Virus record (IMG/VR): IMGVR_UViG_3300009514_000006
Coordinates: 32,001 to 96,000 of that record
Reading direction: 5' to 3' (one strand)
DNA length: 64,000 nt
DNA from: a virus
Below, one piece after another: positions 1-64,000 of this stretch (positions within the stretch are counted from its first letter, which is position 1; each line of letters opens with the position of its first letter). The notes beneath the pieces are model-generated. The model did no database searches. It was not told where the DNA came from and saw nothing but the letters and a program-made list of their open reading frames with translations. The position numbers were made by a program, and so were the translations under genes.

Positions 1-208
1 CTATGAGATTTGCTTCTTCAAAATGATCGAATATGTACTTGATCCGGTGGGCCAGGGTTGTCATGCAGTTCTGATTACGATGGCACTGGTCCACTAAGCA
101 TTTAAGAGGATACAACTGAGGTTCGTCTTCAATCAGAAACTGACACTCTGGGTAGAGGTCCACCATCTTCATAAAGAGTGTCTTCCTCTGTACTTCCAGA
201 ATAAGCAT
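1..208 (-). CDS. Hypothetical protein, partial (runs off left edge)
   Basis: ATG at 208 overlaps the upstream stop (TAATG). Frame MLILEVQRKTLFMK... is open to position 1. Absent from the ORF track. Confidence 0.5.
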   Translation of the reverse strand, partial: MLILEVQRKTLFMKMVDLYPECQFLIEDEPQLYPLKCLVDQCHRNQNCMTTLAHRIKYIFDHFEEANLI

Positions 209-687
209 TAGTTCTTATACCACAGTATCCCCGCTAGCACAGCCGTGGAGATACCCAGAGCACCAGCGGAACCCCAAGCTAGGTAATACTTCCAATCTCT
301 AGATTCTGCTTGGTGTCGAAGGAGGTTCTCGTTTTTCCACTTCTTAAAGAGCCTCTCATTCTCATTCTTCAACACCACAACTTGGGTGCGGCATTCACTA
401 ACAATTTTATCTAGCTTGGCCACCTCATCTGTCAACAAGGTAACCTCATCACTAAGAGCCTGCACCTTGTCTTCGCAAGGGAGGTATCCGGCAAAGTAAA
501 TGCTTATAAGTGTCTTGAATTCTGTTAGGTCAAAGCACTGAACCACCAGGGGCTTATTATCGATCACCAGTTGGGAACGAATCCCTGTAGGGAAAGGTAG
601 GGGGTCAGCAGACGCTGTGAGCGGACTAAGGCTTAGGAGTAACACTATCGAGGTACTTATCAACATCTTCCCAATTTTTGATTGCAT
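208..687 (-). CDS. Exported coiled-coil protein with C-terminal TM helix; candidate spanin-like partner
   Basis: Likely start MQSKIGK (687) or MLIST (666). Signal-peptide-like stretch ending LTASA-DP, heptad coiled coil, hydrophobic C-terminus YYLAWGSAGALGISTAVLAGILWY. Overlaps the i-spanin-like gene. Confidence 0.45.
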   Translation of the reverse strand: MQSKIGKMLISTSIVLLLSLSPLTASADPLPFPTGIRSQLVIDNKPLVVQCFDLTEFKTLISIYFAGYLPCEDKVQALSDEVTLLTDEVAKLDKIVSECRTQVVVLKNENERLFKKWKNENLLRHQAESRDWKYYLAWGSAGALGISTAVLAGILWYKN

Positions 688-1042
688 CGATCTTCTCTTC
701 CTGTTCAGCTTTAAACTTTTCAATCTCTTTAATATCTTTTTGGACAAGAGTTCTGCTCTTACGAATAAGAGCAATAGCAGCCTCATGTTCCGCAATGTGG
801 GCGTCACTAGTGTCCAGTACTGCCCTTACCTTAGCCCTGATTTCCTCTTCTTCTTTAACATCCAGCTCATGCCTTAGTCTAGCTAATTCTCTATCCCGCC
901 ACCACATTTTAACAGAAAAGTAGGTAATCAGAAGCATCACAGCAATAAAAAGCAAGGACTTAACTGTAAGCTTGCTAATCGTGTCACGATCTAATTGCTT
1001 CACGCCCTGCTCCATGAACCATTTTACCAAATCACTATTCAT
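626..1042 (-). CDS. Inner-membrane spanin-like (Rz-like) protein
   Basis: Single N-terminal TM (LLFIAVMLLITYFSV) followed by a long charged coiled coil; sits at the end of the tail module. Confidence 0.5.
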   Translation of the reverse strand: MNSDLVKWFMEQGVKQLDRDTISKLTVKSLLFIAVMLLITYFSVKMWWRDRELARLRHELDVKEEEEIRAKVRAVLDTSDAHIAEHEAAIALIRKSRTLVQKDIKEIEKFKAEQEEKIDAIKNWEDVDKYLDSVTPKP

Positions 1043-1554
1043 AGGTCATCATCTCTCGAACCACCAATAAGGTCATCCTGCCTTCCAATGGCGGCTAGTA
1101 TACTAAACATATTTGAGGAAGGTCTGACATCGTAAAAGCCAGGACGAGAGTCTACCATGCTATCAATCTTAGTCCTGCGGCCAATAAACTGTACGATATT
1201 ATCAAGGACGGATAAGGGGGCACCTGATGAGGCTACCGGCCCTGCTGACACTGTCACAGTATAGGTCTCGCCCACCGTAAAACCACTAACCACCAGAAAC
1301 ACTGTCCTAGTTGTCAGCGTGTTACCTGTGCGAACCTCGTGGACCAGAACAGGGGATCCTGTTCCCTCTGGAACAATTGCGTACAAATCTTTGTTCTTCA
1401 GAGTAAGATTGTTCTTCATTGGAAGACTAAAAGTTAGCGCAATTAAATTCGATGCATACACATCGGCACTAACCACGTCAGATTCAGGAGGAGCGGCGGC
1501 CTCACCGGCACCCCACCCAGATACTCCCCAAAGACTTTCTCCCCAGCCAGCCAT
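1039..1554 (-). CDS. Ig-like virion structural protein
   Basis: GGAG SD, N-terminal WG-x3-WG-x3-WG motif, beta-rich Ig-like core (LTFSLPM...YTVTVSAG), coupled to neighbours. Confidence 0.5.
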   Translation of the reverse strand: MAGWGESLWGVSGWGAGEAAAPPESDVVSADVYASNLIALTFSLPMKNNLTLKNKDLYAIVPEGTGSPVLVHEVRTGNTLTTRTVFLVVSGFTVGETYTVTVSAGPVASSGAPLSVLDNIVQFIGRRTKIDSMVDSRPGFYDVRPSSNMFSILAAIGRQDDLIGGSRDDDL

Positions 1555-1565
1555 ATCTTAGTCTC

Positions 1566-2351
1566 CTATGGAGTGCCCCATCGTGCACGTAAATGGTTTT
1601 CTACCGTGGTTCTCTCACCAGCACTTAGCTGTCTGTTATAGATGGCGATTTCCCCTATATCGCCCTTCCAGAAATAGTTCTGGCCACCACCCATACCTTG
1701 AGCGTTGTTGCTCCCGATGTAAAAACTAGGGGTCTTCCATCCCGAAGGAGTGGACGCAGCAGAGTGTACTTGTATTCCGTTTGCTCTTGCAACCCAGGTA
1801 GCTGGGCTACCAGTTCCGTTAGTCACGTTATACATCGAAAATTGATTCTGAGTGGCGAAAGCGCTACCTGTGAAGTTATACCGAACAGAAGATCCCCAAT
1901 CGTCGTACACTTGCCACACTGGAGACGCGAATGGGTACAAAGGAGCAGCCGTACTAGCACCGAACAACCAGAAAGCGTTGGTAACACCAGAGGCACGGGT
2001 TTGGGCTAGCATGATAAAGATCTCACCGTCTTGGGTACCAGATCTAAATGCCGGTTGATTCATATGGTTACCTAAGGTTGGCCAAGACGGAGCCCCGTCA
2101 AATCGGACAACAGGAAGACCATTTTGGGCAGCAGGAATAACATCTGGCTGTCCGGCGGCCCCACCCACTGCGGTCCAATGGGTATTATTACCGCTGATGT
2201 CGGTCCATTGAATGACCCCATTACCGTCTGTAGTCATGGGCCCATCAGCAGCAACATGGTGAACCAAACCAGAGGTGACAGGCATAGGCGGCGCAGAAGG
2301 ACCTCCTCCACCAGAGGGAGTCTTCATATTTGACACAGGCATCAGGAACAT
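1566..2351 (-). CDS. LamG/concanavalin A-like lectin domain virion protein
   Basis: NGLPVVRFDG and FWKGDIGEIAIYNRQLS...VENHLRARWG are typical of LamG-like phage proteins. Confidence 0.75.
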   Translation of the reverse strand: MFLMPVSNMKTPSGGGGPSAPPMPVTSGLVHHVAADGPMTTDGNGVIQWTDISGNNTHWTAVGGAAGQPDVIPAAQNGLPVVRFDGAPSWPTLGNHMNQPAFRSGTQDGEIFIMLAQTRASGVTNAFWLFGASTAAPLYPFASPVWQVYDDWGSSVRYNFTGSAFATQNQFSMYNVTNGTGSPATWVARANGIQVHSAASTPSGWKTPSFYIGSNNAQGMGGGQNYFWKGDIGEIAIYNRQLSAGERTTVENHLRARWGTP

Positions 2352-3121
2352 TACTTAAGATCCTTTAGAACGCTGCACTCCAGAATAGCACCATCCGGGC
2401 AATATCCGGTAAGGATATCTACGGCATTTGCAGCAGTAGACAAGGTGGGAGCAGATCCCCCCTCAAATTTGTATGCTGATCCGTAGGCCAGCGTCCTGGT
2501 GCCGGTTGGATCTTGCTTAATACGAAACAAATAAGTAAAACCAGCGACCAAATTCGTGGGGTTGTCCAGCGTGCGGTTTCCTTCTAGAGTTACCTGGAAA
2601 GAGTTACCCAAGGATGCATTGACAGAGATATTAGCAGCGTCCGTAAGAGCCACCGGAGAAGATCCTTGGGCTCCCGTGAAGGTATTAGTAGATCCAAGAA
2701 AAGCAAACAGGGCGTCTGTTTGTCTCATAAAGTAATCTAGGGCCTGGTGCCAACCTTTGGTGTTTCCTGATTCATCGTATTCCAAACCTTCCGCAAAAGC
2801 AGGAATACGGGCACCGGTACGAGCCAATGGAACAGCAAAAATTTCAACGCTGCTAAACGACCCATCAACCAGTGCCTTCACCTTATAGGAACCAACCACA
2901 TCCGGAACGAAGTCAGGAGTAGCAGTAGTGGGGCTATTCATTACCGTAGAGCTACCTTGTGGTTTCTCTACTAAGGTCCAGACATAGGAAGCACCGCTAT
3001 TGGCTGCCTCTGTGTCTGAGCAGGTGACGGTCTCACTTAAGACCAGATTGTTTCTACCCCGACCAGCAACGCCTGCTCCCGAGGTAGATCCAGTGGACTG
3101 GATGATGGGTGTTGTAGCCAT
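2351..3121 (-). CDS. Virion protein with PKD/Ig-like N-domain and fibre-type C-terminal module
   Basis: SYVWTLVEKPQGS...PDVVGSYKV (PKD-like); C-terminal TLEGNRTLDNPTN...IKQDPTGTRTLAYGSAYKF...APTLST module common at fibre ends. Confidence 0.6.
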   Translation of the reverse strand: MATTPIIQSTGSTSGAGVAGRGRNNLVLSETVTCSDTEAANSGASYVWTLVEKPQGSSTVMNSPTTATPDFVPDVVGSYKVKALVDGSFSSVEIFAVPLARTGARIPAFAEGLEYDESGNTKGWHQALDYFMRQTDALFAFLGSTNTFTGAQGSSPVALTDAANISVNASLGNSFQVTLEGNRTLDNPTNLVAGFTYLFRIKQDPTGTRTLAYGSAYKFEGGSAPTLSTAANAVDILTGYCPDGAILECSVLKDLK

Positions 3122-3137
3122 TGTTTATCCTCTATGT

Positions 3138-3473
3138 TTACTTGTTTAGCCAGGGAATCTTCTTGAGCACGCCCGACCAGCCGCCGACTGCCACTAAACC
3201 AGCAGTAGCCGCCGAAGACAGCACTGTCATACTCATTCCCATACCCCCAGCAAGAGCCGAGGCGGCAACGGTCATCGATGACATCAAGAAGGCAAAAACC
3301 ATTCCGCCGAAGTCAGTCCCGAACCAGCTCACATATTTAACCGCATATTTTCGGGTGACCCAGATGATAGCCATCAAGGCCAAACCTAGCATGATCAAGC
3401 CATCTCCGCCTTGGGCGGCTACCATTACCTTCGTGAAAAACTCACTCATACTCAAATCCATCATTGTCTCCAT
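3138..3473 (-). CDS. Holin-like membrane protein
   Basis: 111 aa, about 3 hydrophobic segments, basic C-terminus, AAGGAG SD, located between tailspike and spanin-like genes. Confidence 0.5.
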   Translation of the reverse strand: METMMDLSMSEFFTKVMVAAQGGDGLIMLGLALMAIIWVTRKYAVKYVSWFGTDFGGMVFAFLMSSMTVAASALAGGMGMSMTVLSSAATAGLVAVGGWSGVLKKIPWLNK

Positions 3474-3497
3474 AGTTATTTCTCCTTTTAAGTTAGT

Positions 3498-6400
3498 TTA
3501 CGACTTAAGTCTCAAGTTTAATCCCATATCGGTATCACTGGTTGGAGAGCCATCAGTGTCACTGTCTTTTCTAGCTTTGCTAAACGCAGTAGTAGCTGTG
3601 GTCCCAAATATGGCTGCTCCAGCACCAATATTCCGTGTATAATTACCACTAACAAACGATCTAAGCGACGACCCCACACTCAAACACGGTCCTGAACTGT
3701 TTAAATCTACTACATTACCAGAAATTGAGCATTGGTCTACAAGAACAGCAACAATGCCCTCAGCACTACCCGAGGTAGAAGTTATCGAGTTTCCCGTGAT
3801 CGATACTATATCATTAGTAGGAGAAGCAGAACTAGCATCGATCGCTTTGGTGAGACCAGTCCCTGTTAGATAAATACTATTACTAGATATAGATACAATA
3901 CTCACATCTTTGATCTTTATACCAGTGGTTGCTGCGGCATTAGACTGAACGGTGTTGCTGGAGATTACGGAAGAAAAAGAATTTCCAGCGGCCGGTCCTT
4001 CTACCACTATCCCCGCTACCTTGGCTTTACTCACTACATTACCCGATATAACCAATCTACCTTCTGTAGTCCCCACTCCCGTAAAAAAAACAGAAATACC
4101 ATTATTTAAATAAGTAGAGTCTGTGGCTACTACTGTGTTTCCTGTTACGGCCAACGATTCTACCACCTCAGACCCAGACTCTGCTCGGACACCAGCTTCT
4201 AATACGGTTCCGGTAATAAGAGGACCTACTGAAACATTATTACTGGCCACAGAAGCGCGGGACACTCCAGACAAAAGTAATATACCGTAACACTTAAATG
4301 AAGCATCGTTCAGGACCCCATTTAAATTGTTGCCAATGATTGAAATTTGGTCAGAGGCTGAGCCTGCCCCATCATTCTGTACCTTGATAAATGCATTGTT
4401 ATCAACTGCTGCGGAGGAGGAACCTAAGGCATCCATTTCATTGTTACTTATGGAGGTTTGTGTCACGCTATCTGCAAATATGCCTGTCCAAGAAGATGCA
4501 GCACCTGAACCCACTGTATCAAAAGTATTACTTAGAACCGACGCTCGGGTACAGTTCCGCATATGTACACCATGCACTGAGGTACCTGAGGTCATTTGGA
4601 TGCGCTTAAAAGAGCACCCCATAATAGAAAGAGAAACAATACTCGCAACCTTAATACCGTAAGTATCCCCTCCTGAAACCCCGTTCCCTACATCCACAAA
4701 CGAACAACCCCTAATATCTACACTAGTTTTAGTAGCAGTAGTATTGTTAGACAAATTGATGCCGGCTATCAATGTAGCCGCATCGTCTCCTAACAAGTCA
4801 AAATGACACCCAGATATAGACCCATCTCGGATGACCAAAGACGCTGTGTCAATGATACCCTGCTGGCCTCTTCCTGCTTGGCATTTGAGCAGACACCCAG
4901 AAATAGAGAACCTTGTCACCGTGCCGAGGCGCACACCAACATCGCAATCTACGAATTTAGTATCTGTAATAAACAGGTCACTTACAGACACGGCATCAAT
5001 TCCGATACTTGCGGTACCCGCAGTAGCACTTTGAGTAATAGAACTATTCAATACATGACAATCTACACAAGCAGTATCAAACTTGATACCAAATTTTCCA
5101 GTAGCACCGATAGTCATGCTACAATGATCAACTACCCAATTAGAGTAATTAGTAACCGTACCCAACCCAGTGTTGCTGGCGCAGTCTCTAATCGTGACGT
5201 TACTCCCATTAGTAGTTTGAAAAACAGTGCTAGTTCCCGAAATACCAACAAACTTACAACCAGAGAAGGTTAGGTCAACAAGAGAGACACCGGCCAAGTT
5301 CACCACATTAGTGGCGCCAGTAGCGGCCGAAATGTCAAACACACATTCTTTAAAACCTACATTAGTGGAGAAGCTAGCAAGAGTAAGGGCCCGACTGCTA
5401 GCGCTAACAAATGAGCACACAAACTTACAACCAATAAAATTGGTAGTAGTAACCTTACCACTAAAAGCAAGTCCCGATCCAAGCCCTGCTAGAGACGAAA
5501 ACACACACGAGTAGAACGAGGATTGATCAACAACCCCAGATCCTGAAGTGGCAAATCCCTCAAACACACATTGTGTAGCCACCACAACATCACCACTAGT
5601 AGACTCAACCGAGTGAGAAGCGCCCCCTGCACCTAGAGTGAATGCTATATCTTTCAATATTATAGCTATTTGACTACTAGCTGCTCCTGCAGCGGCCAAG
5701 ACTATCCCAGCCGTGGCACTGTCTGTGCGGATAATAGTAGCTCCTGTTCCGTCTCCAACCAGTGTCACTGGTGTAGTCAACGTAATAGGAGTAGCAATCG
5801 CATAGGTGCCTTTTTTAAGGTAGACAATACCTCCCTCTGCCGGTAACGAATCAATAGCGGCCTGAATGGGCACTCCAGTGGTTCCATTGAAGTCACCAAA
5901 AGTAGTGGTTCCGTTGCCTACAGATACTGTATGGGCCCTAGCGCCCTGAACGCCACCAACATTATCATAATACTTCGGTGTTGCGGGGAAGGTGGTGGGA
6001 GGAGCTACGTTACCTACCTCCGAGTCCTTAGCAGATCCCCATTTTAGTTGCCTCACTTGTGCAGCCAGGAAATCTACATATTCCTTTAGGTTCTTAACCT
6101 GTACATCGCTATTACCTGTAGCAGCATAAGGATCTTGAGAAAGTCCGTAGCCAAGCTCAGAGTTTCCTTGCCAGAACAGGGGACGAGCGTCTCCGGCTGT
6201 TGTCGGAAGAAGTGGGTTATGGGAAGTCCTCTCAGATATATATGAGTTAGGAGAACCGCTAATATCCACTACCCTCTCGCCAATACCGTGATTATTAGCC
6301 AAGGTTCCGGTAAGATTCAATACATTATTTTTTCGGTCATTCGATGCTATTGTTACTGTCTCTGAGGTCCCCAAGCCCTCACCAACTGTTATATTTCCGC

Positions 6401-7037
6401 TATTCGGGAACAAGCGAGAATCAAGAAGAGGCACAAAAGACCCCCCAATAGACACAGCTTGTTTCAGACAAGCCCTAGCAGGTTTTGTGCCAATCGATAT
6501 AGCGCCACCAGACACCGTCACAATAGCTACGGGTATTTTTACACTGTTATTGTCTGTGCTAAAAGAAAACGAAGTAGTTGAAATGGGCGAAACAATATTC
6601 CAATCTGGAATTAATCTCGTAGCTACATTCTCACTAAATTCACGTCCATCCGGAATTACGTCACCGGAAGTGTCCAAGCCATTATCATAGGTTGGATCCC
6701 AAAAAGCTCGGGAATCTACATCACCTTCACTGGTAACAAACTCTACCTCAACATAATATGTGGCGTTAGTTGAGGCTAGGGTGACTGACCGCTGGGCAGA
6801 GTCGTCTGTTTCGTTGACTACAATTTCCCCGTCTCTATCAAAAGCCAACCCATTAAACACAGTAAGGGTAAGGCCCGAAACCTCCACCCGAAACCCATCA
6901 GATACCCTAGGTAGGTTGTCCTGTATAAAAGACTCCCACCTTAGCTTGTCTGACTCGTTAGCAAAAGTCTCTGTAGATGCTTTAAAATCGACTACATCTA
7001 TTCGTTGATTCGGTAGTACGTTTACTCTTTTGGGCAT
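3498..7037 (-). CDS. Tailspike / receptor-binding protein with pectin-lyase-like beta-helix (putative depolymerase)
   Basis: N-terminal baseplate-attachment region, then IQAAIDSLPAEGGIVYLKKGTY and about 800 aa of parallel beta-helix repeats (I.GC.F, ISNN, VTGN). Confidence 0.8.
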   Translation of the reverse strand: MPKRVNVLPNQRIDVVDFKASTETFANESDKLRWESFIQDNLPRVSDGFRVEVSGLTLTVFNGLAFDRDGEIVVNETDDSAQRSVTLASTNATYYVEVEFVTSEGDVDSRAFWDPTYDNGLDTSGDVIPDGREFSENVATRLIPDWNIVSPISTTSFSFSTDNNSVKIPVAIVTVSGGAISIGTKPARACLKQAVSIGGSFVPLLDSRLFPNSGNITVGEGLGTSETVTIASNDRKNNVLNLTGTLANNHGIGERVVDISGSPNSYISERTSHNPLLPTTAGDARPLFWQGNSELGYGLSQDPYAATGNSDVQVKNLKEYVDFLAAQVRQLKWGSAKDSEVGNVAPPTTFPATPKYYDNVGGVQGARAHTVSVGNGTTTFGDFNGTTGVPIQAAIDSLPAEGGIVYLKKGTYAIATPITLTTPVTLVGDGTGATIIRTDSATAGIVLAAAGAASSQIAIILKDIAFTLGAGGASHSVESTSGDVVVATQCVFEGFATSGSGVVDQSSFYSCVFSSLAGLGSGLAFSGKVTTTNFIGCKFVCSFVSASSRALTLASFSTNVGFKECVFDISAATGATNVVNLAGVSLVDLTFSGCKFVGISGTSTVFQTTNGSNVTIRDCASNTGLGTVTNYSNWVVDHCSMTIGATGKFGIKFDTACVDCHVLNSSITQSATAGTASIGIDAVSVSDLFITDTKFVDCDVGVRLGTVTRFSISGCLLKCQAGRGQQGIIDTASLVIRDGSISGCHFDLLGDDAATLIAGINLSNNTTATKTSVDIRGCSFVDVGNGVSGGDTYGIKVASIVSLSIMGCSFKRIQMTSGTSVHGVHMRNCTRASVLSNTFDTVGSGAASSWTGIFADSVTQTSISNNEMDALGSSSAAVDNNAFIKVQNDGAGSASDQISIIGNNLNGVLNDASFKCYGILLLSGVSRASVASNNVSVGPLITGTVLEAGVRAESGSEVVESLAVTGNTVVATDSTYLNNGISVFFTGVGTTEGRLVISGNVVSKAKVAGIVVEGPAAGNSFSSVISSNTVQSNAAATTGIKIKDVSIVSISSNSIYLTGTGLTKAIDASSASPTNDIVSITGNSITSTSGSAEGIVAVLVDQCSISGNVVDLNSSGPCLSVGSSLRSFVSGNYTRNIGAGAAIFGTTATTAFSKARKDSDTDGSPTSDTDMGLNLRLKS

Positions 7038-7042
7038 AATTA

Positions 7043-10000
7043 TTACCTACTATTAATGACGTTAATTAGTATACCAGCACCCTTAACCAAATCAAATAAT
7101 TCCCTAAAACAGGCACTGATATCCGGGGGCATAACCAAGGGAAAGGAATAACCATCAGTACGAGTCGTGCTTTCTGAAGAGCTTAACATGACTCTTTCTC
7201 CAACAACATGACCGGACAGTAGCACAGGAGGATCAAAGACTAAAGAAGTTCCATCAATATCTTGATAGATTGCTACTTCATCCTCACCTGCGTTAAACTC
7301 TATATATTCACCTACCGAATGAGTGTTGATGGGAGAAGCTGATATTGTCAACCTGTTAAGGCCAGTATCGTTTACTGACACGTACACCCTCTCCTCGCCT
7401 GCTTTGCCCTGCCCAAGTGTTATTTGGTAGGGGGACCCTGTAGGGGGGAAGATGCTGGAGTCAGGTACTTCGTAAACAGTCGGGCTAACTACATTAGTTA
7501 TTTTAGCTCTTGATGAAGGCGTCGCTAGCCCAAAGTTTAGGTACACCGTTCCGGACGGGCTAGGGAAACCAGACACAGAGGACAGAACTAACTCATAAGT
7601 CAGAGGTTCAACCAATTCATTGTACAAATGAGGAAAGATCAACCCGTTGTTTACTGTTATGACATCATTCAATAAACGAACTGTTTCAGTATCGTTATGA
7701 GCCACAGTGTTCGCCAATACTGTTAGAGTAGTGGCACCATCATTATCCAACACCGTAAGTATCTCCTCATTGGGACCTCCTTCGTCCACTATGACCCTAT
7801 ATCCAGCAGCATTGAGTATAGGTGTTTCCGGAAAAGCACTAGAATCATTTAAGGCTATATCAACCGAGAGTATACCAGGAGCAGGAATACCTACGGAACC
7901 ATCTAGAGAGTCCGCGACTGTGTTATTAGTGGAATCCTGTACCGTTGCATCTTCTGAATTACCGCTTTGTCTTCCTATACGAATAATATCCCCAATATTT
8001 AGTAAACTTGCATCTTTTACTTCTATATTAGTTCGACCAGATAATTGACCGGCAACAACCAGGGTGGGAGGAGGGACTAAGGTGGTAAGAGTAGATGACG
8101 TATCACTCGGACTTCTTTCTCCGGGGGAGAATAAGTACGGACCAGCAAATCTGTAGTCTATAACATTCCCCGATGCATCACGAACATTTCCTTCTTCTAA
8201 TGCGGGAGAGTCTCCATAAGGAAAAGTTACTAGAGACACACTAGTGCCTGCCGAATAGACAGAGCCAATCTCTTGTGTGAGGGTTAATGATGGCTTTGGA
8301 AAAGGTTTATCCGTGGAAAAAACAGGAGAATTATTCGCTGTCAAATCATTACTATTAGCTGTTGAATCTTTAAAATCATTAGCAAACTTCCAATACCCCC
8401 TCAGATCAGCCTGAGGCAAGGGCAGCTCCTGTAGCATACTATCCGAAATATCTGCTAAAGAACGGACAGTTGACCACACTCGTACTTCATCTATCAACCC
8501 GTCAAAATAATTAGGCGAACCTGCCTGCTCTCTCCCAATTTCAAAATTTGAGGACCCATTAAAAATGGTGCTGCCGGCCGAAAGAACCTGATCAACGCCC
8601 TGCTGCACCCCGTTCACGTAGAACCTACAAACACCATCTGACCTTTTTCTTGATACAGCAAAATGGTACCACACACCTATAGTAGGGGTAAACGCTTGAA
8701 GAGCCTGAACACTAGTATCTCCGTTATTGGAGAACCTAAAGGATAAGTTACCCCCAGAATATTGAAACCAGTAAGATCTGGTAAATCCCACGCCCCATTT
8801 GGCTACAAATGTGTTCGTAGCTGTGCTCTCAAACTTAGCCCAAAGCTCTATAGTGATATCATCAGTAATATCTAGACCAGTTTGCGCACCATCAGTTATA
8901 CTTAGGTACTGAGCGGAGGACGCTTCTAGATCTAAGGAATATGGGTTTATAGCAGAAACATCTTCTTGTCTAAATATGTAAAATGAGGTTTGGGTGCCGT
9001 CAACAAGAATAACCCCTGCCTCATCAGGAAAACCAGATACAGAATCTAACTCCAACTTTTTATCTGTAGAAATAGTTGCTCTTGCTAGAGTAGACGAAGC
9101 CGGAGATTGTACGGAGTCGTGAAACCACGAGGAATCAATATCTCTGATTATATTTAGACTAGATGGAATAACAACAGTAAGAATTCTAGGCGAGGTACTG
9201 TATAAGTCCCAGTGTTTACCTACTTGATAAACCCCGGCAGTTTCAACCAAAGCCCCAGAAACCAACAATTCCACGGAAGCCCCTACGCTGTGCGAAAACG
9301 ATAAAGGAAGAGGCAAAAGAAGCTGTGAAGAGGAGACATCGTTCCCATCAAAATATACAATCTCTTCACTTCCCTCTCCCTTATCAATCCTCAACAAACC
9401 AGAAACAGGGAAAACTTTAGTGTCCCCTACGTCCAACTGCAGGTAGGTTCTTCCAGGCGTCGCTGCAACCTCCAGTGGTTTTCTTACGAAATCAGATTTT
9501 ATACCAGAGTGAGAATTAAGCAAAGGTGAGCAGCTGAGGACATTAAATGCTGTATCGTTAAAGGATACTAAAACTACTTCCTCATACTCAGTTCCTCTGC
9601 CCACTAGAACAGGATAAGGATATCCTGTCTCTGGAAAAGAGCTAGTATCTAAAAGGGACAATGAAGTAGCCCCAGATATGGCTACTGATTTTAGTATACC
9701 CGAAGCATCCTCTATAGCGCTGTGACCTGTTTCTAGCGGTGCGGTAAGAAATATTTCATTAGTAGCGTAGTCAACAAAACAATAGTCTACAGTCTCTTCT
9801 GAGGGCAACCCCGGATCTAATATTATGGAACCTATCTGGGGTAAACGATCTGTATTTCTTACTACTATACTTTTGTCCCCAACCAACACCGAAGAAGTAA
9901 GATTGTGCCTTGTGCCAAACTGCGGGCCTAAACAAATCTCTAATATGTCTCTAAACGCTTTATAAATTAACTTGGGTTGTATGGCGAGCTTCTTGATAGC

Positions 10001-10153
10001 AGCTCGCCACCTATTATCGTCCCCAAAACCAATAGAAGGTCTATTTAATCCTAGGTTATTTCCTATATTGTTAAGGAAGGGACCATCAGCCGTGTCCACG
10101 TACAGCTGATCCCTAGCCTCTTTTATAGCTGATTTATTTTTGTTTACGGACAT
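7043..10153 (-). CDS. Baseplate wedge protein (T4 gp7/P2 gpI-like) with inserted LamG and repeat modules
   Basis: N-terminal LYVDTADGPFLNNIGNNLGLNR...DNRWR, C-terminal FDLVKGAGILINVI. Follows baseplate J. LamG insert near 8300-8940. Confidence 0.7.
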   Translation of the reverse strand: MSVNKNKSAIKEARDQLYVDTADGPFLNNIGNNLGLNRPSIGFGDDNRWRAAIKKLAIQPKLIYKAFRDILEICLGPQFGTRHNLTSSVLVGDKSIVVRNTDRLPQIGSIILDPGLPSEETVDYCFVDYATNEIFLTAPLETGHSAIEDASGILKSVAISGATSLSLLDTSSFPETGYPYPVLVGRGTEYEEVVLVSFNDTAFNVLSCSPLLNSHSGIKSDFVRKPLEVAATPGRTYLQLDVGDTKVFPVSGLLRIDKGEGSEEIVYFDGNDVSSSQLLLPLPLSFSHSVGASVELLVSGALVETAGVYQVGKHWDLYSTSPRILTVVIPSSLNIIRDIDSSWFHDSVQSPASSTLARATISTDKKLELDSVSGFPDEAGVILVDGTQTSFYIFRQEDVSAINPYSLDLEASSAQYLSITDGAQTGLDITDDITIELWAKFESTATNTFVAKWGVGFTRSYWFQYSGGNLSFRFSNNGDTSVQALQAFTPTIGVWYHFAVSRKRSDGVCRFYVNGVQQGVDQVLSAGSTIFNGSSNFEIGREQAGSPNYFDGLIDEVRVWSTVRSLADISDSMLQELPLPQADLRGYWKFANDFKDSTANSNDLTANNSPVFSTDKPFPKPSLTLTQEIGSVYSAGTSVSLVTFPYGDSPALEEGNVRDASGNVIDYRFAGPYLFSPGERSPSDTSSTLTTLVPPPTLVVAGQLSGRTNIEVKDASLLNIGDIIRIGRQSGNSEDATVQDSTNNTVADSLDGSVGIPAPGILSVDIALNDSSAFPETPILNAAGYRVIVDEGGPNEEILTVLDNDGATTLTVLANTVAHNDTETVRLLNDVITVNNGLIFPHLYNELVEPLTYELVLSSVSGFPSPSGTVYLNFGLATPSSRAKITNVVSPTVYEVPDSSIFPPTGSPYQITLGQGKAGEERVYVSVNDTGLNRLTISASPINTHSVGEYIEFNAGEDEVAIYQDIDGTSLVFDPPVLLSGHVVGERVMLSSSESTTRTDGYSFPLVMPPDISACFRELFDLVKGAGILINVINSR

Positions 10154-11994
10154 TAAATCACCGTTATAAGAGAGTTCCCTGCGGGATCAGCGGGTACTGG
10201 AAGTTCGTCTTCTAGAATAGCCACATCAGAAGCGGGGCTCTGTACCGTCACATTAAGCATCCCCGTAACACCCATTGCTCTTTCTATTATCTCTGCCAGA
10301 ATAACATTCTCACCTATCCCTAAGCTATTTATGTACAACTCAATTGCTTCCTTAACTAAGGGAGCCAAATCTATCTCTTCAAAACCATTCTGAGCGGCTA
10401 TGGATAGACGGACTGACACGCGCCGAATAGAGGGAACAGCCACATTCACAATAACTCCCGCACACGCCACCCCAGGGAGTTCGCTAATGTCAGGGTCTCC
10501 ATTAACTATTCTCTGTACCTCAAACAAAAGACCTGTGTAATAGGAGTAAGAGGCAACAAGAACAGAACCTAAGGGGGCTCCTGATCCCGTTAACTGTATT
10601 TCTCCGGTACCTCTATTTAGGTAATAATCAGTGTTTAGAACCTTTAAAGAAAAACCAGAACCAGAGTTAATCCAAAGGCGTATACTCCCATTAACTATTG
10701 GGAACTTAGCTACTCTAAAGAGCTTTTGGCCTGCCTCTGCGCTAGCAGTAATTAATTCTACTAAGACAAGTTCGTCGCTTAAATCATGCTCTCTAGAGGT
10801 TGGTGTGCTCAACGCAGCAACATTCGGATAAATCGTTCTATTTATAGAGGTGTACTGCAGTAGCTCAATTTGAGAAGAATTCTCTGGACTAACAATAAGG
10901 TAACCCTCATCAGGAAAGTCATCACCATTGTCAATGGACAAAGAAGAGGCAGGGGGGAAGGAAGGAATAGCTACTGCTACATCAGATGATGCTAGAACAA
11001 CTGAGTCAGGAACCAGCCCCGTCCCATCGTCTACGTATAAAATAACCTCGCTATTACTTGGGGGAGTTACTGCTTTGGCCGTAACCACTCTTTGTCCTGT
11101 TACAGGATCAGCTACACCAAGAACTGCCTGTTCCAGAGCAGTTCTTGTTCCAGAACTAAGAGTCTGTACGTGTAACCTAGCTCGGGATCTCAGTTGCGAA
11201 TCCCTCTCGGTATCCCGCCCTCCTCCAAATATCGACGTATTGAACACTAAAGCCCCGGTGAATGGGGGTGCCGAAACGAACTGAGATACTCTTCCTACCC
11301 CTACGTTTCCTCCTGATCCTGGTACTATAGCCTTGGCTGAAATAGTAGTTGATTCATAGTTTCCGTTAACCAAAATACCTGATTCAGTGGTCGTAAATTT
11401 AATAGCAGCCGACGCACCTGCAGAGGGAACTTGAATCAGTAAGCTCGCCGCTATATTAACGTCAGCTGCACCCGAGACCAGGGATACACGGTCCCCCAAT
11501 GAATGATTATTAGATAAACCAGACGGGACGGTAAGAATGCTTCCTGCGACGTTGTTGTCTAGGACCTGAATATCTTCAACCGATGGAGTCCCCTCGCCTA
11601 TTCTGACAGTATAGGGATACCCAGAAGTGGGAAAAGATGAGGAGTCCTCAAGAGATACAGTTATGGATCCAACCAAGGTATCAAAAATTAAAGAATTAGT
11701 AATCAAGTTACCATCAGTAATGACAACCGATCCAACCGATGAAGCAGGTCTGAGTCTTGTTAGCCCAAAGTCAGCCACACGAGCGTCTAGGTCAACCCCA
11801 GAGGCGCTGTTCAGGCTGTAGCCATCGATTAGCTCTGCCATTTGGAAATATTGTTCGTCGTCCTCAATGGCGGCAGCCTCTAAAATTGTGCGAATAACAG
11901 ATCCTACAGTAAAATCTGTTATTGTTGTGTTTAATTTGACATAATTAATCATGTCGGTAAGTATTTGATCAAATGTTCTAGGTATAAAGGCCAT
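10153..11994 (-). CDS. Baseplate J-like wedge protein
   Basis: RTFDQILTDM...ITDFTVGSVIRTILEA, ADFGLTRLR, GGRDTERDSQLRSR, YINSLGIGENVILAEII. Confidence 0.9.
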   Translation of the reverse strand: MAFIPRTFDQILTDMINYVKLNTTITDFTVGSVIRTILEAAAIEDDEQYFQMAELIDGYSLNSASGVDLDARVADFGLTRLRPASSVGSVVITDGNLITNSLIFDTLVGSITVSLEDSSSFPTSGYPYTVRIGEGTPSVEDIQVLDNNVAGSILTVPSGLSNNHSLGDRVSLVSGAADVNIAASLLIQVPSAGASAAIKFTTTESGILVNGNYESTTISAKAIVPGSGGNVGVGRVSQFVSAPPFTGALVFNTSIFGGGRDTERDSQLRSRARLHVQTLSSGTRTALEQAVLGVADPVTGQRVVTAKAVTPPSNSEVILYVDDGTGLVPDSVVLASSDVAVAIPSFPPASSLSIDNGDDFPDEGYLIVSPENSSQIELLQYTSINRTIYPNVAALSTPTSREHDLSDELVLVELITASAEAGQKLFRVAKFPIVNGSIRLWINSGSGFSLKVLNTDYYLNRGTGEIQLTGSGAPLGSVLVASYSYYTGLLFEVQRIVNGDPDISELPGVACAGVIVNVAVPSIRRVSVRLSIAAQNGFEEIDLAPLVKEAIELYINSLGIGENVILAEIIERAMGVTGMLNVTVQSPASDVAILEDELPVPADPAGNSLITVI

Positions 11995-11997
11995 AAC

Positions 11998-13782
11998 TTA
12001 TCTCCGAACCCCAAAGTCGAGGGAAACTGCCTGATCGGTACCTATGACTCTAACATTAGCTTGAAGACTGAGTGTGTTGCCTGTATAAGATATATTGAAA
12101 TCTTCCACATCAAGTATACGACTATCTGATAGCAACGAGGCCCTAGCTATTATCTGGAACAAATTAATAGAAGATAAACTAGGCTGCTTCACTCCTACAG
12201 GGAATCTGATACCATAGGATGGATGCAAAGGAAGTTCCCCTTGTTCGGTACTAAATTTAACAAACATTGCTTGCTCTATATTAGCGGTTCCGGACAGGAT
12301 CTTAAGATCTCCACTGGCTGAGTCTACTGACAAGTCCAAGATACCGTCAAGTCCTCTTGATTCTAAGTTTAGATCTCTGCCTAATCGGCTCTCTAAGGCC
12401 CCTACATCATTGAACTTAGCAGAGACACTGCGTCCTATAGAAGAGCCTACCGAAGCCGAGCTTGTGGGAAATAGCATCCTGTCTCCCGGACGCAAAACAG
12501 ACACACCATCACCGTCCGGACTTATGTAAGGGGCTTTTAGCTTGTTCAAAAAAACTAAAGATTTCCATCTAGCTGAGTTACCTAAAAGCCTATTAGCTAT
12601 ATTTTGAATAGTTTCTCCCACAGCTATGGTGGCTTCTGCGGCCGAATTACCAATAAACTGATTAGAAATACTAGAAGGATCTCCCCCTGTACCTATCTGT
12701 CTTTGTGTGTTGTTCTTAGTGAACAAATGGTTCTTTGCAGAGATTATAGACCCTTGTGGGGAAGAAGATAATTGGTCCTCACCAGCAACAGCTGCCACTA
12801 GACGAGACAAGCCCCACAGTGCTCGCTGTATCCTATCTCGAACCTGTATGACACCTTGTGTTATATATAACGAGCTAGAGGCTTGGGCTAGTGCTTCTAG
12901 GGTACTTATAGCATTCCTAGACAGAACGCGAAGTGAATCCTCAGGAATATACCGAAGAGAAACCCCCACGTTAGCAATACCGGTTAGTGTATTTAAGATC
13001 TGATTAGCAGGAGCAATTATGTCAGAGAACAAACGCACCGCTGAGGAAAGTCCCTCACGGGACAAGGCATCAATTCTGAATAGGACTCTGTTCAAATCAG
13101 ATCTATATGATTTTAATCGATCTCGAAAGCCTATGGGAGAATTTTTAGCTGCTTGAGGGTCTGGAATCCGCCAGAAAGTCTTATGTGCCTCAATCCTAGA
13201 GATTGTCCTAAGAACAATTTCATACGAGGTAGTGAGAGGAGAGGATGATTCACGACTAGTCTTAAAAGACATAGGTTCTACGATATAAAATTCCCCATTC
13301 TTACTATCTCCCCACACCATTACTACTTTATGGGCTACATTAATATCCCTCTTTGCTTCGTAGTATGCCTGAAAAAAATTCTTTAATTCAATAAGCCTAT
13401 CAAAACCTGTCTTTTCACTATTACTAAGTCCAGTTTCTAAAGACAAGCCCTCGCCAACACGGACCACAGGAAAAGGCCGTAAACCAGTAGTTCCCGATAT
13501 GCTTATATTCTTATAAATCTGGCCTTGATGTTCAATAAACTGACCCCCGTCTTGTGTAGGCGTAACAAGGACTGCCGCAGGCTCGTCCGTACTTATTGCC
13601 TTAGGATGTAGGTTAAATATGTAGTCAAAACCAGCGAAAGAAAAAGATGAATCACCAGTGCTACCACCAGACAGAAATAAACTTGAATCTGTGGAGAGTA
13701 TCGACAAGGCATAAAGACCTTGCTGGTTGGATTGATACAATTTCCAATTGCTTCTAGGGGGACTAGTAAATTCCTTTGCCAT
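11998..13782 (-). CDS. Fused baseplate protein: tube-initiator-like N-domain + LysM + gp25-like sheath initiator
   Basis: N-terminal FNLHPKAISTDEP...ISISGTTG; LysM-like TIAVGETIQNIANRLLGNSARWKSLVFLNKL; C-terminal GDLKILSGTANIEQA...TEQGELPLHPSYG...SDSRILDV (gp25/XkdS-like). Confidence 0.7.
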   Translation of the reverse strand: MAKEFTSPPRSNWKLYQSNQQGLYALSILSTDSSLFLSGGSTGDSSFSFAGFDYIFNLHPKAISTDEPAAVLVTPTQDGGQFIEHQGQIYKNISISGTTGLRPFPVVRVGEGLSLETGLSNSEKTGFDRLIELKNFFQAYYEAKRDINVAHKVVMVWGDSKNGEFYIVEPMSFKTSRESSSPLTTSYEIVLRTISRIEAHKTFWRIPDPQAAKNSPIGFRDRLKSYRSDLNRVLFRIDALSREGLSSAVRLFSDIIAPANQILNTLTGIANVGVSLRYIPEDSLRVLSRNAISTLEALAQASSSLYITQGVIQVRDRIQRALWGLSRLVAAVAGEDQLSSSPQGSIISAKNHLFTKNNTQRQIGTGGDPSSISNQFIGNSAAEATIAVGETIQNIANRLLGNSARWKSLVFLNKLKAPYISPDGDGVSVLRPGDRMLFPTSSASVGSSIGRSVSAKFNDVGALESRLGRDLNLESRGLDGILDLSVDSASGDLKILSGTANIEQAMFVKFSTEQGELPLHPSYGIRFPVGVKQPSLSSINLFQIIARASLLSDSRILDVEDFNISYTGNTLSLQANVRVIGTDQAVSLDFGVRR

Positions 13783-13788
13783 ATGACC

Positions 13789-14271
13789 TCATACTATAGG
13801 AGTGCTAATGTTGGGAGGAGTGATTACTTTTCCACCAGAAACAGTCTGGTTGTGCCATATGCCCGCAATAGCATCAACAGCATCACTTAACGATCTGTTG
13901 TTGGCTAGATTGTCTGTAAGAAGGGGGATTAGATCCCCAACCATAGAAGCATGTAGGGGAGGGACGACAGCTACGGCTCCAGCAAACGACGCAGTAAGAC
14001 CCAAAGACACGGCTCCCCAAAAAGCATTTACAGCAGCAACTAACTTAATAGCACCAGTAGATATATCTACTGATTCTTTTATCCCCTCAAGAGCCAAAAC
14101 CATAGCATTTTTACCTGCTTCAACACCTAAGGGTAGTATAGGGGTCAGTGCCTGGGCCTCTGCAACATACGTAGCATATACGGCTACCAACGCCGCCACG
14201 GCTTCATCTTCAGTTTCATATTGACCTAGGCTCTTTAGGCCAGAAGATAATGTGGCTTCCTTCATAGCCAT
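13789..14271 (-). CDS. Hypothetical baseplate-region protein
   Basis: Start MAMKEAT at 14271 overlaps the spike stop (TAATG); Ala-rich helical, 160 aa. Confidence 0.6.
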   Translation of the reverse strand: MAMKEATLSSGLKSLGQYETEDEAVAALVAVYATYVAEAQALTPILPLGVEAGKNAMVLALEGIKESVDISTGAIKLVAAVNAFWGAVSLGLTASFAGAVAVVPPLHASMVGDLIPLLTDNLANNRSLSDAVDAIAGIWHNQTVSGGKVITPPNISTPIV

Positions 14272-15362
14272 TACTTTGGGGGCTCCTTCTGTCCGAAGAT
14301 CCAATCACTTAACTGATCATCCAAAGACTGTCTTTTTACGGTAAAATCTTCAAATAGTTCGACAGAGCTTCCTGAGGGACCGAAGGCTGTAGGGTGGGTG
14401 TGTCCGATAAGCTTTTCTAGTATGCTGTCCATCAGGGCTTTCCATCGTTGCCCCAATACAAAATTTTCATTAGCAGTATCCTTAGTCCCTAGATACATGC
14501 TACCAGATATTAATTCGATAACTTGGCCGGCTACTGCTTGAACGAAATCTTTATCCATAGTTAATCTAGTGAAGACATCGTCGCGAACACCATCCTCAGT
14601 ACTTTTAGGAGGATTAGCTTGAGGCAGGGCGGGCTCTGTCCGAGGAAGGGCTACTTGCTTATTAAAATTTACTTCAAATTGTCTAGAATCTTTTACGCTT
14701 ACTTTTATGTCTCCGCCAATATCTTTATTCTTTCTGGTGAAAGAACCTTTAGGATCCAAAAGAGCACCAGCCTCCTCGGTATCGAGGTAAATACTGCCTG
14801 TAGGCGTTACGGTTACCTTGGCTCCAGCAAATCGCTTAAATAATCTATGTCCTTGTGGCAGCGCTCGGCTCCCTAAGGCAGCCACTGCGCCTCCTGTAGA
14901 AACATCTCTATTGTTAGAAGGATGAGGAAACCAATGAGTCATTATAGGCTGGGTGATAAAGCCGCCAATGAACTGTACCACACACCAATCGCCATTCATT
15001 TTAGTAGGATCTACATCAACTAGATCTGTACTATATTTGGAGCCATCTACCATTCCCGTAGTAGGCGTAGGCAACTCCTCATGGAAATCATCAACACCGC
15101 TAGCTCCCGGAGGGAGGATAGTGACCTTTGGGATAACCCACGGGGTATCTGTTCCGTCATTCAGCACAACCACGTCGGCAACAGCATAACTACCTCTCTG
15201 ATCGGGGTTGACCGCCGCAGAGGGGTTGACTCGTGCATCAGAAAAATGAATTGCCGTAACTACAGCCACTACCGGAAAATTCATTCTCCCTTCATGGGAA
15301 TATTCCGATCTCTTCTTAACAAAGGAGCTCTGTAGCACTGATCCATTTTTGTCCCTAGCCAT
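14271..15362 (-). CDS. Baseplate central spike (gp5/gpV/gp138-like)
   Basis: N-terminal OB-fold-like region (GDWCVVQFIGG...PIMTHW), beta-rich shaft, C-terminal GHTHPTAFGPSG metal-binding HxH apex. Confidence 0.8.
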   Translation of the reverse strand: MARDKNGSVLQSSFVKKRSEYSHEGRMNFPVVAVVTAIHFSDARVNPSAAVNPDQRGSYAVADVVVLNDGTDTPWVIPKVTILPPGASGVDDFHEELPTPTTGMVDGSKYSTDLVDVDPTKMNGDWCVVQFIGGFITQPIMTHWFPHPSNNRDVSTGGAVAALGSRALPQGHRLFKRFAGAKVTVTPTGSIYLDTEEAGALLDPKGSFTRKNKDIGGDIKVSVKDSRQFEVNFNKQVALPRTEPALPQANPPKSTEDGVRDDVFTRLTMDKDFVQAVAGQVIELISGSMYLGTKDTANENFVLGQRWKALMDSILEKLIGHTHPTAFGPSGSSVELFEDFTVKRQSLDDQLSDWIFGQKEPPK

Positions 15363-15364
15363 GC

Positions 15365-17776
15365 TTACTCCGACCTTTTATTCCCGTTAAACAATATCCT
15401 ATCTAGTTCATTCTGTGTTAAGGATTTTATATCCTCAAAATCTCCACTATCATCCGAATCCGGTACTTCTAAATATGAATTTCCTCGTCCGTTATACAGT
15501 AGGACACCTTGATCCGGATAGATAGCTATGCGGCCCTTGTCCGCGTTTGGTTGTGTGTCCGCGATGTTTTCATCGTTTTGGGCCGATACATTTCTCTCCG
15601 AGCTACCCAATGTAGCTTTAGTGTCTCGTAGTTCAAAATAGTCAGCCAAACGACCCGTATCGGTTCTATTTCCGCCCCCTTTAAGAGAAAATTCAGACGT
15701 TTCAGTAAGCTCTCCAAAGCCAAGTATATTGGTACTTTTAGACCCAAAAGAACGAGAAACAGTAGGGGGAACATATGCGGGAAGAGGATCATTACGCTGC
15801 CCACGAGATACCTGTATAGAGGTTGTCATGCCAGCAGGATAGGACCAGCTATGTGACACACTCTCAACGTAATAACTTTCATTTCTGTCCACCCAGTCTA
15901 GTCTATACCCCACACGTAGTTCAGGCATACTTCTTAGAGTAATGGTGCCACTAAGATACTCGGCATTATGCTGATTCCAGTGGTCAATCAACAAAGTCCA
16001 TCTAACTAGATTCTTACGTATCTGCCCAGAATCGACAGCGGAGCTACCAGGCTCACATATAAAATCTTTTCCAAAATTAGCGAATTTAGTATTAAACTCG
16101 ACAACCCTAAGCCCATTTCTCTGAATACTCACAGGTGTCAACACCGGCATAATCCCTTGTAGAAGAAATTTGTAGATGTTAATCAAAGAATTATTAGCAT
16201 AAAGAGAAAAGAAATTGAAAACATCTGTGTCACTCCGCCCTAAGGAAGACGACACAACATCAGTATTATATATAGGCAAAACATCTAGGTGTTTAAGAGG
16301 TTTCGCACCTTCTTCAAACTTACATGAAGAACTTCCTAGTGCTTTATTCTCCCTTTTGGCTATTTGTGGTATCCGAGAATAATCATAAAGAACACGACGA
16401 GGAACTGGGTCACCATCTTTTACTCCAGCAGCAAATATTGGACCAAAAGGCGTATAATCCAGTTCTCCTTCTCCTTCAAGAGAATAGATACCTTGCAAAT
16501 CTAAGCCTTCAACAGTAGAAAACGGATATTCCCTAAACACGATAGCTGGCACATACTTCACAGCCGGAACAGACCCAGGAACACTAACTGTTCCATAGAT
16601 ATTAACCCCATTACCCACATCATCCTCTGACCGTGAATATGTCTCGCCAAAACAGGAATCTACATAGTCTCCGCCACTGTCTGTCACCGCAACTGGCCTC
16701 AGGTCAAAAATCAACTCATTAACAATCTCATTACTATAACCCCGCATAAGCGACAGAACAGATCCTTGTCCCTGCCATATTCCAGCAGACTGAATAAACC
16801 CGTCAATAGACAACGCCTCTATAAATGAGGTATCGATTAAATCAACTAAAGAAGCTCCTGATCTTTCGTTTCTAAGAAGATTCCTATAAGCACTCAATGA
16901 GGTACTTCTAGAAAATAAATTATCATATTCTACCTTCCTAGAAATAAAGGACGATTGTAGTGATGCCTCTGCGTCTGTTGTATACGAAGATATCGATAAA
17001 GATTCTTTAGTCTTTTGTGCTAACAAATTTGAAATTACGGTGTCTGAGTCAGCTACTTGCCTTATGTCAGAAGAAACTGGATTATTGGCATCATCATACC
17101 TAACAATACCCAGCTCTCCAAGAGTACTGATTACATTGTCTGGTATCTTCTCTAATGCCTTTTGTTGCTTGATCTTACGCCTATTGATAATCAAATCGTT
17201 GTTGACCAAAGGCGGGGGCAAAACCCATTGAGAGCCGAAACCCATCAATATCTCAAGTATATTCTCCACCATATCAGAAGGGGATCCAAAAGCAGTAACT
17301 CCTTTGGTGCGCAGACCAGATCCTCCCAGAGGACTTAGACCAAGGTCAGGATCATCAAACTCAGTCCTATTCTGCAGGTGGGGGTTAAAATAGATGTCTG
17401 TTTTATCTACTGCCTTCATAAAGTCAGAGCACGATAAGCGATACTGAGTGCTCACCTGGCCGTTCTCAGCGGTATTTTCGGTTCTTTCTATGCGATCTAC
17501 GTACCCAAAAAAAGTCCGCACAAGACCTCGTTGGCCATCCCCTGGATCAAAATATATATTGATCACATCATTCGGAAATATGTAATTCAAATAATTACGC
17601 CTAGGAACTAATGATAAAGTAGCTGCTCCAACACTTTTTATGCTCTTAGAAGTATCAATTTGAATAACATCCATAGATAAGTCTATGGTCCCATTAAATG
17701 GCTCTTTCTTGACGTGCGAATGTACCAGAACCAAAGCTCGGGTATGTGTTCTTGTTGTTTTCATGCCTCTGGCCAT
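15365..17776 (-). CDS. Baseplate hub protein (gp27/gp44-like)
   Basis: Between tape measure and spike. RTFFGYVDRIER and YLSGTITLRSMPELRVGYRL...YYVESVSHSW...TTSIQVSRG are typical of hub proteins. Confidence 0.8.
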   Translation of the reverse strand: MARGMKTTRTHTRALVLVHSHVKKEPFNGTIDLSMDVIQIDTSKSIKSVGAATLSLVPRRNYLNYIFPNDVINIYFDPGDGQRGLVRTFFGYVDRIERTENTAENGQVSTQYRLSCSDFMKAVDKTDIYFNPHLQNRTEFDDPDLGLSPLGGSGLRTKGVTAFGSPSDMVENILEILMGFGSQWVLPPPLVNNDLIINRRKIKQQKALEKIPDNVISTLGELGIVRYDDANNPVSSDIRQVADSDTVISNLLAQKTKESLSISSYTTDAEASLQSSFISRKVEYDNLFSRSTSLSAYRNLLRNERSGASLVDLIDTSFIEALSIDGFIQSAGIWQGQGSVLSLMRGYSNEIVNELIFDLRPVAVTDSGGDYVDSCFGETYSRSEDDVGNGVNIYGTVSVPGSVPAVKYVPAIVFREYPFSTVEGLDLQGIYSLEGEGELDYTPFGPIFAAGVKDGDPVPRRVLYDYSRIPQIAKRENKALGSSSCKFEEGAKPLKHLDVLPIYNTDVVSSSLGRSDTDVFNFFSLYANNSLINIYKFLLQGIMPVLTPVSIQRNGLRVVEFNTKFANFGKDFICEPGSSAVDSGQIRKNLVRWTLLIDHWNQHNAEYLSGTITLRSMPELRVGYRLDWVDRNESYYVESVSHSWSYPAGMTTSIQVSRGQRNDPLPAYVPPTVSRSFGSKSTNILGFGELTETSEFSLKGGGNRTDTGRLADYFELRDTKATLGSSERNVSAQNDENIADTQPNADKGRIAIYPDQGVLLYNGRGNSYLEVPDSDDSGDFEDIKSLTQNELDRILFNGNKRSE

Positions 17777-17789
17777 AAGTCACTCAAAC

Positions 17790-19877
17790 CTAGTGAGAGC
17801 CTCGTCCTTCTGCTTCGGAATTTCCCAAGCCCTCGGCCGACTTCTTAGTATTAGCAGATGTTTTCTTAGCTTCGGCTACCAATTCTGATAGTATAGCCAG
17901 AGCCTCAGGATTATACGTGCCTACATCAGACATAGCAGTCTTTCCCCCAACCATAGGTACAGGGGAGCTTAGTAAAGCTTGCGTTAGCCGCTGATCGGCA
18001 GTTTTTTTCAACCCAACATCAGCCAATAACTGCGCCGTCTGCTGTTGGGCACTAGACTCCCTACCAACCCTTCGTTGCTCTAGTATAATTTTATTTTGTT
18101 GTTGAGCTTGTTTTTCGCTCTCCGAAAGTCCTTCTCCGAATACGAACTTACCAATACCAGGAATGCTTCTACCTGCTTCACGAGTAGTGGCTAATGTACT
18201 CTGAACTGTACCCCATGCTCCACTCTGTGCTTTACTGACTGTTGAAGCCGAGACTCTCAGCATACGCGCTTCTTCTTCTCTATGAGCCCGCAATTCCTCT
18301 ATATCTTTGGCGCCTTTTTCCCTGTTATGACGACGCACGCTCTCATACTCATCTAATCTCTCTTGTACATCCTCAGAGGACTGAAACTTATCACTCCAAA
18401 AATCTTTTAAGAAGCTATAAATAGCACCAACATCGGAGGCTAGATCGATAAGAGCCTTAAGCGCTCTCACTTGAAGTTTCTCTAACGCTTGAATAACAGG
18501 AGCAACAGTGGCGCCTATGCCTATCAACTGGTTATCCATGCTGGCAAGGTGCTTCACATAACCACCTATACCTTTCATTGCCTCCAATGATTGCTTTTCT
18601 ATTGAATCAGATTCTTTGGTAATTTCCTTAATAGCAGCTAGTTGCTCCTCTGCACTCTTACCACTGCTGGCAACCTCCAACAACGATTGGGACTGTTCAA
18701 CGGATAGACCAGTAAGCTCACGCATAGCTAAGGCGCCTTCATCACCGAAGCCAAATTGTTGACCCACTTCTCCTAATAGCCTGAACATGTTCTGTGGGTC
18801 TTCTACGCCTTTCTCTCTTCTCTTCTCGGCCTCAACAAAACTCACGCCACCCTTTTGTTTACCAAAACCCATTGCCATGCGGATAAATTGAGCACCAAAG
18901 TCACCTCCACCAGGCGAAATTAACGCTTTATCAATAGCCCCCATAACCTGGGCTCCTCGTGCTCCTTGTAGTCCTGGTTTTCCTGTCTTTCCTAAAAAGG
19001 CTAGCTGATGTGCAATGGCTGTTGGATCCACAGCTCCTGTGGTGCGCGCGGCTACTCGTTCTGTCAGACTCGTTATTCCGCTCATGAATTCAGGAAAACG
19101 GGATTTCTCTAATCCCGACACAAATCCAGCCGATATGATCTGTTTTAGCTGTCGTCCCCCTTGTGTCTCCCCCCTTCCTGTAAAGGTAGTACCCGCTTGG
19201 CGTAAACCAGAAAAAGCCGCCATTGTCTCTTCATCGGTCATACCAGTAGCTCTACGAGCTTGCTGGAACTGACCAGGCCCAACCACTCCTGTGGCCCGAC
19301 CCATCATGGCAACTTGTTTAGCTGCGTCTATCTTACTGAAGCCTAACCGAGCACCAGGCGCTCTATTAATCCCACCAGAAATATTCCTTCCGGAATCTAG
19401 CCCAATAACATTACCTAAGGCTTGTCCGTATTCTGCGTACTTACCATAGGCTGCGCTTGCCCCGCCGGCCACAAAACCAGCAATCGCTCCACCTACCCCT
19501 AACGCCGCTCCTCCCACACCCCTCATAAACCCGCCAGAACCCCCCATTTTTCCACCAACAGTTCTAAGGGCTTTGGTACTGGCTGTAGCTAGGTTCTTTA
19601 CGTGAGATAGTTGCTTCTTAGAGAAATCTGAGAATATCTGGGCTTCTTGCTTAAGGTATCCCTTAGCCGCAGTAAACCTCTTTCGCTCAGCAGCAGCCCT
19701 AGCGTTAATCGCCTTAAGCTGATCTGCGTTTGCTTTAGTTTGATCTTTGTTAAGAGAAGCCTCAGCAGAAGATCTCTCACGACGAAGCTTACGCTCCCTC
19801 TCTGCCTGCTCTTTATGCGCCTTCTTAAGATCTTTGGCGTTTGTAGTTAACTCTACATCAATCTTAGCGTCTGCCAC
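17790..19877 (-). CDS. Tape measure protein
   Basis: 695 aa helical Ala/Gly/Lys-rich protein directly after the chaperone pair; GTG start with GAGGA SD. Confidence 0.75.
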   Translation of the reverse strand: MADAKIDVELTTNAKDLKKAHKEQAERERKLRRERSSAEASLNKDQTKANADQLKAINARAAAERKRFTAAKGYLKQEAQIFSDFSKKQLSHVKNLATASTKALRTVGGKMGGSGGFMRGVGGAALGVGGAIAGFVAGGASAAYGKYAEYGQALGNVIGLDSGRNISGGINRAPGARLGFSKIDAAKQVAMMGRATGVVGPGQFQQARRATGMTDEETMAAFSGLRQAGTTFTGRGETQGGRQLKQIISAGFVSGLEKSRFPEFMSGITSLTERVAARTTGAVDPTAIAHQLAFLGKTGKPGLQGARGAQVMGAIDKALISPGGGDFGAQFIRMAMGFGKQKGGVSFVEAEKRREKGVEDPQNMFRLLGEVGQQFGFGDEGALAMRELTGLSVEQSQSLLEVASSGKSAEEQLAAIKEITKESDSIEKQSLEAMKGIGGYVKHLASMDNQLIGIGATVAPVIQALEKLQVRALKALIDLASDVGAIYSFLKDFWSDKFQSSEDVQERLDEYESVRRHNREKGAKDIEELRAHREEEARMLRVSASTVSKAQSGAWGTVQSTLATTREAGRSIPGIGKFVFGEGLSESEKQAQQQNKIILEQRRVGRESSAQQQTAQLLADVGLKKTADQRLTQALLSSPVPMVGGKTAMSDVGTYNPEALAILSELVAEAKKTSANTKKSAEGLGNSEAEGRGSH

Positions 19878-19879
19878 TG

Positions 19880-20398
19880 CTATCCTCTATTCCCTAATAT
19901 AAGGTCACGAATATCTCTAGTGGTGCTCTTACTGTTACTAGATAGTCCTTTACCAGAATCAAAATCGAGCAAAATATCTTTGTTACGATTACTGGTCTGT
20001 CCGGCTTCCTTCTCCAAAGAGGCCAATGCTTCGTCGGACATACCCTCGGTCAAATCAGGAGTAATCCCCTGCGCCAATTCCTTCTCCCATTTATCGATCA
20101 ACGGGTCTCCTGTTTCGTCGAAGACAATCTCTCCATCAGCATTCTTCGCCGCCTTCAACAGTGCGTCTGGGTTCTCCTCAAACAGATCCTCATAAAACTC
20201 TGTTAACAACTCTAATTTAGTAGATCCTTGAAAAGCTTTATGCGTCCAAGGAAGCTTGTACTTCTTTACCCACCACCTTCTGAGGAAGGTGATCATTGAG
20301 GGGCTCTTCAGGTTCTTTCGTGCTATTTCCTTGGCTGCCAGCACTAGTGTTTGATTCTTGAGCGGTTCCCCTTCTTCGCTTACGAAAGGAATTCTCAA
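19880..20398 (-). CDS. Tail assembly chaperone, second ORF (T-like; frameshift extension or TTG-initiated)
   Basis: Overlaps the upstream chaperone by 161 bp in the +1 frame; FLRRWWVKKYKLPWTH motif; precedes the tape measure gene. Confidence 0.7.
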   Translation of the reverse strand: MRIPFVSEEGEPLKNQTLVLAAKEIARKNLKSPSMITFLRRWWVKKYKLPWTHKAFQGSTKLELLTEFYEDLFEENPDALLKAAKNADGEIVFDETGDPLIDKWEKELAQGITPDLTEGMSDEALASLEKEAGQTSNRNKDILLDFDSGKGLSSNSKSTTRDIRDLILGNRG

Positions 20399-20729
20399 AA
20401 GTCATCACCTCCGAGAAGACCTTCATAACAACACTTCGATCATATAGAGTATCAAAATCCCACCAAGAAGGCTTTTGAATCAAACATACTTCTAACACAG
20501 CTATCATATAATGAAAATAATCAGTTTCAGGATCCATTCCTACACCGGTAAAGTTGCCATCATCATCAGTAACACAATGGTGTCCCCCGTTCAGCTCGTT
20601 CCGACGCCTCTGAACTTTAGAATGATCCATAATTGACAGTTTCCGTGACGTGAACTGTCCCTTGTACACTTCGTCATCTTCTTCAGAAGTGAAATCCAAA
20701 TTAAAAGTATTCAATTTTCCTTTATTCAT
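20238..20729 (-). CDS. Tail assembly chaperone (G-like)
   Basis: Between tube and tape measure. YKGQFTSRKLSIMD...AVLEVCLIQKPSWW...FENSFR, then a low-complexity tail. Confidence 0.75.
   Translation of the reverse strand: MNKGKLNTFNLDFTSEEDDEVYKGQFTSRKLSIMDHSKVQRRRNELNGGHHCVTDDDGNFTGVGMDPETDYFHYMIAVLEVCLIQKPSWWDFDTLYDRSVVMKVFSEVMTFENSFRKRRRGTAQESNTSAGSQGNSTKEPEEPLNDHLPQKVVGKEVQASLDA
20382..20390 (-). other. Candidate +1 ribosomal frameshift site UCC UUU CGU
   Basis: In-frame TCC TTT CGT at the end of the conserved part of the G-like ORF; the +1 frame is open from just upstream to 19880. Confidence 0.6.
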
Positions 20730-20750
20730 ATTAAAAACCTTTCAAATTAT

Positions 20751-21170
20751 TTATGGTCGCTCAGACTCGTCTCGCAAACGAATAGTAACAAAAGTTACAT
20801 TCTCAGACACAACACCTCGTGCAGTGATGTCAAAAGAATGTTCCTGAGCTTTACAAGCCTCAAACTGAGCCAGAGTGCTTCCTGTTAGCTTATCTTCTAC
20901 CGTACAGGTAAGGTCACCTGATGTAAGAATATTCTCAAGAGTAGGAAAGATACTCTGGGACTTCAAGGAGTTGCCTACAATGCGAAAAATTTGCGCAGAC
21001 AACGTAGCCCTGTAGGCAACTGGAACGAATTCTTTCACTTCAAGAAGATCTAGAACATCAATAGGCTCATAGTCAATGCTCTCGCTTCCTGAAACCCCAC
21101 CAGCAAAACCGATTACTCGACCGTTAATCTTAAACCTACTTCTCGCTCCGCTAAACACTTGTGCAGCCAT
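20751..21170 (-). CDS. Tail tube protein
   Basis: 139 aa after the sheath. VFSGARSRFKINGRVIGFAGGVSG...VVSENVTF parallels the Twort/K-type tube; AAGGAG SD. Confidence 0.9.
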   Translation of the reverse strand: MAAQVFSGARSRFKINGRVIGFAGGVSGSESIDYEPIDVLDLLEVKEFVPVAYRATLSAQIFRIVGNSLKSQSIFPTLENILTSGDLTCTVEDKLTGSTLAQFEACKAQEHSFDITARGVVSENVTFVTIRLRDESERP

Positions 21171-21186
21171 GTTATTCTCCTTTTAT

Positions 21187-21379
21187 CTAAGCTAAGTTAA
21201 TTATGCCTTTACGGCACCTTTCCGACCTTAAACTACTTTTTGTTTTGTGCCCTAGAAGGGGATTCTCGGGCTAAACGCCTGGAAAGGTGCCGTAAAGGCT
21301 GGACCTAGAGACGTTGAGGAAGGGTGGGTTCACCACGGTGTTTGCGGACGTGGCCGACAAACTAAGCTAAGCTAATTAT
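21187..21379 (-). promoter_or_regulatory. Structured 5' leader of tube gene: 18-bp direct repeats flanking a perfect 19-bp inverted repeat
   Basis: Direct repeats CTAAGCTAAG(T/C)TAATTAT at 21187-21204 and 21362-21379. Inverted repeat GCCTTTACGGCACCTTTCC 21205-21223 with GGAAAGGTGCCGTAAAGGC 21281-21299. Confidence 0.7.
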
Positions 21380-21403
21380 ATGAAGTTTTTTAGCCTAAAT
21401 CAA
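21375..21403 (-). promoter_or_regulatory. Sigma70-type promoter for tube/chaperone/baseplate operon
   Basis: TTGATT-17 bp-TATAAT directly after the sheath stop. Confidence 0.7.
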
Positions 21404-21407
21404 CAAA

Positions 21408-23738
21408 TTACAACCTAGGAAGTTGGAGGAAGATATCAACCAACTCAAAAACAATACCAGTTACCGGGAACACTTCCACTTTGATACTTGCGATGTTCCC
21501 CGACACCGACACACGAAGTCTTCGGAAACCAGGGATTACAGTAGTGCTATTAAGATCTTCGGGATCCAACGAATCGACTAGCACATTTTCTTCTCGGAGA
21601 AGCTGAAGCTTGACGCCTGCTTGCTCCCGAATAGTAGCAACAGTGGCGGGCGTAGCTTTAAGTCCAGTGAAAGTATTTTCAAGGAAAGTGCGGAACTCAT
21701 AAGCAATGTAGCGCACCGCGTCACGAGTATGCGCATCAATGAAGGCAATGTTATCGTCCGCAAGATGAGTAGTAATATCACGCACCCATCGGAAGCCGCC
21801 GTTAGGACCAACTTCCGAGAACATAACGCCACCAGCGATAAGAGCATTTACATCAGTGATACTCTTGGGGTTCCACGAGCTGTCACGGGTAACACCAAAC
21901 GTCTTAACAAACTTAAAGGTAAGGGGTTCACCTACCTCGATAGCACCGCCACGCATACCGGCCGCCAACACTGCCGCAGACCATTCAGGCTGCTCAACAA
22001 GGCTACCGTCCACGTTAAGGACAGTGTGCTTCTCACCAAATAGCTGGACATCGGCGCTGTTTAGTTTAGCTGCTTGCGCAATGAGTTGTGCACGGGTGCC
22101 CGCCATGCCCAAGTAACCACCGCGCTCGTTTTTGCCGCCAGCATTGGCAGTAGCCACATGAGACAGCAATTGCGCTGCTACAGAAGAAAAACGAGCATTG
22201 TTACCGCCTAGATCTGCGGAGATTAGCGGGACAATATGATTTGCTCGGACTAACAGCATAGCATCGAAAGCCGCTTGAAAGGCAGCGCTAGAAGAAGACC
22301 CCGCAACCGCACCAATAAGGTAAACAGGGGCATCTAAAACAGATCCTGCCACACCACCGGTAAAGGCGGGTAGTTCTGACCCTTCATCAGATCCCACGCT
22401 AGCCTTAACTGCTGTAACCAGATCAGATAAATTTAAGTGGTCAACCAACACCTGGAGATCTCTTCGGAAAGTTCCTTTATTAACAGGATCAATGGCCGCG
22501 TCAAAACGGACATCGACAGAAGTGGCACGGGTCCCAAAATCATACGTAGACATAAGTACCGTATCTGGGTTAACTCCAGCAGGAACAGAGGCTACATAGT
22601 TTGTAGTAGAATTAATCCGATCTACTAATTGACGCAAGGTCTCTCCCGAAGAAAACGTAAATGGGCCTGCAACAGACAAGGGGTCATTAGCGGGCGATAC
22701 CGTTGAGGTCATGCCTGTAGACAATCCATTGGCTCCCGTAACAGACACAGTAGCCGCTGTCACATCCCGCATAGAGGCTACCGTACCGGTAACATCTGCT
22801 TGTTCGTCCGTAGTAAGGTAATGACCAACAGCAAGAGTAACAACCGGAGCAGTTCCTGTGGTGTGGCTCAACACTAACCGTTGAATTCCATTAGCAAACT
22901 GAATAACCCGTCCGTCATATTCATTAGCAGCGGCAGTTCCACCACCTGCCAAAGTACCAAAAGTTACCTCAGACGCAGTGGTGGACAAAACAGTACCGCT
23001 ATCCAGAACCGCTCCACCAGCATAGCGAATATTCAAGAACGAAGAACCACCTAGGTCACCAGATTGCTCAACAATGTCTTCAAATGTTACAGTGGCTACA
23101 AAAGTACCTGCGGTTACTCCCTCTTCAACTTCAACCGCCACTTGATTGGTGTGTTCCCCGTAATCTTTAGACGTTACCACTAGCTGAGAATACAGGACAT
23201 TAACAGCATCTGAAGTAGCTGGCACAAAAGAAAATCCAGGAGACACAGTAACCGAACTTGCAGCATTAGCGGTGATGCGACGAATTTCGCCTGAAGTTAC
23301 GTGCTGCAACCACCTGCCTACGTGCGCGCCTACTGTTAGACCGCCGGTGGTGAGGTTAATCACCGTGGCAGTAGAGGCGGCGGCCACTGTGTCAGCCACA
23401 ACAGCCTCGTCCCCTGCTAGTTGGGTGGAGGACTGGGTAGAGGCGTTGGTTTTGTATGCCAGAACCCGGAAAGCACCGCTAGGGGTCCTAGCGTCGTTTG
23501 AGGGGTCAAAGGCTAGCCGGATAGCATCCGCTAGTGGTCCCGAACGAAAAGCTTCTTTAGCAAGAGCAGGATCATCAATAGCAATGACTTCACCAGGCTT
23601 TCCGCCATCTGCTTCACCGATCAAAGCAATGATGCCATTGGTGGACAACCCGATAGGGGTTAGGGCCCGGGCGTTAATCTTGGTGATTGCCCCGGGCTTA
23701 AACTGCGTGATACCGCCAAACGTAACGCTGCGCGCCAT
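21408..23738 (-). CDS. Contractile tail sheath protein (with inserted surface domains)
   Basis: LIGEADGGKPGEV...AKEAFRSGPLADAIRLAF matches Twort/K-type sheath N-termini; C-terminal VRDITT...VEVFPVTGIVF. 776 aa, longer than typical. Confidence 0.93.
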   Translation of the reverse strand: MARSVTFGGITQFKPGAITKINARALTPIGLSTNGIIALIGEADGGKPGEVIAIDDPALAKEAFRSGPLADAIRLAFDPSNDARTPSGAFRVLAYKTNASTQSSTQLAGDEAVVADTVAAASTATVINLTTGGLTVGAHVGRWLQHVTSGEIRRITANAASSVTVSPGFSFVPATSDAVNVLYSQLVVTSKDYGEHTNQVAVEVEEGVTAGTFVATVTFEDIVEQSGDLGGSSFLNIRYAGGAVLDSGTVLSTTASEVTFGTLAGGGTAAANEYDGRVIQFANGIQRLVLSHTTGTAPVVTLAVGHYLTTDEQADVTGTVASMRDVTAATVSVTGANGLSTGMTSTVSPANDPLSVAGPFTFSSGETLRQLVDRINSTTNYVASVPAGVNPDTVLMSTYDFGTRATSVDVRFDAAIDPVNKGTFRRDLQVLVDHLNLSDLVTAVKASVGSDEGSELPAFTGGVAGSVLDAPVYLIGAVAGSSSSAAFQAAFDAMLLVRANHIVPLISADLGGNNARFSSVAAQLLSHVATANAGGKNERGGYLGMAGTRAQLIAQAAKLNSADVQLFGEKHTVLNVDGSLVEQPEWSAAVLAAGMRGGAIEVGEPLTFKFVKTFGVTRDSSWNPKSITDVNALIAGGVMFSEVGPNGGFRWVRDITTHLADDNIAFIDAHTRDAVRYIAYEFRTFLENTFTGLKATPATVATIREQAGVKLQLLREENVLVDSLDPEDLNSTTVIPGFRRLRVSVSGNIASIKVEVFPVTGIVFELVDIFLQLPRL

Positions 23739-23753
23739 AGTGTTTTCTCCTGA

Positions 23754-24005
23754 TTAGTAGTTCTTAAAGAGTAAGTCCCACGCTTCTTTAGACTTCTTTG
23801 AGCTACCTTTAACATAGGTAGCCATGCCCGCCTTATGGTGCGCAGGAAGCCCGAGGGAAGCAAAATATCGATCAAAGGTTAGAAGCACAACTGGTCCAGA
23901 CTTCACAACAGGGGCCGTAACGGAGACTTTCTTAGGTTCGCTAATCTGCATAAGTTTCTCTGTTGGGGCCTTTTCTTCAATCACATTAAGTTCTTTCTTA
24001 GACAT
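23754..24005 (-). CDS. Small conserved pre-sheath protein
   Basis: 83 aa; syntenic with the small ORF preceding the sheath in Herelleviridae-like tail modules. Confidence 0.55.
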   Translation of the reverse strand: MSKKELNVIEEKAPTEKLMQISEPKKVSVTAPVVKSGPVVLLTFDRYFASLGLPAHHKAGMATYVKGSSKKSKEAWDLLFKNY

Positions 24006-24020
24006 AATTAATCCTTAGCA

Positions 24021-25052
24021 TTAAATTACGGTTATAAGAGGCTTGCCGACTTCCAGTTCCGAATCAATTAACGTGGTTGACTGTCCCTCGGCCGTAGCTA
24101 TCAAACTAATATTAAACTGAGTAACAAGGTCTTCCAGAGGCTCAAACACATCAAAGGGATACATGAACTGAAGGTTTAGAGCCCTCATATATGCCATATC
24201 TGGTAGGTAATCTGTCCTAGGCAGGAAATCAGTACCGCCCATCTTAAGATTGATCACTCCTTGTCCCTCTAGAAACAGACGAGAAAGAGTCAAAATAGCC
24301 TTAAGAATTGTGTACAGATAAATTGTCTGCTCAGGATTAGAGCCAATTACCTGCACTTGATATGACAAGCTGTAAAGGGAACCCTTACGCTCAACAAATT
24401 GTCTATTGTTACGAGCATCATAGAGACTCGAAGGTTCCCCAAGAACCTCCATAGCCTCCTTGCGTATTTCAATGATACTAGTGTTGTCTGGAACAACTGT
24501 CCAGGCTGGCGTAACTACCAGGGTACTGTTAGTGTTGGACACCACATCACGGACCTGTCCAGCACCTGTGCCCCCAATAATATGAAGGGTCCTTCGCCCA
24601 AGGGGGAAGCCTTCTGAACTAGCAAAGTCATTAATCACCATCGATACTGAAGGCGGCATAATAACTGAGGTAGGGGTACCACTTGCGGCCCTAGTAGGAG
24701 GCAGCATGACCGATCCCAGACCTGACATGTTGGACACAGATCCAGCACCCATCAGCACTTCAGGAGGAATTCCTCCATCATAATCAAAAGGCTCAAAGCC
24801 TTCATAACCCATACTATCACCAAGATATACACCCTGCCTCTCAGGCGCTTCATTCTCTGAGCGGAGCAGGATAACAATAGCAGGTACCTTAAGGGTATCT
24901 CTTGGGTAGTTGATGGTCAGATCGATAGAATTGTTCGTAATGAAACTACGAATCTGTTCTTGATCAGATTGGCTAAGATTACGAAATAGCTGATCTATAA
25001 AACGAGAATCATTACGAAGAGTCTTAATTCCTCGTACGATAGTAGTTTGCAA
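24021..25052 (-). CDS. Tail terminator / tail completion protein
   Basis: TINYPRDTLKVPAIVILLRSENE...YQVQVIGSNPEQTIYLYTILK...MRALNLQF; position before the sheath. The start may extend to ATT at 25076. Confidence 0.7.
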   Translation of the reverse strand: MQTTIVRGIKTLRNDSRFIDQLFRNLSQSDQEQIRSFITNNSIDLTINYPRDTLKVPAIVILLRSENEAPERQGVYLGDSMGYEGFEPFDYDGGIPPEVLMGAGSVSNMSGLGSVMLPPTRAASGTPTSVIMPPSVSMVINDFASSEGFPLGRRTLHIIGGTGAGQVRDVVSNTNSTLVVTPAWTVVPDNTSIIEIRKEAMEVLGEPSSLYDARNNRQFVERKGSLYSLSYQVQVIGSNPEQTIYLYTILKAILTLSRLFLEGQGVINLKMGGTDFLPRTDYLPDMAYMRALNLQFMYPFDVFEPLEDLVTQFNISLIATAEGQSTTLIDSELEVGKPLITVI

Positions 25053-25092
25053 AACGAATTCTGGTATTAAAGAAATGGCTAATACTCCCGTA

Positions 25093-25542
25093 TTAGATTG
25101 TCATTCGAGACGCTAAGAAATCGTTAATGACTTCAGGAATCTGTTCTTGAACGGACGCCTCAAGTTTCTCTCGTTCTCCTGTAACATCGTAAGGAACCTC
25201 ACGAGCCGGGTACCACCACCCAGAAGAGTAAGAATATACGTTACGATAGACGCCGCCACCAAAAGGAATTACCCGTTTGCTGCCGCCGCGTAGAAAACCA
25301 GACTTAAGGTCATAGCCAGGTGCTGTCCGCGTTGCGTTCCCTCGTTCTCCGTGAACATCATGCATTACCTTAGCCACATGCAACCGAGTACCAATCATCT
25401 CTACTTTAAAACCTTCGTGACCTGCTTCTGCCAAGCGCTGCTCTAGCTCCCCAGGAATATGCTGTAGCATCTCCTCAAAGAGACCCTCGTAACCTACCGT
25501 AATACTACGGAACCATTTTTCTATAGTCTTAAAGTCAGCCAT
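25093..25542 (-). CDS. Neck/tail completion protein (HK97 gp10-like position)
   Basis: 149 aa between head closure and terminator genes, translationally coupled. Confidence 0.45.
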   Translation of the reverse strand: MADFKTIEKWFRSITVGYEGLFEEMLQHIPGELEQRLAEAGHEGFKVEMIGTRLHVAKVMHDVHGERGNATRTAPGYDLKSGFLRGGSKRVIPFGGGVYRNVYSYSSGWWYPAREVPYDVTGEREKLEASVQEQIPEVINDFLASRMTI

Positions 25543-26354
25543 TAGCAGTCCAACCGGGACTTAAGAGAAACTTTATCGGTAGGAGTAGCCAGTGGACTCG
25601 TATTAACAAAAGCGATATGTCTTTTGCGTAGGTACACTAACTCGCCCAAGTTCTTACCATCCCTGTCTCGACGCTCCATGGGCGCCCTAAACACAAGCCA
25701 CTCAAAGTAGGCATTGTACTTGATAGAGAAGCGAGTACCGACAGAGGGCTGATTGCCAACCCAACGAATAAGCCGGCCAGGACCCAGCTCAAAGTCAGTA
25801 CCCTCTTTGTAAACCCGATCAAACTCATCCTCACACCAGATGGCGCTAGCCGGCTCGTACCAGAGACGGTCTTCGTTGTCCACCAAAGAGGTCCTGTAGC
25901 CTTCGTTTCGGCTTAGGGAACCCGCTCCCCGGATAAGAACATGCCCGTCATTAAGCGGCTCAGGCCACGTAGCAGTGAGCTTATCATTAGCTCCAATTAC
26001 TCGGGTCATATTCGACGAGCAATCAGATTCTGACAGTTGCGGGCTAAACACCGCGTCACCAGGTTCGGCAATCCCAGTATCAATAATATTCTTCTGAAAC
26101 CGTATCCCAGTAATGGTCCCAGTAAGAAGTGCAGGCGCCCTAAAGAGCCAGCCATCATTACCACAGCGATCACAAAAGGGATCTCGTCGTCTTTGAGCGG
26201 CGTCATCTTGGAGACCTGCGTAGACATCCTCTACGCGACAAGTACAAGCTACACCAATCTCGTGGAGCATTTGGAGCCCACGATTATTAATGAGCCCTTC
26301 CTGTAAGCCAGGCTCAAAATCGATACCTAAACCTCTATTAAGACCCTTAGCCAC
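25542..26354 (-). CDS. Head closure / neck protein
   Basis: GLQMLHEIGVACTC...PFCDRCGNDGWLF Cys motif resembles the Herelleviridae neck protein that follows the adaptor. Confidence 0.75.
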   Translation of the reverse strand: MAKGLNRGLGIDFEPGLQEGLINNRGLQMLHEIGVACTCRVEDVYAGLQDDAAQRRRDPFCDRCGNDGWLFRAPALLTGTITGIRFQKNIIDTGIAEPGDAVFSPQLSESDCSSNMTRVIGANDKLTATWPEPLNDGHVLIRGAGSLSRNEGYRTSLVDNEDRLWYEPASAIWCEDEFDRVYKEGTDFELGPGRLIRWVGNQPSVGTRFSIKYNAYFEWLVFRAPMERRDRDGKNLGELVYLRKRHIAFVNTSPLATPTDKVSLKSRLDC

Positions 26355-26360
26355 TAGTGG

Positions 26361-26389
26361 ATTCTATTCTTAAAAGCCCTTAAAGTCAA
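26361..26389 (-). promoter_or_regulatory. Sigma70-type promoter, predicted leaderless transcript
   Basis: TTGACT-17-TAGAAT; the GTG start of the neck gene is the 7th base after the -10 box; no SD. Confidence 0.7.
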
Positions 26390-26431
26390 GCTATTTGTAC
26401 AGCTGATTTGTCTTGACTATTGCCATAGCAA

Positions 26432-27079
26432 TCAGACTTTTACAGACACAAAAGCACCAGAAGACAATCGTTTCGTACCAAGCGCAACAGTACCAGGGTG
26501 CGATTTAGGAGCAGTCTCATGCTCGGGCCGTAGGTCTGGGATGTACCGCTGTATTATCAATATATGATCATATATAACCGTGGCGCGGTACACATCTGAA
26601 GCTTGGCCCCTATTGTCGTCCACAAGAAGGTATCCTTGTTGCGGCAAGTTTTGTACAACCCTGCCTACTATCACTGTCCTATGTCCGCCCTTCCTGGCAG
26701 ATCTAGAACGGTCATTCGGTTCCAATACCTTCTGCTTATTCGGAAGAATCTTAGGAAGCAAATGCCACCCTGGCTTCATCGCTATGCGAACCACATCCCC
26801 TGGTTTGAGATCAGTAATATGCACAACGATAGGAGGAGTAGGATCTTCAAAAGTCAGGTACCTAATATCAAGACTAGATTCATCTGAAGGCGGGTCTACC
26901 AAAGCGACTACCCCGGCAGAGGGGTCAGTCTCTACAAAGGCTGTGTCTTGACAAAGAATCCCGTTAACGAATACGTGAACAGTTCCAGGCAGATATGGAG
27001 GAAATCTAACAACAAATGTAGTACGTACACCATCAACACTGATCGTATGGTCCTCTATTAATTCAATGGGATTAGGCAA
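26432..27079 (-). CDS. Virion protein: N-terminal small beta-module plus unknown C-domain
   Basis: N-terminal VDGVRTTF...VHVFVNG...FVE...PP module paralogous to its two neighbours. Confidence 0.5.
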   Translation of the reverse strand: MPNPIELIEDHTISVDGVRTTFVVRFPPYLPGTVHVFVNGILCQDTAFVETDPSAGVVALVDPPSDESSLDIRYLTFEDPTPPIVVHITDLKPGDVVRIAMKPGWHLLPKILPNKQKVLEPNDRSRSARKGGHRTVIVGRVVQNLPQQGYLLVDDNRGQASDVYRATVIYDHILIIQRYIPDLRPEHETAPKSHPGTVALGTKRLSSGAFVSVKV

Positions 27080-27080
27080 C

Positions 27081-27305
27081 CTACACCACCGTAGTATAAT
27101 GAACCTGGAGAAATTCCCAAGATTCTAGTATCTCATTAATCCTAAAAGTGGTTCCACCTAACTCTACAACACATACTTTCTGGGTTAGCTGACCGTTCCT
27201 AAAGGCACGGACAGTACCCACCACATAAGTCGCTGAGGTGTTGAAGGTGTCGTTAGCACCGTCGAGAACACCGATTGCATCTTCTATGATACTCTTACGT
27301 CCCAT
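27081..27305 (-). CDS. Small virion beta-module protein
   Basis: GVLDGANDTF...VRAFRNGQL; paralogous module. Confidence 0.5.
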   Translation of the reverse strand: MGRKSIIEDAIGVLDGANDTFNTSATYVVGTVRAFRNGQLTQKVCVVELGGTTFRINEILESWEFLQVHYTTVV

Positions 27306-27309
27306 AAGG

Positions 27310-28332
27310 TCACGAAGAGACCGGAGTAAAATCTATTATAATGATATCACCTGGTTGTGGTGCTTCGGAAAACGTTATGATATCATACCCTTCAGTGGCT
27401 ATGGACTCAGTCGCCTCATAATCGTTACCAGAACCTTCTTTCTGGCTGGCTCCGTTCAAGTACACTCTTTCTTTAATTGTAGTATCGCGTTGCCATTTAA
27501 CGGTAGACGTAAATACTGTGTTGAAACCGTCGATAACCCCGGTTAATGGTTGATCGTAAGATCTGGCGTCTTCGACTATGGTGACATCGCCACCGACACT
27601 AATTACATCACCGGCAACTACTCCAACGTTACTCACATTACCGATAAGATCGTCGTCTACGAAGCTAACATTACCACCGATATCTCCGATAGCGTCACCA
27701 AAGACGTTAAAGACATTGGTGGTGGTATTGATGGCTGTGCTACCAATATACCTGAAGCCCATAACGTAAGGATTGGCAACCGAGAAGTCGCTGGAGAGGA
27801 GGAGGATGCCTGTAGCATAGTCCCAAAACCAAGCAACCTTTTTATTTGCTCCTGTTCCAGTTGTGCCTGTAGTCGTGAACACTTCGGTACCCCCAGATCC
27901 AGGATCGCCCTCAAACAGGCGAACAGTATACCCCGTACTCGGAAGACCGTTTGCTAGGGGTACAAACTGTGGGAGAATCCAGTTATTCAATCTGCTACTG
28001 GTAAAATCCCCATACGTAGACAAGGCCATGTAGGTACCAGCGGTACCAGGAACAGGGGTTAATCGAATAGAGTTAGCCGGAACACTGAGGTCCTGTACTA
28101 TGTCCTCTAGAGGATTACCAACCGAAGCTAAGGTCTGTGCGGTAGTAATGTTAACGGCTGGATTAGCCAATAGCACAGACAAATCTGGGTCCGTCCATAC
28201 GCTACCACCGGCTGACACAAAGGCGTTGGGAGTAACGCTCTCATACCAAGCCTTGGCTGGATCTGCATCTTTAACTCCGGCAATCAGAGCTTTAGATGCA
28301 ATTTTGATTTCTTCAGCGTCGGTGAAGGACAA
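27310..28332 (-). CDS. Virion structural protein with C-terminal beta-module
   Basis: TTG start with AAGGAG SD; C-terminal GVIDGFNTVF...VYLNGASQKEG..NDY...ITFSEAPQPGDII. Confidence 0.6.
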   Translation of the reverse strand: MSFTDAEEIKIASKALIAGVKDADPAKAWYESVTPNAFVSAGGSVWTDPDLSVLLANPAVNITTAQTLASVGNPLEDIVQDLSVPANSIRLTPVPGTAGTYMALSTYGDFTSSRLNNWILPQFVPLANGLPSTGYTVRLFEGDPGSGGTEVFTTTGTTGTGANKKVAWFWDYATGILLLSSDFSVANPYVMGFRYIGSTAINTTTNVFNVFGDAIGDIGGNVSFVDDDLIGNVSNVGVVAGDVISVGGDVTIVEDARSYDQPLTGVIDGFNTVFTSTVKWQRDTTIKERVYLNGASQKEGSGNDYEATESIATEGYDIITFSEAPQPGDIIIIDFTPVSS

Positions 28333-28335
28333 AAA

Positions 28336-28545
28336 TTATCTCTCCTTAATTTTAGTGGTTAAGGAGACGTTGCTGCCGGTTATTCGGTTATATTTGGATA
28401 ATTTAGACGAATGACGATCAATGCGACATTCTTTACAGTACCTGTCTAACCCTGACTTCCGGGCTGCGAAGTACTCTGAGGCGGGCTTCTCATGCTCACA
28501 TTTTTGGCACTTAAATAGCATCTCAAATAAATACCCTACAGTCAA
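28336..28545 (-). CDS. Small Cys4 zinc-finger protein (resembles the N-terminal finger of HNH/EndoVII homing endonucleases)
   Basis: KCQKCEHEKPASEYF...GLDRYCKEC; no nuclease domain follows. Confidence 0.5.
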   Translation of the reverse strand: MTVGYLFEMLFKCQKCEHEKPASEYFAARKSGLDRYCKECRIDRHSSKLSKYNRITGSNVSLTTKIKER

Positions 28546-28700
28546 TCAGACTGGTCTTCAGCTAGAAACTGAAATACTGATTTTCTGAACTCATTTAGGG
28601 GAAGATGGTGAACAATAACCATGCCATCTGTAGCCTTAATGCTGATGGACACAGTTTTTGCTTCCTTATTGATATTTATTTTAACAGGTTCTGTAAACAT
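28542..28700 (-). CDS. Unannotated 52-aa hypothetical protein
   Basis: My translation: MFTEPVKININKEAKTVSISIKATDGMVIVHHLPLNEFRKSVFQFLAEDQSD. Fills the gap; its TGA overlaps the TTG of the next ORF. Confidence 0.5.
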   Translation of the reverse strand: MFTEPVKININKEAKTVSISIKATDGMVIVHHLPLNEFRKSVFQFLAEDQSD

Positions 28701-28717
28701 GTCAAATTATTCTATAC

Positions 28718-30718
28718 TTAGAAGAAAGAAACTGCAACAGAATTTATCTTTACTGTTGCATTGAGAATCTTTATGTGTACGTAAATTCCTGTATCTGCTG
28801 GCTTAGTGGCAAATGTACAATTGATAGTATTGCCTGAACTGCTACCCTCTCGGATACCAGATCCTGATACCGTTAATCCATCATCAAAGAAGGCCACATT
28901 AAAACTGACATGGGGCCTTAGAGGCTGGTTATTCCCAGGAGGAGGACCGTACACTCCTGTAGTGGCCACCGGAATCGCTATTCGATATACATAAATCTCA
29001 ACATTACCGGCAATCAAATCACTTAACATATTTGCTCCGGCAAAAGTACCGGAGAAAACCATACTGAACGAGTTAATAACAACACCTGGAGTCTGTGTAA
29101 ATCGTCTACCATAGTTTCGTCCAGAACCCACAGTTAGACTCGTGTAATCGGGATTAGTACCGCCAACTGAAGGAGCAAACGAAGTCCAATTAGAATTGGA
29201 GGTATTGGGACCACTAGGAGATTGAATCAAAGTAGTGGCGGTCGGTACTACCAGTTGAGAATTCCACACCTGTAAGTTGCTGGTACCAACAAGAGTAGCG
29301 GTGCTAGAAAACGAACCCGCCCCAGAGAAAGATCCAGCACTAGCCAACGCACCTATACCATCAATATTCTCCCTGCGTGCCTCATCATCAAAACCCTCAT
29401 AGAGAGCAGTGCTGGTGACTCCGTATGTATCTACCAGAATGGAGGCATTAGGAGAGGATACTGAAGAACCAATGTTCCAGGTGTCTTGAGGCTTAGCGGA
29501 GACGTCGGCAGTATTTCCTAGGAACCTATAGTTACTAGCAGTAATAGACCAATCCGTGATTTGGTAATCTACATCATTTTGGTTATCAGCGAATGTATAG
29601 CCACTGAAATTTGCAGAGCCAGTACCGAAAGGTGAATGATTAAGGATAGGTAGACCATACTCAGTTCCCGTAAACACCAAGTTACTAGCAGTCTTGGCTG
29701 TGTTTTTATTCAATTGATTGATGTCTGTTACACCACCAGTGAACTTACTATTTAGGATGTAGTACTCCACACCACTAAGATGTTTCGTCAGCACCTGACC
29801 GGGGGTCTCTATGATAGAAACAGTGCCATTTATGTAAGCAGTAGTGGGATCTGTATCCAAGAAAACTGAAGGCTGGTTAAAGGGCAACACCTGACCGCCA
29901 TCAGTTGCTGTGTCGGTAATATGTGTGGCCTCTACATGGTACAGACCACCGTCCCTACCTGCGCTGGTCAATATGTTCAGTATCTGTATAGAAACCGACG
30001 CCTTCGCTTGGAACTTATTGACATCAATACCGTAACCCGAGATTGTCACGGTAATGAAACCGCTGGTAGACACAAAAACACCGTTGTTCGTAATAGGAGG
30101 CGTAGTAAAACTGTCTAGAACAGCGACTCCGTTAGCGTCATACACCCGCACAACAAAAGTGCTATCGCCGCCAAAACCAGTAGTATTGGCAGGAGTGGTT
30201 AGTGTAATAGAAGTGGATCTTGAAGCATCGTGATTAGTAGCCCCTACTGTACCAGCACCGAAGGGATTCCCTTCGGCTACATTAGGCACAGCAATACGAG
30301 CGGACACCCGTTCAACCGGGTCAGTGACTCCTGTGGGCCAGTAAGGTTGGTATGCCGGGGCCGGGTGGTAGATTGTAACCTCAGAGGGACCGGTCTGAAT
30401 AGCTTCAACCTCAGATCCTCCTTTGAACACCAGTCTAGAAACATTAGTAAGAACTAATGTGTTATCATTGTCTACAGTTAACGAACCACCGCCCCCGCCA
30501 CCAATACCAGCTCCTGTAGGAGGGGTGTACCACCGAGCAGTGGGGTTGGCGTCAATAAGCTCTATGATCCTCTGTATTTGGGATCTAAGAGCATTGAAAT
30601 CAAACTCAGCCGTAGATATACCAGGACCAGGCTCCATTGTAGGACCCGCCGGAACGGTATCATCGTAAGCAGTGCTATTAAACAGCTGCTTATCTTGGCG
30701 TAGCTTGTTGTTGGCCAA
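28718..30718 (-). CDS. Large virion structural protein (Ser/Thr/Gly/Asn-rich, beta)
   Basis: 666 aa inside the appendage island, coupled TTG start, no enzymatic motif seen. Confidence 0.55.
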   Translation of the reverse strand: MANNKLRQDKQLFNSTAYDDTVPAGPTMEPGPGISTAEFDFNALRSQIQRIIELIDANPTARWYTPPTGAGIGGGGGGSLTVDNDNTLVLTNVSRLVFKGGSEVEAIQTGPSEVTIYHPAPAYQPYWPTGVTDPVERVSARIAVPNVAEGNPFGAGTVGATNHDASRSTSITLTTPANTTGFGGDSTFVVRVYDANGVAVLDSFTTPPITNNGVFVSTSGFITVTISGYGIDVNKFQAKASVSIQILNILTSAGRDGGLYHVEATHITDTATDGGQVLPFNQPSVFLDTDPTTAYINGTVSIIETPGQVLTKHLSGVEYYILNSKFTGGVTDINQLNKNTAKTASNLVFTGTEYGLPILNHSPFGTGSANFSGYTFADNQNDVDYQITDWSITASNYRFLGNTADVSAKPQDTWNIGSSVSSPNASILVDTYGVTSTALYEGFDDEARRENIDGIGALASAGSFSGAGSFSSTATLVGTSNLQVWNSQLVVPTATTLIQSPSGPNTSNSNWTSFAPSVGGTNPDYTSLTVGSGRNYGRRFTQTPGVVINSFSMVFSGTFAGANMLSDLIAGNVEIYVYRIAIPVATTGVYGPPPGNNQPLRPHVSFNVAFFDDGLTVSGSGIREGSSSGNTINCTFATKPADTGIYVHIKILNATVKINSVAVSFF

Positions 30719-30913
30719 TTATCGTCCTTTACGAGGCCAAACAAGGTGACCGCCCAGGAAACCCAGTATAAAGGCTATAGGAGTTCCGCCCTGGGCAATA
30801 ACTTCAGTTATTGTGTCCCCTTCAATACCATTGGAATACGCAATAATATCCCAAATGGTTATGACCGCTACGATACCCAAAAGAACAAAAATGGTAATTT
30901 TCCTTGTCGTCAC
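30719..30913 (-). CDS. Small two-TM membrane protein (holin-like)
   Basis: Hydrophobic segments IFVLLGIVAVITIWD and PIAFILGFLGGHLVW, basic tail. Confidence 0.45.
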   Translation of the reverse strand: MTTRKITIFVLLGIVAVITIWDIIAYSNGIEGDTITEVIAQGGTPIAFILGFLGGHLVWPRKGR

Positions 30914-31506
30914 GGGGTGGTCTCCTGTCTGATAATGCTGTAATGGCAGGTAAAATACTTGAAGGAGGAGTCTGTGAGATCATCATTAATTATAATCTTC
31001 ACATAATCATCTGTGTCGCCCCTTAGTCTTGTAATGCCACCAAAGCTTAGACTACTAGTCAAGATATCGTTCTTACCTTCATGACCATAGGCTAGTCCAG
31101 CCACTGGCGTAAGACGCACGAAATCCTCAGTCAGTTTATACCGATTAAACTCAGCTGCTATGCCATTGGATTTAATCTCCAAAGCTATGCCATTCACAAG
31201 AGGATTTATATAAGCGAAATGATTACCATCAGTAATAATTTCTTTAGCAACTAAGGTAAACCTAAGTTCAACTATATGCTCATCTATCTCCGGAGAGTCT
31301 CCTGGAATAGCGTCCAACTGAAAAATAACTGGAGTGGAGCTGCCGTCTACTAACAGACTTGTCTGCCCCGGCACGCCCACTTGCTCAAACAGGGCTGTAG
31401 TAACAAGAGACAAGTCTTCAGCTACAGCCTGACCTGACTGTAGCTGTAAAAAGTTCTTGCTATTCCCAGTTATGGTAATGAGCGGTGGAGTAAATACCGT
31501 GGTCAT
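30910..31506 (-). CDS. Putative jelly-roll virion protein
   Basis: LLVDGSSTPVIF...LVNG...YVKIIINDDL pattern seen in phage appendage clusters. Confidence 0.45.
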   Translation of the reverse strand: MTTVFTPPLITITGNSKNFLQLQSGQAVAEDLSLVTTALFEQVGVPGQTSLLVDGSSTPVIFQLDAIPGDSPEIDEHIVELRFTLVAKEIITDGNHFAYINPLVNGIALEIKSNGIAAEFNRYKLTEDFVRLTPVAGLAYGHEGKNDILTSSLSFGGITRLRGDTDDYVKIIINDDLTDSSFKYFTCHYSIIRQETTP

Positions 31507-31522
31507 TAATCTTCCTTATCGA

Positions 31523-33190
31523 TTAAGGAATCAATTTGTGGATATCGTTAATCTGCTCTTGCAATGCGTCATTCTTATGAGACAACTCCTTAACTGCTTC
31601 AATCAAAAGAGCTACAAGCCGATCATAATACACAGCCATAGTGCCAAGATCGTCTTCTTGCACATGGACCACTTCTGGGATCACCGCCAACACTTCTTGT
31701 GCGATGAGCCCTATTTCATGTCCATTACTGGTCCGCTCGTCTTTTTGTTCGATCCAGTCATAATATACACCCCTAAGCATCTGAACTTTAGATAGAGCAT
31801 CTGTCACTGTCTCAATATTTGTTTTATGTCTCTGATCTGACGACGTATGGTAGGTTCCGTGGGTACCTGACACATCGCCGTTCGTTGCAATCGAAAAAGT
31901 ATTGGCACCGAGAGCCGTGTTTGCGGTGAACTTGAATTTGTCCGAGTCACTGTTATCAATACCCGCAGACCAGCCCTGGACCCCGGCTATCTCGTACTCG
32001 ACGTAGGGATCACCACCACTCGCTCCCCCAACCTGCAGCTGTAGCTGCACATGAGAGACCGCGTTGGTGTTGTCTCCGTGGCGTAGGCGCCAATAATTTT
32101 GCTGTCCAGCAGTATTATGATGAGCGTCTAATCGAATCCCTGCCGACGGTACTACATTGCCAATACCGATTGCTCCGTCCGCCTGAATACGGAGCCTCTC
32201 AACAGGAGATGTTGTTCCATCTGCCGCTGTAAAAAATGCAATCCTTCCCGGCATGGACGAAGCACTAACTGTCCCTGCTCCGTCTATTCCCATCAACATA
32301 TATGCAGTGTTGTTCCAAGTAGTGCCATTGTGCGATCCTTGTACAATAAATTTCATAATATCGTCACCGATTACAGTAGCCGTTGGTGACGAAGACGTAC
32401 CACGCGCACGGCGACACACAAGCTGATTACCTTCGCTAACCGTGGGTCCGTATGTGTCAAACGCTACGGTTGTCTGCACTCCAGTATTTCCGCGAATATG
32501 AAAATCTGTTTCAGGAACAAGACCTACTCCTACCCAACCATTGTTCGCAATACGGAGCCTCTCAAGAGGTGTTAGTGTTCCGTCTGCCGCTGTCCAGAAC
32601 GTGATCCTTCCGGGCATAGATGAGGCACTAACTGTCCCTGTGCTGTCTATTCCCATCAACATATATGCAGTGTTGTTCCAAGTAGTGCCATTGTGCGATC
32701 CTTGCACAATGAACGACATAATATCGTCACCGATTACAGTAGCCGTTGGTGACGAAGACGTACCACGCGCACGACGACATACAAACTGATTACCTTCGCT
32801 AGCGGTAGGTCTATATGTATCAAACGCTACGGTTGTCTGCGCTCCAGTGTTTCCGCGAATATGAAGATCTGTTTCAGGAACAAGACCTACTCCTACCCAA
32901 CCATTGTTCGCTATGTGGAGTCTTTCGGCGTTGTTCGTAAGAAAACCTAGATCGTAATTGTCAGTATTACCTAGTGTGCGATCTGCTCCACCGGCCTCAC
33001 CACCATTTGAAAAGTCTCCACCACCACCGGCACCAAGAACAGTGTCTGTGCCAACATCGTCAGTAAACACTAGAACATTAGGTGTATCATTTCGCACCCA
33101 TAGAGTTCCGTCCCCGGCCGCTGGTGCACCTCCTGGAACAGAGGCTACCTCGTCAAATGCTAGCCCCTCTGATTTAATATTCTTTGCCAT
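31523..33190 (-). CDS. Fibre protein with C-terminal peptidase S74 intramolecular chaperone
   Basis: SSDQRHKTNI...LRGVYYDW...IGLIAQEV...VYYDRLVALLIEAVKEL; ERLRI/GWVGVG fibre repeats. Confidence 0.88.
   Translation of the reverse strand: MAKNIKSEGLAFDEVASVPGGAPAAGDGTLWVRNDTPNVLVFTDDVGTDTVLGAGGGGDFSNGGEAGGADRTLGNTDNYDLGFLTNNAERLHIANNGWVGVGLVPETDLHIRGNTGAQTTVAFDTYRPTASEGNQFVCRRARGTSSSPTATVIGDDIMSFIVQGSHNGTTWNNTAYMLMGIDSTGTVSASSMPGRITFWTAADGTLTPLERLRIANNGWVGVGLVPETDFHIRGNTGVQTTVAFDTYGPTVSEGNQLVCRRARGTSSSPTATVIGDDIMKFIVQGSHNGTTWNNTAYMLMGIDGAGTVSASSMPGRIAFFTAADGTTSPVERLRIQADGAIGIGNVVPSAGIRLDAHHNTAGQQNYWRLRHGDNTNAVSHVQLQLQVGGASGGDPYVEYEIAGVQGWSAGIDNSDSDKFKFTANTALGANTFSIATNGDVSGTHGTYHTSSDQRHKTNIETVTDALSKVQMLRGVYYDWIEQKDERTSNGHEIGLIAQEVLAVIPEVVHVQEDDLGTMAVYYDRLVALLIEAVKELSHKNDALQEQINDIHKLIP
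32201..32926. repeat. Tandem 363-bp (121-aa) duplication inside the S74 fibre
   Basis: Matching anchors at 32282 and 32645 are 363 bp apart; the two protein copies differ at about 14 of 121 positions. Confidence 0.95.
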
Positions 33191-33199
33191 AAATTCCTC

Positions 33200-36100
33200 T
33201 TACGGTAAAAACGTAGCACTCTCTACGAAACGAATAAAATCACACCTCATAATCATGGACCCAGGAGAAGCTGTGGAGGTGTTCTGGAAGTCAATGCCTA
33301 CAGCATCCATTGCTCCAGCATGCGTGTCTGACCCTAGATAAGCCCAGGACCCCTCGCTGGTAGCGACCCAACCATGATACGTAGTGCCTATTTTTTGAAT
33401 ACCAACATACCCAGGGAGCCCCGCTAAGGCAGCCCCACCAGCACCAGCCGTGTCGTCCATACGGGCCGAGGTACCTATAGTTGTAGGACTTCCCGATACT
33501 ATCTTACGAAATTCGATACGGACATCACTACTGGAATCCTGTAGCAGTCTAATCTCCACCGTGTCTGTGGCGGAGAAGCCTCCTCCGGATTTGACAAAAA
33601 AGCGCAGCGACACAGTTGAGTCCCCACTTACAGGGGAACCAGAGCGCCAGCTAAAACCTATCCTAGACCAAATGAATAGATCAGTAGGTATTGTAAGGCT
33701 CTTAAAAATGCCATGAGTACCAGTAATTCCTGGTTGGACAAACAACCATGAACTACCAGCATCACTTCCTCTGTGTCTGATCTGGGCTCTTGCTGTGTTT
33801 GCTGTAACTACAGTGTAAGGATCAGGCTTAGCACTAAAATCAAGTGCGGCTGTAAATCCTGTTTGTTCCCAAATAGAATCTAAGCTGGTAGATCTGAACT
33901 CCTCATCGTCAGCATTGACTATAAGGGGATAACCCCAAAGATCATCTGCTGAAATTCCTGTTTGCTGAAAATCAGATAGAGTAAAGTCAATGGTATCTCC
34001 GCTGGTTAGCGGAGCTGAGAGTATCACCCTTAAAGTGGTTGTGGTTCTGTCCGACCCCGCTACCTCCGGACAGGTAAGAGCAACCAAACTACCAGAAACA
34101 GTTCCTAAGGACGCCTCTACTATATAAGAGTCATCGGGCATTGCCGATGGTATCGTTATAGTAAAGTCAGTAAGAGTGGCCGTAAAGTCGGTACCCGCAA
34201 CCCTACTAAAGCTCTTAGTAGAAATAGAGTTTTCTACAGCAGAAGTAACGCTGTCCTTCACCAAGAAATCTATTTGATCACCAGATGTTAAAGCAGCAGA
34301 TGTGATCACTCTAAAAGTAGTAGTTGTCCGATCTCCCGGATCCGAATCCGGGAAATTCATAAAGACTAAGTCAGCTACCCCGGCGAGGGTTCCAGTAACG
34401 GTATAGGAATCATCCCCCATAGCAGAGGGCAATGTTACCGTGAAATCACTCCCAGTACCCCCAGACGCCGTGAATCTAAACCGTTGGGTTAGTACTCCTC
34501 CAAATGTAGAGCTTTGATCTTCCCCAATAACAAAATCAATCTGATCACCCGAAACAAGAGGAGCCGAAGTAACCACTCTAAAGGAGCTGGTGCTTCTATC
34601 GGACCCAGCAGAATCCGGACAGCTCACACTAAAGGTACTATTACCAGAGGGAGTGGCTACTACGACATACGAATCATCATCCTGTGCCTCGGGTAGAAAC
34701 ACCGTAAAATCACTACCTTCGCCACCCGTAGCAACATACCTGACTCTTTGGACAACCACATTTGAAGTAGCACCTCCAGTGGCTGTTACCGAAATGGTCA
34801 GAGTTTCGTCTCCTCCGTCATTTCCCTCGGTTAGAGTTATGTCAGTCCCTGCGATAAGCTTGCCATTTAGGTAGCCGCTAGTAGTATCGTTGGACGACAC
34901 AAGGGAATACTTACCTAGATTTAGGTTAGTGCCAGTATTTATTGCGTGCGTTAGCGTGCCATTAACAGCTACGTATAATTGCTCTGTACCTAGGGCTGCA
35001 GTGGCGCCTATGACAGTCTGTCCGTACCCATCAAGAACCGTGATACCATTACTTTGTGTATTGTACAAATGGAGGGCTGTTGACGACTGAGACTGGACTA
35101 TACCGCCAATAGTGGCCCCTCCTTGAAACACTAGCTGGGACTGCACATACACTACAGTATCTGCGCCGCCAGGAGCAGCAAACTTAGCATTATACACAGT
35201 CGCATCAAAACCAAATGATGGGGATATGTTACCTATGCCTACTTTGCCAGTAGAGTCAATCGTAAACCTAACTGTTCCGCTAGCGGTGTCATCAATTATG
35301 TTGAAATTACCCACACCTATGCCGGAACCAGTACCACTTGATCCAAGTGAGTAAACTCGGCCACCAGCAGTATTGTTAGTAATTTTGAAGAGTGTGTCGG
35401 TAGCAGGACTTTCAATGTGCAGAGGGCGAACACCCTTGGCAGTTGTGTCCCCAAGAACATGAAGAAATGTGTCTGGAGTAGACTGGCCTATGCCGACCTC
35501 ACCAGTCGGATATATCCACATCCTTGTAGAGAAACCTGGCTGGAGCTTAATCTCTTGCCCTGCTGGCGCCGAATATCCACCCGACCTAGCAATAAAGTTA
35601 TTCGCATCAAGATCCACGTATCCGCTGTTAGAAAAATTGCGAGCACGTATAATAGCAACATCATTAGTAAATGAAGCACTAGTACCCAGCAACAGCTGCG
35701 TTCCACTAACCGTTACATTACCTCCAAACACAGATGCAGCTGATCCCGTTGTCTCAATAGCCAAACCACTCCCATTATGCGCCACAGTAAGACCAGATCC
35801 GCTAGAATTGGCCCCTATTGTAAGGGATATACCTACAGCAGCCGCAGCCGATCCCGGTTCTCTAGTAACACTCAACGCAGAAGTAGTATCGGCAGTATCG
35901 GCATCAAGTACTACTGCTCCTGAATCTACAGTTATGGTCCTGCCAGACCCACTACCTCCAGAACCATCATAAGCTTCATCTAAATTTGATGCTGCACCGG
36001 CCCCTGCTGGGGTCTCCCACGTTGCCAAACCAGTGGCATCTGAAGTCAATACCTTGCCCGATCCGGGAGAACCTCCTACAATTTTGACTTGACCATCGAC

Positions 36101-37060
36101 ATGTAGCTTGGCGTCAATAGTACCAGTAGTAAAGGCACCGACGCCAACATCACCATTCTCATCTATAACTAATCGGTCGTTGCCAGAGGACAGATCCCGC
36201 ACACGAAAACCCACCTGCATAACAGGAGAGCCTCCTCCAGAGGCGTCTGAAATGATCTGCCAAGCTCGCCCGCCCTGGATCCGCATAAAGGCAGCTTGGG
36301 TGGCTACAGTTTCTATGCTAGACCCTACATCCGCAGAGTCAGATCCAATAGTTAACTTAACTCCAGTATCCCAACTCTGCTTGCTGATCCCTACGTTGCC
36401 GCCAAAATAGCTATTGTTACTAACAGCATAGAAGGCCCAGTTATTAGCGGCCCCTGATAATGGGCTTGCCAAAAACCCAAACTGATACTGCACGGTCATG
36501 GAGCCTAAATTAGTTCCATCCTCGGCTCTAAAAGCAGATGAATACAGGACATCACCAGAGGCCGACCCGTTGATATCAAAGGCTCTAGCACCAAAGCCCG
36601 TTAGGGACATGGTTGTGCTGGCCCAGTTACCTATGTTGTCGCTATCTATAGTAACCGTCGAATAGGCCCCAACATTAACAGTTGAGGTATTGGGGGTTCC
36701 TGTAGTATTGGTGATTACGTTCCCTAAAAACGAGCCTCTAACATTTGGAGCGCTCGGGTTCGTATTTTTAGGAGCGACAACTAAGTCGCCAAGAGAAAAA
36801 GAACCGATAGAGGGATGGGTGCCAATCTGGGCAGTTCCTCTGTGTACCAGGACACCCACATCATCTATCGATAGCCGTGCTGTCCCTGCTGTACTAATAG
36901 AAAAGGTATCAGCCGCAGACAGAAAAAAACCCGTACCGGGACTAGTAAGAAAACCATGAGGAGCAGACGCAGAACCCGCAGGAAGAGCAATGGAGTCCCC
37001 TGCAGGGACCTGTGCTACTTGTCCTTCATCATTTAATACTATTACCCTACGGGCTGTCAT
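33200..37060 (-). CDS. Long fibre protein (1286 aa) with triple repeat and C-terminal ConA/LamG-like domain
   Basis: G.VGIG fibre repeats, three DFT(V/I).(L/I)P..M/Q.DDSY...FRV.TSA.L.SGD.IDF modules, C-terminal beta-sandwich. Confidence 0.75.
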   Translation of the reverse strand: MTARRVIVLNDEGQVAQVPAGDSIALPAGSASAPHGFLTSPGTGFFLSAADTFSISTAGTARLSIDDVGVLVHRGTAQIGTHPSIGSFSLGDLVVAPKNTNPSAPNVRGSFLGNVITNTTGTPNTSTVNVGAYSTVTIDSDNIGNWASTTMSLTGFGARAFDINGSASGDVLYSSAFRAEDGTNLGSMTVQYQFGFLASPLSGAANNWAFYAVSNNSYFGGNVGISKQSWDTGVKLTIGSDSADVGSSIETVATQAAFMRIQGGRAWQIISDASGGGSPVMQVGFRVRDLSSGNDRLVIDENGDVGVGAFTTGTIDAKLHVDGQVKIVGGSPGSGKVLTSDATGLATWETPAGAGAASNLDEAYDGSGGSGSGRTITVDSGAVVLDADTADTTSALSVTREPGSAAAAVGISLTIGANSSGSGLTVAHNGSGLAIETTGSAASVFGGNVTVSGTQLLLGTSASFTNDVAIIRARNFSNSGYVDLDANNFIARSGGYSAPAGQEIKLQPGFSTRMWIYPTGEVGIGQSTPDTFLHVLGDTTAKGVRPLHIESPATDTLFKITNNTAGGRVYSLGSSGTGSGIGVGNFNIIDDTASGTVRFTIDSTGKVGIGNISPSFGFDATVYNAKFAAPGGADTVVYVQSQLVFQGGATIGGIVQSQSSTALHLYNTQSNGITVLDGYGQTVIGATAALGTEQLYVAVNGTLTHAINTGTNLNLGKYSLVSSNDTTSGYLNGKLIAGTDITLTEGNDGGDETLTISVTATGGATSNVVVQRVRYVATGGEGSDFTVFLPEAQDDDSYVVVATPSGNSTFSVSCPDSAGSDRSTSSFRVVTSAPLVSGDQIDFVIGEDQSSTFGGVLTQRFRFTASGGTGSDFTVTLPSAMGDDSYTVTGTLAGVADLVFMNFPDSDPGDRTTTTFRVITSAALTSGDQIDFLVKDSVTSAVENSISTKSFSRVAGTDFTATLTDFTITIPSAMPDDSYIVEASLGTVSGSLVALTCPEVAGSDRTTTTLRVILSAPLTSGDTIDFTLSDFQQTGISADDLWGYPLIVNADDEEFRSTSLDSIWEQTGFTAALDFSAKPDPYTVVTANTARAQIRHRGSDAGSSWLFVQPGITGTHGIFKSLTIPTDLFIWSRIGFSWRSGSPVSGDSTVSLRFFVKSGGGFSATDTVEIRLLQDSSSDVRIEFRKIVSGSPTTIGTSARMDDTAGAGGAALAGLPGYVGIQKIGTTYHGWVATSEGSWAYLGSDTHAGAMDAVGIDFQNTSTASPGSMIMRCDFIRFVESATFLP

Positions 37061-37065
37061 CTCAC

Positions 37066-37398
37066 CTACTTAGTTGCTTCACGGTCAACAACAGTCCCAT
37101 CTGGGTTAATTTGCTTTTCTTTGAGGTTAATGTTGTACTTATTCTGTATCGCCCCAAAAAAGTTAGATTGATTATTCCTTAAAATTGTCTCCTCAGCATT
37201 CAAAGCGCGCTCAGCCTGAGACAAGGCGGCTCGTTCCGCAGCAACCCGCCTGCCCTCAGAAGAGAACAGGTCAATACGAAGCATCTCCTCTTCGGTTAGG
37301 CGCAGTTCTTTGGTCTTTGCCGGGATATCAATTACAGTATTATCCTTAGATTCCATAGTCTTACCATTGCTCCTTTTACTCTTCTTTTCAGTTGACAT
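37066..37398 (-). CDS. Coiled-coil fibre assembly chaperone-like protein
   Basis: LTEEEMLRI...coiled coil...KYNINL...INPDGTV; lies between two giant fibres. Confidence 0.55.
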   Translation of the reverse strand: MSTEKKSKRSNGKTMESKDNTVIDIPAKTKELRLTEEEMLRIDLFSSEGRRVAAERAALSQAERALNAEETILRNNQSNFFGAIQNKYNINLKEKQINPDGTVVDREATK

Positions 37399-37401
37399 GA
37401 C

Positions 37402-37758
37402 TCAGCTTTCTTTCTTTGTAAACACACCTTCTGCAATGTTAAAATCCCACTTACCCTTAGAGGGATCATCCACATCAATACCCTTTTCTGCTGCGTACAC
37501 GCCTACTTTATTGCGCATGGCACTTTCCAAGTCAAGCATCTGCTGGGTAAGCTTGACTCTGTGCAGCTGCAGAAGTGCCTCTCTCCGGGATAACAGAGCT
37601 ATCTCCTTATCCATGCTATTGAGGTTGGTCTGCATCTCCTGAATCTCGGACTTCTGCTCCTCTGTAATGGATACCGAGGAAGCCTTTTCTACCGGCTCAG
37701 GGGTCTTGCTTTTAACGGGAAGTGGCTTTTTGCCTGTTTTGCTCTTATTCTTTGCCAT
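37402..37758 (-). CDS. Coiled-coil fibre assembly chaperone-like protein
   Basis: Start MAKNK at 37758 with GGAG SD; ITEEQK...coiled coil...WDFNIAEGVF. Confidence 0.55.
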   Translation of the reverse strand: MAKNKSKTGKKPLPVKSKTPEPVEKASSVSITEEQKSEIQEMQTNLNSMDKEIALLSRREALLQLHRVKLTQQMLDLESAMRNKVGVYAAEKGIDVDDPSKGKWDFNIAEGVFTKKES

Positions 37759-37851
37759 ATAAAACTCCATATACTAATAAACTCAATGAGTTACAGGTCA
37801 CAGGGCTCTATTATCTCCCAAATTAGTCATATTTTCAAGCATTAACGGCTC

Positions 37852-37882
37852 AATGAAACAGGGAGCGGGTTTCCCCGCTCCC
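37852..37882 (-). terminator. Intrinsic terminator after the 1502-aa fibre
   Basis: Perfect 9-bp stem GGGAGCGGG-GAAA-CCCGCTCCC (37861-37882) followed by TGTTTCATT. Confidence 0.75.
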
Positions 37883-37917
37883 ATCACTTTACATGTTATC
37901 TACACAAAGGTTAGGCA

Positions 37918-40900
37918 TTACGCAAGCTCAACACCTTCACCGATTTGGATTAGCATCTTGGGGGACGCGCTTCCGTCAGTCAAAATACCCACTCGTGTAA
38001 CACGCACACCAGAGGCAACAGGCGGGGTGAACGTATATTCACCATTAGTTGTGTTACTAACATATACACGTTTACCTACATCAGCTGCCGTAGGAGCGGA
38101 ATCGAACAAAGACACATCCAGGGACACCTCACCCGACACCACAATTATGGCCGGATCTGAGGCAGAGTAGGCAGCCTTTGCGACACCTACAGGTTGTTCC
38201 CGCTCTCCGCCTTCATCTGGGTCCGCCAAGAAGGCTTTAGGCGAACCTCCATCATTATCCATAGCTACCAGGGCTCCAGCAACCATAGTCTCTCCAGCTA
38301 CGGTAGAGAAAGTGACTTCAAAACCAGCGTTCTCCCAAGTAGCAACGCCAGTCGCATCCGAGGTCAGAACCTTACCCGCTCCCGGAGTACCTGTGTTAGG
38401 CAGCTCCAAAGTACCACCGAGGTAGGTTCGACCACCCACTACATGAATAGCATCAGCAATCGTACCGGTCGGAGTGTTCACATAGATACCATAGTTATTA
38501 GTAGCAGCAGTCAAGTCGCCTACATAAAAGCCATATTGGTTGGTAAGAGTAACCGATCCAGAGTTAACAAAGTTAGCAGCATAGAAATCCGCAGAACCAG
38601 TAATAGCACCAGTAGAACCAGATTCTGCGCCACCACTAGATTGGACACCACGAATACCGACAGCACCAGTCCAAGCTTGGGTATTGGAGGCACTAACAAG
38701 TGACTCCGCTCTAACACCAAATTGCTGCCCAGCATAAGCACCTGAAGTATGACCCACTACCGGACCAAAGTAACCACCTTCAGTACTACTAACGTCATCC
38801 GAAAACTTATGATAGTTATAGTTAATAGCCTGGTCAAAAACGAGACCATCACCCAATGAGAAACCAGCAAGATTTCCTGTGGTTCTACGCCCCTTTACGC
38901 GCAGGTTACCGTCAGTTTGGGCAGGTCCATTTTTAACATGAAGAGGGATACTATTAGTGACAACAACGCGATCGGTGCTTGAGGTTTGCAGGGTGATGTC
39001 ACCAGCGGCATCAACGATTACATCCTCAGCCGAATTAAAGTCTAGGTCACCTGAGGTGATTGTCTCGACAGTTAGAGTAGCCCCGTTTACCGACAAGTTA
39101 GAAGCACCAGTACCATCAATAGAGATTGATCCACCGTCGATAAGAACATTACCAGCAGAGTTTATATCTACGTCGCCCGAAGTAAGGGTCTCTAAAGACA
39201 AATTACCAGAAGTTACACTAACATTGGAAGCTCCCGTTGAGTCCAACGACATAGAGCTACTAGACAGCATGTCAAAAGTGCCGGTAACGTCAACATCCAA
39301 ATTTGCACCAGCATTGACATCCATCAAGCCGCCACTAGTAAGGGTGATTACATCAGAGGTTACGGTACCGATGTTAATATCCCCAACCGTACCACCAACA
39401 GTGGTACCAGCTTGAATCGATACGTTACCACCATCACCGGTACCCGTAGTGGCTGCGCCACCAGTGAGAATCAGGGCACCACCAGCTCCGGTACCTACAC
39501 CACCACCAGCAGCAACCGTAAGGGCACCACCAGCAGTGTCAGCAGTAGTAGAGTCAGCAACATCAATACGATGAGCAAGTTCTTTAGCGAATACCTGATC
39601 CGCAAGGAGTTGGAATTCGGTAGGAGTAACATTAAGGATATCAGTACCGTCGTCCTTCTCAATTCGGAACAAGTCACCAACCGGAGTCGCGTTATCTTGA
39701 ACAACAATAGCGCCATCAGTGGCGTTCAACTCGAAGTGAACACCAGCTGTGTTACCAGTATCGGGGCCATTGGTATAGGCATCTTGCAGAGTAAAGTTGC
39801 CACCAGAAATAGCTGCATCAAGTTGCTCAAGGGCTTCCTGGACACTTCGATCGGTAAGAGAGATATTGTTCAAAGCCGAAGTATCAACACCGATTGCATC
39901 AGCACCGACAGTAGCATTAGAAGTAGAGTTGTCGCTCAACTTTACAGCAGTACCAGTAGGCGAACCAGTAACGATACCTTGTTGGTAGACGTCGATAGCG
40001 ATAGCAGCTGCTCTACCGAAGGTCAGAGTACCCGATGAAGTACCACCAATCGACAGGGCACTTGCGCCAGTGGCGTCAAGGGCAAAGGCCCCATCCGTAG
40101 TAAACGAAGTCAGATTCTGAGTGAGGGTCTGATCCCAGCCGGCTCCCGTGTACAGGTAGATAGAGTTACCGGTCTCATCATAAACTAGATGACCTTCGCC
40201 TGAGGGCGTGCTCGTGGGGGCACCGCTAACACCAGTAACCTTAAATAGGTCAGTAGATCCAGTACCTTGTGCCGACTGCATATAGATACTGCCCGTAACC
40301 GCGTTACGAGCGGAGTTACCCGCCAGCAACATGTACTGGGTGTGATCGTCGTTTCCAAGTCCCGAAAGGTTACCGTGAACACTAGCCGAGGCAGCCGTGA
40401 ACACATCCGTAAACACAGACTGTACCTGAGTGGCCGTGCTCGCACCATTTTGGAATATGATTCGACCAATCAATTTAGTCAGAATCGTCTGATGGGTAGC
40501 GATAGTTGCAGGAGCATCGGCGGCTTCAGCAGCCGCAGCACTAGGATACTCGGCTTGACCATAGTGCATGTACAAATCACCGTCAGGGTCAAGATAGAAC
40601 CAAAGGTTACTATAAAAACCGGCGGTCATAGCCACTAGACCAGTAGCGATGTCGTTGTACTGGGTATTTGGCCATTGGGTCACGTCTGCAGTGGTCCAGG
40701 TCGAGCCGCTGTCTGCGGTGTAGTAGGTCCTAAAAGTTCCCGACACACTAGTATCAATAGCGCTAATCGAAAAGCGGTTCAACCGATCCCACAAAGCACC
40801 AGCAGACACCGTTACGTTGCGCGTACCAGTCTCGCCAAGAATAAGACCACCGCTACGATTGTCACGAGTAAAGGGCATAGTCTCATATGCCCTACGAATC

Positions 40901-42426
40901 ATGAAACCAGCGTGATCACCAACTGCCTGCTCATTTTGTAGAATATTGGCGTTTTCTCCGCTAACTTTAACAACCGTTCCCAGAGGGAACTCAGTATTGT
41001 AGTCCCAAACATTACTAGTCTTGGTAATAACTTGGGGGCTGCCAGCGTTATACTCAACACCAATATAAGAGACTTCGGCGGGAAGAGTGATGTCATCGGA
41101 GGACGGCCAATCAAAGAAAAGAAGGTCACCTGTACGGCTATTCGTGGTACGGATGAAACCAGTACCAGCAGCCACATCAATCTGTGTCTCTGGGTCGGTC
41201 CCGCCAGTAATGGCACCGCCACTCGACCAACCGGCAGAGTGGAAAATGTTTTGCATATCCTGAACGGTTCTGTAAGTAGACCCCGAAATATTGTCAGCAA
41301 GAACACCATCAGCGAACTTAACTTCATTAAGAGCACCGACAATAGACGTAGCCGTATACTCAGTATCCAAAACAACAGAACCACTCTGGTTCAAAGTAAT
41401 AGCCGCAGCGTTACCCTGTCCACCAAAGGTGATGTTCCCGGAACCGGCATTTACAACCACTGCCGAAGCGGCCACATTCAAATAATCAGTGGTTCCAGCA
41501 TTGTCCTGAACAGCGAACAGAGTAGTACCCAAGGGGGTAGCGTTATCTCGGAATAAAATAGAACCATCAGTAGAAGTCAGAGTGATGATTGCGTCCGAGC
41601 CATCTGCATCGTTGTTATAAACAGTTTGAAGGCTGGGGCTAGCACCGGCCGTAAGAGCAGCGTCAAGAGCAACGAGAGCCTCTTGAACATCGTTGATGCT
41701 AGTCGAGATGGAAGTGAACGGAGTACCGTACACACCAATAGTGCTCGCGCCGGGGGTGGAGGTGACTGACGACAAGCTGACGTTTACGCCACCGTCAACA
41801 GGGGTGTTAAATATGTTAGTAGTATATGTAGCAGCGCGACCCCAGGTCATGGTCCCCGAAGCAGTTCCACCAACGGTGATATCACCTTCGGCACCGCTAA
41901 CGGTAGTGCCACCATTGATGAGAACATCGCCACCGTCTCCACCACCAGTATTACCGGCACCACCAGTGATAACCAAGTTACCACCATCACCAGTGCCGTT
42001 ACCGCCACCTGGGTTGATGGTGAGGTTACCACCAACAGCATCGGTAGTTGTAGAGGTATCGACAGCGATCGTATGATTGACCTCCTTCAAGAAAGGAAGA
42101 TCGGTAGCAATACGAGCCGTATAGGTAACCAAGTCAGCGGTATCATCACCAAGGTTGATGTTACCGTTCATAGTAGACGTACCAGTAACAGTCTCAGTAC
42201 CGTCTACTTGTAGGTTTCCTTTAACGGTCGTTAAAGTTCCCACTGCACCAATATTGACTGCCGTGGTGGTTGCCGTGGGGCCAATGTTAATAGTAGTAGC
42301 TGTAGTTGCGCCAATAGTCAGCGTTCCGGTAGCAACATCGATACCGTCACCAACAATTAGCGTATCAGTATTAGCCTGCTGGGTTATTACCCCAGTGTTA
42401 ATAATTAACGCTCTTTGTGTAGCCAT
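37918..42426 (-). CDS. Giant fibre (1502 aa) with C-terminal capsid-decoration-like domain
   Basis: Gly/Thr-rich fibre repeats with internal duplications; C-terminal AGETMVAGALVAM...PVGVAK...GKRVYVS...RVG resembles DUF2190/cement-type domains. Confidence 0.7.
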   Translation of the reverse strand: MATQRALIINTGVITQQANTDTLIVGDGIDVATGTLTIGATTATTINIGPTATTTAVNIGAVGTLTTVKGNLQVDGTETVTGTSTMNGNINLGDDTADLVTYTARIATDLPFLKEVNHTIAVDTSTTTDAVGGNLTINPGGGNGTGDGGNLVITGGAGNTGGGDGGDVLINGGTTVSGAEGDITVGGTASGTMTWGRAATYTTNIFNTPVDGGVNVSLSSVTSTPGASTIGVYGTPFTSISTSINDVQEALVALDAALTAGASPSLQTVYNNDADGSDAIITLTSTDGSILFRDNATPLGTTLFAVQDNAGTTDYLNVAASAVVVNAGSGNITFGGQGNAAAITLNQSGSVVLDTEYTATSIVGALNEVKFADGVLADNISGSTYRTVQDMQNIFHSAGWSSGGAITGGTDPETQIDVAAGTGFIRTTNSRTGDLLFFDWPSSDDITLPAEVSYIGVEYNAGSPQVITKTSNVWDYNTEFPLGTVVKVSGENANILQNEQAVGDHAGFMIRRAYETMPFTRDNRSGGLILGETGTRNVTVSAGALWDRLNRFSISAIDTSVSGTFRTYYTADSGSTWTTADVTQWPNTQYNDIATGLVAMTAGFYSNLWFYLDPDGDLYMHYGQAEYPSAAAAEAADAPATIATHQTILTKLIGRIIFQNGASTATQVQSVFTDVFTAASASVHGNLSGLGNDDHTQYMLLAGNSARNAVTGSIYMQSAQGTGSTDLFKVTGVSGAPTSTPSGEGHLVYDETGNSIYLYTGAGWDQTLTQNLTSFTTDGAFALDATGASALSIGGTSSGTLTFGRAAAIAIDVYQQGIVTGSPTGTAVKLSDNSTSNATVGADAIGVDTSALNNISLTDRSVQEALEQLDAAISGGNFTLQDAYTNGPDTGNTAGVHFELNATDGAIVVQDNATPVGDLFRIEKDDGTDILNVTPTEFQLLADQVFAKELAHRIDVADSTTADTAGGALTVAAGGGVGTGAGGALILTGGAATTGTGDGGNVSIQAGTTVGGTVGDINIGTVTSDVITLTSGGLMDVNAGANLDVDVTGTFDMLSSSSMSLDSTGASNVSVTSGNLSLETLTSGDVDINSAGNVLIDGGSISIDGTGASNLSVNGATLTVETITSGDLDFNSAEDVIVDAAGDITLQTSSTDRVVVTNSIPLHVKNGPAQTDGNLRVKGRRTTGNLAGFSLGDGLVFDQAINYNYHKFSDDVSSTEGGYFGPVVGHTSGAYAGQQFGVRAESLVSASNTQAWTGAVGIRGVQSSGGAESGSTGAITGSADFYAANFVNSGSVTLTNQYGFYVGDLTAATNNYGIYVNTPTGTIADAIHVVGGRTYLGGTLELPNTGTPGAGKVLTSDATGVATWENAGFEVTFSTVAGETMVAGALVAMDNDGGSPKAFLADPDEGGEREQPVGVAKAAYSASDPAIIVVSGEVSLDVSLFDSAPTAADVGKRVYVSNTTNGEYTFTPPVASGVRVTRVGILTDGSASPKMLIQIGEGVELA

Positions 42427-42475
42427 TAGTTAGTTCCCCTTAGTCTAATAAGTTAGTATGTTATGCTATCGAAAA

Positions 42476-42706
42476 CTATAGAATTTCCTCGAACCGAAGG
42501 GTGTCTGCTCGCATATGACGCAAACAGCGCTCTTCGGTGATGTCGTATCCTATGTCTTCTCCCACTGCAAAGTAGGTCGCGGGCGGGACTGGGGCTAGTT
42601 CGTGACACGTCCCATCACACCCTCGCATACGAATAAGAACAGTGGGCCCGAAAGAATTACCAGCTCCCAGGCTTCTATTTTCCCCTAAATATTTAAATCT
42701 GGCCAT
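42476..42706 (-). CDS. Small hypothetical virion protein
   Basis: Start MARFKYLGE at 42706 with AGGTAGGT SD; 76 aa. Confidence 0.55.
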   Translation of the reverse strand: MARFKYLGENRSLGAGNSFGPTVLIRMRGCDGTCHELAPVPPATYFAVGEDIGYDITEERCLRHMRADTLRFEEIL

Positions 42707-42752
42707 GGTACCTACCTTTGAAATTAGCCATTTGATTTCCTTCTGTGTAGAG

Positions 42753-43211
42753 TTAAGGCAACAATCTGACAAAATTAAAATCTCTACTCAGCAAAAGTCT
42801 TCCACTTTCAATTCCCACTCCAACAACTTGCAATATAACTATTTCACCAGCATTAGGGAAAGGGGGTATATTAGTAGCCACTCCAGTCTTACTTATCCAA
42901 TACCTAGAATTAGGAATAGTAGGAATAACAGTAGTTTCTCCTGTTAGTCCCTGAACAACACACCTAGTAGGAGTAGACTTTTCGATAATAACCCCTACTG
43001 AAGGCATAGTATTTTCATCCGTAATATCAACAGTGGTTACCTGCGGTATCCCCGCAACTTCTAGACCAGTCGTATACACAAAAGAACCAACTATATCCCC
43101 GGCTAAACAATCTGCTTCAAAGTAATAACCCTTGGCAAGATCTCTCTCATCAGTCGCATTAACGGGCTCAGCTCGACGTATTTGAGAGTGTCTAATTAAA
43201 GTACGGGGCAC
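42753..43211 (-). CDS. Capsid-decoration/cement-like protein
   Basis: PSVGVIIEK...RYWISKTG...P...QVVGVG; similar to the C-terminal domain of the 1502-aa fibre. Confidence 0.5.
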   Translation of the reverse strand: MPRTLIRHSQIRRAEPVNATDERDLAKGYYFEADCLAGDIVGSFVYTTGLEVAGIPQVTTVDITDENTMPSVGVIIEKSTPTRCVVQGLTGETTVIPTIPNSRYWISKTGVATNIPPFPNAGEIVILQVVGVGIESGRLLLSRDFNFVRLLP

Positions 43212-43225
43212 AACATTCCTTCCAT

Positions 43226-43254
43226 AAGATAAAGTGTAACAACAAATTTGTCAA
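43226..43254 (-). promoter_or_regulatory. Sigma70-type promoter at the start of the appendage island
   Basis: TTGACA-17-TATCTT in an AT-rich gap after the neck adaptor stop. Confidence 0.65.
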
Positions 43255-43267
43255 TAAAAATAATAAC

Positions 43268-44707
43268 TTATAGTACTACCATACTAGAACCTCTAAAGGC
43301 TCCTTTAAGCTTAACCAAGTTCATCTCCACCCATTTACGATAGTCTTCAATGGTAGCAGAATAGATACCAAAAGTGGCCGAGGCCGTGTATGACACAGAC
43401 TCACTGATCCCGTCTCGGCTAATACTCTGGGAGGAGAACCCTCCTCGGAAAGCTTGGCCTGCGATGGTAAGAATATCGATAGCAGCTTTCTTGGCTACTA
43501 ACTCGATTAGGACCTCAGGTGTCTCTCTGAACCCTACTATGGCATCGTAATTCCAGAAGTTAGGGATGGGGACTGGACCACGAAGAGACTCCACCCAGAT
43601 CAAACCAATGAAGTTGAAGGCGATCTCTTGGTTAAATGGAACCAATTCCACAAAACCACCCTTCTCATTCGCCTCAACCCACTCTAGGGCGATATCCACA
43701 ATTCTAGTGTTAGATACCTTACCATATAGTTCGTTGAACCTGATCAACGGGTAATAGGGCATCTTAAAATTGATCCAAGCCCCGGCAGAAGCCCTAAAAT
43801 AAGTAACTGCGTCCCTTATCTCATCAAAGTCAGAATTTACGAAAGTAGGAATATCGGTTCCTGAACCGTAGGCTATGCTACCTGCCTCAGTGACCGAATT
43901 AAAATCGGTAATAATCCTAGTAGGCTCAAGAAAGACAGATAGCTCACTATCCTCAAGCCACGATATCTTCTGATCTATAATAGCTCGCATACGCTCCTCT
44001 TCCAAAGGAGCTTTCTCAACAAGAATCTCTTCTGTTATAGAAGAGGTAGGCAATGAAGCGAAATCAATCTTGATGTCAATATAATCAGAGCTAGAACCTT
44101 TTCGTAGTGTGTACCTCTTGCGAGTCGGGCTCAACACCACCAGGGGACCAGCGCACCATGAAAGAGCCTGGACTGTGTTACCCCCATCTTCTGAATAGTT
44201 GTAAGAAAGAGTTATCCAGGACTGGGGGTGGTTGTTCGATACATTTGTTACCTCCACGCCTGTAATATCAACAGGTTGATTATGGACCGCTAGTGTCTCA
44301 GAAGCACGCTGAGTGGTTCCGTGTAGGTAGTCCTTCTTCAACCGAGCAACCGAGATTAGAGATACCCTAAAATCGGAGGATTCAGCATCAATAAGAGGGT
44401 TGGTCTGAGAAAAACAATTTATGAAATATTTACCCCGACGAACCTTTGGTACCATTTCCTGATCCACTATATCAGGAAGATGAAAATCCATGTCCTGAGC
44501 CGTGTTGTCTGCTACGAGGGTCATGGTTTTGGTAGCCACAACAATGTCACGATTTCGTCGGGCCTTCCTCAGTTCTACTGTGATCAATTCTCCTACAGTG
44601 CTAGTACCCGTGGGACTAATAGTGACAATAACTGTATCTCTTTCGGTCTCAAACCGAGAATACTCCTCAAGATCAACAGTTACTGATAATGATGTAGGTG
44701 CTGCCAT
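43268..44707 (-). CDS. Head-tail adaptor / neck protein with N-terminal Ig-like extension
   Basis: C-terminal AAIDILTIAG...GFSSQSISRDGISESVSYTASATFGIYSATI matches the Herelleviridae neck protein pattern (IDG.SESI.TTQSA.YG). Confidence 0.8.
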   Translation of the reverse strand: MAAPTSLSVTVDLEEYSRFETERDTVIVTISPTGTSTVGELITVELRKARRNRDIVVATKTMTLVADNTAQDMDFHLPDIVDQEMVPKVRRGKYFINCFSQTNPLIDAESSDFRVSLISVARLKKDYLHGTTQRASETLAVHNQPVDITGVEVTNVSNNHPQSWITLSYNYSEDGGNTVQALSWCAGPLVVLSPTRKRYTLRKGSSSDYIDIKIDFASLPTSSITEEILVEKAPLEEERMRAIIDQKISWLEDSELSVFLEPTRIITDFNSVTEAGSIAYGSGTDIPTFVNSDFDEIRDAVTYFRASAGAWINFKMPYYPLIRFNELYGKVSNTRIVDIALEWVEANEKGGFVELVPFNQEIAFNFIGLIWVESLRGPVPIPNFWNYDAIVGFRETPEVLIELVAKKAAIDILTIAGQAFRGGFSSQSISRDGISESVSYTASATFGIYSATIEDYRKWVEMNLVKLKGAFRGSSMVVL

Positions 44708-45306
44708 TATGGTATATCTTGAAAGAGGTTAGCGGTTGTTACATTAGGAACAACAAGCTTACGCTTATAGTTAACAGCAGATATAGTTATCTCTACTTGA
44801 GCTAGTCGAATCAGACTAATAAAAAACTCACCAGCAGCATCAGTGGTCACAGATATGCGTCCCCCTGTTAGAACATAATTATTCTGTATGCTAGGAGCGC
44901 CTAGAATTCGGGCGGAGACAGACACCCCCGAAACAGGAGAACCAGCGGGATTCAGAACATGACCACTGATCACACAAGTATTTACAGAGATAGGGGTTGG
45001 GGTTGCTCCCGCTGCTACTACTGTAGAAATGGACACAAATTGAGATACAGAGGCTCCTGTGACCTTAAACAAAAAGGAGCCAAGAGTATCCAACTCGGCT
45101 GCTGTGAAGGCGATGGTGTAGATACCAGATCCCAACTCTACAAAATCAGGAGCCGTAAGGGCTTTATTAGTAAAAGATCCAGCCCCTTCTTTCCGGTACT
45201 GTACTGTCACATCACTATAAACGAGGCCCGTAACAGGGAGCCCTGAGGAGTCGGTTAGTATCGCAATAAGGTCCGCAGCAATACTTTGGGTTACTACATG
45301 GGACAT
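44707..45306 (-). CDS. Two-domain Ig-like virion protein
   Basis: LTDSSGLPVTGL...ELGSGIYTIAF, plus ISGHVLNPAGSPVSGVSVSA...TDAAGEF (carboxypeptidase-regulatory-like). Confidence 0.6.
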   Translation of the reverse strand: MSHVVTQSIAADLIAILTDSSGLPVTGLVYSDVTVQYRKEGAGSFTNKALTAPDFVELGSGIYTIAFTAAELDTLGSFLFKVTGASVSQFVSISTVVAAGATPTPISVNTCVISGHVLNPAGSPVSGVSVSARILGAPSIQNNYVLTGGRISVTTDAAGEFFISLIRLAQVEITISAVNYKRKLVVPNVTTANLFQDIP

Positions 45307-45644
45307 TACTTCCTATCCTCTCTGATAGCTCTGGCTAGTTCCTTATTGTTACCAGCCATTTCTCTAAGAATAATATTTTGGGTCTGTATGGCATCAGTTA
45401 GCTTAGCCACAGATTCTTCAAGAGATCTACGGACATACCACACCTTAACGCCATCATTATCCTCGTGATCGTGCCAATCATGTAACTCGGCTATCTGCCG
45501 AGCCATGATTTCCGTTCGTGCGTCAGAATAATAATTGGTAGTGCCAGAGTCTCCCTTTTTCTTAGCCAGAAAAGTAAGAACTTCCCTAACAAGAAGAAGG
45601 GCTAGGATACCGCCTGTTCCCAGCTGTAAAATCGAGTCAACCAT
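45306..45644 (-). CDS. Membrane-anchored coiled-coil protein (holin/XhlA-like)
   Basis: N-terminal TM LQLGTGGILALLLV, then a helical region; GGAGG SD. Confidence 0.4.
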   Translation of the reverse strand: MVDSILQLGTGGILALLLVREVLTFLAKKKGDSGTTNYYSDARTEIMARQIAELHDWHDHEDNDGVKVWYVRRSLEESVAKLTDAIQTQNIILREMAGNNKELARAIREDRK

Positions 45645-45725
45645 TGATGCCTCCCTATAGCTATTAGGTATGTAGGGAACAATTATACCTATGAAACAAA
45701 CAATACAACTTAACAGAGAGACATT

Positions 45726-45998
45726 CTAACCCTCACCAATTAGAGCTGACCAGTTTACAGTTCCGGTATTAGACCGCACGTAGAAGAAGTGAAACTGGGC
45801 ATCCACATCAAGCGGTGGGTGCCCAGGCAAGATGGAGTAATAATTTCCTCCACCATTAAAACTTACTTCTAGGTTATTGGTACCGTCAAGATTAGCGATA
45901 CGAATGTACTGACCAAGACCTCTGTTTACAGAGACCTTGGTAGGAGTAGTAGTGGCTGCGCCATTAACATGACGCATTTTCATAGGACGAGCAGGCAT
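45726..45998 (-). CDS. Small all-beta virion protein (decoration-like)
   Basis: 90 aa, YIRIANLDGTNNLEVSFNGG; GGAGG SD; downstream of the capsid gene. Confidence 0.45.
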   Translation of the reverse strand: MPARPMKMRHVNGAATTTPTKVSVNRGLGQYIRIANLDGTNNLEVSFNGGGNYYSILPGHPPLDVDAQFHFFYVRSNTGTVNWSALIGEG

Positions 45999-46037
45999 AA
46001 CGCCTCCTTGGGGTAGCTATACTACCCGGTAAAGTCA

Positions 46038-46307
46038 CTACGGAATACTAGGGGCCGCTGCAAGCTCCAGGGTAGCAACCAATTTCCGGAGACCAGTAAG
46101 GTCCACGGCAGCAACCGCATTAAGAGCTGTTTTAATCTCGTTGATAAGATCTTGTTCAGCAGAGGTGTAAGTACCCCCAGCATCAGCGTTAGCAATAGTA
46201 GCCACCTTAAGGCCCTCTACAGCATCAACCAGATTATTCACCTGGAGACGGACTTGCTTAAGTTCCTCGCTGCCAAGATCCGCAATAATTTTCTTAGTAG
46301 TAGCCAT
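46038..46307 (-). CDS. Small helical protein (head-fibre/trimerisation-like)
   Basis: 89 aa with LINEIKTALNA coiled-coil character. Confidence 0.4.
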   Translation of the reverse strand: MATTKKIIADLGSEELKQVRLQVNNLVDAVEGLKVATIANADAGGTYTSAEQDLINEIKTALNAVAAVDLTGLRKLVATLELAAAPSIP

Positions 46308-46338
46308 GATTTATTCCTATCTCGTAAAAAGAGTATTG

Positions 46339-46752
46339 TTAGTTTTTTGTCGCTGCTTTTGCTTCTGCTTTTGCTTCTGCTTTTGCTTCTGCTTTTGCTT
46401 CTTCTTTTGCAACAACTCTTTCGTCGCGTTTAGACTTTCGTCCTGTGGGGACGGGCTTGGGCTCTTCGGACTTAGTCCTTGATGGCTCACTCTTAGGCGT
46501 AGTTTCGACAATATTGGGTTTCTTCTCCTCTTTGACTGCAACCTCTTTTACTTCCTCTTTAACAGGAGTTAAATCAGTTACACCATTCTTCTTTACCAAT
46601 AAAGCAAAGTCATTAGGAGAATAACCGATAGCCTTAACCTCACAAATACCTTTATTGTTAAACTTAAAAACACTGTTACCAACAGTAATAGTGCGACCGG
46701 CTAATCGCTTACACTCTGCCTTCAGAGTGGGAAAATTTTCACTATTATCCAT
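46339..46752 (-). CDS. Post-capsid conserved protein with Lys/Glu-rich tail
   Basis: Start MDNSEN at 46752 with AAAGGAAA SD. Resembles the ORF after the capsid gene in phage K (short beta domain plus charged tail). Confidence 0.6.
   Translation of the reverse strand: MDNSENFPTLKAECKRLAGRTITVGNSVFKFNNKGICEVKAIGYSPNDFALLVKKNGVTDLTPVKEEVKEVAVKEEKKPNIVETTPKSEPSRTKSEEPKPVPTGRKSKRDERVVAKEEAKAEAKAEAKAEAKAATKN
46355..46402. repeat. 12-bp tandem repeat x4 encoding EAKA
   Basis: GCTTTTGCTTCT x4. Confidence 0.95.
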
Positions 46753-46837
46753 TCTATTTCCTTTCAAGTCATTCTCCGCCATTCCAGAGAACACCTGCAA
46801 AACTGACTTGGGCTCCTTTTCAATCATAACTTACCAG

Positions 46838-46866
46838 AGTATACAGATTTTTAGCACATTATACAA
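46838..46866 (-). promoter_or_regulatory. Sigma70-type promoter after the capsid terminator
   Basis: TTGTAT-17-TATACT. Confidence 0.55.
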
Positions 46867-46892
46867 GAACAATTAAACCGCATACGAGAAGC

Positions 46893-46939
46893 AAAAAACC
46901 CCCGGACTTGACTAGTCCAAACAAGACAAGCCCGGGGGT
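46893..46939 (-). terminator. Intrinsic terminator after the major capsid gene
   Basis: 13-bp stem ACCCCCGGGCTTG / CAAGTCCGGGGGT followed by a T-run. Confidence 0.85.
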
Positions 46940-46976
46940 GTTAGTGCAACTAAACTAAGTAACAAGCGCTTAGCTA

Positions 46977-48398
46977 TTAGCTAAGACGACCGATATTAAC
47001 AAAACGGAGCCACTTCTTGTCGGCGAAAAGAATGGGCGTACCATACAGCAAGATCATCCAGCGGTATGCCGGAGCCAGAATGGCCAGATCCATACGCAAC
47101 ATAGGAAGAAGCTGTCGGAACGTAAGAACGCTCGGAGTCATTTCTCCCATGTAGGCGATGTCCGTGAACGGCAGCAAGAAGTTAACATCATCAGGAGTAG
47201 TCGTGCTACTAGGCGTGGCGTTAGCAGCAGGAACCTGAAGGATGAGGCTGTAATCAGCCGGGGTGGTGGAGGCCGCACCACTAGTGGCTTGCGGACGGGT
47301 ACGGTAGACACGGAAATACTCAGCCTGAGTACCCGAAGCGGCATGGGTGATCGTAAGATCAACATGGTTGGTAATCGTAGCAACGGCTTGCTTGTTCGTG
47401 ATGAATCGAGGAGCCGACTCACCAAAACGGTTGGCAGCAGTAACAGCATAGCCGTAATAATTGGTACCGGCCGGTACGCCCTTACCAAAGTCACCATCCG
47501 TACCAGACACACCCGACGCAATGGACGTAGGCTGCGCCGGCGCCGATCCAGACGTAGCAACGGCAGGGGGCGACGGAAGTTGCTTAAGGAAGACGTTCGG
47601 GTTAAGCTCCATCACACCCGCTTGGGTCATAACCGAGTTAACCGACATTCCGACCATTCCGTTTTGCGGGGCCGGAAGGCTGATCCGCTCACGGGGATAG
47701 AAGGTCTTCACCAGGTCACTAGCAACCCGGGTACCCAACCAAAGGTCCGTAGGATAGGCAAATTGCTCGACAAGAAGGTTTGCACCCTCTTCGATGTCGG
47801 CTTCTTGCATCGGCTGACCTTCAAGGTCAATGAACGAGGTGGCGTCAATAAGACTGTCAAGACCGTCCCATTGCTCCGCTTCGCCATCTACGGCCAAGGA
47901 CGAGTCGCCCTTGAACAAACTGTTTTCCATCTTCTCAAGCAGCCAGAGGATACCGTTCTGGTTTTCCAGAGCGATAACATCACCATGAGCAGGATGGACC
48001 ACAGTCATCGGGTGCGTCACTTCACGGGTGACACCGATGTACTTAACAAGCGAGGTACGACGAGCGTACGTCGAGTCTTGCGTGGGGGGTAGTTCGCCTT
48101 CACGAACAAACCCGCCGGAGCTGCTACCATAGTCCACCAACTGGTTGTACTCCTCAACCGTGCTATAAGCAGGGCTCTTAGGAATCTTCTTCCAGAATTT
48201 GATGTGGTGAGCTGTGTGGGTGACGACCTTCAATGAGCCTTCAAGAGACTCAACCCGAAGGGCCGAACCACCCGTTTGACCAGTCAATTGATAACCAGCT
48301 TCAAGAGCTTTCTGCAGATCCTGCAGGTTAGCGGACGAATCTACTCCGAAACCGCTAACGGGCTGCTGGCTGTAATTATTGAGACTAACACCAGACAT
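46977..48398 (-). CDS. Major capsid protein (Herelleviridae-type)
   Basis: SALRVESLE, AYSTVEEY, SLFKGD...EQWDGL, GEMTP...RQLLPM...LLYGTP..FADKKW align by eye with phage K Cps. Predicted maturation site DLQK30|ALEAGY. Confidence 0.95.
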   Translation of the reverse strand: MSGVSLNNYSQQPVSGFGVDSSANLQDLQKALEAGYQLTGQTGGSALRVESLEGSLKVVTHTAHHIKFWKKIPKSPAYSTVEEYNQLVDYGSSSGGFVREGELPPTQDSTYARRTSLVKYIGVTREVTHPMTVVHPAHGDVIALENQNGILWLLEKMENSLFKGDSSLAVDGEAEQWDGLDSLIDATSFIDLEGQPMQEADIEEGANLLVEQFAYPTDLWLGTRVASDLVKTFYPRERISLPAPQNGMVGMSVNSVMTQAGVMELNPNVFLKQLPSPPAVATSGSAPAQPTSIASGVSGTDGDFGKGVPAGTNYYGYAVTAANRFGESAPRFITNKQAVATITNHVDLTITHAASGTQAEYFRVYRTRPQATSGAASTTPADYSLILQVPAANATPSSTTTPDDVNFLLPFTDIAYMGEMTPSVLTFRQLLPMLRMDLAILAPAYRWMILLYGTPILFADKKWLRFVNIGRLS

Positions 48399-48420
48399 AG
48401 GTTATTATTCCTTTCCCGAA

Positions 48421-49449
48421 TTAGCGGTTGTTGCCGCTTGCGAAGTTAAGAACCTTCTGTTGCACTTCAGGCAGCAGTTGGCCACTGGTTTCATACTTGA
48501 TAACATCAAGACTTCCAAGCTGTCCCTTATGGACCATGTCAGTCATAATGTCGGTGATCTGAGCCTTGGTCAGGTCCATGTCCAAGCCGCCCGGGCCGCT
48601 GAAGTTTTTCTTCAGGACCTGAACATCTTGGCCGCCCTGCACCGAACGAAGCTGCGACTTGGGAGCACCAACGGGCTCTTGCGCCTTAGCAATCGCGAGG
48701 TCAGTGGTACCCGAGACATGCTCGCCAATACCCACAACAGCCTCAACAAGAGCCTTATTAAGCTCCTCGTTCTGGCTGTGGGCCTTAGCAAGGTTACCCT
48801 CAAGGGTATTCACTCGATGCTCAAGAGTGGCAACAACATTGGCCAGACTTTTGCCAATTCGAGCTTCGACGCCGCTAATAGCTTCGCCGAAAGCGCGAGT
48901 AAACTCAGCAAGGAAAGGAGAAATCTCAAGACCCTTCTGGAGTTCAGGAGAGTTAAAGGACTTCTTAGCGTCGCCCTCAACCTCGTCGTCCTTACCGCCA
49001 GCGTGGCTGTCCACCACACTACCAGCATCGTCATCCTCACCAGGAGTCCCAGCAGGACCCGGTTTGGCTTTGCCCTTGGCAATACCTTGGAAGCTGTTCG
49101 CGACAGCCCAATTCTCTGCCTTGGTCAACGACTCACCCTTAGCGAGTTTGCTACCGATCAACGGAAGCGGATTGGCTCCCTTGGCGATTGCTACTTCCGC
49201 AGGAGACAAGGCTTGGCTCTTAGCCACCTTATCCGCCAAGCTAGCGCGAACGCTCTTGTAGCTCATGCCATTATAGTCAGTACCGTTATCATCGATACCG
49301 TTGTCCCACTCATTCTGGTCCGTCTCAGACGAACCCCAGCCTGCTTCGCCTACTGACGAATCGCTGGGAGTGTGGTACAACTGCCCCTTTGCCATCGTTT
49401 CTAGGCGCTCCAGGCTTTTCTGGAATTCGCCCTTGTTAATATTCGCCAT
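48421..49449 (-). CDS. Capsid scaffolding protein
   Basis: Between protease and capsid genes; acidic/helical; 15 strict hydrophobic-x-K|[SAG] sites by my count. Confidence 0.8.
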   Translation of the reverse strand: MANINKGEFQKSLERLETMAKGQLYHTPSDSSVGEAGWGSSETDQNEWDNGIDDNGTDYNGMSYKSVRASLADKVAKSQALSPAEVAIAKGANPLPLIGSKLAKGESLTKAENWAVANSFQGIAKGKAKPGPAGTPGEDDDAGSVVDSHAGGKDDEVEGDAKKSFNSPELQKGLEISPFLAEFTRAFGEAISGVEARIGKSLANVVATLEHRVNTLEGNLAKAHSQNEELNKALVEAVVGIGEHVSGTTDLAIAKAQEPVGAPKSQLRSVQGGQDVQVLKKNFSGPGGLDMDLTKAQITDIMTDMVHKGQLGSLDVIKYETSGQLLPEVQQKVLNFASGNNR

Positions 49450-49465
49450 TAGGCACTCCTCTCAG

Positions 49466-50296
49466 TCATTTGTTTAGTTTTCTTTCTGTGAAAATTGCAT
49501 CAACAACAAGCGAAGCCGTGGATCGACCCCACCCTTTGTCCAATTGTAGAGCCTTAATACACTCCTCCCGAGACAGCATTGCCTCTTGAGGAATATCATC
49601 AAGACTTTTAAAGGTAGTTACCTTAGCTCTTCCTTCCAAGGATTGAGGAACTAAAGACCTACCCATACCCCCAACAGAAAGAGCTTTCTCATGCTCTTCT
49701 CTCTCTTGTTTGGGTGTTTCCTTCTCTTCATGCTCGTGCATGTCGTCTTCACTGCCGCACTCACATGAAATAACTGCTTTATCCATAGAATCACACCATT
49801 CTTCAGCACAGAGAGATTTAACTATCTGTGTCCAGGTGCTGGTGTTAACCGGGGCTGCGGTAATAGCTACATCCTTGATCCAACACTTAAGGATGCTTTT
49901 TCCAGCTCGTCGCTTGACTTTCCCCTCAATGGAGAAACCAACTCGTCGTTTAGAGTCAGACTGATCGAGCGACTGTAGGTGCTCCCACCACTTATCGGAG
50001 ATTTCCTTGCCTTTATACAAAAACCCTTTAATCCAGAAGCCATCCTTGGTTATCTTAGCTTCTGTAGGTTCTCCGACTTTATTCTCTGGACCCTCTTTAT
50101 GATCGTTATTGATATAGCCATTTTTCAAGAAGTATTCAAAATCAATACCATCTTGAACAACCCGCTCCCCTTGTAGATCTAGGTCGGCAGTAGACGCAAT
50201 ACCTTCAATCCAGCGAGTGCCATCACCCGTTTTGTTGGCTTTGACAACAGTTGCTGGAAGGAAAAACTGGAAAGTGTCTTTATTAGGCTTACTCAT
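49466..50296 (-). CDS. Prohead maturation protease
   Basis: IEGIASTADLDLQGERVVQDGIDFEYF...GYINNDH, GFSIEG, VAITAAPVN. Confidence 0.92.
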   Translation of the reverse strand: MSKPNKDTFQFFLPATVVKANKTGDGTRWIEGIASTADLDLQGERVVQDGIDFEYFLKNGYINNDHKEGPENKVGEPTEAKITKDGFWIKGFLYKGKEISDKWWEHLQSLDQSDSKRRVGFSIEGKVKRRAGKSILKCWIKDVAITAAPVNTSTWTQIVKSLCAEEWCDSMDKAVISCECGSEDDMHEHEEKETPKQEREEHEKALSVGGMGRSLVPQSLEGRAKVTTFKSLDDIPQEAMLSREECIKALQLDKGWGRSTASLVVDAIFTERKLNK

Positions 50297-50300
50297 GACG

Positions 50301-50334
50301 AAAAAAGGGAGAGACCGCCGAGGCAGCTCTCCCT
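50301..50334 (-). terminator. Terminator-like hairpin ending 4 nt before the protease ATG
   Basis: AGGGAGAG-CTGCCTCGGCGGT-CTCTCCCT followed by TTTTT CGTC ATG. Confidence 0.65.
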
Positions 50335-50367
50335 ATATGGAGTCCTTTAGTATGTGCTAGCTCGATA

Positions 50368-50397
50368 ACTTTACTATGATAGTTTATGTAATGTCAA
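50368..50397 (-). promoter_or_regulatory. Candidate sigma70-type promoter upstream of the protease gene
   Basis: TTGACA-18-TAAAGT; the -35 box overlaps the zinc-ribbon stop codon. Confidence 0.45.
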
Positions 50398-50615
50398 GTA
50401 CTTTTTTTGCTATATCCCTTGATAAACAAAGGAGGATTTGCATTGTCAAAATCTGCTCTAATAGGAACAGGTATCTCTTTGTTACAACCCTTACAAACAG
50501 CCCAAGATGTGCTGTTATCCTTCAGTATCAAGATCTTAGACCTAATCTTAAATCCATTGCCATCGGACTTAATGATTAGTTCTCCACACGAGCAGGTTAG
50601 GGTTGGTGCGTTCAT
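50394..50615 (-). CDS. Com-like zinc-ribbon protein
   Basis: LTCSCGELIIK...AVCKGCNKEI, a two-knuckle ribbon resembling Mu Com (C..C.KLL.K...C.RC). Confidence 0.55.
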   Translation of the reverse strand: MNAPTLTCSCGELIIKSDGNGFKIRSKILILKDNSTSWAVCKGCNKEIPVPIRADFDNANPPLFIKGYSKKST

Positions 50616-51604
50616 ACGTAATTATGTAAAGGCGTTGTATGCAACCACTTACTAAAAACAGACTCACTAGGAGTCCTAGATGTTAGGTCAGAAGAAACTC
50701 TGGGGATGCTCATGAATGATCTATGGTCCATCAAAGGAGCACCAACATTACTCCTCATCTTTGCGTTTTCTTCTATGACCCGAATAACTACAGGGTCCAC
50801 ATACTGCTCCTGAATAACGCTGAGGCAGAAATCAAGATCTTCAGAAGTATTCAAGTTGTACCCCAGCTCTGAAGCTACTTCAATTAGAGATTGTCGGTGA
50901 GCGTATCCTACATCCGCACCTCTATCTAGGAAGCCTTGCATAGAAGTAATGTAGGCATTGCTGGCGTGGTATGTTTGTAGACCCTCTAGAGGTATACCTA
51001 ACTCTACCAGTAAATTCGTGATAAGATGAGGACCAATCCTACGGGGCTCAAAGTAAGATAGATCGCTCTGACTATCTACCTTAGGCACAACAAATAAAGG
51101 TTCTTTTGGATCTCGGTTAGAGCACAGCATCCTTAGGGCCTGAGAGACTTCGGGGGAGCAGTGAATCCTCCTCTTACCTAGACGACAAATCTCTCGGGCA
51201 CAAACAATATCTTTGATGCTCAGACCAGTAATCTCCCACAGACGAAATCTGCCCTGGTCCAGCAACATAAGAATCAAAGCAACAGACTTGTCCTTCATAT
51301 GGGGAGATTTAAACAGGGTGCTAACATAGGATCTAAAAGTAGGAAGACGAGAATCAACAAGAGCATTCTGCTGGTGTATTTTCCACCCACTTTGCCCCGC
51401 CATGTCCTCCTCTAGATAAGAGTATTCATGTGATCCATTAACAGGGTTAACCCACCTAGCGGCCCACAAATTTTTAGGGTCATTAGGGTGATAACCTTGG
51501 TTCCATTCAACAGGAGCACCTGGGTAGGGTGCCCGGGATAACCGGCGCCCATCTTCAGTTAGAAAAGGTGATTTTTCAGGTTCTTGCTTAGTATTGGAAC
51601 CCAT
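50612..51604 (-). CDS. Topoisomerase IB-like protein, degenerate active site
   Basis: RLPTFRSYV, LLDQGRFRL, LGK, LQTYHAS (normally FRT), VASELG, QYVDPVV (SYIDP). Start MGSN at 51604 with GAGGA SD. Confidence 0.7.
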   Translation of the reverse strand: MGSNTKQEPEKSPFLTEDGRRLSRAPYPGAPVEWNQGYHPNDPKNLWAARWVNPVNGSHEYSYLEEDMAGQSGWKIHQQNALVDSRLPTFRSYVSTLFKSPHMKDKSVALILMLLDQGRFRLWEITGLSIKDIVCAREICRLGKRRIHCSPEVSQALRMLCSNRDPKEPLFVVPKVDSQSDLSYFEPRRIGPHLITNLLVELGIPLEGLQTYHASNAYITSMQGFLDRGADVGYAHRQSLIEVASELGYNLNTSEDLDFCLSVIQEQYVDPVVIRVIEENAKMRSNVGAPLMDHRSFMSIPRVSSDLTSRTPSESVFSKWLHTTPLHNYV

Positions 51605-52394
51605 CTTTTGAGTCCTCTTCTGCAAGACTAGCAACACCCTCAGGACCTGCTTGCGGATCTGAGTGATCTAGTAGATCTGGATCTTCGAATGTTGCAGACT
51701 GCATAGTCATAGGAGACATCTGCTCAAACAAGTCTAGTTGATCTTCTAAAAAGCCTTTGACCTCTGCGCGGATATGGTTTTCAGTGACAGGAAAGTACTG
51801 ATAGCCATCTCCCCATATTTCAGCAGCCAAAGGCATCAGCTGAGCTTCGTCAACAGAATCAATGAGCATGAGAGCTTGGTTTACAAACATTGGGTCATTT
51901 ACATTCATCACAAGAGCCGGAGGAGCTGCTTCCTGCTCTGTCTCTACTGGCGCCTCCTCGTCTCCGAATGCCTTCTTCACAAACTTATTTTTGAAATCAT
52001 CTATGGAATACTCTTTCATAGATCCAAAAAATTTAGGTGTGTTGAAGTGCATAAGATAAGCCGCTTTGGCCTCCCTAGCCGTACAAAACCCAATCATAAC
52101 TTTCTGTTCATCCAGCTTTTTAAATTCAGGTTTCTTTAGTTGATCTACAACAAAGACTTTCGGGGAGTCATCATGGGGACCCACAAACACATCAAGCTGA
52201 TCTCCGTCCCAACCCTTATCTTTCATACCACAAAAATATCCATAAGGATAATGCATCTTTGTGGTACCTTTCTCACCCGTTGCTTCGTCGGTCCAATGAC
52301 GAACTTGACCCTTATCTGTCTCAATAGAGATCTCTAGATCCTGAAACTCAATTTTTCGAGCTAGCTTTCTAGCTTTTTCAGTGACCTTGAACAT
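51588..52394 (-). CDS. Inorganic pyrophosphatase-like (phage polyvalent-protein InPase) domain protein
   Basis: ISIETDKG...MHYPYGY...DGDQLDVFVG...VFVVDQ...DEQKVMIGF...AY, followed by an acidic tail. Confidence 0.85.
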   Translation of the reverse strand: MFKVTEKARKLARKIEFQDLEISIETDKGQVRHWTDEATGEKGTTKMHYPYGYFCGMKDKGWDGDQLDVFVGPHDDSPKVFVVDQLKKPEFKKLDEQKVMIGFCTAREAKAAYLMHFNTPKFFGSMKEYSIDDFKNKFVKKAFGDEEAPVETEQEAAPPALVMNVNDPMFVNQALMLIDSVDEAQLMPLAAEIWGDGYQYFPVTENHIRAEVKGFLEDQLDLFEQMSPMTMQSATFEDPDLLDHSDPQAGPEGVASLAEEDSKDGFQY

Positions 52395-52395
52395 C

Positions 52396-53928
52396 CTAGT
52401 ACTGTTTCATCGCCTCAATGGCCTTCTGCTGGGCTTCATACAGCTGCCTCTGATAAGAATCACTACCGGGACCTTGCCCGTATACTCCAGGCGCCTCTGG
52501 ATTATCCTCTGCTCCCTCGCCTACCGCGATAGTAGTAGACGCTGCGCCGTCTGGGGGAGAAAACGTTCCGTCAGTATTATGGTTAGGATTACCGCCTAAA
52601 TGTCCCGGAACTCCCGACATACGATTCCTGGGCATCTCACCCTCAGATATGTCAGCTATCGAGTCAAAGGCCCCTGCATGAGTTGGTGGTGTTCGTAGCT
52701 CCTTGGTTCCATTAGCATTAAGCTCTTGTCCAGCACTTCCCGAATCAATAAGGTCCATCAGGTCCTGCAGCTGTGCGCGGATGGCTCCTAAATCTAAGCC
52801 ACTATCCATAGGGCTACCCGAGTCTCCTGTCGGAGCTGTTTCTAGGGAGTCATCGTAGGCAAAATCTTCTTCACCACCAAGAGAGCCCTCGTCTTCTGGG
52901 AGCATACTCTCCATAGAAAAATCATCATCATATGCCGCATCATCATAATCATCGCCGCCAAAGGATTCTGCGTCCTGAGGTCTTTCGTTGACATTAGTCA
53001 TGGGACCCACCGGGCCACCAGTGGCCGTATGCTTCATACCAGGAGCGGGGCCGCTACCACTAGCGGCCATCAACGGTTTATTCTGCTCCGGGGAAACATC
53101 TGGTTGCGACAGAAGATTATCAAATGATCCATTATTTCTGTCATCCATACTGTTCATAGACTCAACAAAGCGATCAGAAGGACTCAGTGAATCCTTCCTG
53201 CGGTCTTCATGTGCGTCAGCATTATTCATGAACCGCATAGTGTCTTCAGGGGTCTCAGCCTCATCACTCAACAATCTGTTGAGCATCTCTGCTTCTTCAT
53301 GATCCTCAGGAGAGAAGTCTTCGTGACCAGAGAAATAAGGATCATCAAAGATATCTAATCCATGAGTTGTATGCCCCATTACATCTGCTTTAGTGTCATT
53401 TTGGAGCTGTGGAGCGATAGCCTTAGGAGCACCTGGAAGCTGCGCAGGGACACTTGGGGCTGCTTTTTTTACCGATCTCTTAGCTCCTCCTTTGCCAGAC
53501 CTTTCCCCTGGCGAGGGCAGGCGACGGACATGTCTACCCCCCTCTCGTAGCTCCAAAAGAGATTCCAATTTCTCGTGAGCACGAAGTTTATGCTCGCGTT
53601 CAGTTTTAGCCTTATCCTCTTCTGCGGTTGACTGGGATCCTACATCTTCAGACGCAGCAAACTTACCAGAATGAGGGTCCCGCTTGCGCTGAAATTGTGG
53701 GCCAGAAGCAGTATATTTCACTGGTACTCTGATGGCTTTGTTCAAGTATAGAGAAGGCCCATGCTCAACAATAACAGGAGGTGTGATAACATTGTTACCT
53801 CGTGTCGGAGGAGTACCACACCTGGCCGCCTCTATAGACTTCTCAATATAGGACGGTTTTCGTTCTTGGGGAATCACTACATTAGGAGTAACCCAATTAA
53901 GACGTTTGATACTTCCGTGGTCCGACAT
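52396..53928 (-). CDS. Acidic, largely disordered putative head-internal protein
   Basis: 510 aa rich in D/E/P/G; short motifs RDPHSGKF and GHTTHG...FSPEDHEEA; hydrophobic-x-K|[SA] sites IEKS, LNKA, VKKA. Confidence 0.5.
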   Translation of the reverse strand: MSDHGSIKRLNWVTPNVVIPQERKPSYIEKSIEAARCGTPPTRGNNVITPPVIVEHGPSLYLNKAIRVPVKYTASGPQFQRKRDPHSGKFAASEDVGSQSTAEEDKAKTEREHKLRAHEKLESLLELREGGRHVRRLPSPGERSGKGGAKRSVKKAAPSVPAQLPGAPKAIAPQLQNDTKADVMGHTTHGLDIFDDPYFSGHEDFSPEDHEEAEMLNRLLSDEAETPEDTMRFMNNADAHEDRRKDSLSPSDRFVESMNSMDDRNNGSFDNLLSQPDVSPEQNKPLMAASGSGPAPGMKHTATGGPVGPMTNVNERPQDAESFGGDDYDDAAYDDDFSMESMLPEDEGSLGGEEDFAYDDSLETAPTGDSGSPMDSGLDLGAIRAQLQDLMDLIDSGSAGQELNANGTKELRTPPTHAGAFDSIADISEGEMPRNRMSGVPGHLGGNPNHNTDGTFSPPDGAASTTIAVGEGAEDNPEAPGVYGQGPGSDSYQRQLYEAQQKAIEAMKQY

Positions 53929-53936
53929 AGAGTCTC

Positions 53937-54410
53937 CTACTTGCCGCTTAGTGTACGGCTTTGTCCAGGAACAAAAACACCACCACTACCGGCATTATAT
54001 GCAACTTCTTCCGCTAAATGTGCCATAACTAGCTGCTTTAACTTAGACTTCTCAGTACGAGACAGCTGGGTACGGATCTCCGCCATCATTGGTTCCATTT
54101 TACGAAACTTAAGAGGGAACACAACAGTAAGCAAAGCCTCCTCCATCGGAGTCAAAAAACCATTGTACTCGGCCTTGTGGATAGCATCAATAATGGCATT
54201 AGAAGCCCAAACATAATCTAGCTCACCGTTGGGATAACGCCGCATAGTACTCATCATATGGGTACTCGGTCTGTCCTCAAGGTTATGGTATTTGCTCTCG
54301 TGTTGTTCGTGCGGAGCAAACGACTCGTAGCTAGGATTAGTCTCTTTAGCTTTTACGATATTCGGATTCTGCATATGCAGAGGAACTCTTGGTGTGCTGT
54401 TACTGCTCAT
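53937..54410 (-). CDS. Hypothetical head-cluster protein
   Basis: 157 aa, GAGGA SD; IVKA and IHKA sites. Confidence 0.55.
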   Translation of the reverse strand: MSSNSTPRVPLHMQNPNIVKAKETNPSYESFAPHEQHESKYHNLEDRPSTHMMSTMRRYPNGELDYVWASNAIIDAIHKAEYNGFLTPMEEALLTVVFPLKFRKMEPMMAEIRTQLSRTEKSKLKQLVMAHLAEEVAYNAGSGGVFVPGQSRTLSGK

Positions 54411-54537
54411 TTTTTCCTCTCGATATTAATGTATAGAGGTTGACTCTTTTTGATTGAAGAGTCCTTTACCAACAAGGGAACCTTGTTTGGTACCGAAATC
54501 CACAAAGGAATTGATTTTTCTATCTTACCCATATAGG

Positions 54538-55668
54538 TCACCCACAATTCGGACAGAAAAGATTACCCCCAGCAGATTTTGTCAATCGAGCATTGCAGGA
54601 GGAACAACAAGTCGATTTGTAAAGACCACAAGAAAAACAACCAACAGATGATTTATACACAGTACCATGAGTAGGACAATTATTATAAGGGTCTGCCACT
54701 CGGTTATAGTCCTTACCAGAAACATCTTTAAGGGTATCCCCAACAAGAGGAGCTACACCTTCGGGACTATAAAGAGCCGAGTTCTGACGGGTCATCGTCT
54801 TCATGGCAGAGTTATACACGCCAAAGGGGTCATAAACTCCCTGCGGGCGGGGGATGTGCATAGAACGAGTTGTTAGGGCCTTTCCCATACCCTGAAGTTT
54901 GGTACCCAAGGAATACTCTGGGCTACCCTTAGGCTGATTAGCCGTCAAACTCTGTCCCGCTCCATGAAGGGACGCTTGCCGGCTAATTGTATGACCAGCT
55001 TCGGGCTTAGTGCCAGAAGTATACTCAGGTTTATTAGTAATCTGCCTTACGGTTTGAGCCGGGGGTACAGTAGGTTCTTTTCTAGCTCGATCTATCTCAG
55101 ATCCCTTACCAGACTCAAAAGCCTTGTCTGTCCACTCTTTCTTAAGCGTCTCTCCCTCTTCATCAAACAGGTCCTCTAGACTCTTCTCAGCAGGAGGCAT
55201 ACCTGGTAGAGGGCCTTTAGCTCTTTCCCCGGGAGTTTCAGAGGTTACTGTTCCCTTTAGCTTAGAAGGAACAGGAGGCGGACCAGATTTAGGAACAGGA
55301 GGAGGACCAGCCTTAGATACCCCAGCTTGGTTAGCTGCGATTGCTATTGCTTGCTTTCGTCCGCCAGGATACTTATCGGGATTGTCTTTCATCTCTCTCA
55401 TATTAGCGGAAATCTTCCGCTCAAAGTGAGATTCCTTTTTATCCTTGTCCTCATCTTCATCATCAGAGGCTTTAAGCAAGTCTAGCAAGTTAGTCATAGT
55501 ATTAGGTCCCTTATTTACTGGCGTTTTAATAAGCCACGGTTTTTTATCTTTAGGATAATCGTCCACACTAAAATCACCAACAGAACTATCTTTATACCCC
55601 CCACCTCGCTTACGATCTTGTTCAGCAATCTGCTGGGGGGTCATATTTGGTGTATATGATTTCTTCAT
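54538..55668 (-). CDS. Low-complexity head-cluster protein with QAIAIA motif and Cys-rich C-terminus
   Basis: ATGA overlap with the portal stop; KISANMREM...RKQAIAIAANQAG; C-terminal CPTH...CFSC...CCSSC...CPNC; 8 strict cleavage-motif matches. Confidence 0.55.
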   Translation of the reverse strand: MKKSYTPNMTPQQIAEQDRKRGGGYKDSSVGDFSVDDYPKDKKPWLIKTPVNKGPNTMTNLLDLLKASDDEDEDKDKKESHFERKISANMREMKDNPDKYPGGRKQAIAIAANQAGVSKAGPPPVPKSGPPPVPSKLKGTVTSETPGERAKGPLPGMPPAEKSLEDLFDEEGETLKKEWTDKAFESGKGSEIDRARKEPTVPPAQTVRQITNKPEYTSGTKPEAGHTISRQASLHGAGQSLTANQPKGSPEYSLGTKLQGMGKALTTRSMHIPRPQGVYDPFGVYNSAMKTMTRQNSALYSPEGVAPLVGDTLKDVSGKDYNRVADPYNNCPTHGTVYKSSVGCFSCGLYKSTCCSSCNARLTKSAGGNLFCPNCG

Positions 55669-57356
55669 CCCAGATCCCCCACATCAGGCAGGCCGTCTGC
55701 GGCGCTGTATTTAGGGGGAGCCTCAAAACCTTGTTGTGAAGAAGAACCAGGAAGAGCAGCAGGAGGCTCCGCAGACTCAGGAGCAGGTTGAGCTGCCTGT
55801 GCAGCCTCTGTTGCTTGCTGCAGCTGCATCAGCTGTAGATATGTGGGGTTCAAGGGAACGTCACCACCAGGGAGATCCGGCAGGTCCGCTTGTCGGCGAA
55901 CTTCATTAAGCGTTAGATAACTAGATAGCTGTTCTACAAGAAGATTATGTTTGTCCTGCTCAGACAGCTCATCCAAACCAACGAACTCAAGAGTAAAATG
56001 ATCATCGATCCGATCAATAATATTCTTGTTGATCATCCTAGCAACAAATCTCAGAAGAGGCTTCAAGCCCCTATCGCGAGATGCTTTCAGTTTCCACTCT
56101 TGAGAGGACTCAAACAAAGGAGTCTGCTGTACTCCTCCGTGCATGTCAAAGTTTAGCTCTGCTGGATCTATGAGGAAAACACCGCAGGTAATTTTCAATA
56201 GATATTCCATCCATCGGCCAAATTCCATTTCTTGATTCGACCTAGCCAACTCGATCCATTCAATGCCCTCGGATTGAAGAACCGGGGTTTTCCATGCGTT
56301 ATCTACTCCTGCAACCTGCGCAGACCAATGCCGCCTAAACTCTTCAAGCTGATCTGGGGTCCAGTTATCTCCTCGTAGGTTAAGAATACCCTTAGGGGCA
56401 CTACCTTGCGTAAAAAAGTGCCTATTATACGTCTCAGCATTGAGATGAGCAGTGATAATAGTAATCAGTTGCTCTAACTCAGATAAACCATAACCAGAAG
56501 TATAGATATCAGTTCTAGGATTTCTAACCCCAAAAATCATCTCCTTATCACTATAAATATTTTCAATTTGTCCGTTCACAACCTGTACATAGGCTACTTC
56601 GTCACCTTCAGCGGTACGAATGTCGTCATTACCATATTCCCGACCCTGGTATAGTCCCGCAAACCTAGAAGGAACAGAAGGAACAAAGCCTGTCCGACTA
56701 TGATAAGAAGAATTGATCCCAACATAACGATTGTCTGAGGCTATTCGTATAGTAGAGGCATCAACCGCTAAAAACTCATAAGGAAGACCTAAACGATCAG
56801 GAACCACCTCAGTACAACTTTGGTCAAACAAAAGTGAGTCACGAACTATCTTTCGTAGCCAACTCTCAAAATCATCTCTTGGTTGTCTAGAGTATGGGTT
56901 CTTTTCAGCCCGACCGCAGTTCAATACAAAATTTTCAAGTTCTTTAATAAAGGCAACTTCGGAAGCAGTTGTGGGGTGGTCTGCCTCTTTGTGTTTAATC
57001 ACAAAACCAAGACTACGAGTAGACCTATAGGGCTGAGAAAAAGAAGCAACCTGAGCCGCTCGGGTGTTAATGATGGCGCTAATAATGCTTAGCTGGCCTG
57101 AAATCTTCTTAAGGGTGTCATAGGTTACGCTGTATCTACGATCTTTATACCCTAAGCTATACTGAAGGGTGAGAGGGTCGCTGAACCAACTTTTTGGTGA
57201 CCTTTGGGAATCCGTATTAGGAAGCTGCTTCCACCCCTTCTGGATGTTTTCCCGAACCATCGGCATAATCTGCTGAGTTGCGACGGCCATCTTAGCCGCC
57301 TCAGCGATTATGCTAGCATAATCAATATCCGGAGGATTGTTAGGTTTCTTAGCCAA
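55665..57356 (-). CDS. Portal protein
   Basis: IISAIINTRAAQV, FESWLRKIVRDSLLFDQ, FLAVDASTIR, GYGLSELE, FFTQGSAPKGIL, FLIDPAELNF; Twort/K-type portal. Confidence 0.95.
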   Translation of the reverse strand: MAKKPNNPPDIDYASIIAEAAKMAVATQQIMPMVRENIQKGWKQLPNTDSQRSPKSWFSDPLTLQYSLGYKDRRYSVTYDTLKKISGQLSIISAIINTRAAQVASFSQPYRSTRSLGFVIKHKEADHPTTASEVAFIKELENFVLNCGRAEKNPYSRQPRDDFESWLRKIVRDSLLFDQSCTEVVPDRLGLPYEFLAVDASTIRIASDNRYVGINSSYHSRTGFVPSVPSRFAGLYQGREYGNDDIRTAEGDEVAYVQVVNGQIENIYSDKEMIFGVRNPRTDIYTSGYGLSELEQLITIITAHLNAETYNRHFFTQGSAPKGILNLRGDNWTPDQLEEFRRHWSAQVAGVDNAWKTPVLQSEGIEWIELARSNQEMEFGRWMEYLLKITCGVFLIDPAELNFDMHGGVQQTPLFESSQEWKLKASRDRGLKPLLRFVARMINKNIIDRIDDHFTLEFVGLDELSEQDKHNLLVEQLSSYLTLNEVRRQADLPDLPGGDVPLNPTYLQLMQLQQATEAAQAAQPAPESAEPPAALPGSSSQQGFEAPPKYSAADGLPDVGDLG

Positions 57357-57357
57357 A

Positions 57358-58275
57358 TTACTTTCTCCACCCCTTTAAATCATTCAGCTTGGATCGTAGA
57401 GACTTATTCATCCACCTAGCATATAACACCTTCTGGGTGGGGTTCATACGAGTATCGCCAGCTTCTATTTGTTCAGGGGTCTTTCCTACTACTTCTAGTA
57501 GAAACTGTTTCTCTTTATCAGAGGCTGTATGGAAGGTTCTAGGAGCTGTGCGCTGGAGACTCTGCCCCAGCCCCTTGATCAACGATGCAGCATTCCAAGA
57601 TTTTTCTACCTCTTTTAGCTTTGAATAATAATCTTGATCCTCAGTAAGATGGTCCATCGCAATCTCAGTAGCTATGGACCTATCAGAAGTGTGCTCAAGT
57701 TCTACTTTAACTCCCTCATCCAATTTATCTTGGTCAAAGTCAGACGGACTTTTACCATCAGCAAGACCGCCAGGAATGGCATCTGCTTTCTGAGTAATCT
57801 CTTCCTCTTCGTGCCACTGTCTACCCACTTCAGGCAGATCCGGCGTGACAGAACCAGCGGCACCAGGATGCTTTGCTGTGGCGAGTCTCTGCTGGGCGAC
57901 CACATCCTGTTCTTCGTCCACCACAGGCATAGATCCCATGGCTACATCTGCTTTTTCCATTCGGACAATATCGCAGCCTAGAGAACAACTTTTGAGAAGC
58001 TTATTAGCCTCCCATACTTTGTCCCTATCGTTTGCTTTCACCAAGGAGAACTTACCGTCCGGTATGTAGCTAAAGTAGTACAAATCATCTTTAGAAGACT
58101 TAACAATGCCTCTAAACACATTGTTCATAACACCATAACGAACGGACTCTGGGACAACACCGTTCTTGATAGACTTATGAACAATAGCAACTTCAGTCAT
58201 CCTGTTAGAAGGAGACAACGAAGTATAATAGTCCATAATGGACTCATCTGTATTATTTACTTTTTGTTCAGCCAT
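57358..58275 (-). CDS. Multidomain head-cluster protein with DUF5661-like domain
   Basis: GGLADGKSPSDFDQDKLDEGVKVELEHTSDRSIATEIAMDHLTEDQDYYSKL; 8 strict cleavage-motif matches. Confidence 0.7.
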   Translation of the reverse strand: MAEQKVNNTDESIMDYYTSLSPSNRMTEVAIVHKSIKNGVVPESVRYGVMNNVFRGIVKSSKDDLYYFSYIPDGKFSLVKANDRDKVWEANKLLKSCSLGCDIVRMEKADVAMGSMPVVDEEQDVVAQQRLATAKHPGAAGSVTPDLPEVGRQWHEEEEITQKADAIPGGLADGKSPSDFDQDKLDEGVKVELEHTSDRSIATEIAMDHLTEDQDYYSKLKEVEKSWNAASLIKGLGQSLQRTAPRTFHTASDKEKQFLLEVVGKTPEQIEAGDTRMNPTQKVLYARWMNKSLRSKLNDLKGWRK

Positions 58276-59960
58276 TCTTTTAAACTTTCCATAGATCTCT
58301 TAAAAGGTACAGGTTTACCAGGTTTTGGAGAATTTATTGGTGGCCGAGAAAAATTAGAACCCGTACCTGGGTCGCCTATGCCCTCTCTTCTCCCCGGAAT
58401 AAGCTGCCCCACGGCAGCAGCCGTTGGACCAACGGTACCACCAGGGTCACCCAAGCCAGCCCCCATAGCGTACGCTGTACCAAGAGTAGGCAACTTAACT
58501 GCCCAAGGATTATCCTTACTTGTAGAGCTAGATTCCTTTTCCTTAGGAGACTTATCCTTCTCTTCAGGATCATCTCCCGGCAAATCAAGATGTTCCGGGG
58601 CCTGTGCTTGAGGGTCCGGGGTCTGTGCTTGAGGGTCCGGAGTCTGTGCTTGAGGGTCCGGGGCCTGTGCTCGGGGTGCCTCTTTAGCTGCTCTAGTGGC
58701 CTGTTCGACTTTTTGCCTCTGCCTCTCTGCCCAGGGAATATTTCTTTGTTGTTCGTTAAAATTGGTAGGAGGGTCACGAAGAGGCAACATGTCCTCTAGA
58801 CCAGCACCGGGACGAGAAGAAGCTTGGGACCTAGACGGAACCAAATGCGTAGGAGGCGGAGGAAGGGGCTCTGCCTGCTGTTGCGGGGCCTGTGCTCGGG
58901 GTGCCTCTTTAGCTGCTCTCAACGGTAAACGATCCGTATCAAAGGGCGCCTGAAGAGGAAGACGACTAGTATTGAAGGGACCCGACGGAGGCGGAGGAAG
59001 GGGCTCTGCCTGCTGTTGCGGGGCCTGTGCTCGGGGTGCCTGTGGTTTAGCTACGGTTATTTTTTGTCTAGCTCCTGCTACTCTCTGCTGTCGCATCGAA
59101 GAAGCGGGTTTCTTGCCCGCCATAACAGGAGACGCAGTAGGAGCACGAGGCTTAGTAGGAGCCGCAGTAGGAGCACGAGGCTTAGTAGGAGCCGCAGTAG
59201 GAGCACGAGGCTTAGTAGGAGCCGCAGTAGGAGCACGAGGCTTAGCAGGCGCCGCAGTAGGAGCACGAGGCTTAGCAGGCGCCGCAGTAGGAGCCGCAGT
59301 AGGAGCACGAGGCTTAGCAGGCGCCGCAGTAGGAGCCGCTGCTACGGGTTCCCGGGGTTTTCCCGTTCCCTTAGAAACATCAAACATCCATCCAAGTGAC
59401 TTATGCGTTTCCTCGTCTTCACCGTCTTTAACTTCTGGCGAAGACGCTATTTGATAACCAAGAGAACGAGATGGTTTATCTTCTTTTTCATCCCTATACT
59501 CTTTTATCTTATCGAGGGCTTTACCAAGCTTACCTGGATTGGTCTGTACCCTAGTGGCAGCTCTTTCCACGGTCGGCCCAGCCTCAGTATCACCATATTC
59601 AAAATCACTCTGTCCTGGCTTGCGAGAAGTAGTAGAGACACGAGATCTACCTGCTACGTCCACAGGAGAGGGAGAAAGGGGCGCCTTAAGAGGCAGTCTA
59701 TCTATGATATTCTTCGACACACTATTAGGAGAAACACGATGCCCTTCAACGGATATAGAGGCTTGGTAAGAGCAAAGCTTACCAGCCCCGTGCTTGTGCC
59801 CGCACTGAGGGCACTTAGCTCCTTTAATGTCATTACCACCCACAGGCCCGCCCATCATCTCTTCCTTCAGCCGGGAGGCTACGGCCTTAGGGGGTTTGAC
59901 CCCCTTCTGCATGTCGGCCATGTTGATAAACTTAGCGGACTTTTGAGTGGGTGACTTCAT
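58257..59960 (-). CDS. Pro/Ala/Lys-rich repeat protein with N-terminal zinc knuckle
   Basis: CPQCGHKHGAGKLC; KPRAPTAAP(T/A) x6; PDPQAQT x3; duplicated APRAQAPQQQAEPLPPPP. Confidence 0.6.
   Translation of the reverse strand: MKSPTQKSAKFINMADMQKGVKPPKAVASRLKEEMMGGPVGGNDIKGAKCPQCGHKHGAGKLCSYQASISVEGHRVSPNSVSKNIIDRLPLKAPLSPSPVDVAGRSRVSTTSRKPGQSDFEYGDTEAGPTVERAATRVQTNPGKLGKALDKIKEYRDEKEDKPSRSLGYQIASSPEVKDGEDEETHKSLGWMFDVSKGTGKPREPVAAAPTAAPAKPRAPTAAPTAAPAKPRAPTAAPAKPRAPTAAPTKPRAPTAAPTKPRAPTAAPTKPRAPTASPVMAGKKPASSMRQQRVAGARQKITVAKPQAPRAQAPQQQAEPLPPPPSGPFNTSRLPLQAPFDTDRLPLRAAKEAPRAQAPQQQAEPLPPPPTHLVPSRSQASSRPGAGLEDMLPLRDPPTNFNEQQRNIPWAERQRQKVEQATRAAKEAPRAQAPDPQAQTPDPQAQTPDPQAQAPEHLDLPGDDPEEKDKSPKEKESSSTSKDNPWAVKLPTLGTAYAMGAGLGDPGGTVGPTAAAVGQLIPGRREGIGDPGTGSNFSRPPINSPKPGKPVPFKRSMESLKEWLNKK
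58602..58664. repeat. 21-bp tandem repeat x3
   Basis: CTGTGCTTGAGGGTCCGG(G/A)G(T/C). Confidence 0.9.
59134..59337. repeat. 30-bp tandem repeat x6 with two 12-bp subunits
   Basis: GCAGTAGGAGCACGAGGCTTAG(T/C)AGG(A/C)GCC. Confidence 0.95.
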
Positions 59961-60665
59961 TTAATCCGTTTCTGCCAAAGCAGCAGCACCCATCGGCATA
60001 GGATTAACACCTACCGACGATGAACTGTTCGCGTTCGGCTGAGCATTGCCACCTTTGCGGGGCCGCCCACGTTTTCGTTCTTCTCTGCTTTTAGCAGCTT
60101 GATCTTGTGCCCTTGAGGAGTCTCGTTCCCGTCGGGGGACAGTGGAGTTGGACGAGACCAGCAATACGTTGTCACCCTTAGCTACAATGGATTTCTCTAC
60201 AGACACAAAATCCTTAGAATAATCAGTAGCCTCAGTAACCAACAACTCAACATGAGAAGTGCCAGAGGTGGCCAAGCTATATCCAGTTCCTTTAGGGAGA
60301 AGGATATAACCACCCTCATTGATGAGGGACGTGTTTGTATTCTCAATACTGTTGTCTTCTTTAATCGTACCAAGAATCAAATAGACACTACCCCTCATTA
60401 CACGAGCAGTTTTATCTCTCTTTTTATTGATTCCGAACCCTGTAGAGTTACCGGCATACATACACTCAAAATATTGGGAGAATTCGCTATTGCTAAATAT
60501 TTCGTTACGATACCCATGAAGGGTATCCACCTTAGCAACATTCGCAGGGGCCGAGCTACCGATCCCTCTGCGGTTCATAATATCAGAGTGCTTGGTGCCA
60601 GCGTGTGGGTCAAGGCGGCGTGTCTTGCGGCCTTTGTTGTCATTTCTATTCGGGTTATAGCTCAT
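59961..60665 (-). CDS. Cupin-fold protein lacking metal-binding histidines
   Basis: AGNSTGF...ARVMRGSVYL...INEGGYILLPKGTGYSLATSGTSHVELLVTE follows cupin motif 1/2 spacing. Confidence 0.55.
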   Translation of the reverse strand: MSYNPNRNDNKGRKTRRLDPHAGTKHSDIMNRRGIGSSAPANVAKVDTLHGYRNEIFSNSEFSQYFECMYAGNSTGFGINKKRDKTARVMRGSVYLILGTIKEDNSIENTNTSLINEGGYILLPKGTGYSLATSGTSHVELLVTEATDYSKDFVSVEKSIVAKGDNVLLVSSNSTVPRRERDSSRAQDQAAKSREERKRGRPRKGGNAQPNANSSSSVGVNPMPMGAAALAETD

Positions 60666-60787
60666 TTATTCACTGCCTTCCTAAACTGTTTCAATTAGCT
60701 ATGCTACTTAATTTGAGTACAACATTTAGACTCTCAAAGTGCTTTGCAGTGAACACACAGAGCGCACGGGGGACCGTACGCCGCTAT

Positions 60788-60817
60788 ATGATACACATAT
60801 AAGACATTAAAAGTCAA
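60788..60817 (-). promoter_or_regulatory. Candidate sigma70-type promoter for the head operon
   Basis: TTGACT-18-TATCAT, about 120 bp upstream of the cupin gene. Confidence 0.5.
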
Positions 60818-60825
60818 ATATATTA

Positions 60826-61089
60826 CTAGATTACAATTCGGCTATTATTACTATCGCTCTCACTGAGGAGTGTGCGTATCTCAGGGTGCGGAGTAAAATG
60901 AGAATAATGGTTGCCCAAAGCTTGGCGCCATTGTTGGACCCGTTGTCGGGTTACCTGAAACTCCTGTGCAATCTGGGGCATTGCTACGCCCTTCTGAAAG
61001 GAGTCTATTAGGTAATTGAATTTCTCAAGACCGTGCTTTTTAATCAAATTACGAGCCAATTTACTTGGCTTAGTTCCCTTTTGCATCAT
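60826..61089 (-). CDS. Helix-turn-helix DNA-binding protein
   Basis: GVAMPQIAQEFQVTRQRVQQWRQ is a classic HTH (sigma region 4/resolvase-like). Confidence 0.85.
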   Translation of the reverse strand: MMQKGTKPSKLARNLIKKHGLEKFNYLIDSFQKGVAMPQIAQEFQVTRQRVQQWRQALGNHYSHFTPHPEIRTLLSESDSNNSRIVI

Positions 61090-61095
61090 GAAAGC

Positions 61096-61124
61096 ACCAT
61101 ATCAAAAGCAAATTGCCATGTCAA
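61096..61124 (-). promoter_or_regulatory. Sigma70-type promoter with extended -10, predicted leaderless
   Basis: TTGACA-17-TATGGT with TGn; the ATG at 61089 is the 7th base after the -10 box. Confidence 0.7.
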
Positions 61125-61210
61125 CGTAAATATGTAGGACAGTGTCAGATAAGTCCTACACCAATTTGCCCTAATGACTAATCTTGGTCGCACACTTATT
61201 TACGAAATTA

Positions 61211-61760
61211 CTTGACAACGAAGAATCACCCGAAAACCTCAACAATATCAACTAATAGTAAAATACTTAAAATAGTTCTTGACAACGACTTTTCCAAAAA
61301 ACCCAATGATATTCGCAAATAACAACGATTTGACACAGCAAGAGCAAAAGGGTGCCGAATTTCTCCATGATAACATTGGGTTGCATTTTTCACTTGACAA
61401 CCAAAAAAACGTGTGTTTTATCATTAGGGGGTGAAAGGGGTGTGAGTGATGGGCTGTGGTGAAACAAGTGGTAAAGAAGTTTCTATATAGCACACATTCA
61501 CTACTTTACTAAAAAACTCACCCTATGAAGCGAAGCTTCTGGACTGGCTGATAAGCCAGTCAATGTGAATAAGTGAAACTGTGGTTCACTTATGTGTTTT
61601 TAAGCAGAGATCTGTCTTGAGATCAAGACAAGAGATCTGAGCCACTAAAAACCCCTCAGCCCCTTTGATTACCCTCAGCCCATATGAGGACTAGGCGCCT
61701 TCGGCGCCCAGATGTGCTTCGCACATCAGGGAATTAGTTATTCTGTTTTCTGAGGGGGAG
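61211..61760. other. Non-coding control region: TTGACA(AC) repeats plus six short hairpins (origin-like)
   Basis: No convincing ORF. CTTGACAAC at 61211, 61278, 61393. Hairpins at 61527-39, 61542-61, 61569-93, 61613-30, 61694-708, 61711-27. Confidence 0.5.
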
Positions 61761-61774
61761 TGGGTGCCTAGGAG

Positions 61775-62035
61775 CTAGACAACTTCAACTGTGGCCCACA
61801 CACCCGTTGGGGTGAAGATCAGGGCGCAGTCGTCTTCATCAATGACTAAGTCTCCTACTGAGACTCTTTTAGGTCTAAGTAGAACAGCTTCGCTGTGGTC
61901 ATCCGGTTTAGCTATTTTAGTGGTAATTTGAGACTTATAAGACGCCTCAATAGTTCCAACTTCTGTGTAGTCGTCTAAGGAGACTTTACTGGGAGCACGG
62001 GGCTCACCTTTTCTGTAGAATACTGTGTAGATCAT
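61775..62035 (-). CDS. YodL-like domain protein
   Basis: LDDYTEVGTIEA...RVSVGDLVIDED resembles the YodL DY..V...RS.SV.D.V pattern. Confidence 0.5.
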   Translation of the reverse strand: MIYTVFYRKGEPRAPSKVSLDDYTEVGTIEASYKSQITTKIAKPDDHSEAVLLRPKRVSVGDLVIDEDDCALIFTPTGVWATVEVV

Positions 62036-63057
62036 TTGATTTTCCTTTGTAGCTTCCAGAGCCAGTAGTCTCCAGAGTCTGTGTAGATTGCTGTGTCAAG
62101 AGTTTCCTTGAGCCAAGGTTTAAGCTCTGGATATTGTAGCACAAGTCCGGGGTCTAGCTTCAGCTTACTTTCCTCTGGGAAGGGAATTATGTATACTGAA
62201 AATAGGTGGGCTAACTTGTCTGCTGCGTCTTGAATGTCCTGATGGGCGTCAGGGTCCCAAGCAAAGTATACATTCTTGATTTTGTGCTTCTGAAGTAGTT
62301 CGATTTGGCTTGTAGATATTTTCTTACCAAAAGTGCACACAGCCGGGACCCCTACACTCAGGTACCCTAGTGCGTCGAAGACTCCCTCTACGATTACTAT
62401 TGTGTCTTGTTCTTTGAGTTGGTCTAGGGGCCACAGCCACTGTTTGATATTCTCTGAGGATACGTACTTTGGGTCCTTATCAACTATACAGCGCCCCTGA
62501 TAGGCCACTGTCAGCCCGAAATAATTGACGGGGAAAAGAACGTAGGGACCAGAGTGTCCTCTTAGGGAGCCAACCATAGCTAACTGGCGCTCCTTTATAA
62601 TCTCTTCGCTGAGACCTCTTTTTAGGAGGTAGTTGTACGCGCGGGTGCCGGTAACACCCTCGAAAGGTTCCGTCTGGGGCAGAGAGACTGTATCTATAGG
62701 TTCGGGTGCATCTAATGTTTTATCTGGCTTAATTTTGTCTTGAACAGCACTTTCAAACTCGTTCTCCTTTTTCGCTGGAGACACAGTCTGGGCTAGTTCT
62801 ATTTTAATGTCATTAAGGTGGCGACCACTAACTTCGGCCATCAGCCTACAGATGTCTCTGATGCCCTTCCCGAACCCACACCTCTGGCAATAGAACAATT
62901 TTTTCTCTACGCTAACATAGAGTTTGCTCTTATCATTCAGGCATACGGGGCACACCCTTATTCGTATTTCTCCATCATTACGAAAGGTTATCTCCGTGTA
63001 GTCATTTAACCAGGACTCTAAATCTAGGTCTTCTAATGCTTCTTCTAACTTAGCCAT
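62032..63057 (-). CDS. DNA primase (zinc finger + TOPRIM)
   Basis: CPVC...CQRC finger, YLLKRGL, YQGR, IVEGVFDAL, FAWDPDA. Confidence 0.92.
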   Translation of the reverse strand: MAKLEEALEDLDLESWLNDYTEITFRNDGEIRIRVCPVCLNDKSKLYVSVEKKLFYCQRCGFGKGIRDICRLMAEVSGRHLNDIKIELAQTVSPAKKENEFESAVQDKIKPDKTLDAPEPIDTVSLPQTEPFEGVTGTRAYNYLLKRGLSEEIIKERQLAMVGSLRGHSGPYVLFPVNYFGLTVAYQGRCIVDKDPKYVSSENIKQWLWPLDQLKEQDTIVIVEGVFDALGYLSVGVPAVCTFGKKISTSQIELLQKHKIKNVYFAWDPDAHQDIQDAADKLAHLFSVYIIPFPEESKLKLDPGLVLQYPELKPWLKETLDTAIYTDSGDYWLWKLQRKIK

Positions 63058-63110
63058 AATGTTATCTGTTGAATTTTACTTGTTAACGTGTTACTGCTAG
63101 AGGGTACCAC

Positions 63111-63380
63111 ATGTTGTTAGCCCTGACAGTCCTAAAAGTCTTTGCATTCGGCGTCATGATTGACGTTGCTTTTGTTTTGTGGACTTTAGGGGCTACCAGA
63201 GGGAGCTATATCCGTGCCGGTACCTTTTCCGTGCTCACGTCGATACCGTCTGTGTTTGGGTACATTGAGATCTTCGATAATAGGTGGATGGCTATACCTT
63301 GGTTTTTCGGCTTGTTCATTGGGACAATAGTGGGGATAAAAATAGATGAACTCATTAGTAAGCGTAGTAGCCAAGAGTAG
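63111..63380 (+). CDS. Small three-TM membrane protein (DUF5698/UPF0316-like)
   Basis: Hydrophobic; ends NRWMAIPWFFGLFIGTIVGIKIDE, like the N..YA.G...G...GI.I pattern. Confidence 0.5.
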   Translation: MLLALTVLKVFAFGVMIDVAFVLWTLGATRGSYIRAGTFSVLTSIPSVFGYIEIFDNRWMAIPWFFGLFIGTIVGIKIDELISKRSSQE

Positions 63381-63867
63381 CTTAGTCCTATTATTTTCGT
63401 GTTCTTTCGACACCAGCGGTTATCCTAGCGACGGAAGACCCAGCACTGTTACTGATTCTTCTATGATGGACGCTCGTGAGATGACGAGTATCCACCTAGC
63501 TGGTAGACTCTACTACCACAACAACACAACCACCAGCTGTATCAATGCAGAAGAAGTAGATCTTACCCTAATTGCAAACTCTACTCCTCCTAGAATGATC
63601 GAGTATCCTTGGGATCATTACACATGTGGAGATATAAGCGTAGTGGGGGACACCTTCCACCTTCAGTGCCTCTACTATGACTGTATATACATATATGATA
63701 GTTGTTTGTTTCCTTTTGTGCGTAAGCTAACATTCCAATTAAGCAAAGAAAACAACTATTCGGGGATAATTTGGATTAGGCTAGAAGATACTAGCGAGCA
63801 ATATGACGGACCATACTGGTTCTGTGACAGCTTCTTTAAAGTAAAAGGTGTTCCATTTTTTGATTAG
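63346..63867 (+). CDS. Putative lipoprotein
   Basis: N-terminal K, hydrophobic stretch, LLFS-C lipobox-like site. Confidence 0.5.
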   Translation: MNSLVSVVAKSSLVLLFSCSFDTSGYPSDGRPSTVTDSSMMDAREMTSIHLAGRLYYHNNTTTSCINAEEVDLTLIANSTPPRMIEYPWDHYTCGDISVVGDTFHLQCLYYDCIYIYDSCLFPFVRKLTFQLSKENNYSGIIWIRLEDTSEQYDGPYWFCDSFFKVKGVPFFD

Positions 63868-63881
63868 AAAGTAGGTTACTA

Positions 63882-64000
63882 ATGCACATTAATGTTGAAA
63901 AGATTAATAAAGTGTTACTGTTTGTCGCAGCCGCGCTATTTTTGTTCTTGGTAGTGTTTATCAGTACTGGGTGCTCGGATGATAAAGGAGAACCAGCAGA
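63882..64000 (+). CDS. Putative lipoprotein, partial (runs off right edge)
   Basis: My translation: MHINVEKINKVLLFVAAALFLFLVVFISTG-CSDDKGEPA; AGGT SD. Confidence 0.6.
   Translation, partial: MHINVEKINKVLLFVAAALFLFLVVFISTGCSDDKGEPA

Follow-up and report, generated by a model that had tools for sequence, protein, structure and literature searches.

How tailed phages load proteins into their heads, and what roles that cargo plays, is mostly known from a few models such as T4, phiKZ/SPN3US and P1. In T4, gp21 cuts at (I/L)-x-Glu| in its substrates gp22, gp67, gp68, IPI-III and Alt, and the internal proteins carry an N-terminal capsid-targeting sequence. Inner-body and ejection proteins are processed at (S/A/G)-x-Glu| by gp175 in phiKZ and by gp245 in SPN3US (PMC10052503, PMC5694885); propeptides are removed, and enzymes travel in the head before being ejected. 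The polyvalent proteins of phages, believed to be packaged (Iyer et al. 2017, PMC5512222), have InPase and DUF5661 among their domains, and P1 DarB, which adjoins portal and protease genes, has an N-terminal capsid-localisation signal (PMC9024508). Among the classical Herelleviridae the protease gene directly follows the portal gene, as an earlier, sequence-only reading of the locus described here had assumed and as the genomes compared confirm.

The window analysed here, a stretch of 64,000 nucleotides (positions 32,001 to 96,000 of IMG/VR record IMGVR_UViG_3300009514_000006), comes from an uncultured phage with a 126-kb genome whose capsid protein, portal and protease are homologous to those of Herelleviridae (SPO1, phage K, A511). 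Its head cassette genes all lie on the minus strand and, unlike in classical Herelleviridae, portal and protease genes are not adjacent: six genes lie between them and three more upstream of the portal, a layout that the sequence-only reading had described correctly. No near-identical DNA was found among deposited phages, and p157, p305 (at full length), p376 and p510 have no homologue in 50,697 deposited phage genomes. Relatives were found through IMG/VR peptide-pattern scans with P0015 and the p157 alignment, scans with the protease, the A1 alignment and P0004 giving no matches, and members of the lineage have so far come from metagenomes, those of soil included. The expanded cassette is syntenic, in strictly conserved gene order, in six relatives, all of them uncultured.

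Distribution of the lysine motif

The motif was scored strictly as [ILVMF]-x-K-[SAG], with the cut proposed between Lys (P1) and Ser, Ala or Gly (P1'), against a null model of composition-preserving shuffles of all 179 ORFs of the 125.6-kb genome, with Poisson p values. The 12 cassette ORFs hold 55 sites where 15.3 are expected, and the 167 non-cassette ORFs hold 104 against 106.9, showing the test to be well calibrated; an enrichment previously proposed from counts made by eye is confirmed by this genome-wide comparison. Those counts were reproduced protein by protein: 15 of the 28 lysines of the scaffold lie in the motif, and there are five sites in the protease, three in the zinc ribbon, two in the 157-aa protein (p157), eight in the 305-aa protein (p305) and three each in the 510-aa (p510), 567-aa (p567) and cupin-like 234-aa (p234) proteins. 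The 376-aa protein (p376) has nine, or the eight counted earlier once a trivial M1-K-K-S is dropped, and the tail proteins are near motif-free (none in the tube or the 613-aa and 594-aa baseplate proteins, one in the 776-aa sheath).

Individually outstanding are the scaffold (15 observed, 1.8 expected; p = 1e-9), p376 (9 and 1.7; p = 8e-5) and p305 (8 and 1.4; p = 1e-4) and, less strongly, the protease (5 and 1.4; p = 0.016); the major capsid protein reaches p = 0.022. None of p234, p567, p510, p157, InPase268, p341 and the zinc ribbon zn73 is significant alone, and pooled they give 16 sites against 7.1 (p = 0.003). A site falls at residues 4-40 in 8 of the 12 cassette proteins of this phage against 19 of 151 others (p = 7e-5), and in the relative G001 in 9 of 12 against 25 of 217 (p = 2e-6). 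Around the scaffold lysines, P3 and P1' are each enriched, and the excess disappears when the Lys at P1 is swapped for R, E, D, Q, N or T; amphipathic-helix periodicity is therefore no explanation, and was rejected as the cause. Found in scaffold and protease as well as at the N-terminus of the capsid protein, the motif behaves as a protease recognition code would, a reading supported by these sequence patterns.

Capsid protein, scaffold, protease and portal

The major capsid protein (473 aa; 46977-48398; phrog_752, E 2e-97) matches its Herelleviridae counterparts at 42-47% identity across at least 93% of its length. Its predicted propeptide, residues 1-30 (window 48309-48398), ends in LQK30|A, a site conserved in G001 which shares its alignment column with LNK|A of SPO1 and YungSlug and VVK24|S of phage K, and the earlier placing of this site at the phage K N-terminal motif is borne out by the alignment. 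In the capsid proteins of phage K and A511 the N-terminal Lys motif site is said to be the published maturation cut; no statement of the capsid cut position of either phage was found in the open literature.

The scaffold protein (342 aa; 48421-49449) has a weak match to the scaffold family phrog_15087 and none in Pfam or NCBIfam, and its 15 sites would yield predicted fragments of 5-56 aa. Ten of the 15 align column for column with sites in the G001 scaffold, which is 48% identical, and the scaffolds of relatives hold 12-15. The lysine code is not special to this phage: scaffolds and proteases of SPO1, YungSlug and phage K have it too (11 and 8, 14 and 9, and 7 and 6 sites, respectively), with both proteins enriched. 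The open literature searched yielded no description of a multi-site lysine code for Herelleviridae scaffolds.

Directly upstream of the scaffold and capsid genes lies that of the prohead (head-maturation) serine protease (276 aa; 49466-50296; phrog_1028, E 1e-52), which has no Pfam-A match at E <= 0.01 and returned only noise as a query against PDB sequences. Its structural model, with a mean pLDDT of only 54, has T4 gp21 as its three highest-ranking Foldseek matches, followed by HCMV protease, and the best match, 5JBL, has E 3e-5, probability 1.0 and a TM by query of 0.31. His66 (D-D-H-K) and Ser122 (G-F-S-I-x-G-K) do not vary among five proteases that share about 50% identity with it and are the candidate catalytic residues; a conserved His followed by a Ser some 50-55 residues on, as in assemblin-fold prohead proteases, is present. 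The motif sites include K19|A near the N-terminus and an invariant K160|S161 closing the catalytic domain.

The portal protein (563 aa; 55665-57356; PF04860, E 5e-21; phrog_12, E 5e-58) has a single site, IQK40|G, which closes a predicted N-terminal propeptide (window 57237-57356). The surrounding x-K|[GAS]-W-K-Q-[IL]-P-N is kept in all six relatives, and the portals of SPO1, YungSlug and phage K have an N-terminal motif site too.

The additional head-module proteins

Directly upstream of the protease gene, zn73 (50394-50615) encodes a 73-aa two-knuckle zinc-ribbon protein with three sites (0.5 expected), the first of which, after the first Cys pair, is kept in 5/5 relatives. Beyond it, p341 (50612-51637) has a tyrosine-recombinase/topoisomerase-IB-like domain, recognised from Atlas TopIB models (TM 0.56-0.57) and integrase-like features, and its G001 homologue has a weak Phage_integrase match. 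Judged by sequence, p341 is what remains, as a separate gene, of a 937-1046-aa protein of the relatives: it represents the C-terminal third, and tblastn maps only residues ~620-940 of the long protein to this genome. The long homologues mostly begin with an 8-16-aa leader ending in the motif, and p341 itself has no leader and one site (0.8 expected). InPase268 (51588-52394; PF18823, E 6.5e-32) consists of an N-terminal inorganic pyrophosphatase domain of polyvalent-protein type (residues 13-137) and a C-terminal domain, with its single site, VKK141|A, at the domain boundary and conserved in G001. Its PHROG matches are minor head, virion and DarB-like proteins, and relatives have the InPase protein in fusions with GNAT, DUF5661, an intein and a weak MuF match.

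The largely acidic, low-complexity p510 (52396-53928) has three sites: its leader, residues 1-30 (window 53839-53928), ends in IEK30|S, with a motif site within about 30 residues in 6/7 relatives, and LNK64|A is conserved in G001. The conserved small head-module protein p157 (53937-54410) has two, and its leader, residues 1-20 (window 54351-54410), ends in IVK20|A; the strict motif stands at that column in 37/37 homologues, with I, L, M, V or F at P3, P2 free, Lys at P1 in all 37 and A, S or G at P1'. A leader sequence G-[SP]-[KR]-[KR]-P-L-N-W, also written G-[PS]-[RK]-x-P-L-[HN]-[MW], is common to p510 and p157 only, for which reason the p157-type leader was rejected as a universal address; the other cassette leaders differ from one another apart from the terminal motif. 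Last before the portal, p376 (54538-55668) runs from an N-terminal helix through a Pro/Gly-rich linker and MGK263|A to a conserved C-terminal module with a Cys-rich ribbon, and members of its family place hydrophobic-x-K|A-[LM]-T directly before that module. Pfam and NCBIfam hold nothing for p567, p376, p157 or p510.

Upstream of the portal, the conserved p305 (57358-58275) belongs to a family in which 17/17 homologues are enriched (104 sites against 14 expected), the sites drifting between neighbouring columns. A DUF5661 domain (PF18905, E 7e-10) is inserted at residues 185-225 in this family member only. The AF2 model, which has no significant PDB match, comprises a folded domain (residues 8-107) and a disordered stretch (108-223), and four of the eight sites lie inside the folded domain, where pLDDT exceeds 90; site counts can therefore not be read as cut counts, and the protease may not reach those that are folded in the model. 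The Pro/Ala-rich repeat protein p567 (58257-59960), with a CxxC-H-x-H...C knuckle, is not enriched (three sites, 1.9 expected), and has an N-terminal site, MQK19|G, with a short motif-ended leader in 3/3 recognisable homologues. Its gene contains 30-nt tandem repeats at 59127-59294. First in the block, p234 (59961-60665) is cupin-like by Atlas features and structure, with a weak TIGR03214 match, and is syntenic in all relatives. None of its three sites (0.9 expected) is conserved in G001, an N-terminal site is absent in 5/6 relatives (the exception is L014, with a site near residue 62), and p234 shows no sign of being a protease substrate.

Across the relatives, the sequences support the view that the motif marks conserved N-terminal leaders or linkers in several of the additional head-module proteins; sites are conserved as motif in the portal (6/6), p376 (5/6) and the leaders of the ~1000-aa p341 homologues (5/6), although homologues in these conservation tests are mutually related and their counts not independent. 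A plus-strand cassette beyond the window was also considered as head cargo and rejected, its N-termini resembling tail-fibre adaptors and its proteins not being motif-enriched.

Proposed processing of the head and its alternatives

With the scaffold full of motif sites and most of the additional genes flanking the portal bearing them too, the head-maturation protease probably processes a group of internal head proteins by trimming, much as happens in T4 and phiKZ. We favour, at a probability of roughly 0.7, a joint reading in which the motif is the recognition and cleavage site of the prohead protease and the extra head proteins are co-assembled and cut, their remnants being kept or ejected; it draws on motif statistics, P1 Lys specificity, site conservation, synteny and protease family, from which we infer cleavage, encapsidation, retention and ejection. 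Portal, scaffold, protease and capsid protein would co-assemble in the prohead interior with the conserved extra proteins p305, p376, p157, p510, p567, the InPase protein and the zinc ribbon, joined in relatives by the ~1000-aa protein ending in a TopIB/integrase-like domain. The cutting enzyme would be the prohead serine protease, with a putative assemblin/T4 gp21-type fold and candidate catalytic residues His66 and Ser122. It would cut the scaffold up into peptides no longer than 56 aa, trim itself, take N-terminal propeptides of about 20-40 residues off the capsid protein, portal, p157 and p510, and cut p567 after Lys19 and both p305 and p376 at several linkers. The leaders would probably double as capsid-targeting peptides, folded remnants (the InPase domain, the DUF5661 piece, the p157 core and the p376 C-terminal module) would probably be retained in the head, and the enzyme domains at the least would probably pass into the host with the DNA.

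Set beside T4, the locus has in common a prohead serine protease (best structural match 5JBL, from a low-confidence model) for which self-trimming is proposed, a short motif with hydrophobic P3, many scaffold sites, and short N-terminal leaders ending at a predicted cut site, in p157 throughout its homologues and also in p510, portal, p567, capsid protein, protease and the large p341 homologues. Unlike T4, P1 is Lys rather than Glu and only Ser, Ala or Gly occupies P1'; the cargo belongs to unrelated families, the genes lie in one cassette around the portal, and capsid, portal and protease are of Herelleviridae lineage. A single protease proposed to act on many head proteins at a short motif recalls phiKZ and SPN3US, and the same removal of propeptides and ejection of head-borne enzymes is proposed; this phage differs in its 126-kb rather than jumbo genome, the lack of any inner-body sign, Lys at P1 and some 9-11 candidate substrates. 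InPase and DUF5661 modules beside portal and protease genes, fused or swapped in relatives (InPase with GNAT in L013, DUF5661 with InPase in L015), resemble polyvalent proteins and P1 Dar. Unlike in polyvalent proteins, however, the modules are mostly separate small genes rather than one giant protein, and the prohead protease, not embedded zincin peptidases, is the predicted processing enzyme; nor does any polypeptide here combine at least two effector-type domains, InPase268 having one recognisable domain and p305 bearing DUF5661 in a non-effector body.

An assembly-only prohead core, whose extra proteins are true substrates but are broken down to peptides and expelled with nothing functional delivered, is a less likely alternative: T4 gp67, gp68 and gp22 are the comparison for such an auxiliary scaffold, p305 and p376 combine scaffold-like site density with extended disordered, acidic or Pro-rich regions, p157, p510, p376 and p567 lack a recognisable enzyme domain, and the strictly conserved cassette order is like that of assembly genes. 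Yet InPase, the TopIB/integrase-like domain and the relatives' GNAT and DUF5661 have no obvious assembly role and move between cassette proteins as effector modules do, and most remaining proteins have a single N-terminal site, which suits trimming rather than destruction. That the motif is real but read otherwise, as an uncut docking site for scaffold or protease or as the site of a host trypsin-like protease, we consider highly improbable; sites in folded domains and in the zinc-ribbon knuckle would better suit binding or pseudo-substrate inhibition, but the capsid site coincides with the N-terminal motif column of phage K, reportedly its maturation cut, the protease bears the motif at its own domain boundary like self-trimming prohead proteases, and the motif accompanies the protease gene in SPO1, phage K and this clade alike. 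Hardly tenable is a functionless by-product of composition, helical periodicity or common ancestry. Scaffolds are helical proteins with abundant Ala, Lys and Leu, a hydrophobic residue at i with a small one at i+3 fits one helix face, and several p305 sites lie in regular secondary structure; against this stand the scaffold excess over composition-keeping shuffles, the loss of enrichment with other residues at P1, Gly, a poor helix former, at 7/15 P1' positions in this scaffold and 19/55 over four clade scaffolds, a p157 site that varies exactly within the degeneracy of the motif, and the motif's occurrence at the N-termini of unrelated proteins.

The favoured reading, trimming by the prohead protease, narrows what had been claimed from sequence alone. 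A protease-addressed cargo code stands as regards the motif code and its conserved sites, but not for p234, p341 and InPase268, which are unenriched, the first two without a conserved site; 'polyprotein' suits p305, p376 and perhaps InPase268, but not most of the others, with their single N-terminal propeptide. Calling the whole an undescribed system was too strong, since the principle is known from T4 and phiKZ/SPN3US and the code is common to classical Herelleviridae. On present gene comparisons, what is specific to this phage and its relatives is the expanded syntenic head cassette, seen only in uncultured relatives. More tentatively, and with somewhat less than an even chance, this uncultured Herelleviridae-related lineage may have evolved a third independent internal-head-protein system, after T4 and phiKZ, in which at least seven lineage-only families are leader-addressed to the prohead and released by a Lys-specific assemblin-fold protease; its cargo would include a pyrophosphatase and, in most members, the ~1000-aa TopIB/integrase-like-ended protein, delivered with the DNA.

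If the reading is confirmed, a sequence rule would annotate head cargo and propeptides in Herelleviridae and their uncultured cousins, and the leader peptides would be usable for loading foreign proteins into capsids. The pyrophosphatase, the TopIB-like domain and GNAT would become candidate early-acting enzymes with anti-defence or take-over roles. If true, hydrophobic-x-K|S/A/G would predict head cargo from sequence alone across Herelleviridae-like phages, a rule reaching over a large, medically used phage family that includes phage K, A511, SPO1 and their relatives.

Motif enrichment in the head module

The window covers bases 32001-96000 of a single virus record of 125,614 bp, and its long ORFs, nearly all on the minus strand, together form a myovirus structural module. 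No close DNA-level match to any deposited phage was found; the product of the major capsid gene (46977-48398; phrog_752, E 2e-97), just outside the stretch originally singled out, is 42-47% identical to SPO1-like, Bastille-like and other Herelleviridae capsids. All head genes discussed here lie on the minus strand, those of unassigned products being named by length in amino acids. The sequence-only reading held that a strict motif, [ILVMF]-x-K-[SAG] (putatively cut after Lys at P1, with a hydrophobic P3 and Ser, Ala or Gly at P1'), marks packaged polyproteins that are cut by the maturation protease and probably then ejected. Its motif counts were all reproduced, the sole difference being a ninth site in p376 if a trivial initial M-K-K-S is counted.

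The genome-wide enrichment test proposed with that reading bore out the observed enrichment. Expected counts were taken from per-ORF shuffles of all 179 genome ORFs, keeping composition and lysine content. The 167 ORFs outside the head-gene cassette hold 104 sites against 106.9 expected, and the null model is therefore calibrated; the 12 cassette ORFs hold 55 against 15.3. Across the genome just four ORFs, all in the cassette, fall below p 0.01 by shuffling: the scaffold (48421-49449, between the protease and capsid genes; 15 sites, 1.8 expected, Poisson p 1e-9), p376 (54538-55668, no family assignment; 9 sites, 1.7 expected, p 8e-5), p305 (57358-58275; 8 sites, 1.4 expected, p 1e-4) and the head-maturation protease (49466-50296; phrog_1028, E 1e-52; 5 sites, 1.4 expected, Poisson p 0.016). 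For the capsid protein the excess is marginal (4 against 1.05), and the other seven are significant only when pooled (16 against 7.1, p 0.003). Position is also biased, with a site at residues 4-40 in 8/12 cassette proteins and 19/151 others (Fisher p 7e-5). Helix periodicity is a very unlikely source of these counts, because lysine is required for the enrichment (R, E, D, Q, N or T in its place gives background levels in all four enriched proteins), because scaffold lysines favour a hydrophobic P3 (18/28; background 0.23) and a small P1' (19/28; background 0.30), and because Gly is frequent at P1' (7/15 sites in this scaffold, 19/55 over four clade scaffolds).

Beyond the window, at genome 96390-107361, ~15 plus-strand genes form a block encoding protein pairs with common N-termini, for example of the M-P/S-x-Y-x-K-I-L-D-R-x-G-E-N type. 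It was rejected as head cargo: its products resemble tail-fibre or receptor-binding adaptors and have motif counts at background level.

Candidate cleavage sites among relatives

Six uncultured related contigs (G001, L013, L014, L015, L016 and L018) were compared, all with identical gene order from p234 to capsid; L013 comes from a 171-kb contig and L018 from one of 163 kb. In G001 (147.5 kb; capsid protein identity 73%) scaffold (13 against 2.1) and protease (6 against 1.4) are the only large ORFs significant genome-wide, and a site at residues 4-40 occurs in 9/12 cassette proteins and 25/217 others (p 2e-6).

Across these and wider homologues the sites behave like a motif under selection. 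The leader of p157 (53937-54410, no family assignment) ends in the strict motif in 37/37 homologues of 43-68% identity, with Lys invariant at P1, P2 free, P3 filled by I (11), L (11), M (10), V (3) or F (2), and P1' by A (31), S (3) or G (3). A public call of this gene (P0121, 145 aa) begins 12 codons downstream, at Met13; that start would drop the first 12 residues of a 20-residue leader conserved in 35/37 homologues, and the longer ORF is more likely correct. The adjacent p510 (52396-53928, no family assignment) shares with p157 a leader, G-[PS]-[RK]-x-P-L-[HN]-[MW], absent elsewhere in these genomes. The portal (55665-57356; PF04860, phrog_12) keeps x-K|[GAS]-W-K-Q-[IL]-P-N some 40-50 residues in, in 6/6. 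The p376 family differs greatly in length, its single conserved part being a C-terminal module immediately preceded in 5/6 by hydrophobic-x-K|A-[LM]-T. All 17 p305 homologues (30-43% identity) are enriched, with 104 sites against 14 expected, and these shift among adjacent alignment columns. Homologues of p305 and p157 come from metagenomes only: 50,697 deposited phage genomes yielded none for p157 and, for p305, DUF5661-domain matches only.

Other proteins fit the sequence-only reading less well. Cupin-like p234 (59961-60665), first in transcription order and proposed as motif-marked cargo, has a background count and no conserved site. Counts are also at background in p341 (50612-51637) and in the pyrophosphatase-domain protein InPase268 (51588-52394; PF18823, E 6.5e-32). 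p341 is similar to tyrosine recombinases and to topoisomerases of type IB (TopIB). All six relatives encode a conserved protein of 937-1046 aa, and p341 corresponds only to its final, TopIB/integrase-like third. In 5/6 this long protein begins with an 8-16-residue leader that ends in the motif; by tblastn its N-terminal ~620 residues and leader are absent from this genome, and p341 has no conserved site. Its TM scores of 0.56-0.57 against TopIB models are a lead only. As for the term polyprotein, it would suit at most p305, p376 and InPase268, the common pattern being one N-terminal propeptide.

Protease, modules and the proposed fate of the extra proteins

Five proteases ~50% identical to this phage's share invariant His66 and Ser122, and an equally invariant K160|S161 where the catalytic domain ends, likely a self-trimming site. 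An AF2 model built from five sequences only is poor (pLDDT 54); among the three best PDB matches of this low-confidence model, T4 gp21 (5JBL, probability 1.0) ranks first and HCMV protease comes next. A 73-aa zinc ribbon (50394-50615) is encoded immediately upstream of the protease gene and retains a motif site just after its first Cys pair in 5/5 relatives; conceivably, this small protein regulates the protease or serves it as a pseudo-substrate.

In an AF2 model of p305 (17 sequences), residues 8-107 have pLDDT > 90. K34, K59, K80 and K95 sit within this compact domain, so that some motif matches may not be cut; K108 and later sites fall in disordered linkers. The DUF5661 domain (PF18905; residues 185-225) is an insertion in p305 of this phage, present in 0/16 full-length homologues, and in L015 it is fused to the InPase protein, which indicates module shuffling within the cassette. 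That protein is larger in relatives than in this phage; in L013 it is fused to GNAT, and in L018 it is intein-interrupted, with a weak MuF match; its gene there (L018:12236-14806) has a LAGLIDADG match. The portal genes of L013 (3831-6815) and L018 (5704-8706) encode ~1000 aa because of an intein with a LAGLIDADG endonuclease inside (PF14890, PF14528); the L015 portal has 706 aa, and no intein-type insert was found in this phage's 563-aa portal. In p567 (58257-59960, no family assignment) there are near-perfect 30-nt tandem repeats (59127-59339, minus strand; 5.6 copies, 97% matches) encoding a P-R-A-P-T-A-A-P type peptide, and a second array of 21-nt units (58594-58671, minus strand) encoding a P-Q-A-Q-x-P-D type.

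We put at about 0.72 the probability that the prohead protease cleaves prohead-resident substrates at the motif. Cassette proteins would come together in the prohead around portal and scaffold. There the protease, specific for Lys, would cut the scaffold down to 5-56-residue peptides, trim itself, take N-terminal propeptides off the capsid protein, portal, p157, p510 and p567, and separate p305 and p376 into modules. Folded remnants and enzyme domains would then remain with the DNA and exit with it. The pyrophosphatase domain of InPase268 is of the polyvalent-protein type, argued by Iyer et al. (PMC5512222) to be packaged and injected. PHROG matches of InPase268 are to minor head, virion and DarB-like proteins, and its single motif site, retained in G001, marks a domain boundary. 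Delivery of functional cargo is a tentative proposal, somewhat short of even odds. The main rival, in which the additional proteins serve assembly alone, as core parts, and are degraded and lost, we consider somewhat less likely.

Cleavage of prohead-resident substrates would be functionally the same arrangement as in T4 (gp21, I/L-x-E, capsid-targeting sequences) and phiKZ/SPN3US (S/A/G-x-E), and the gene neighbourhood recalls P1 Dar. Unlike T4 and phiKZ/SPN3US, this phage has Lys at P1, a restricted P1', Herelleviridae-type capsid machinery and proposed cargo families found in metagenomes only.

The same motif in classical Herelleviridae

Head modules of SPO1, Bacillus phage YungSlug and phage K, taken from annotated records, were put through the same motif test. 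The scaffold of SPO1 has 11 sites among 22 Lys (expected 1.3) and its protease 8 (1.5); in YungSlug the motif falls on 14/25 scaffold Lys and 9 times in the protease; phage K has 7 scaffold and 6 protease sites (1.4 expected in each). Sheath and other tail proteins of all three are at background or lower. The gene directly upstream of the YungSlug portal (L002:3094-5703; 869 aa, annotated PARP polymerase) is not enriched (4 sites, 5.3 expected), and portal adjacency alone therefore does not predict the code. No description of a multi-site scaffold code was found in the open literature.

In a MAFFT alignment, capsid K30|A shares its column with LNK|A (SPO1, YungSlug) and VVK24|S (phage K), and this lysine corresponds to the cut published for capsid maturation in K-like and A511-like phages. 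A motif site also lies within the first 50 residues of each of the three classical portals. These comparisons indicate that the code predates this phage and, given the scaffold and protease enrichment, the capsid column and the portal sites in classical members, the best reading of the motif is that it reflects what a prohead protease of the Herelleviridae type recognises.
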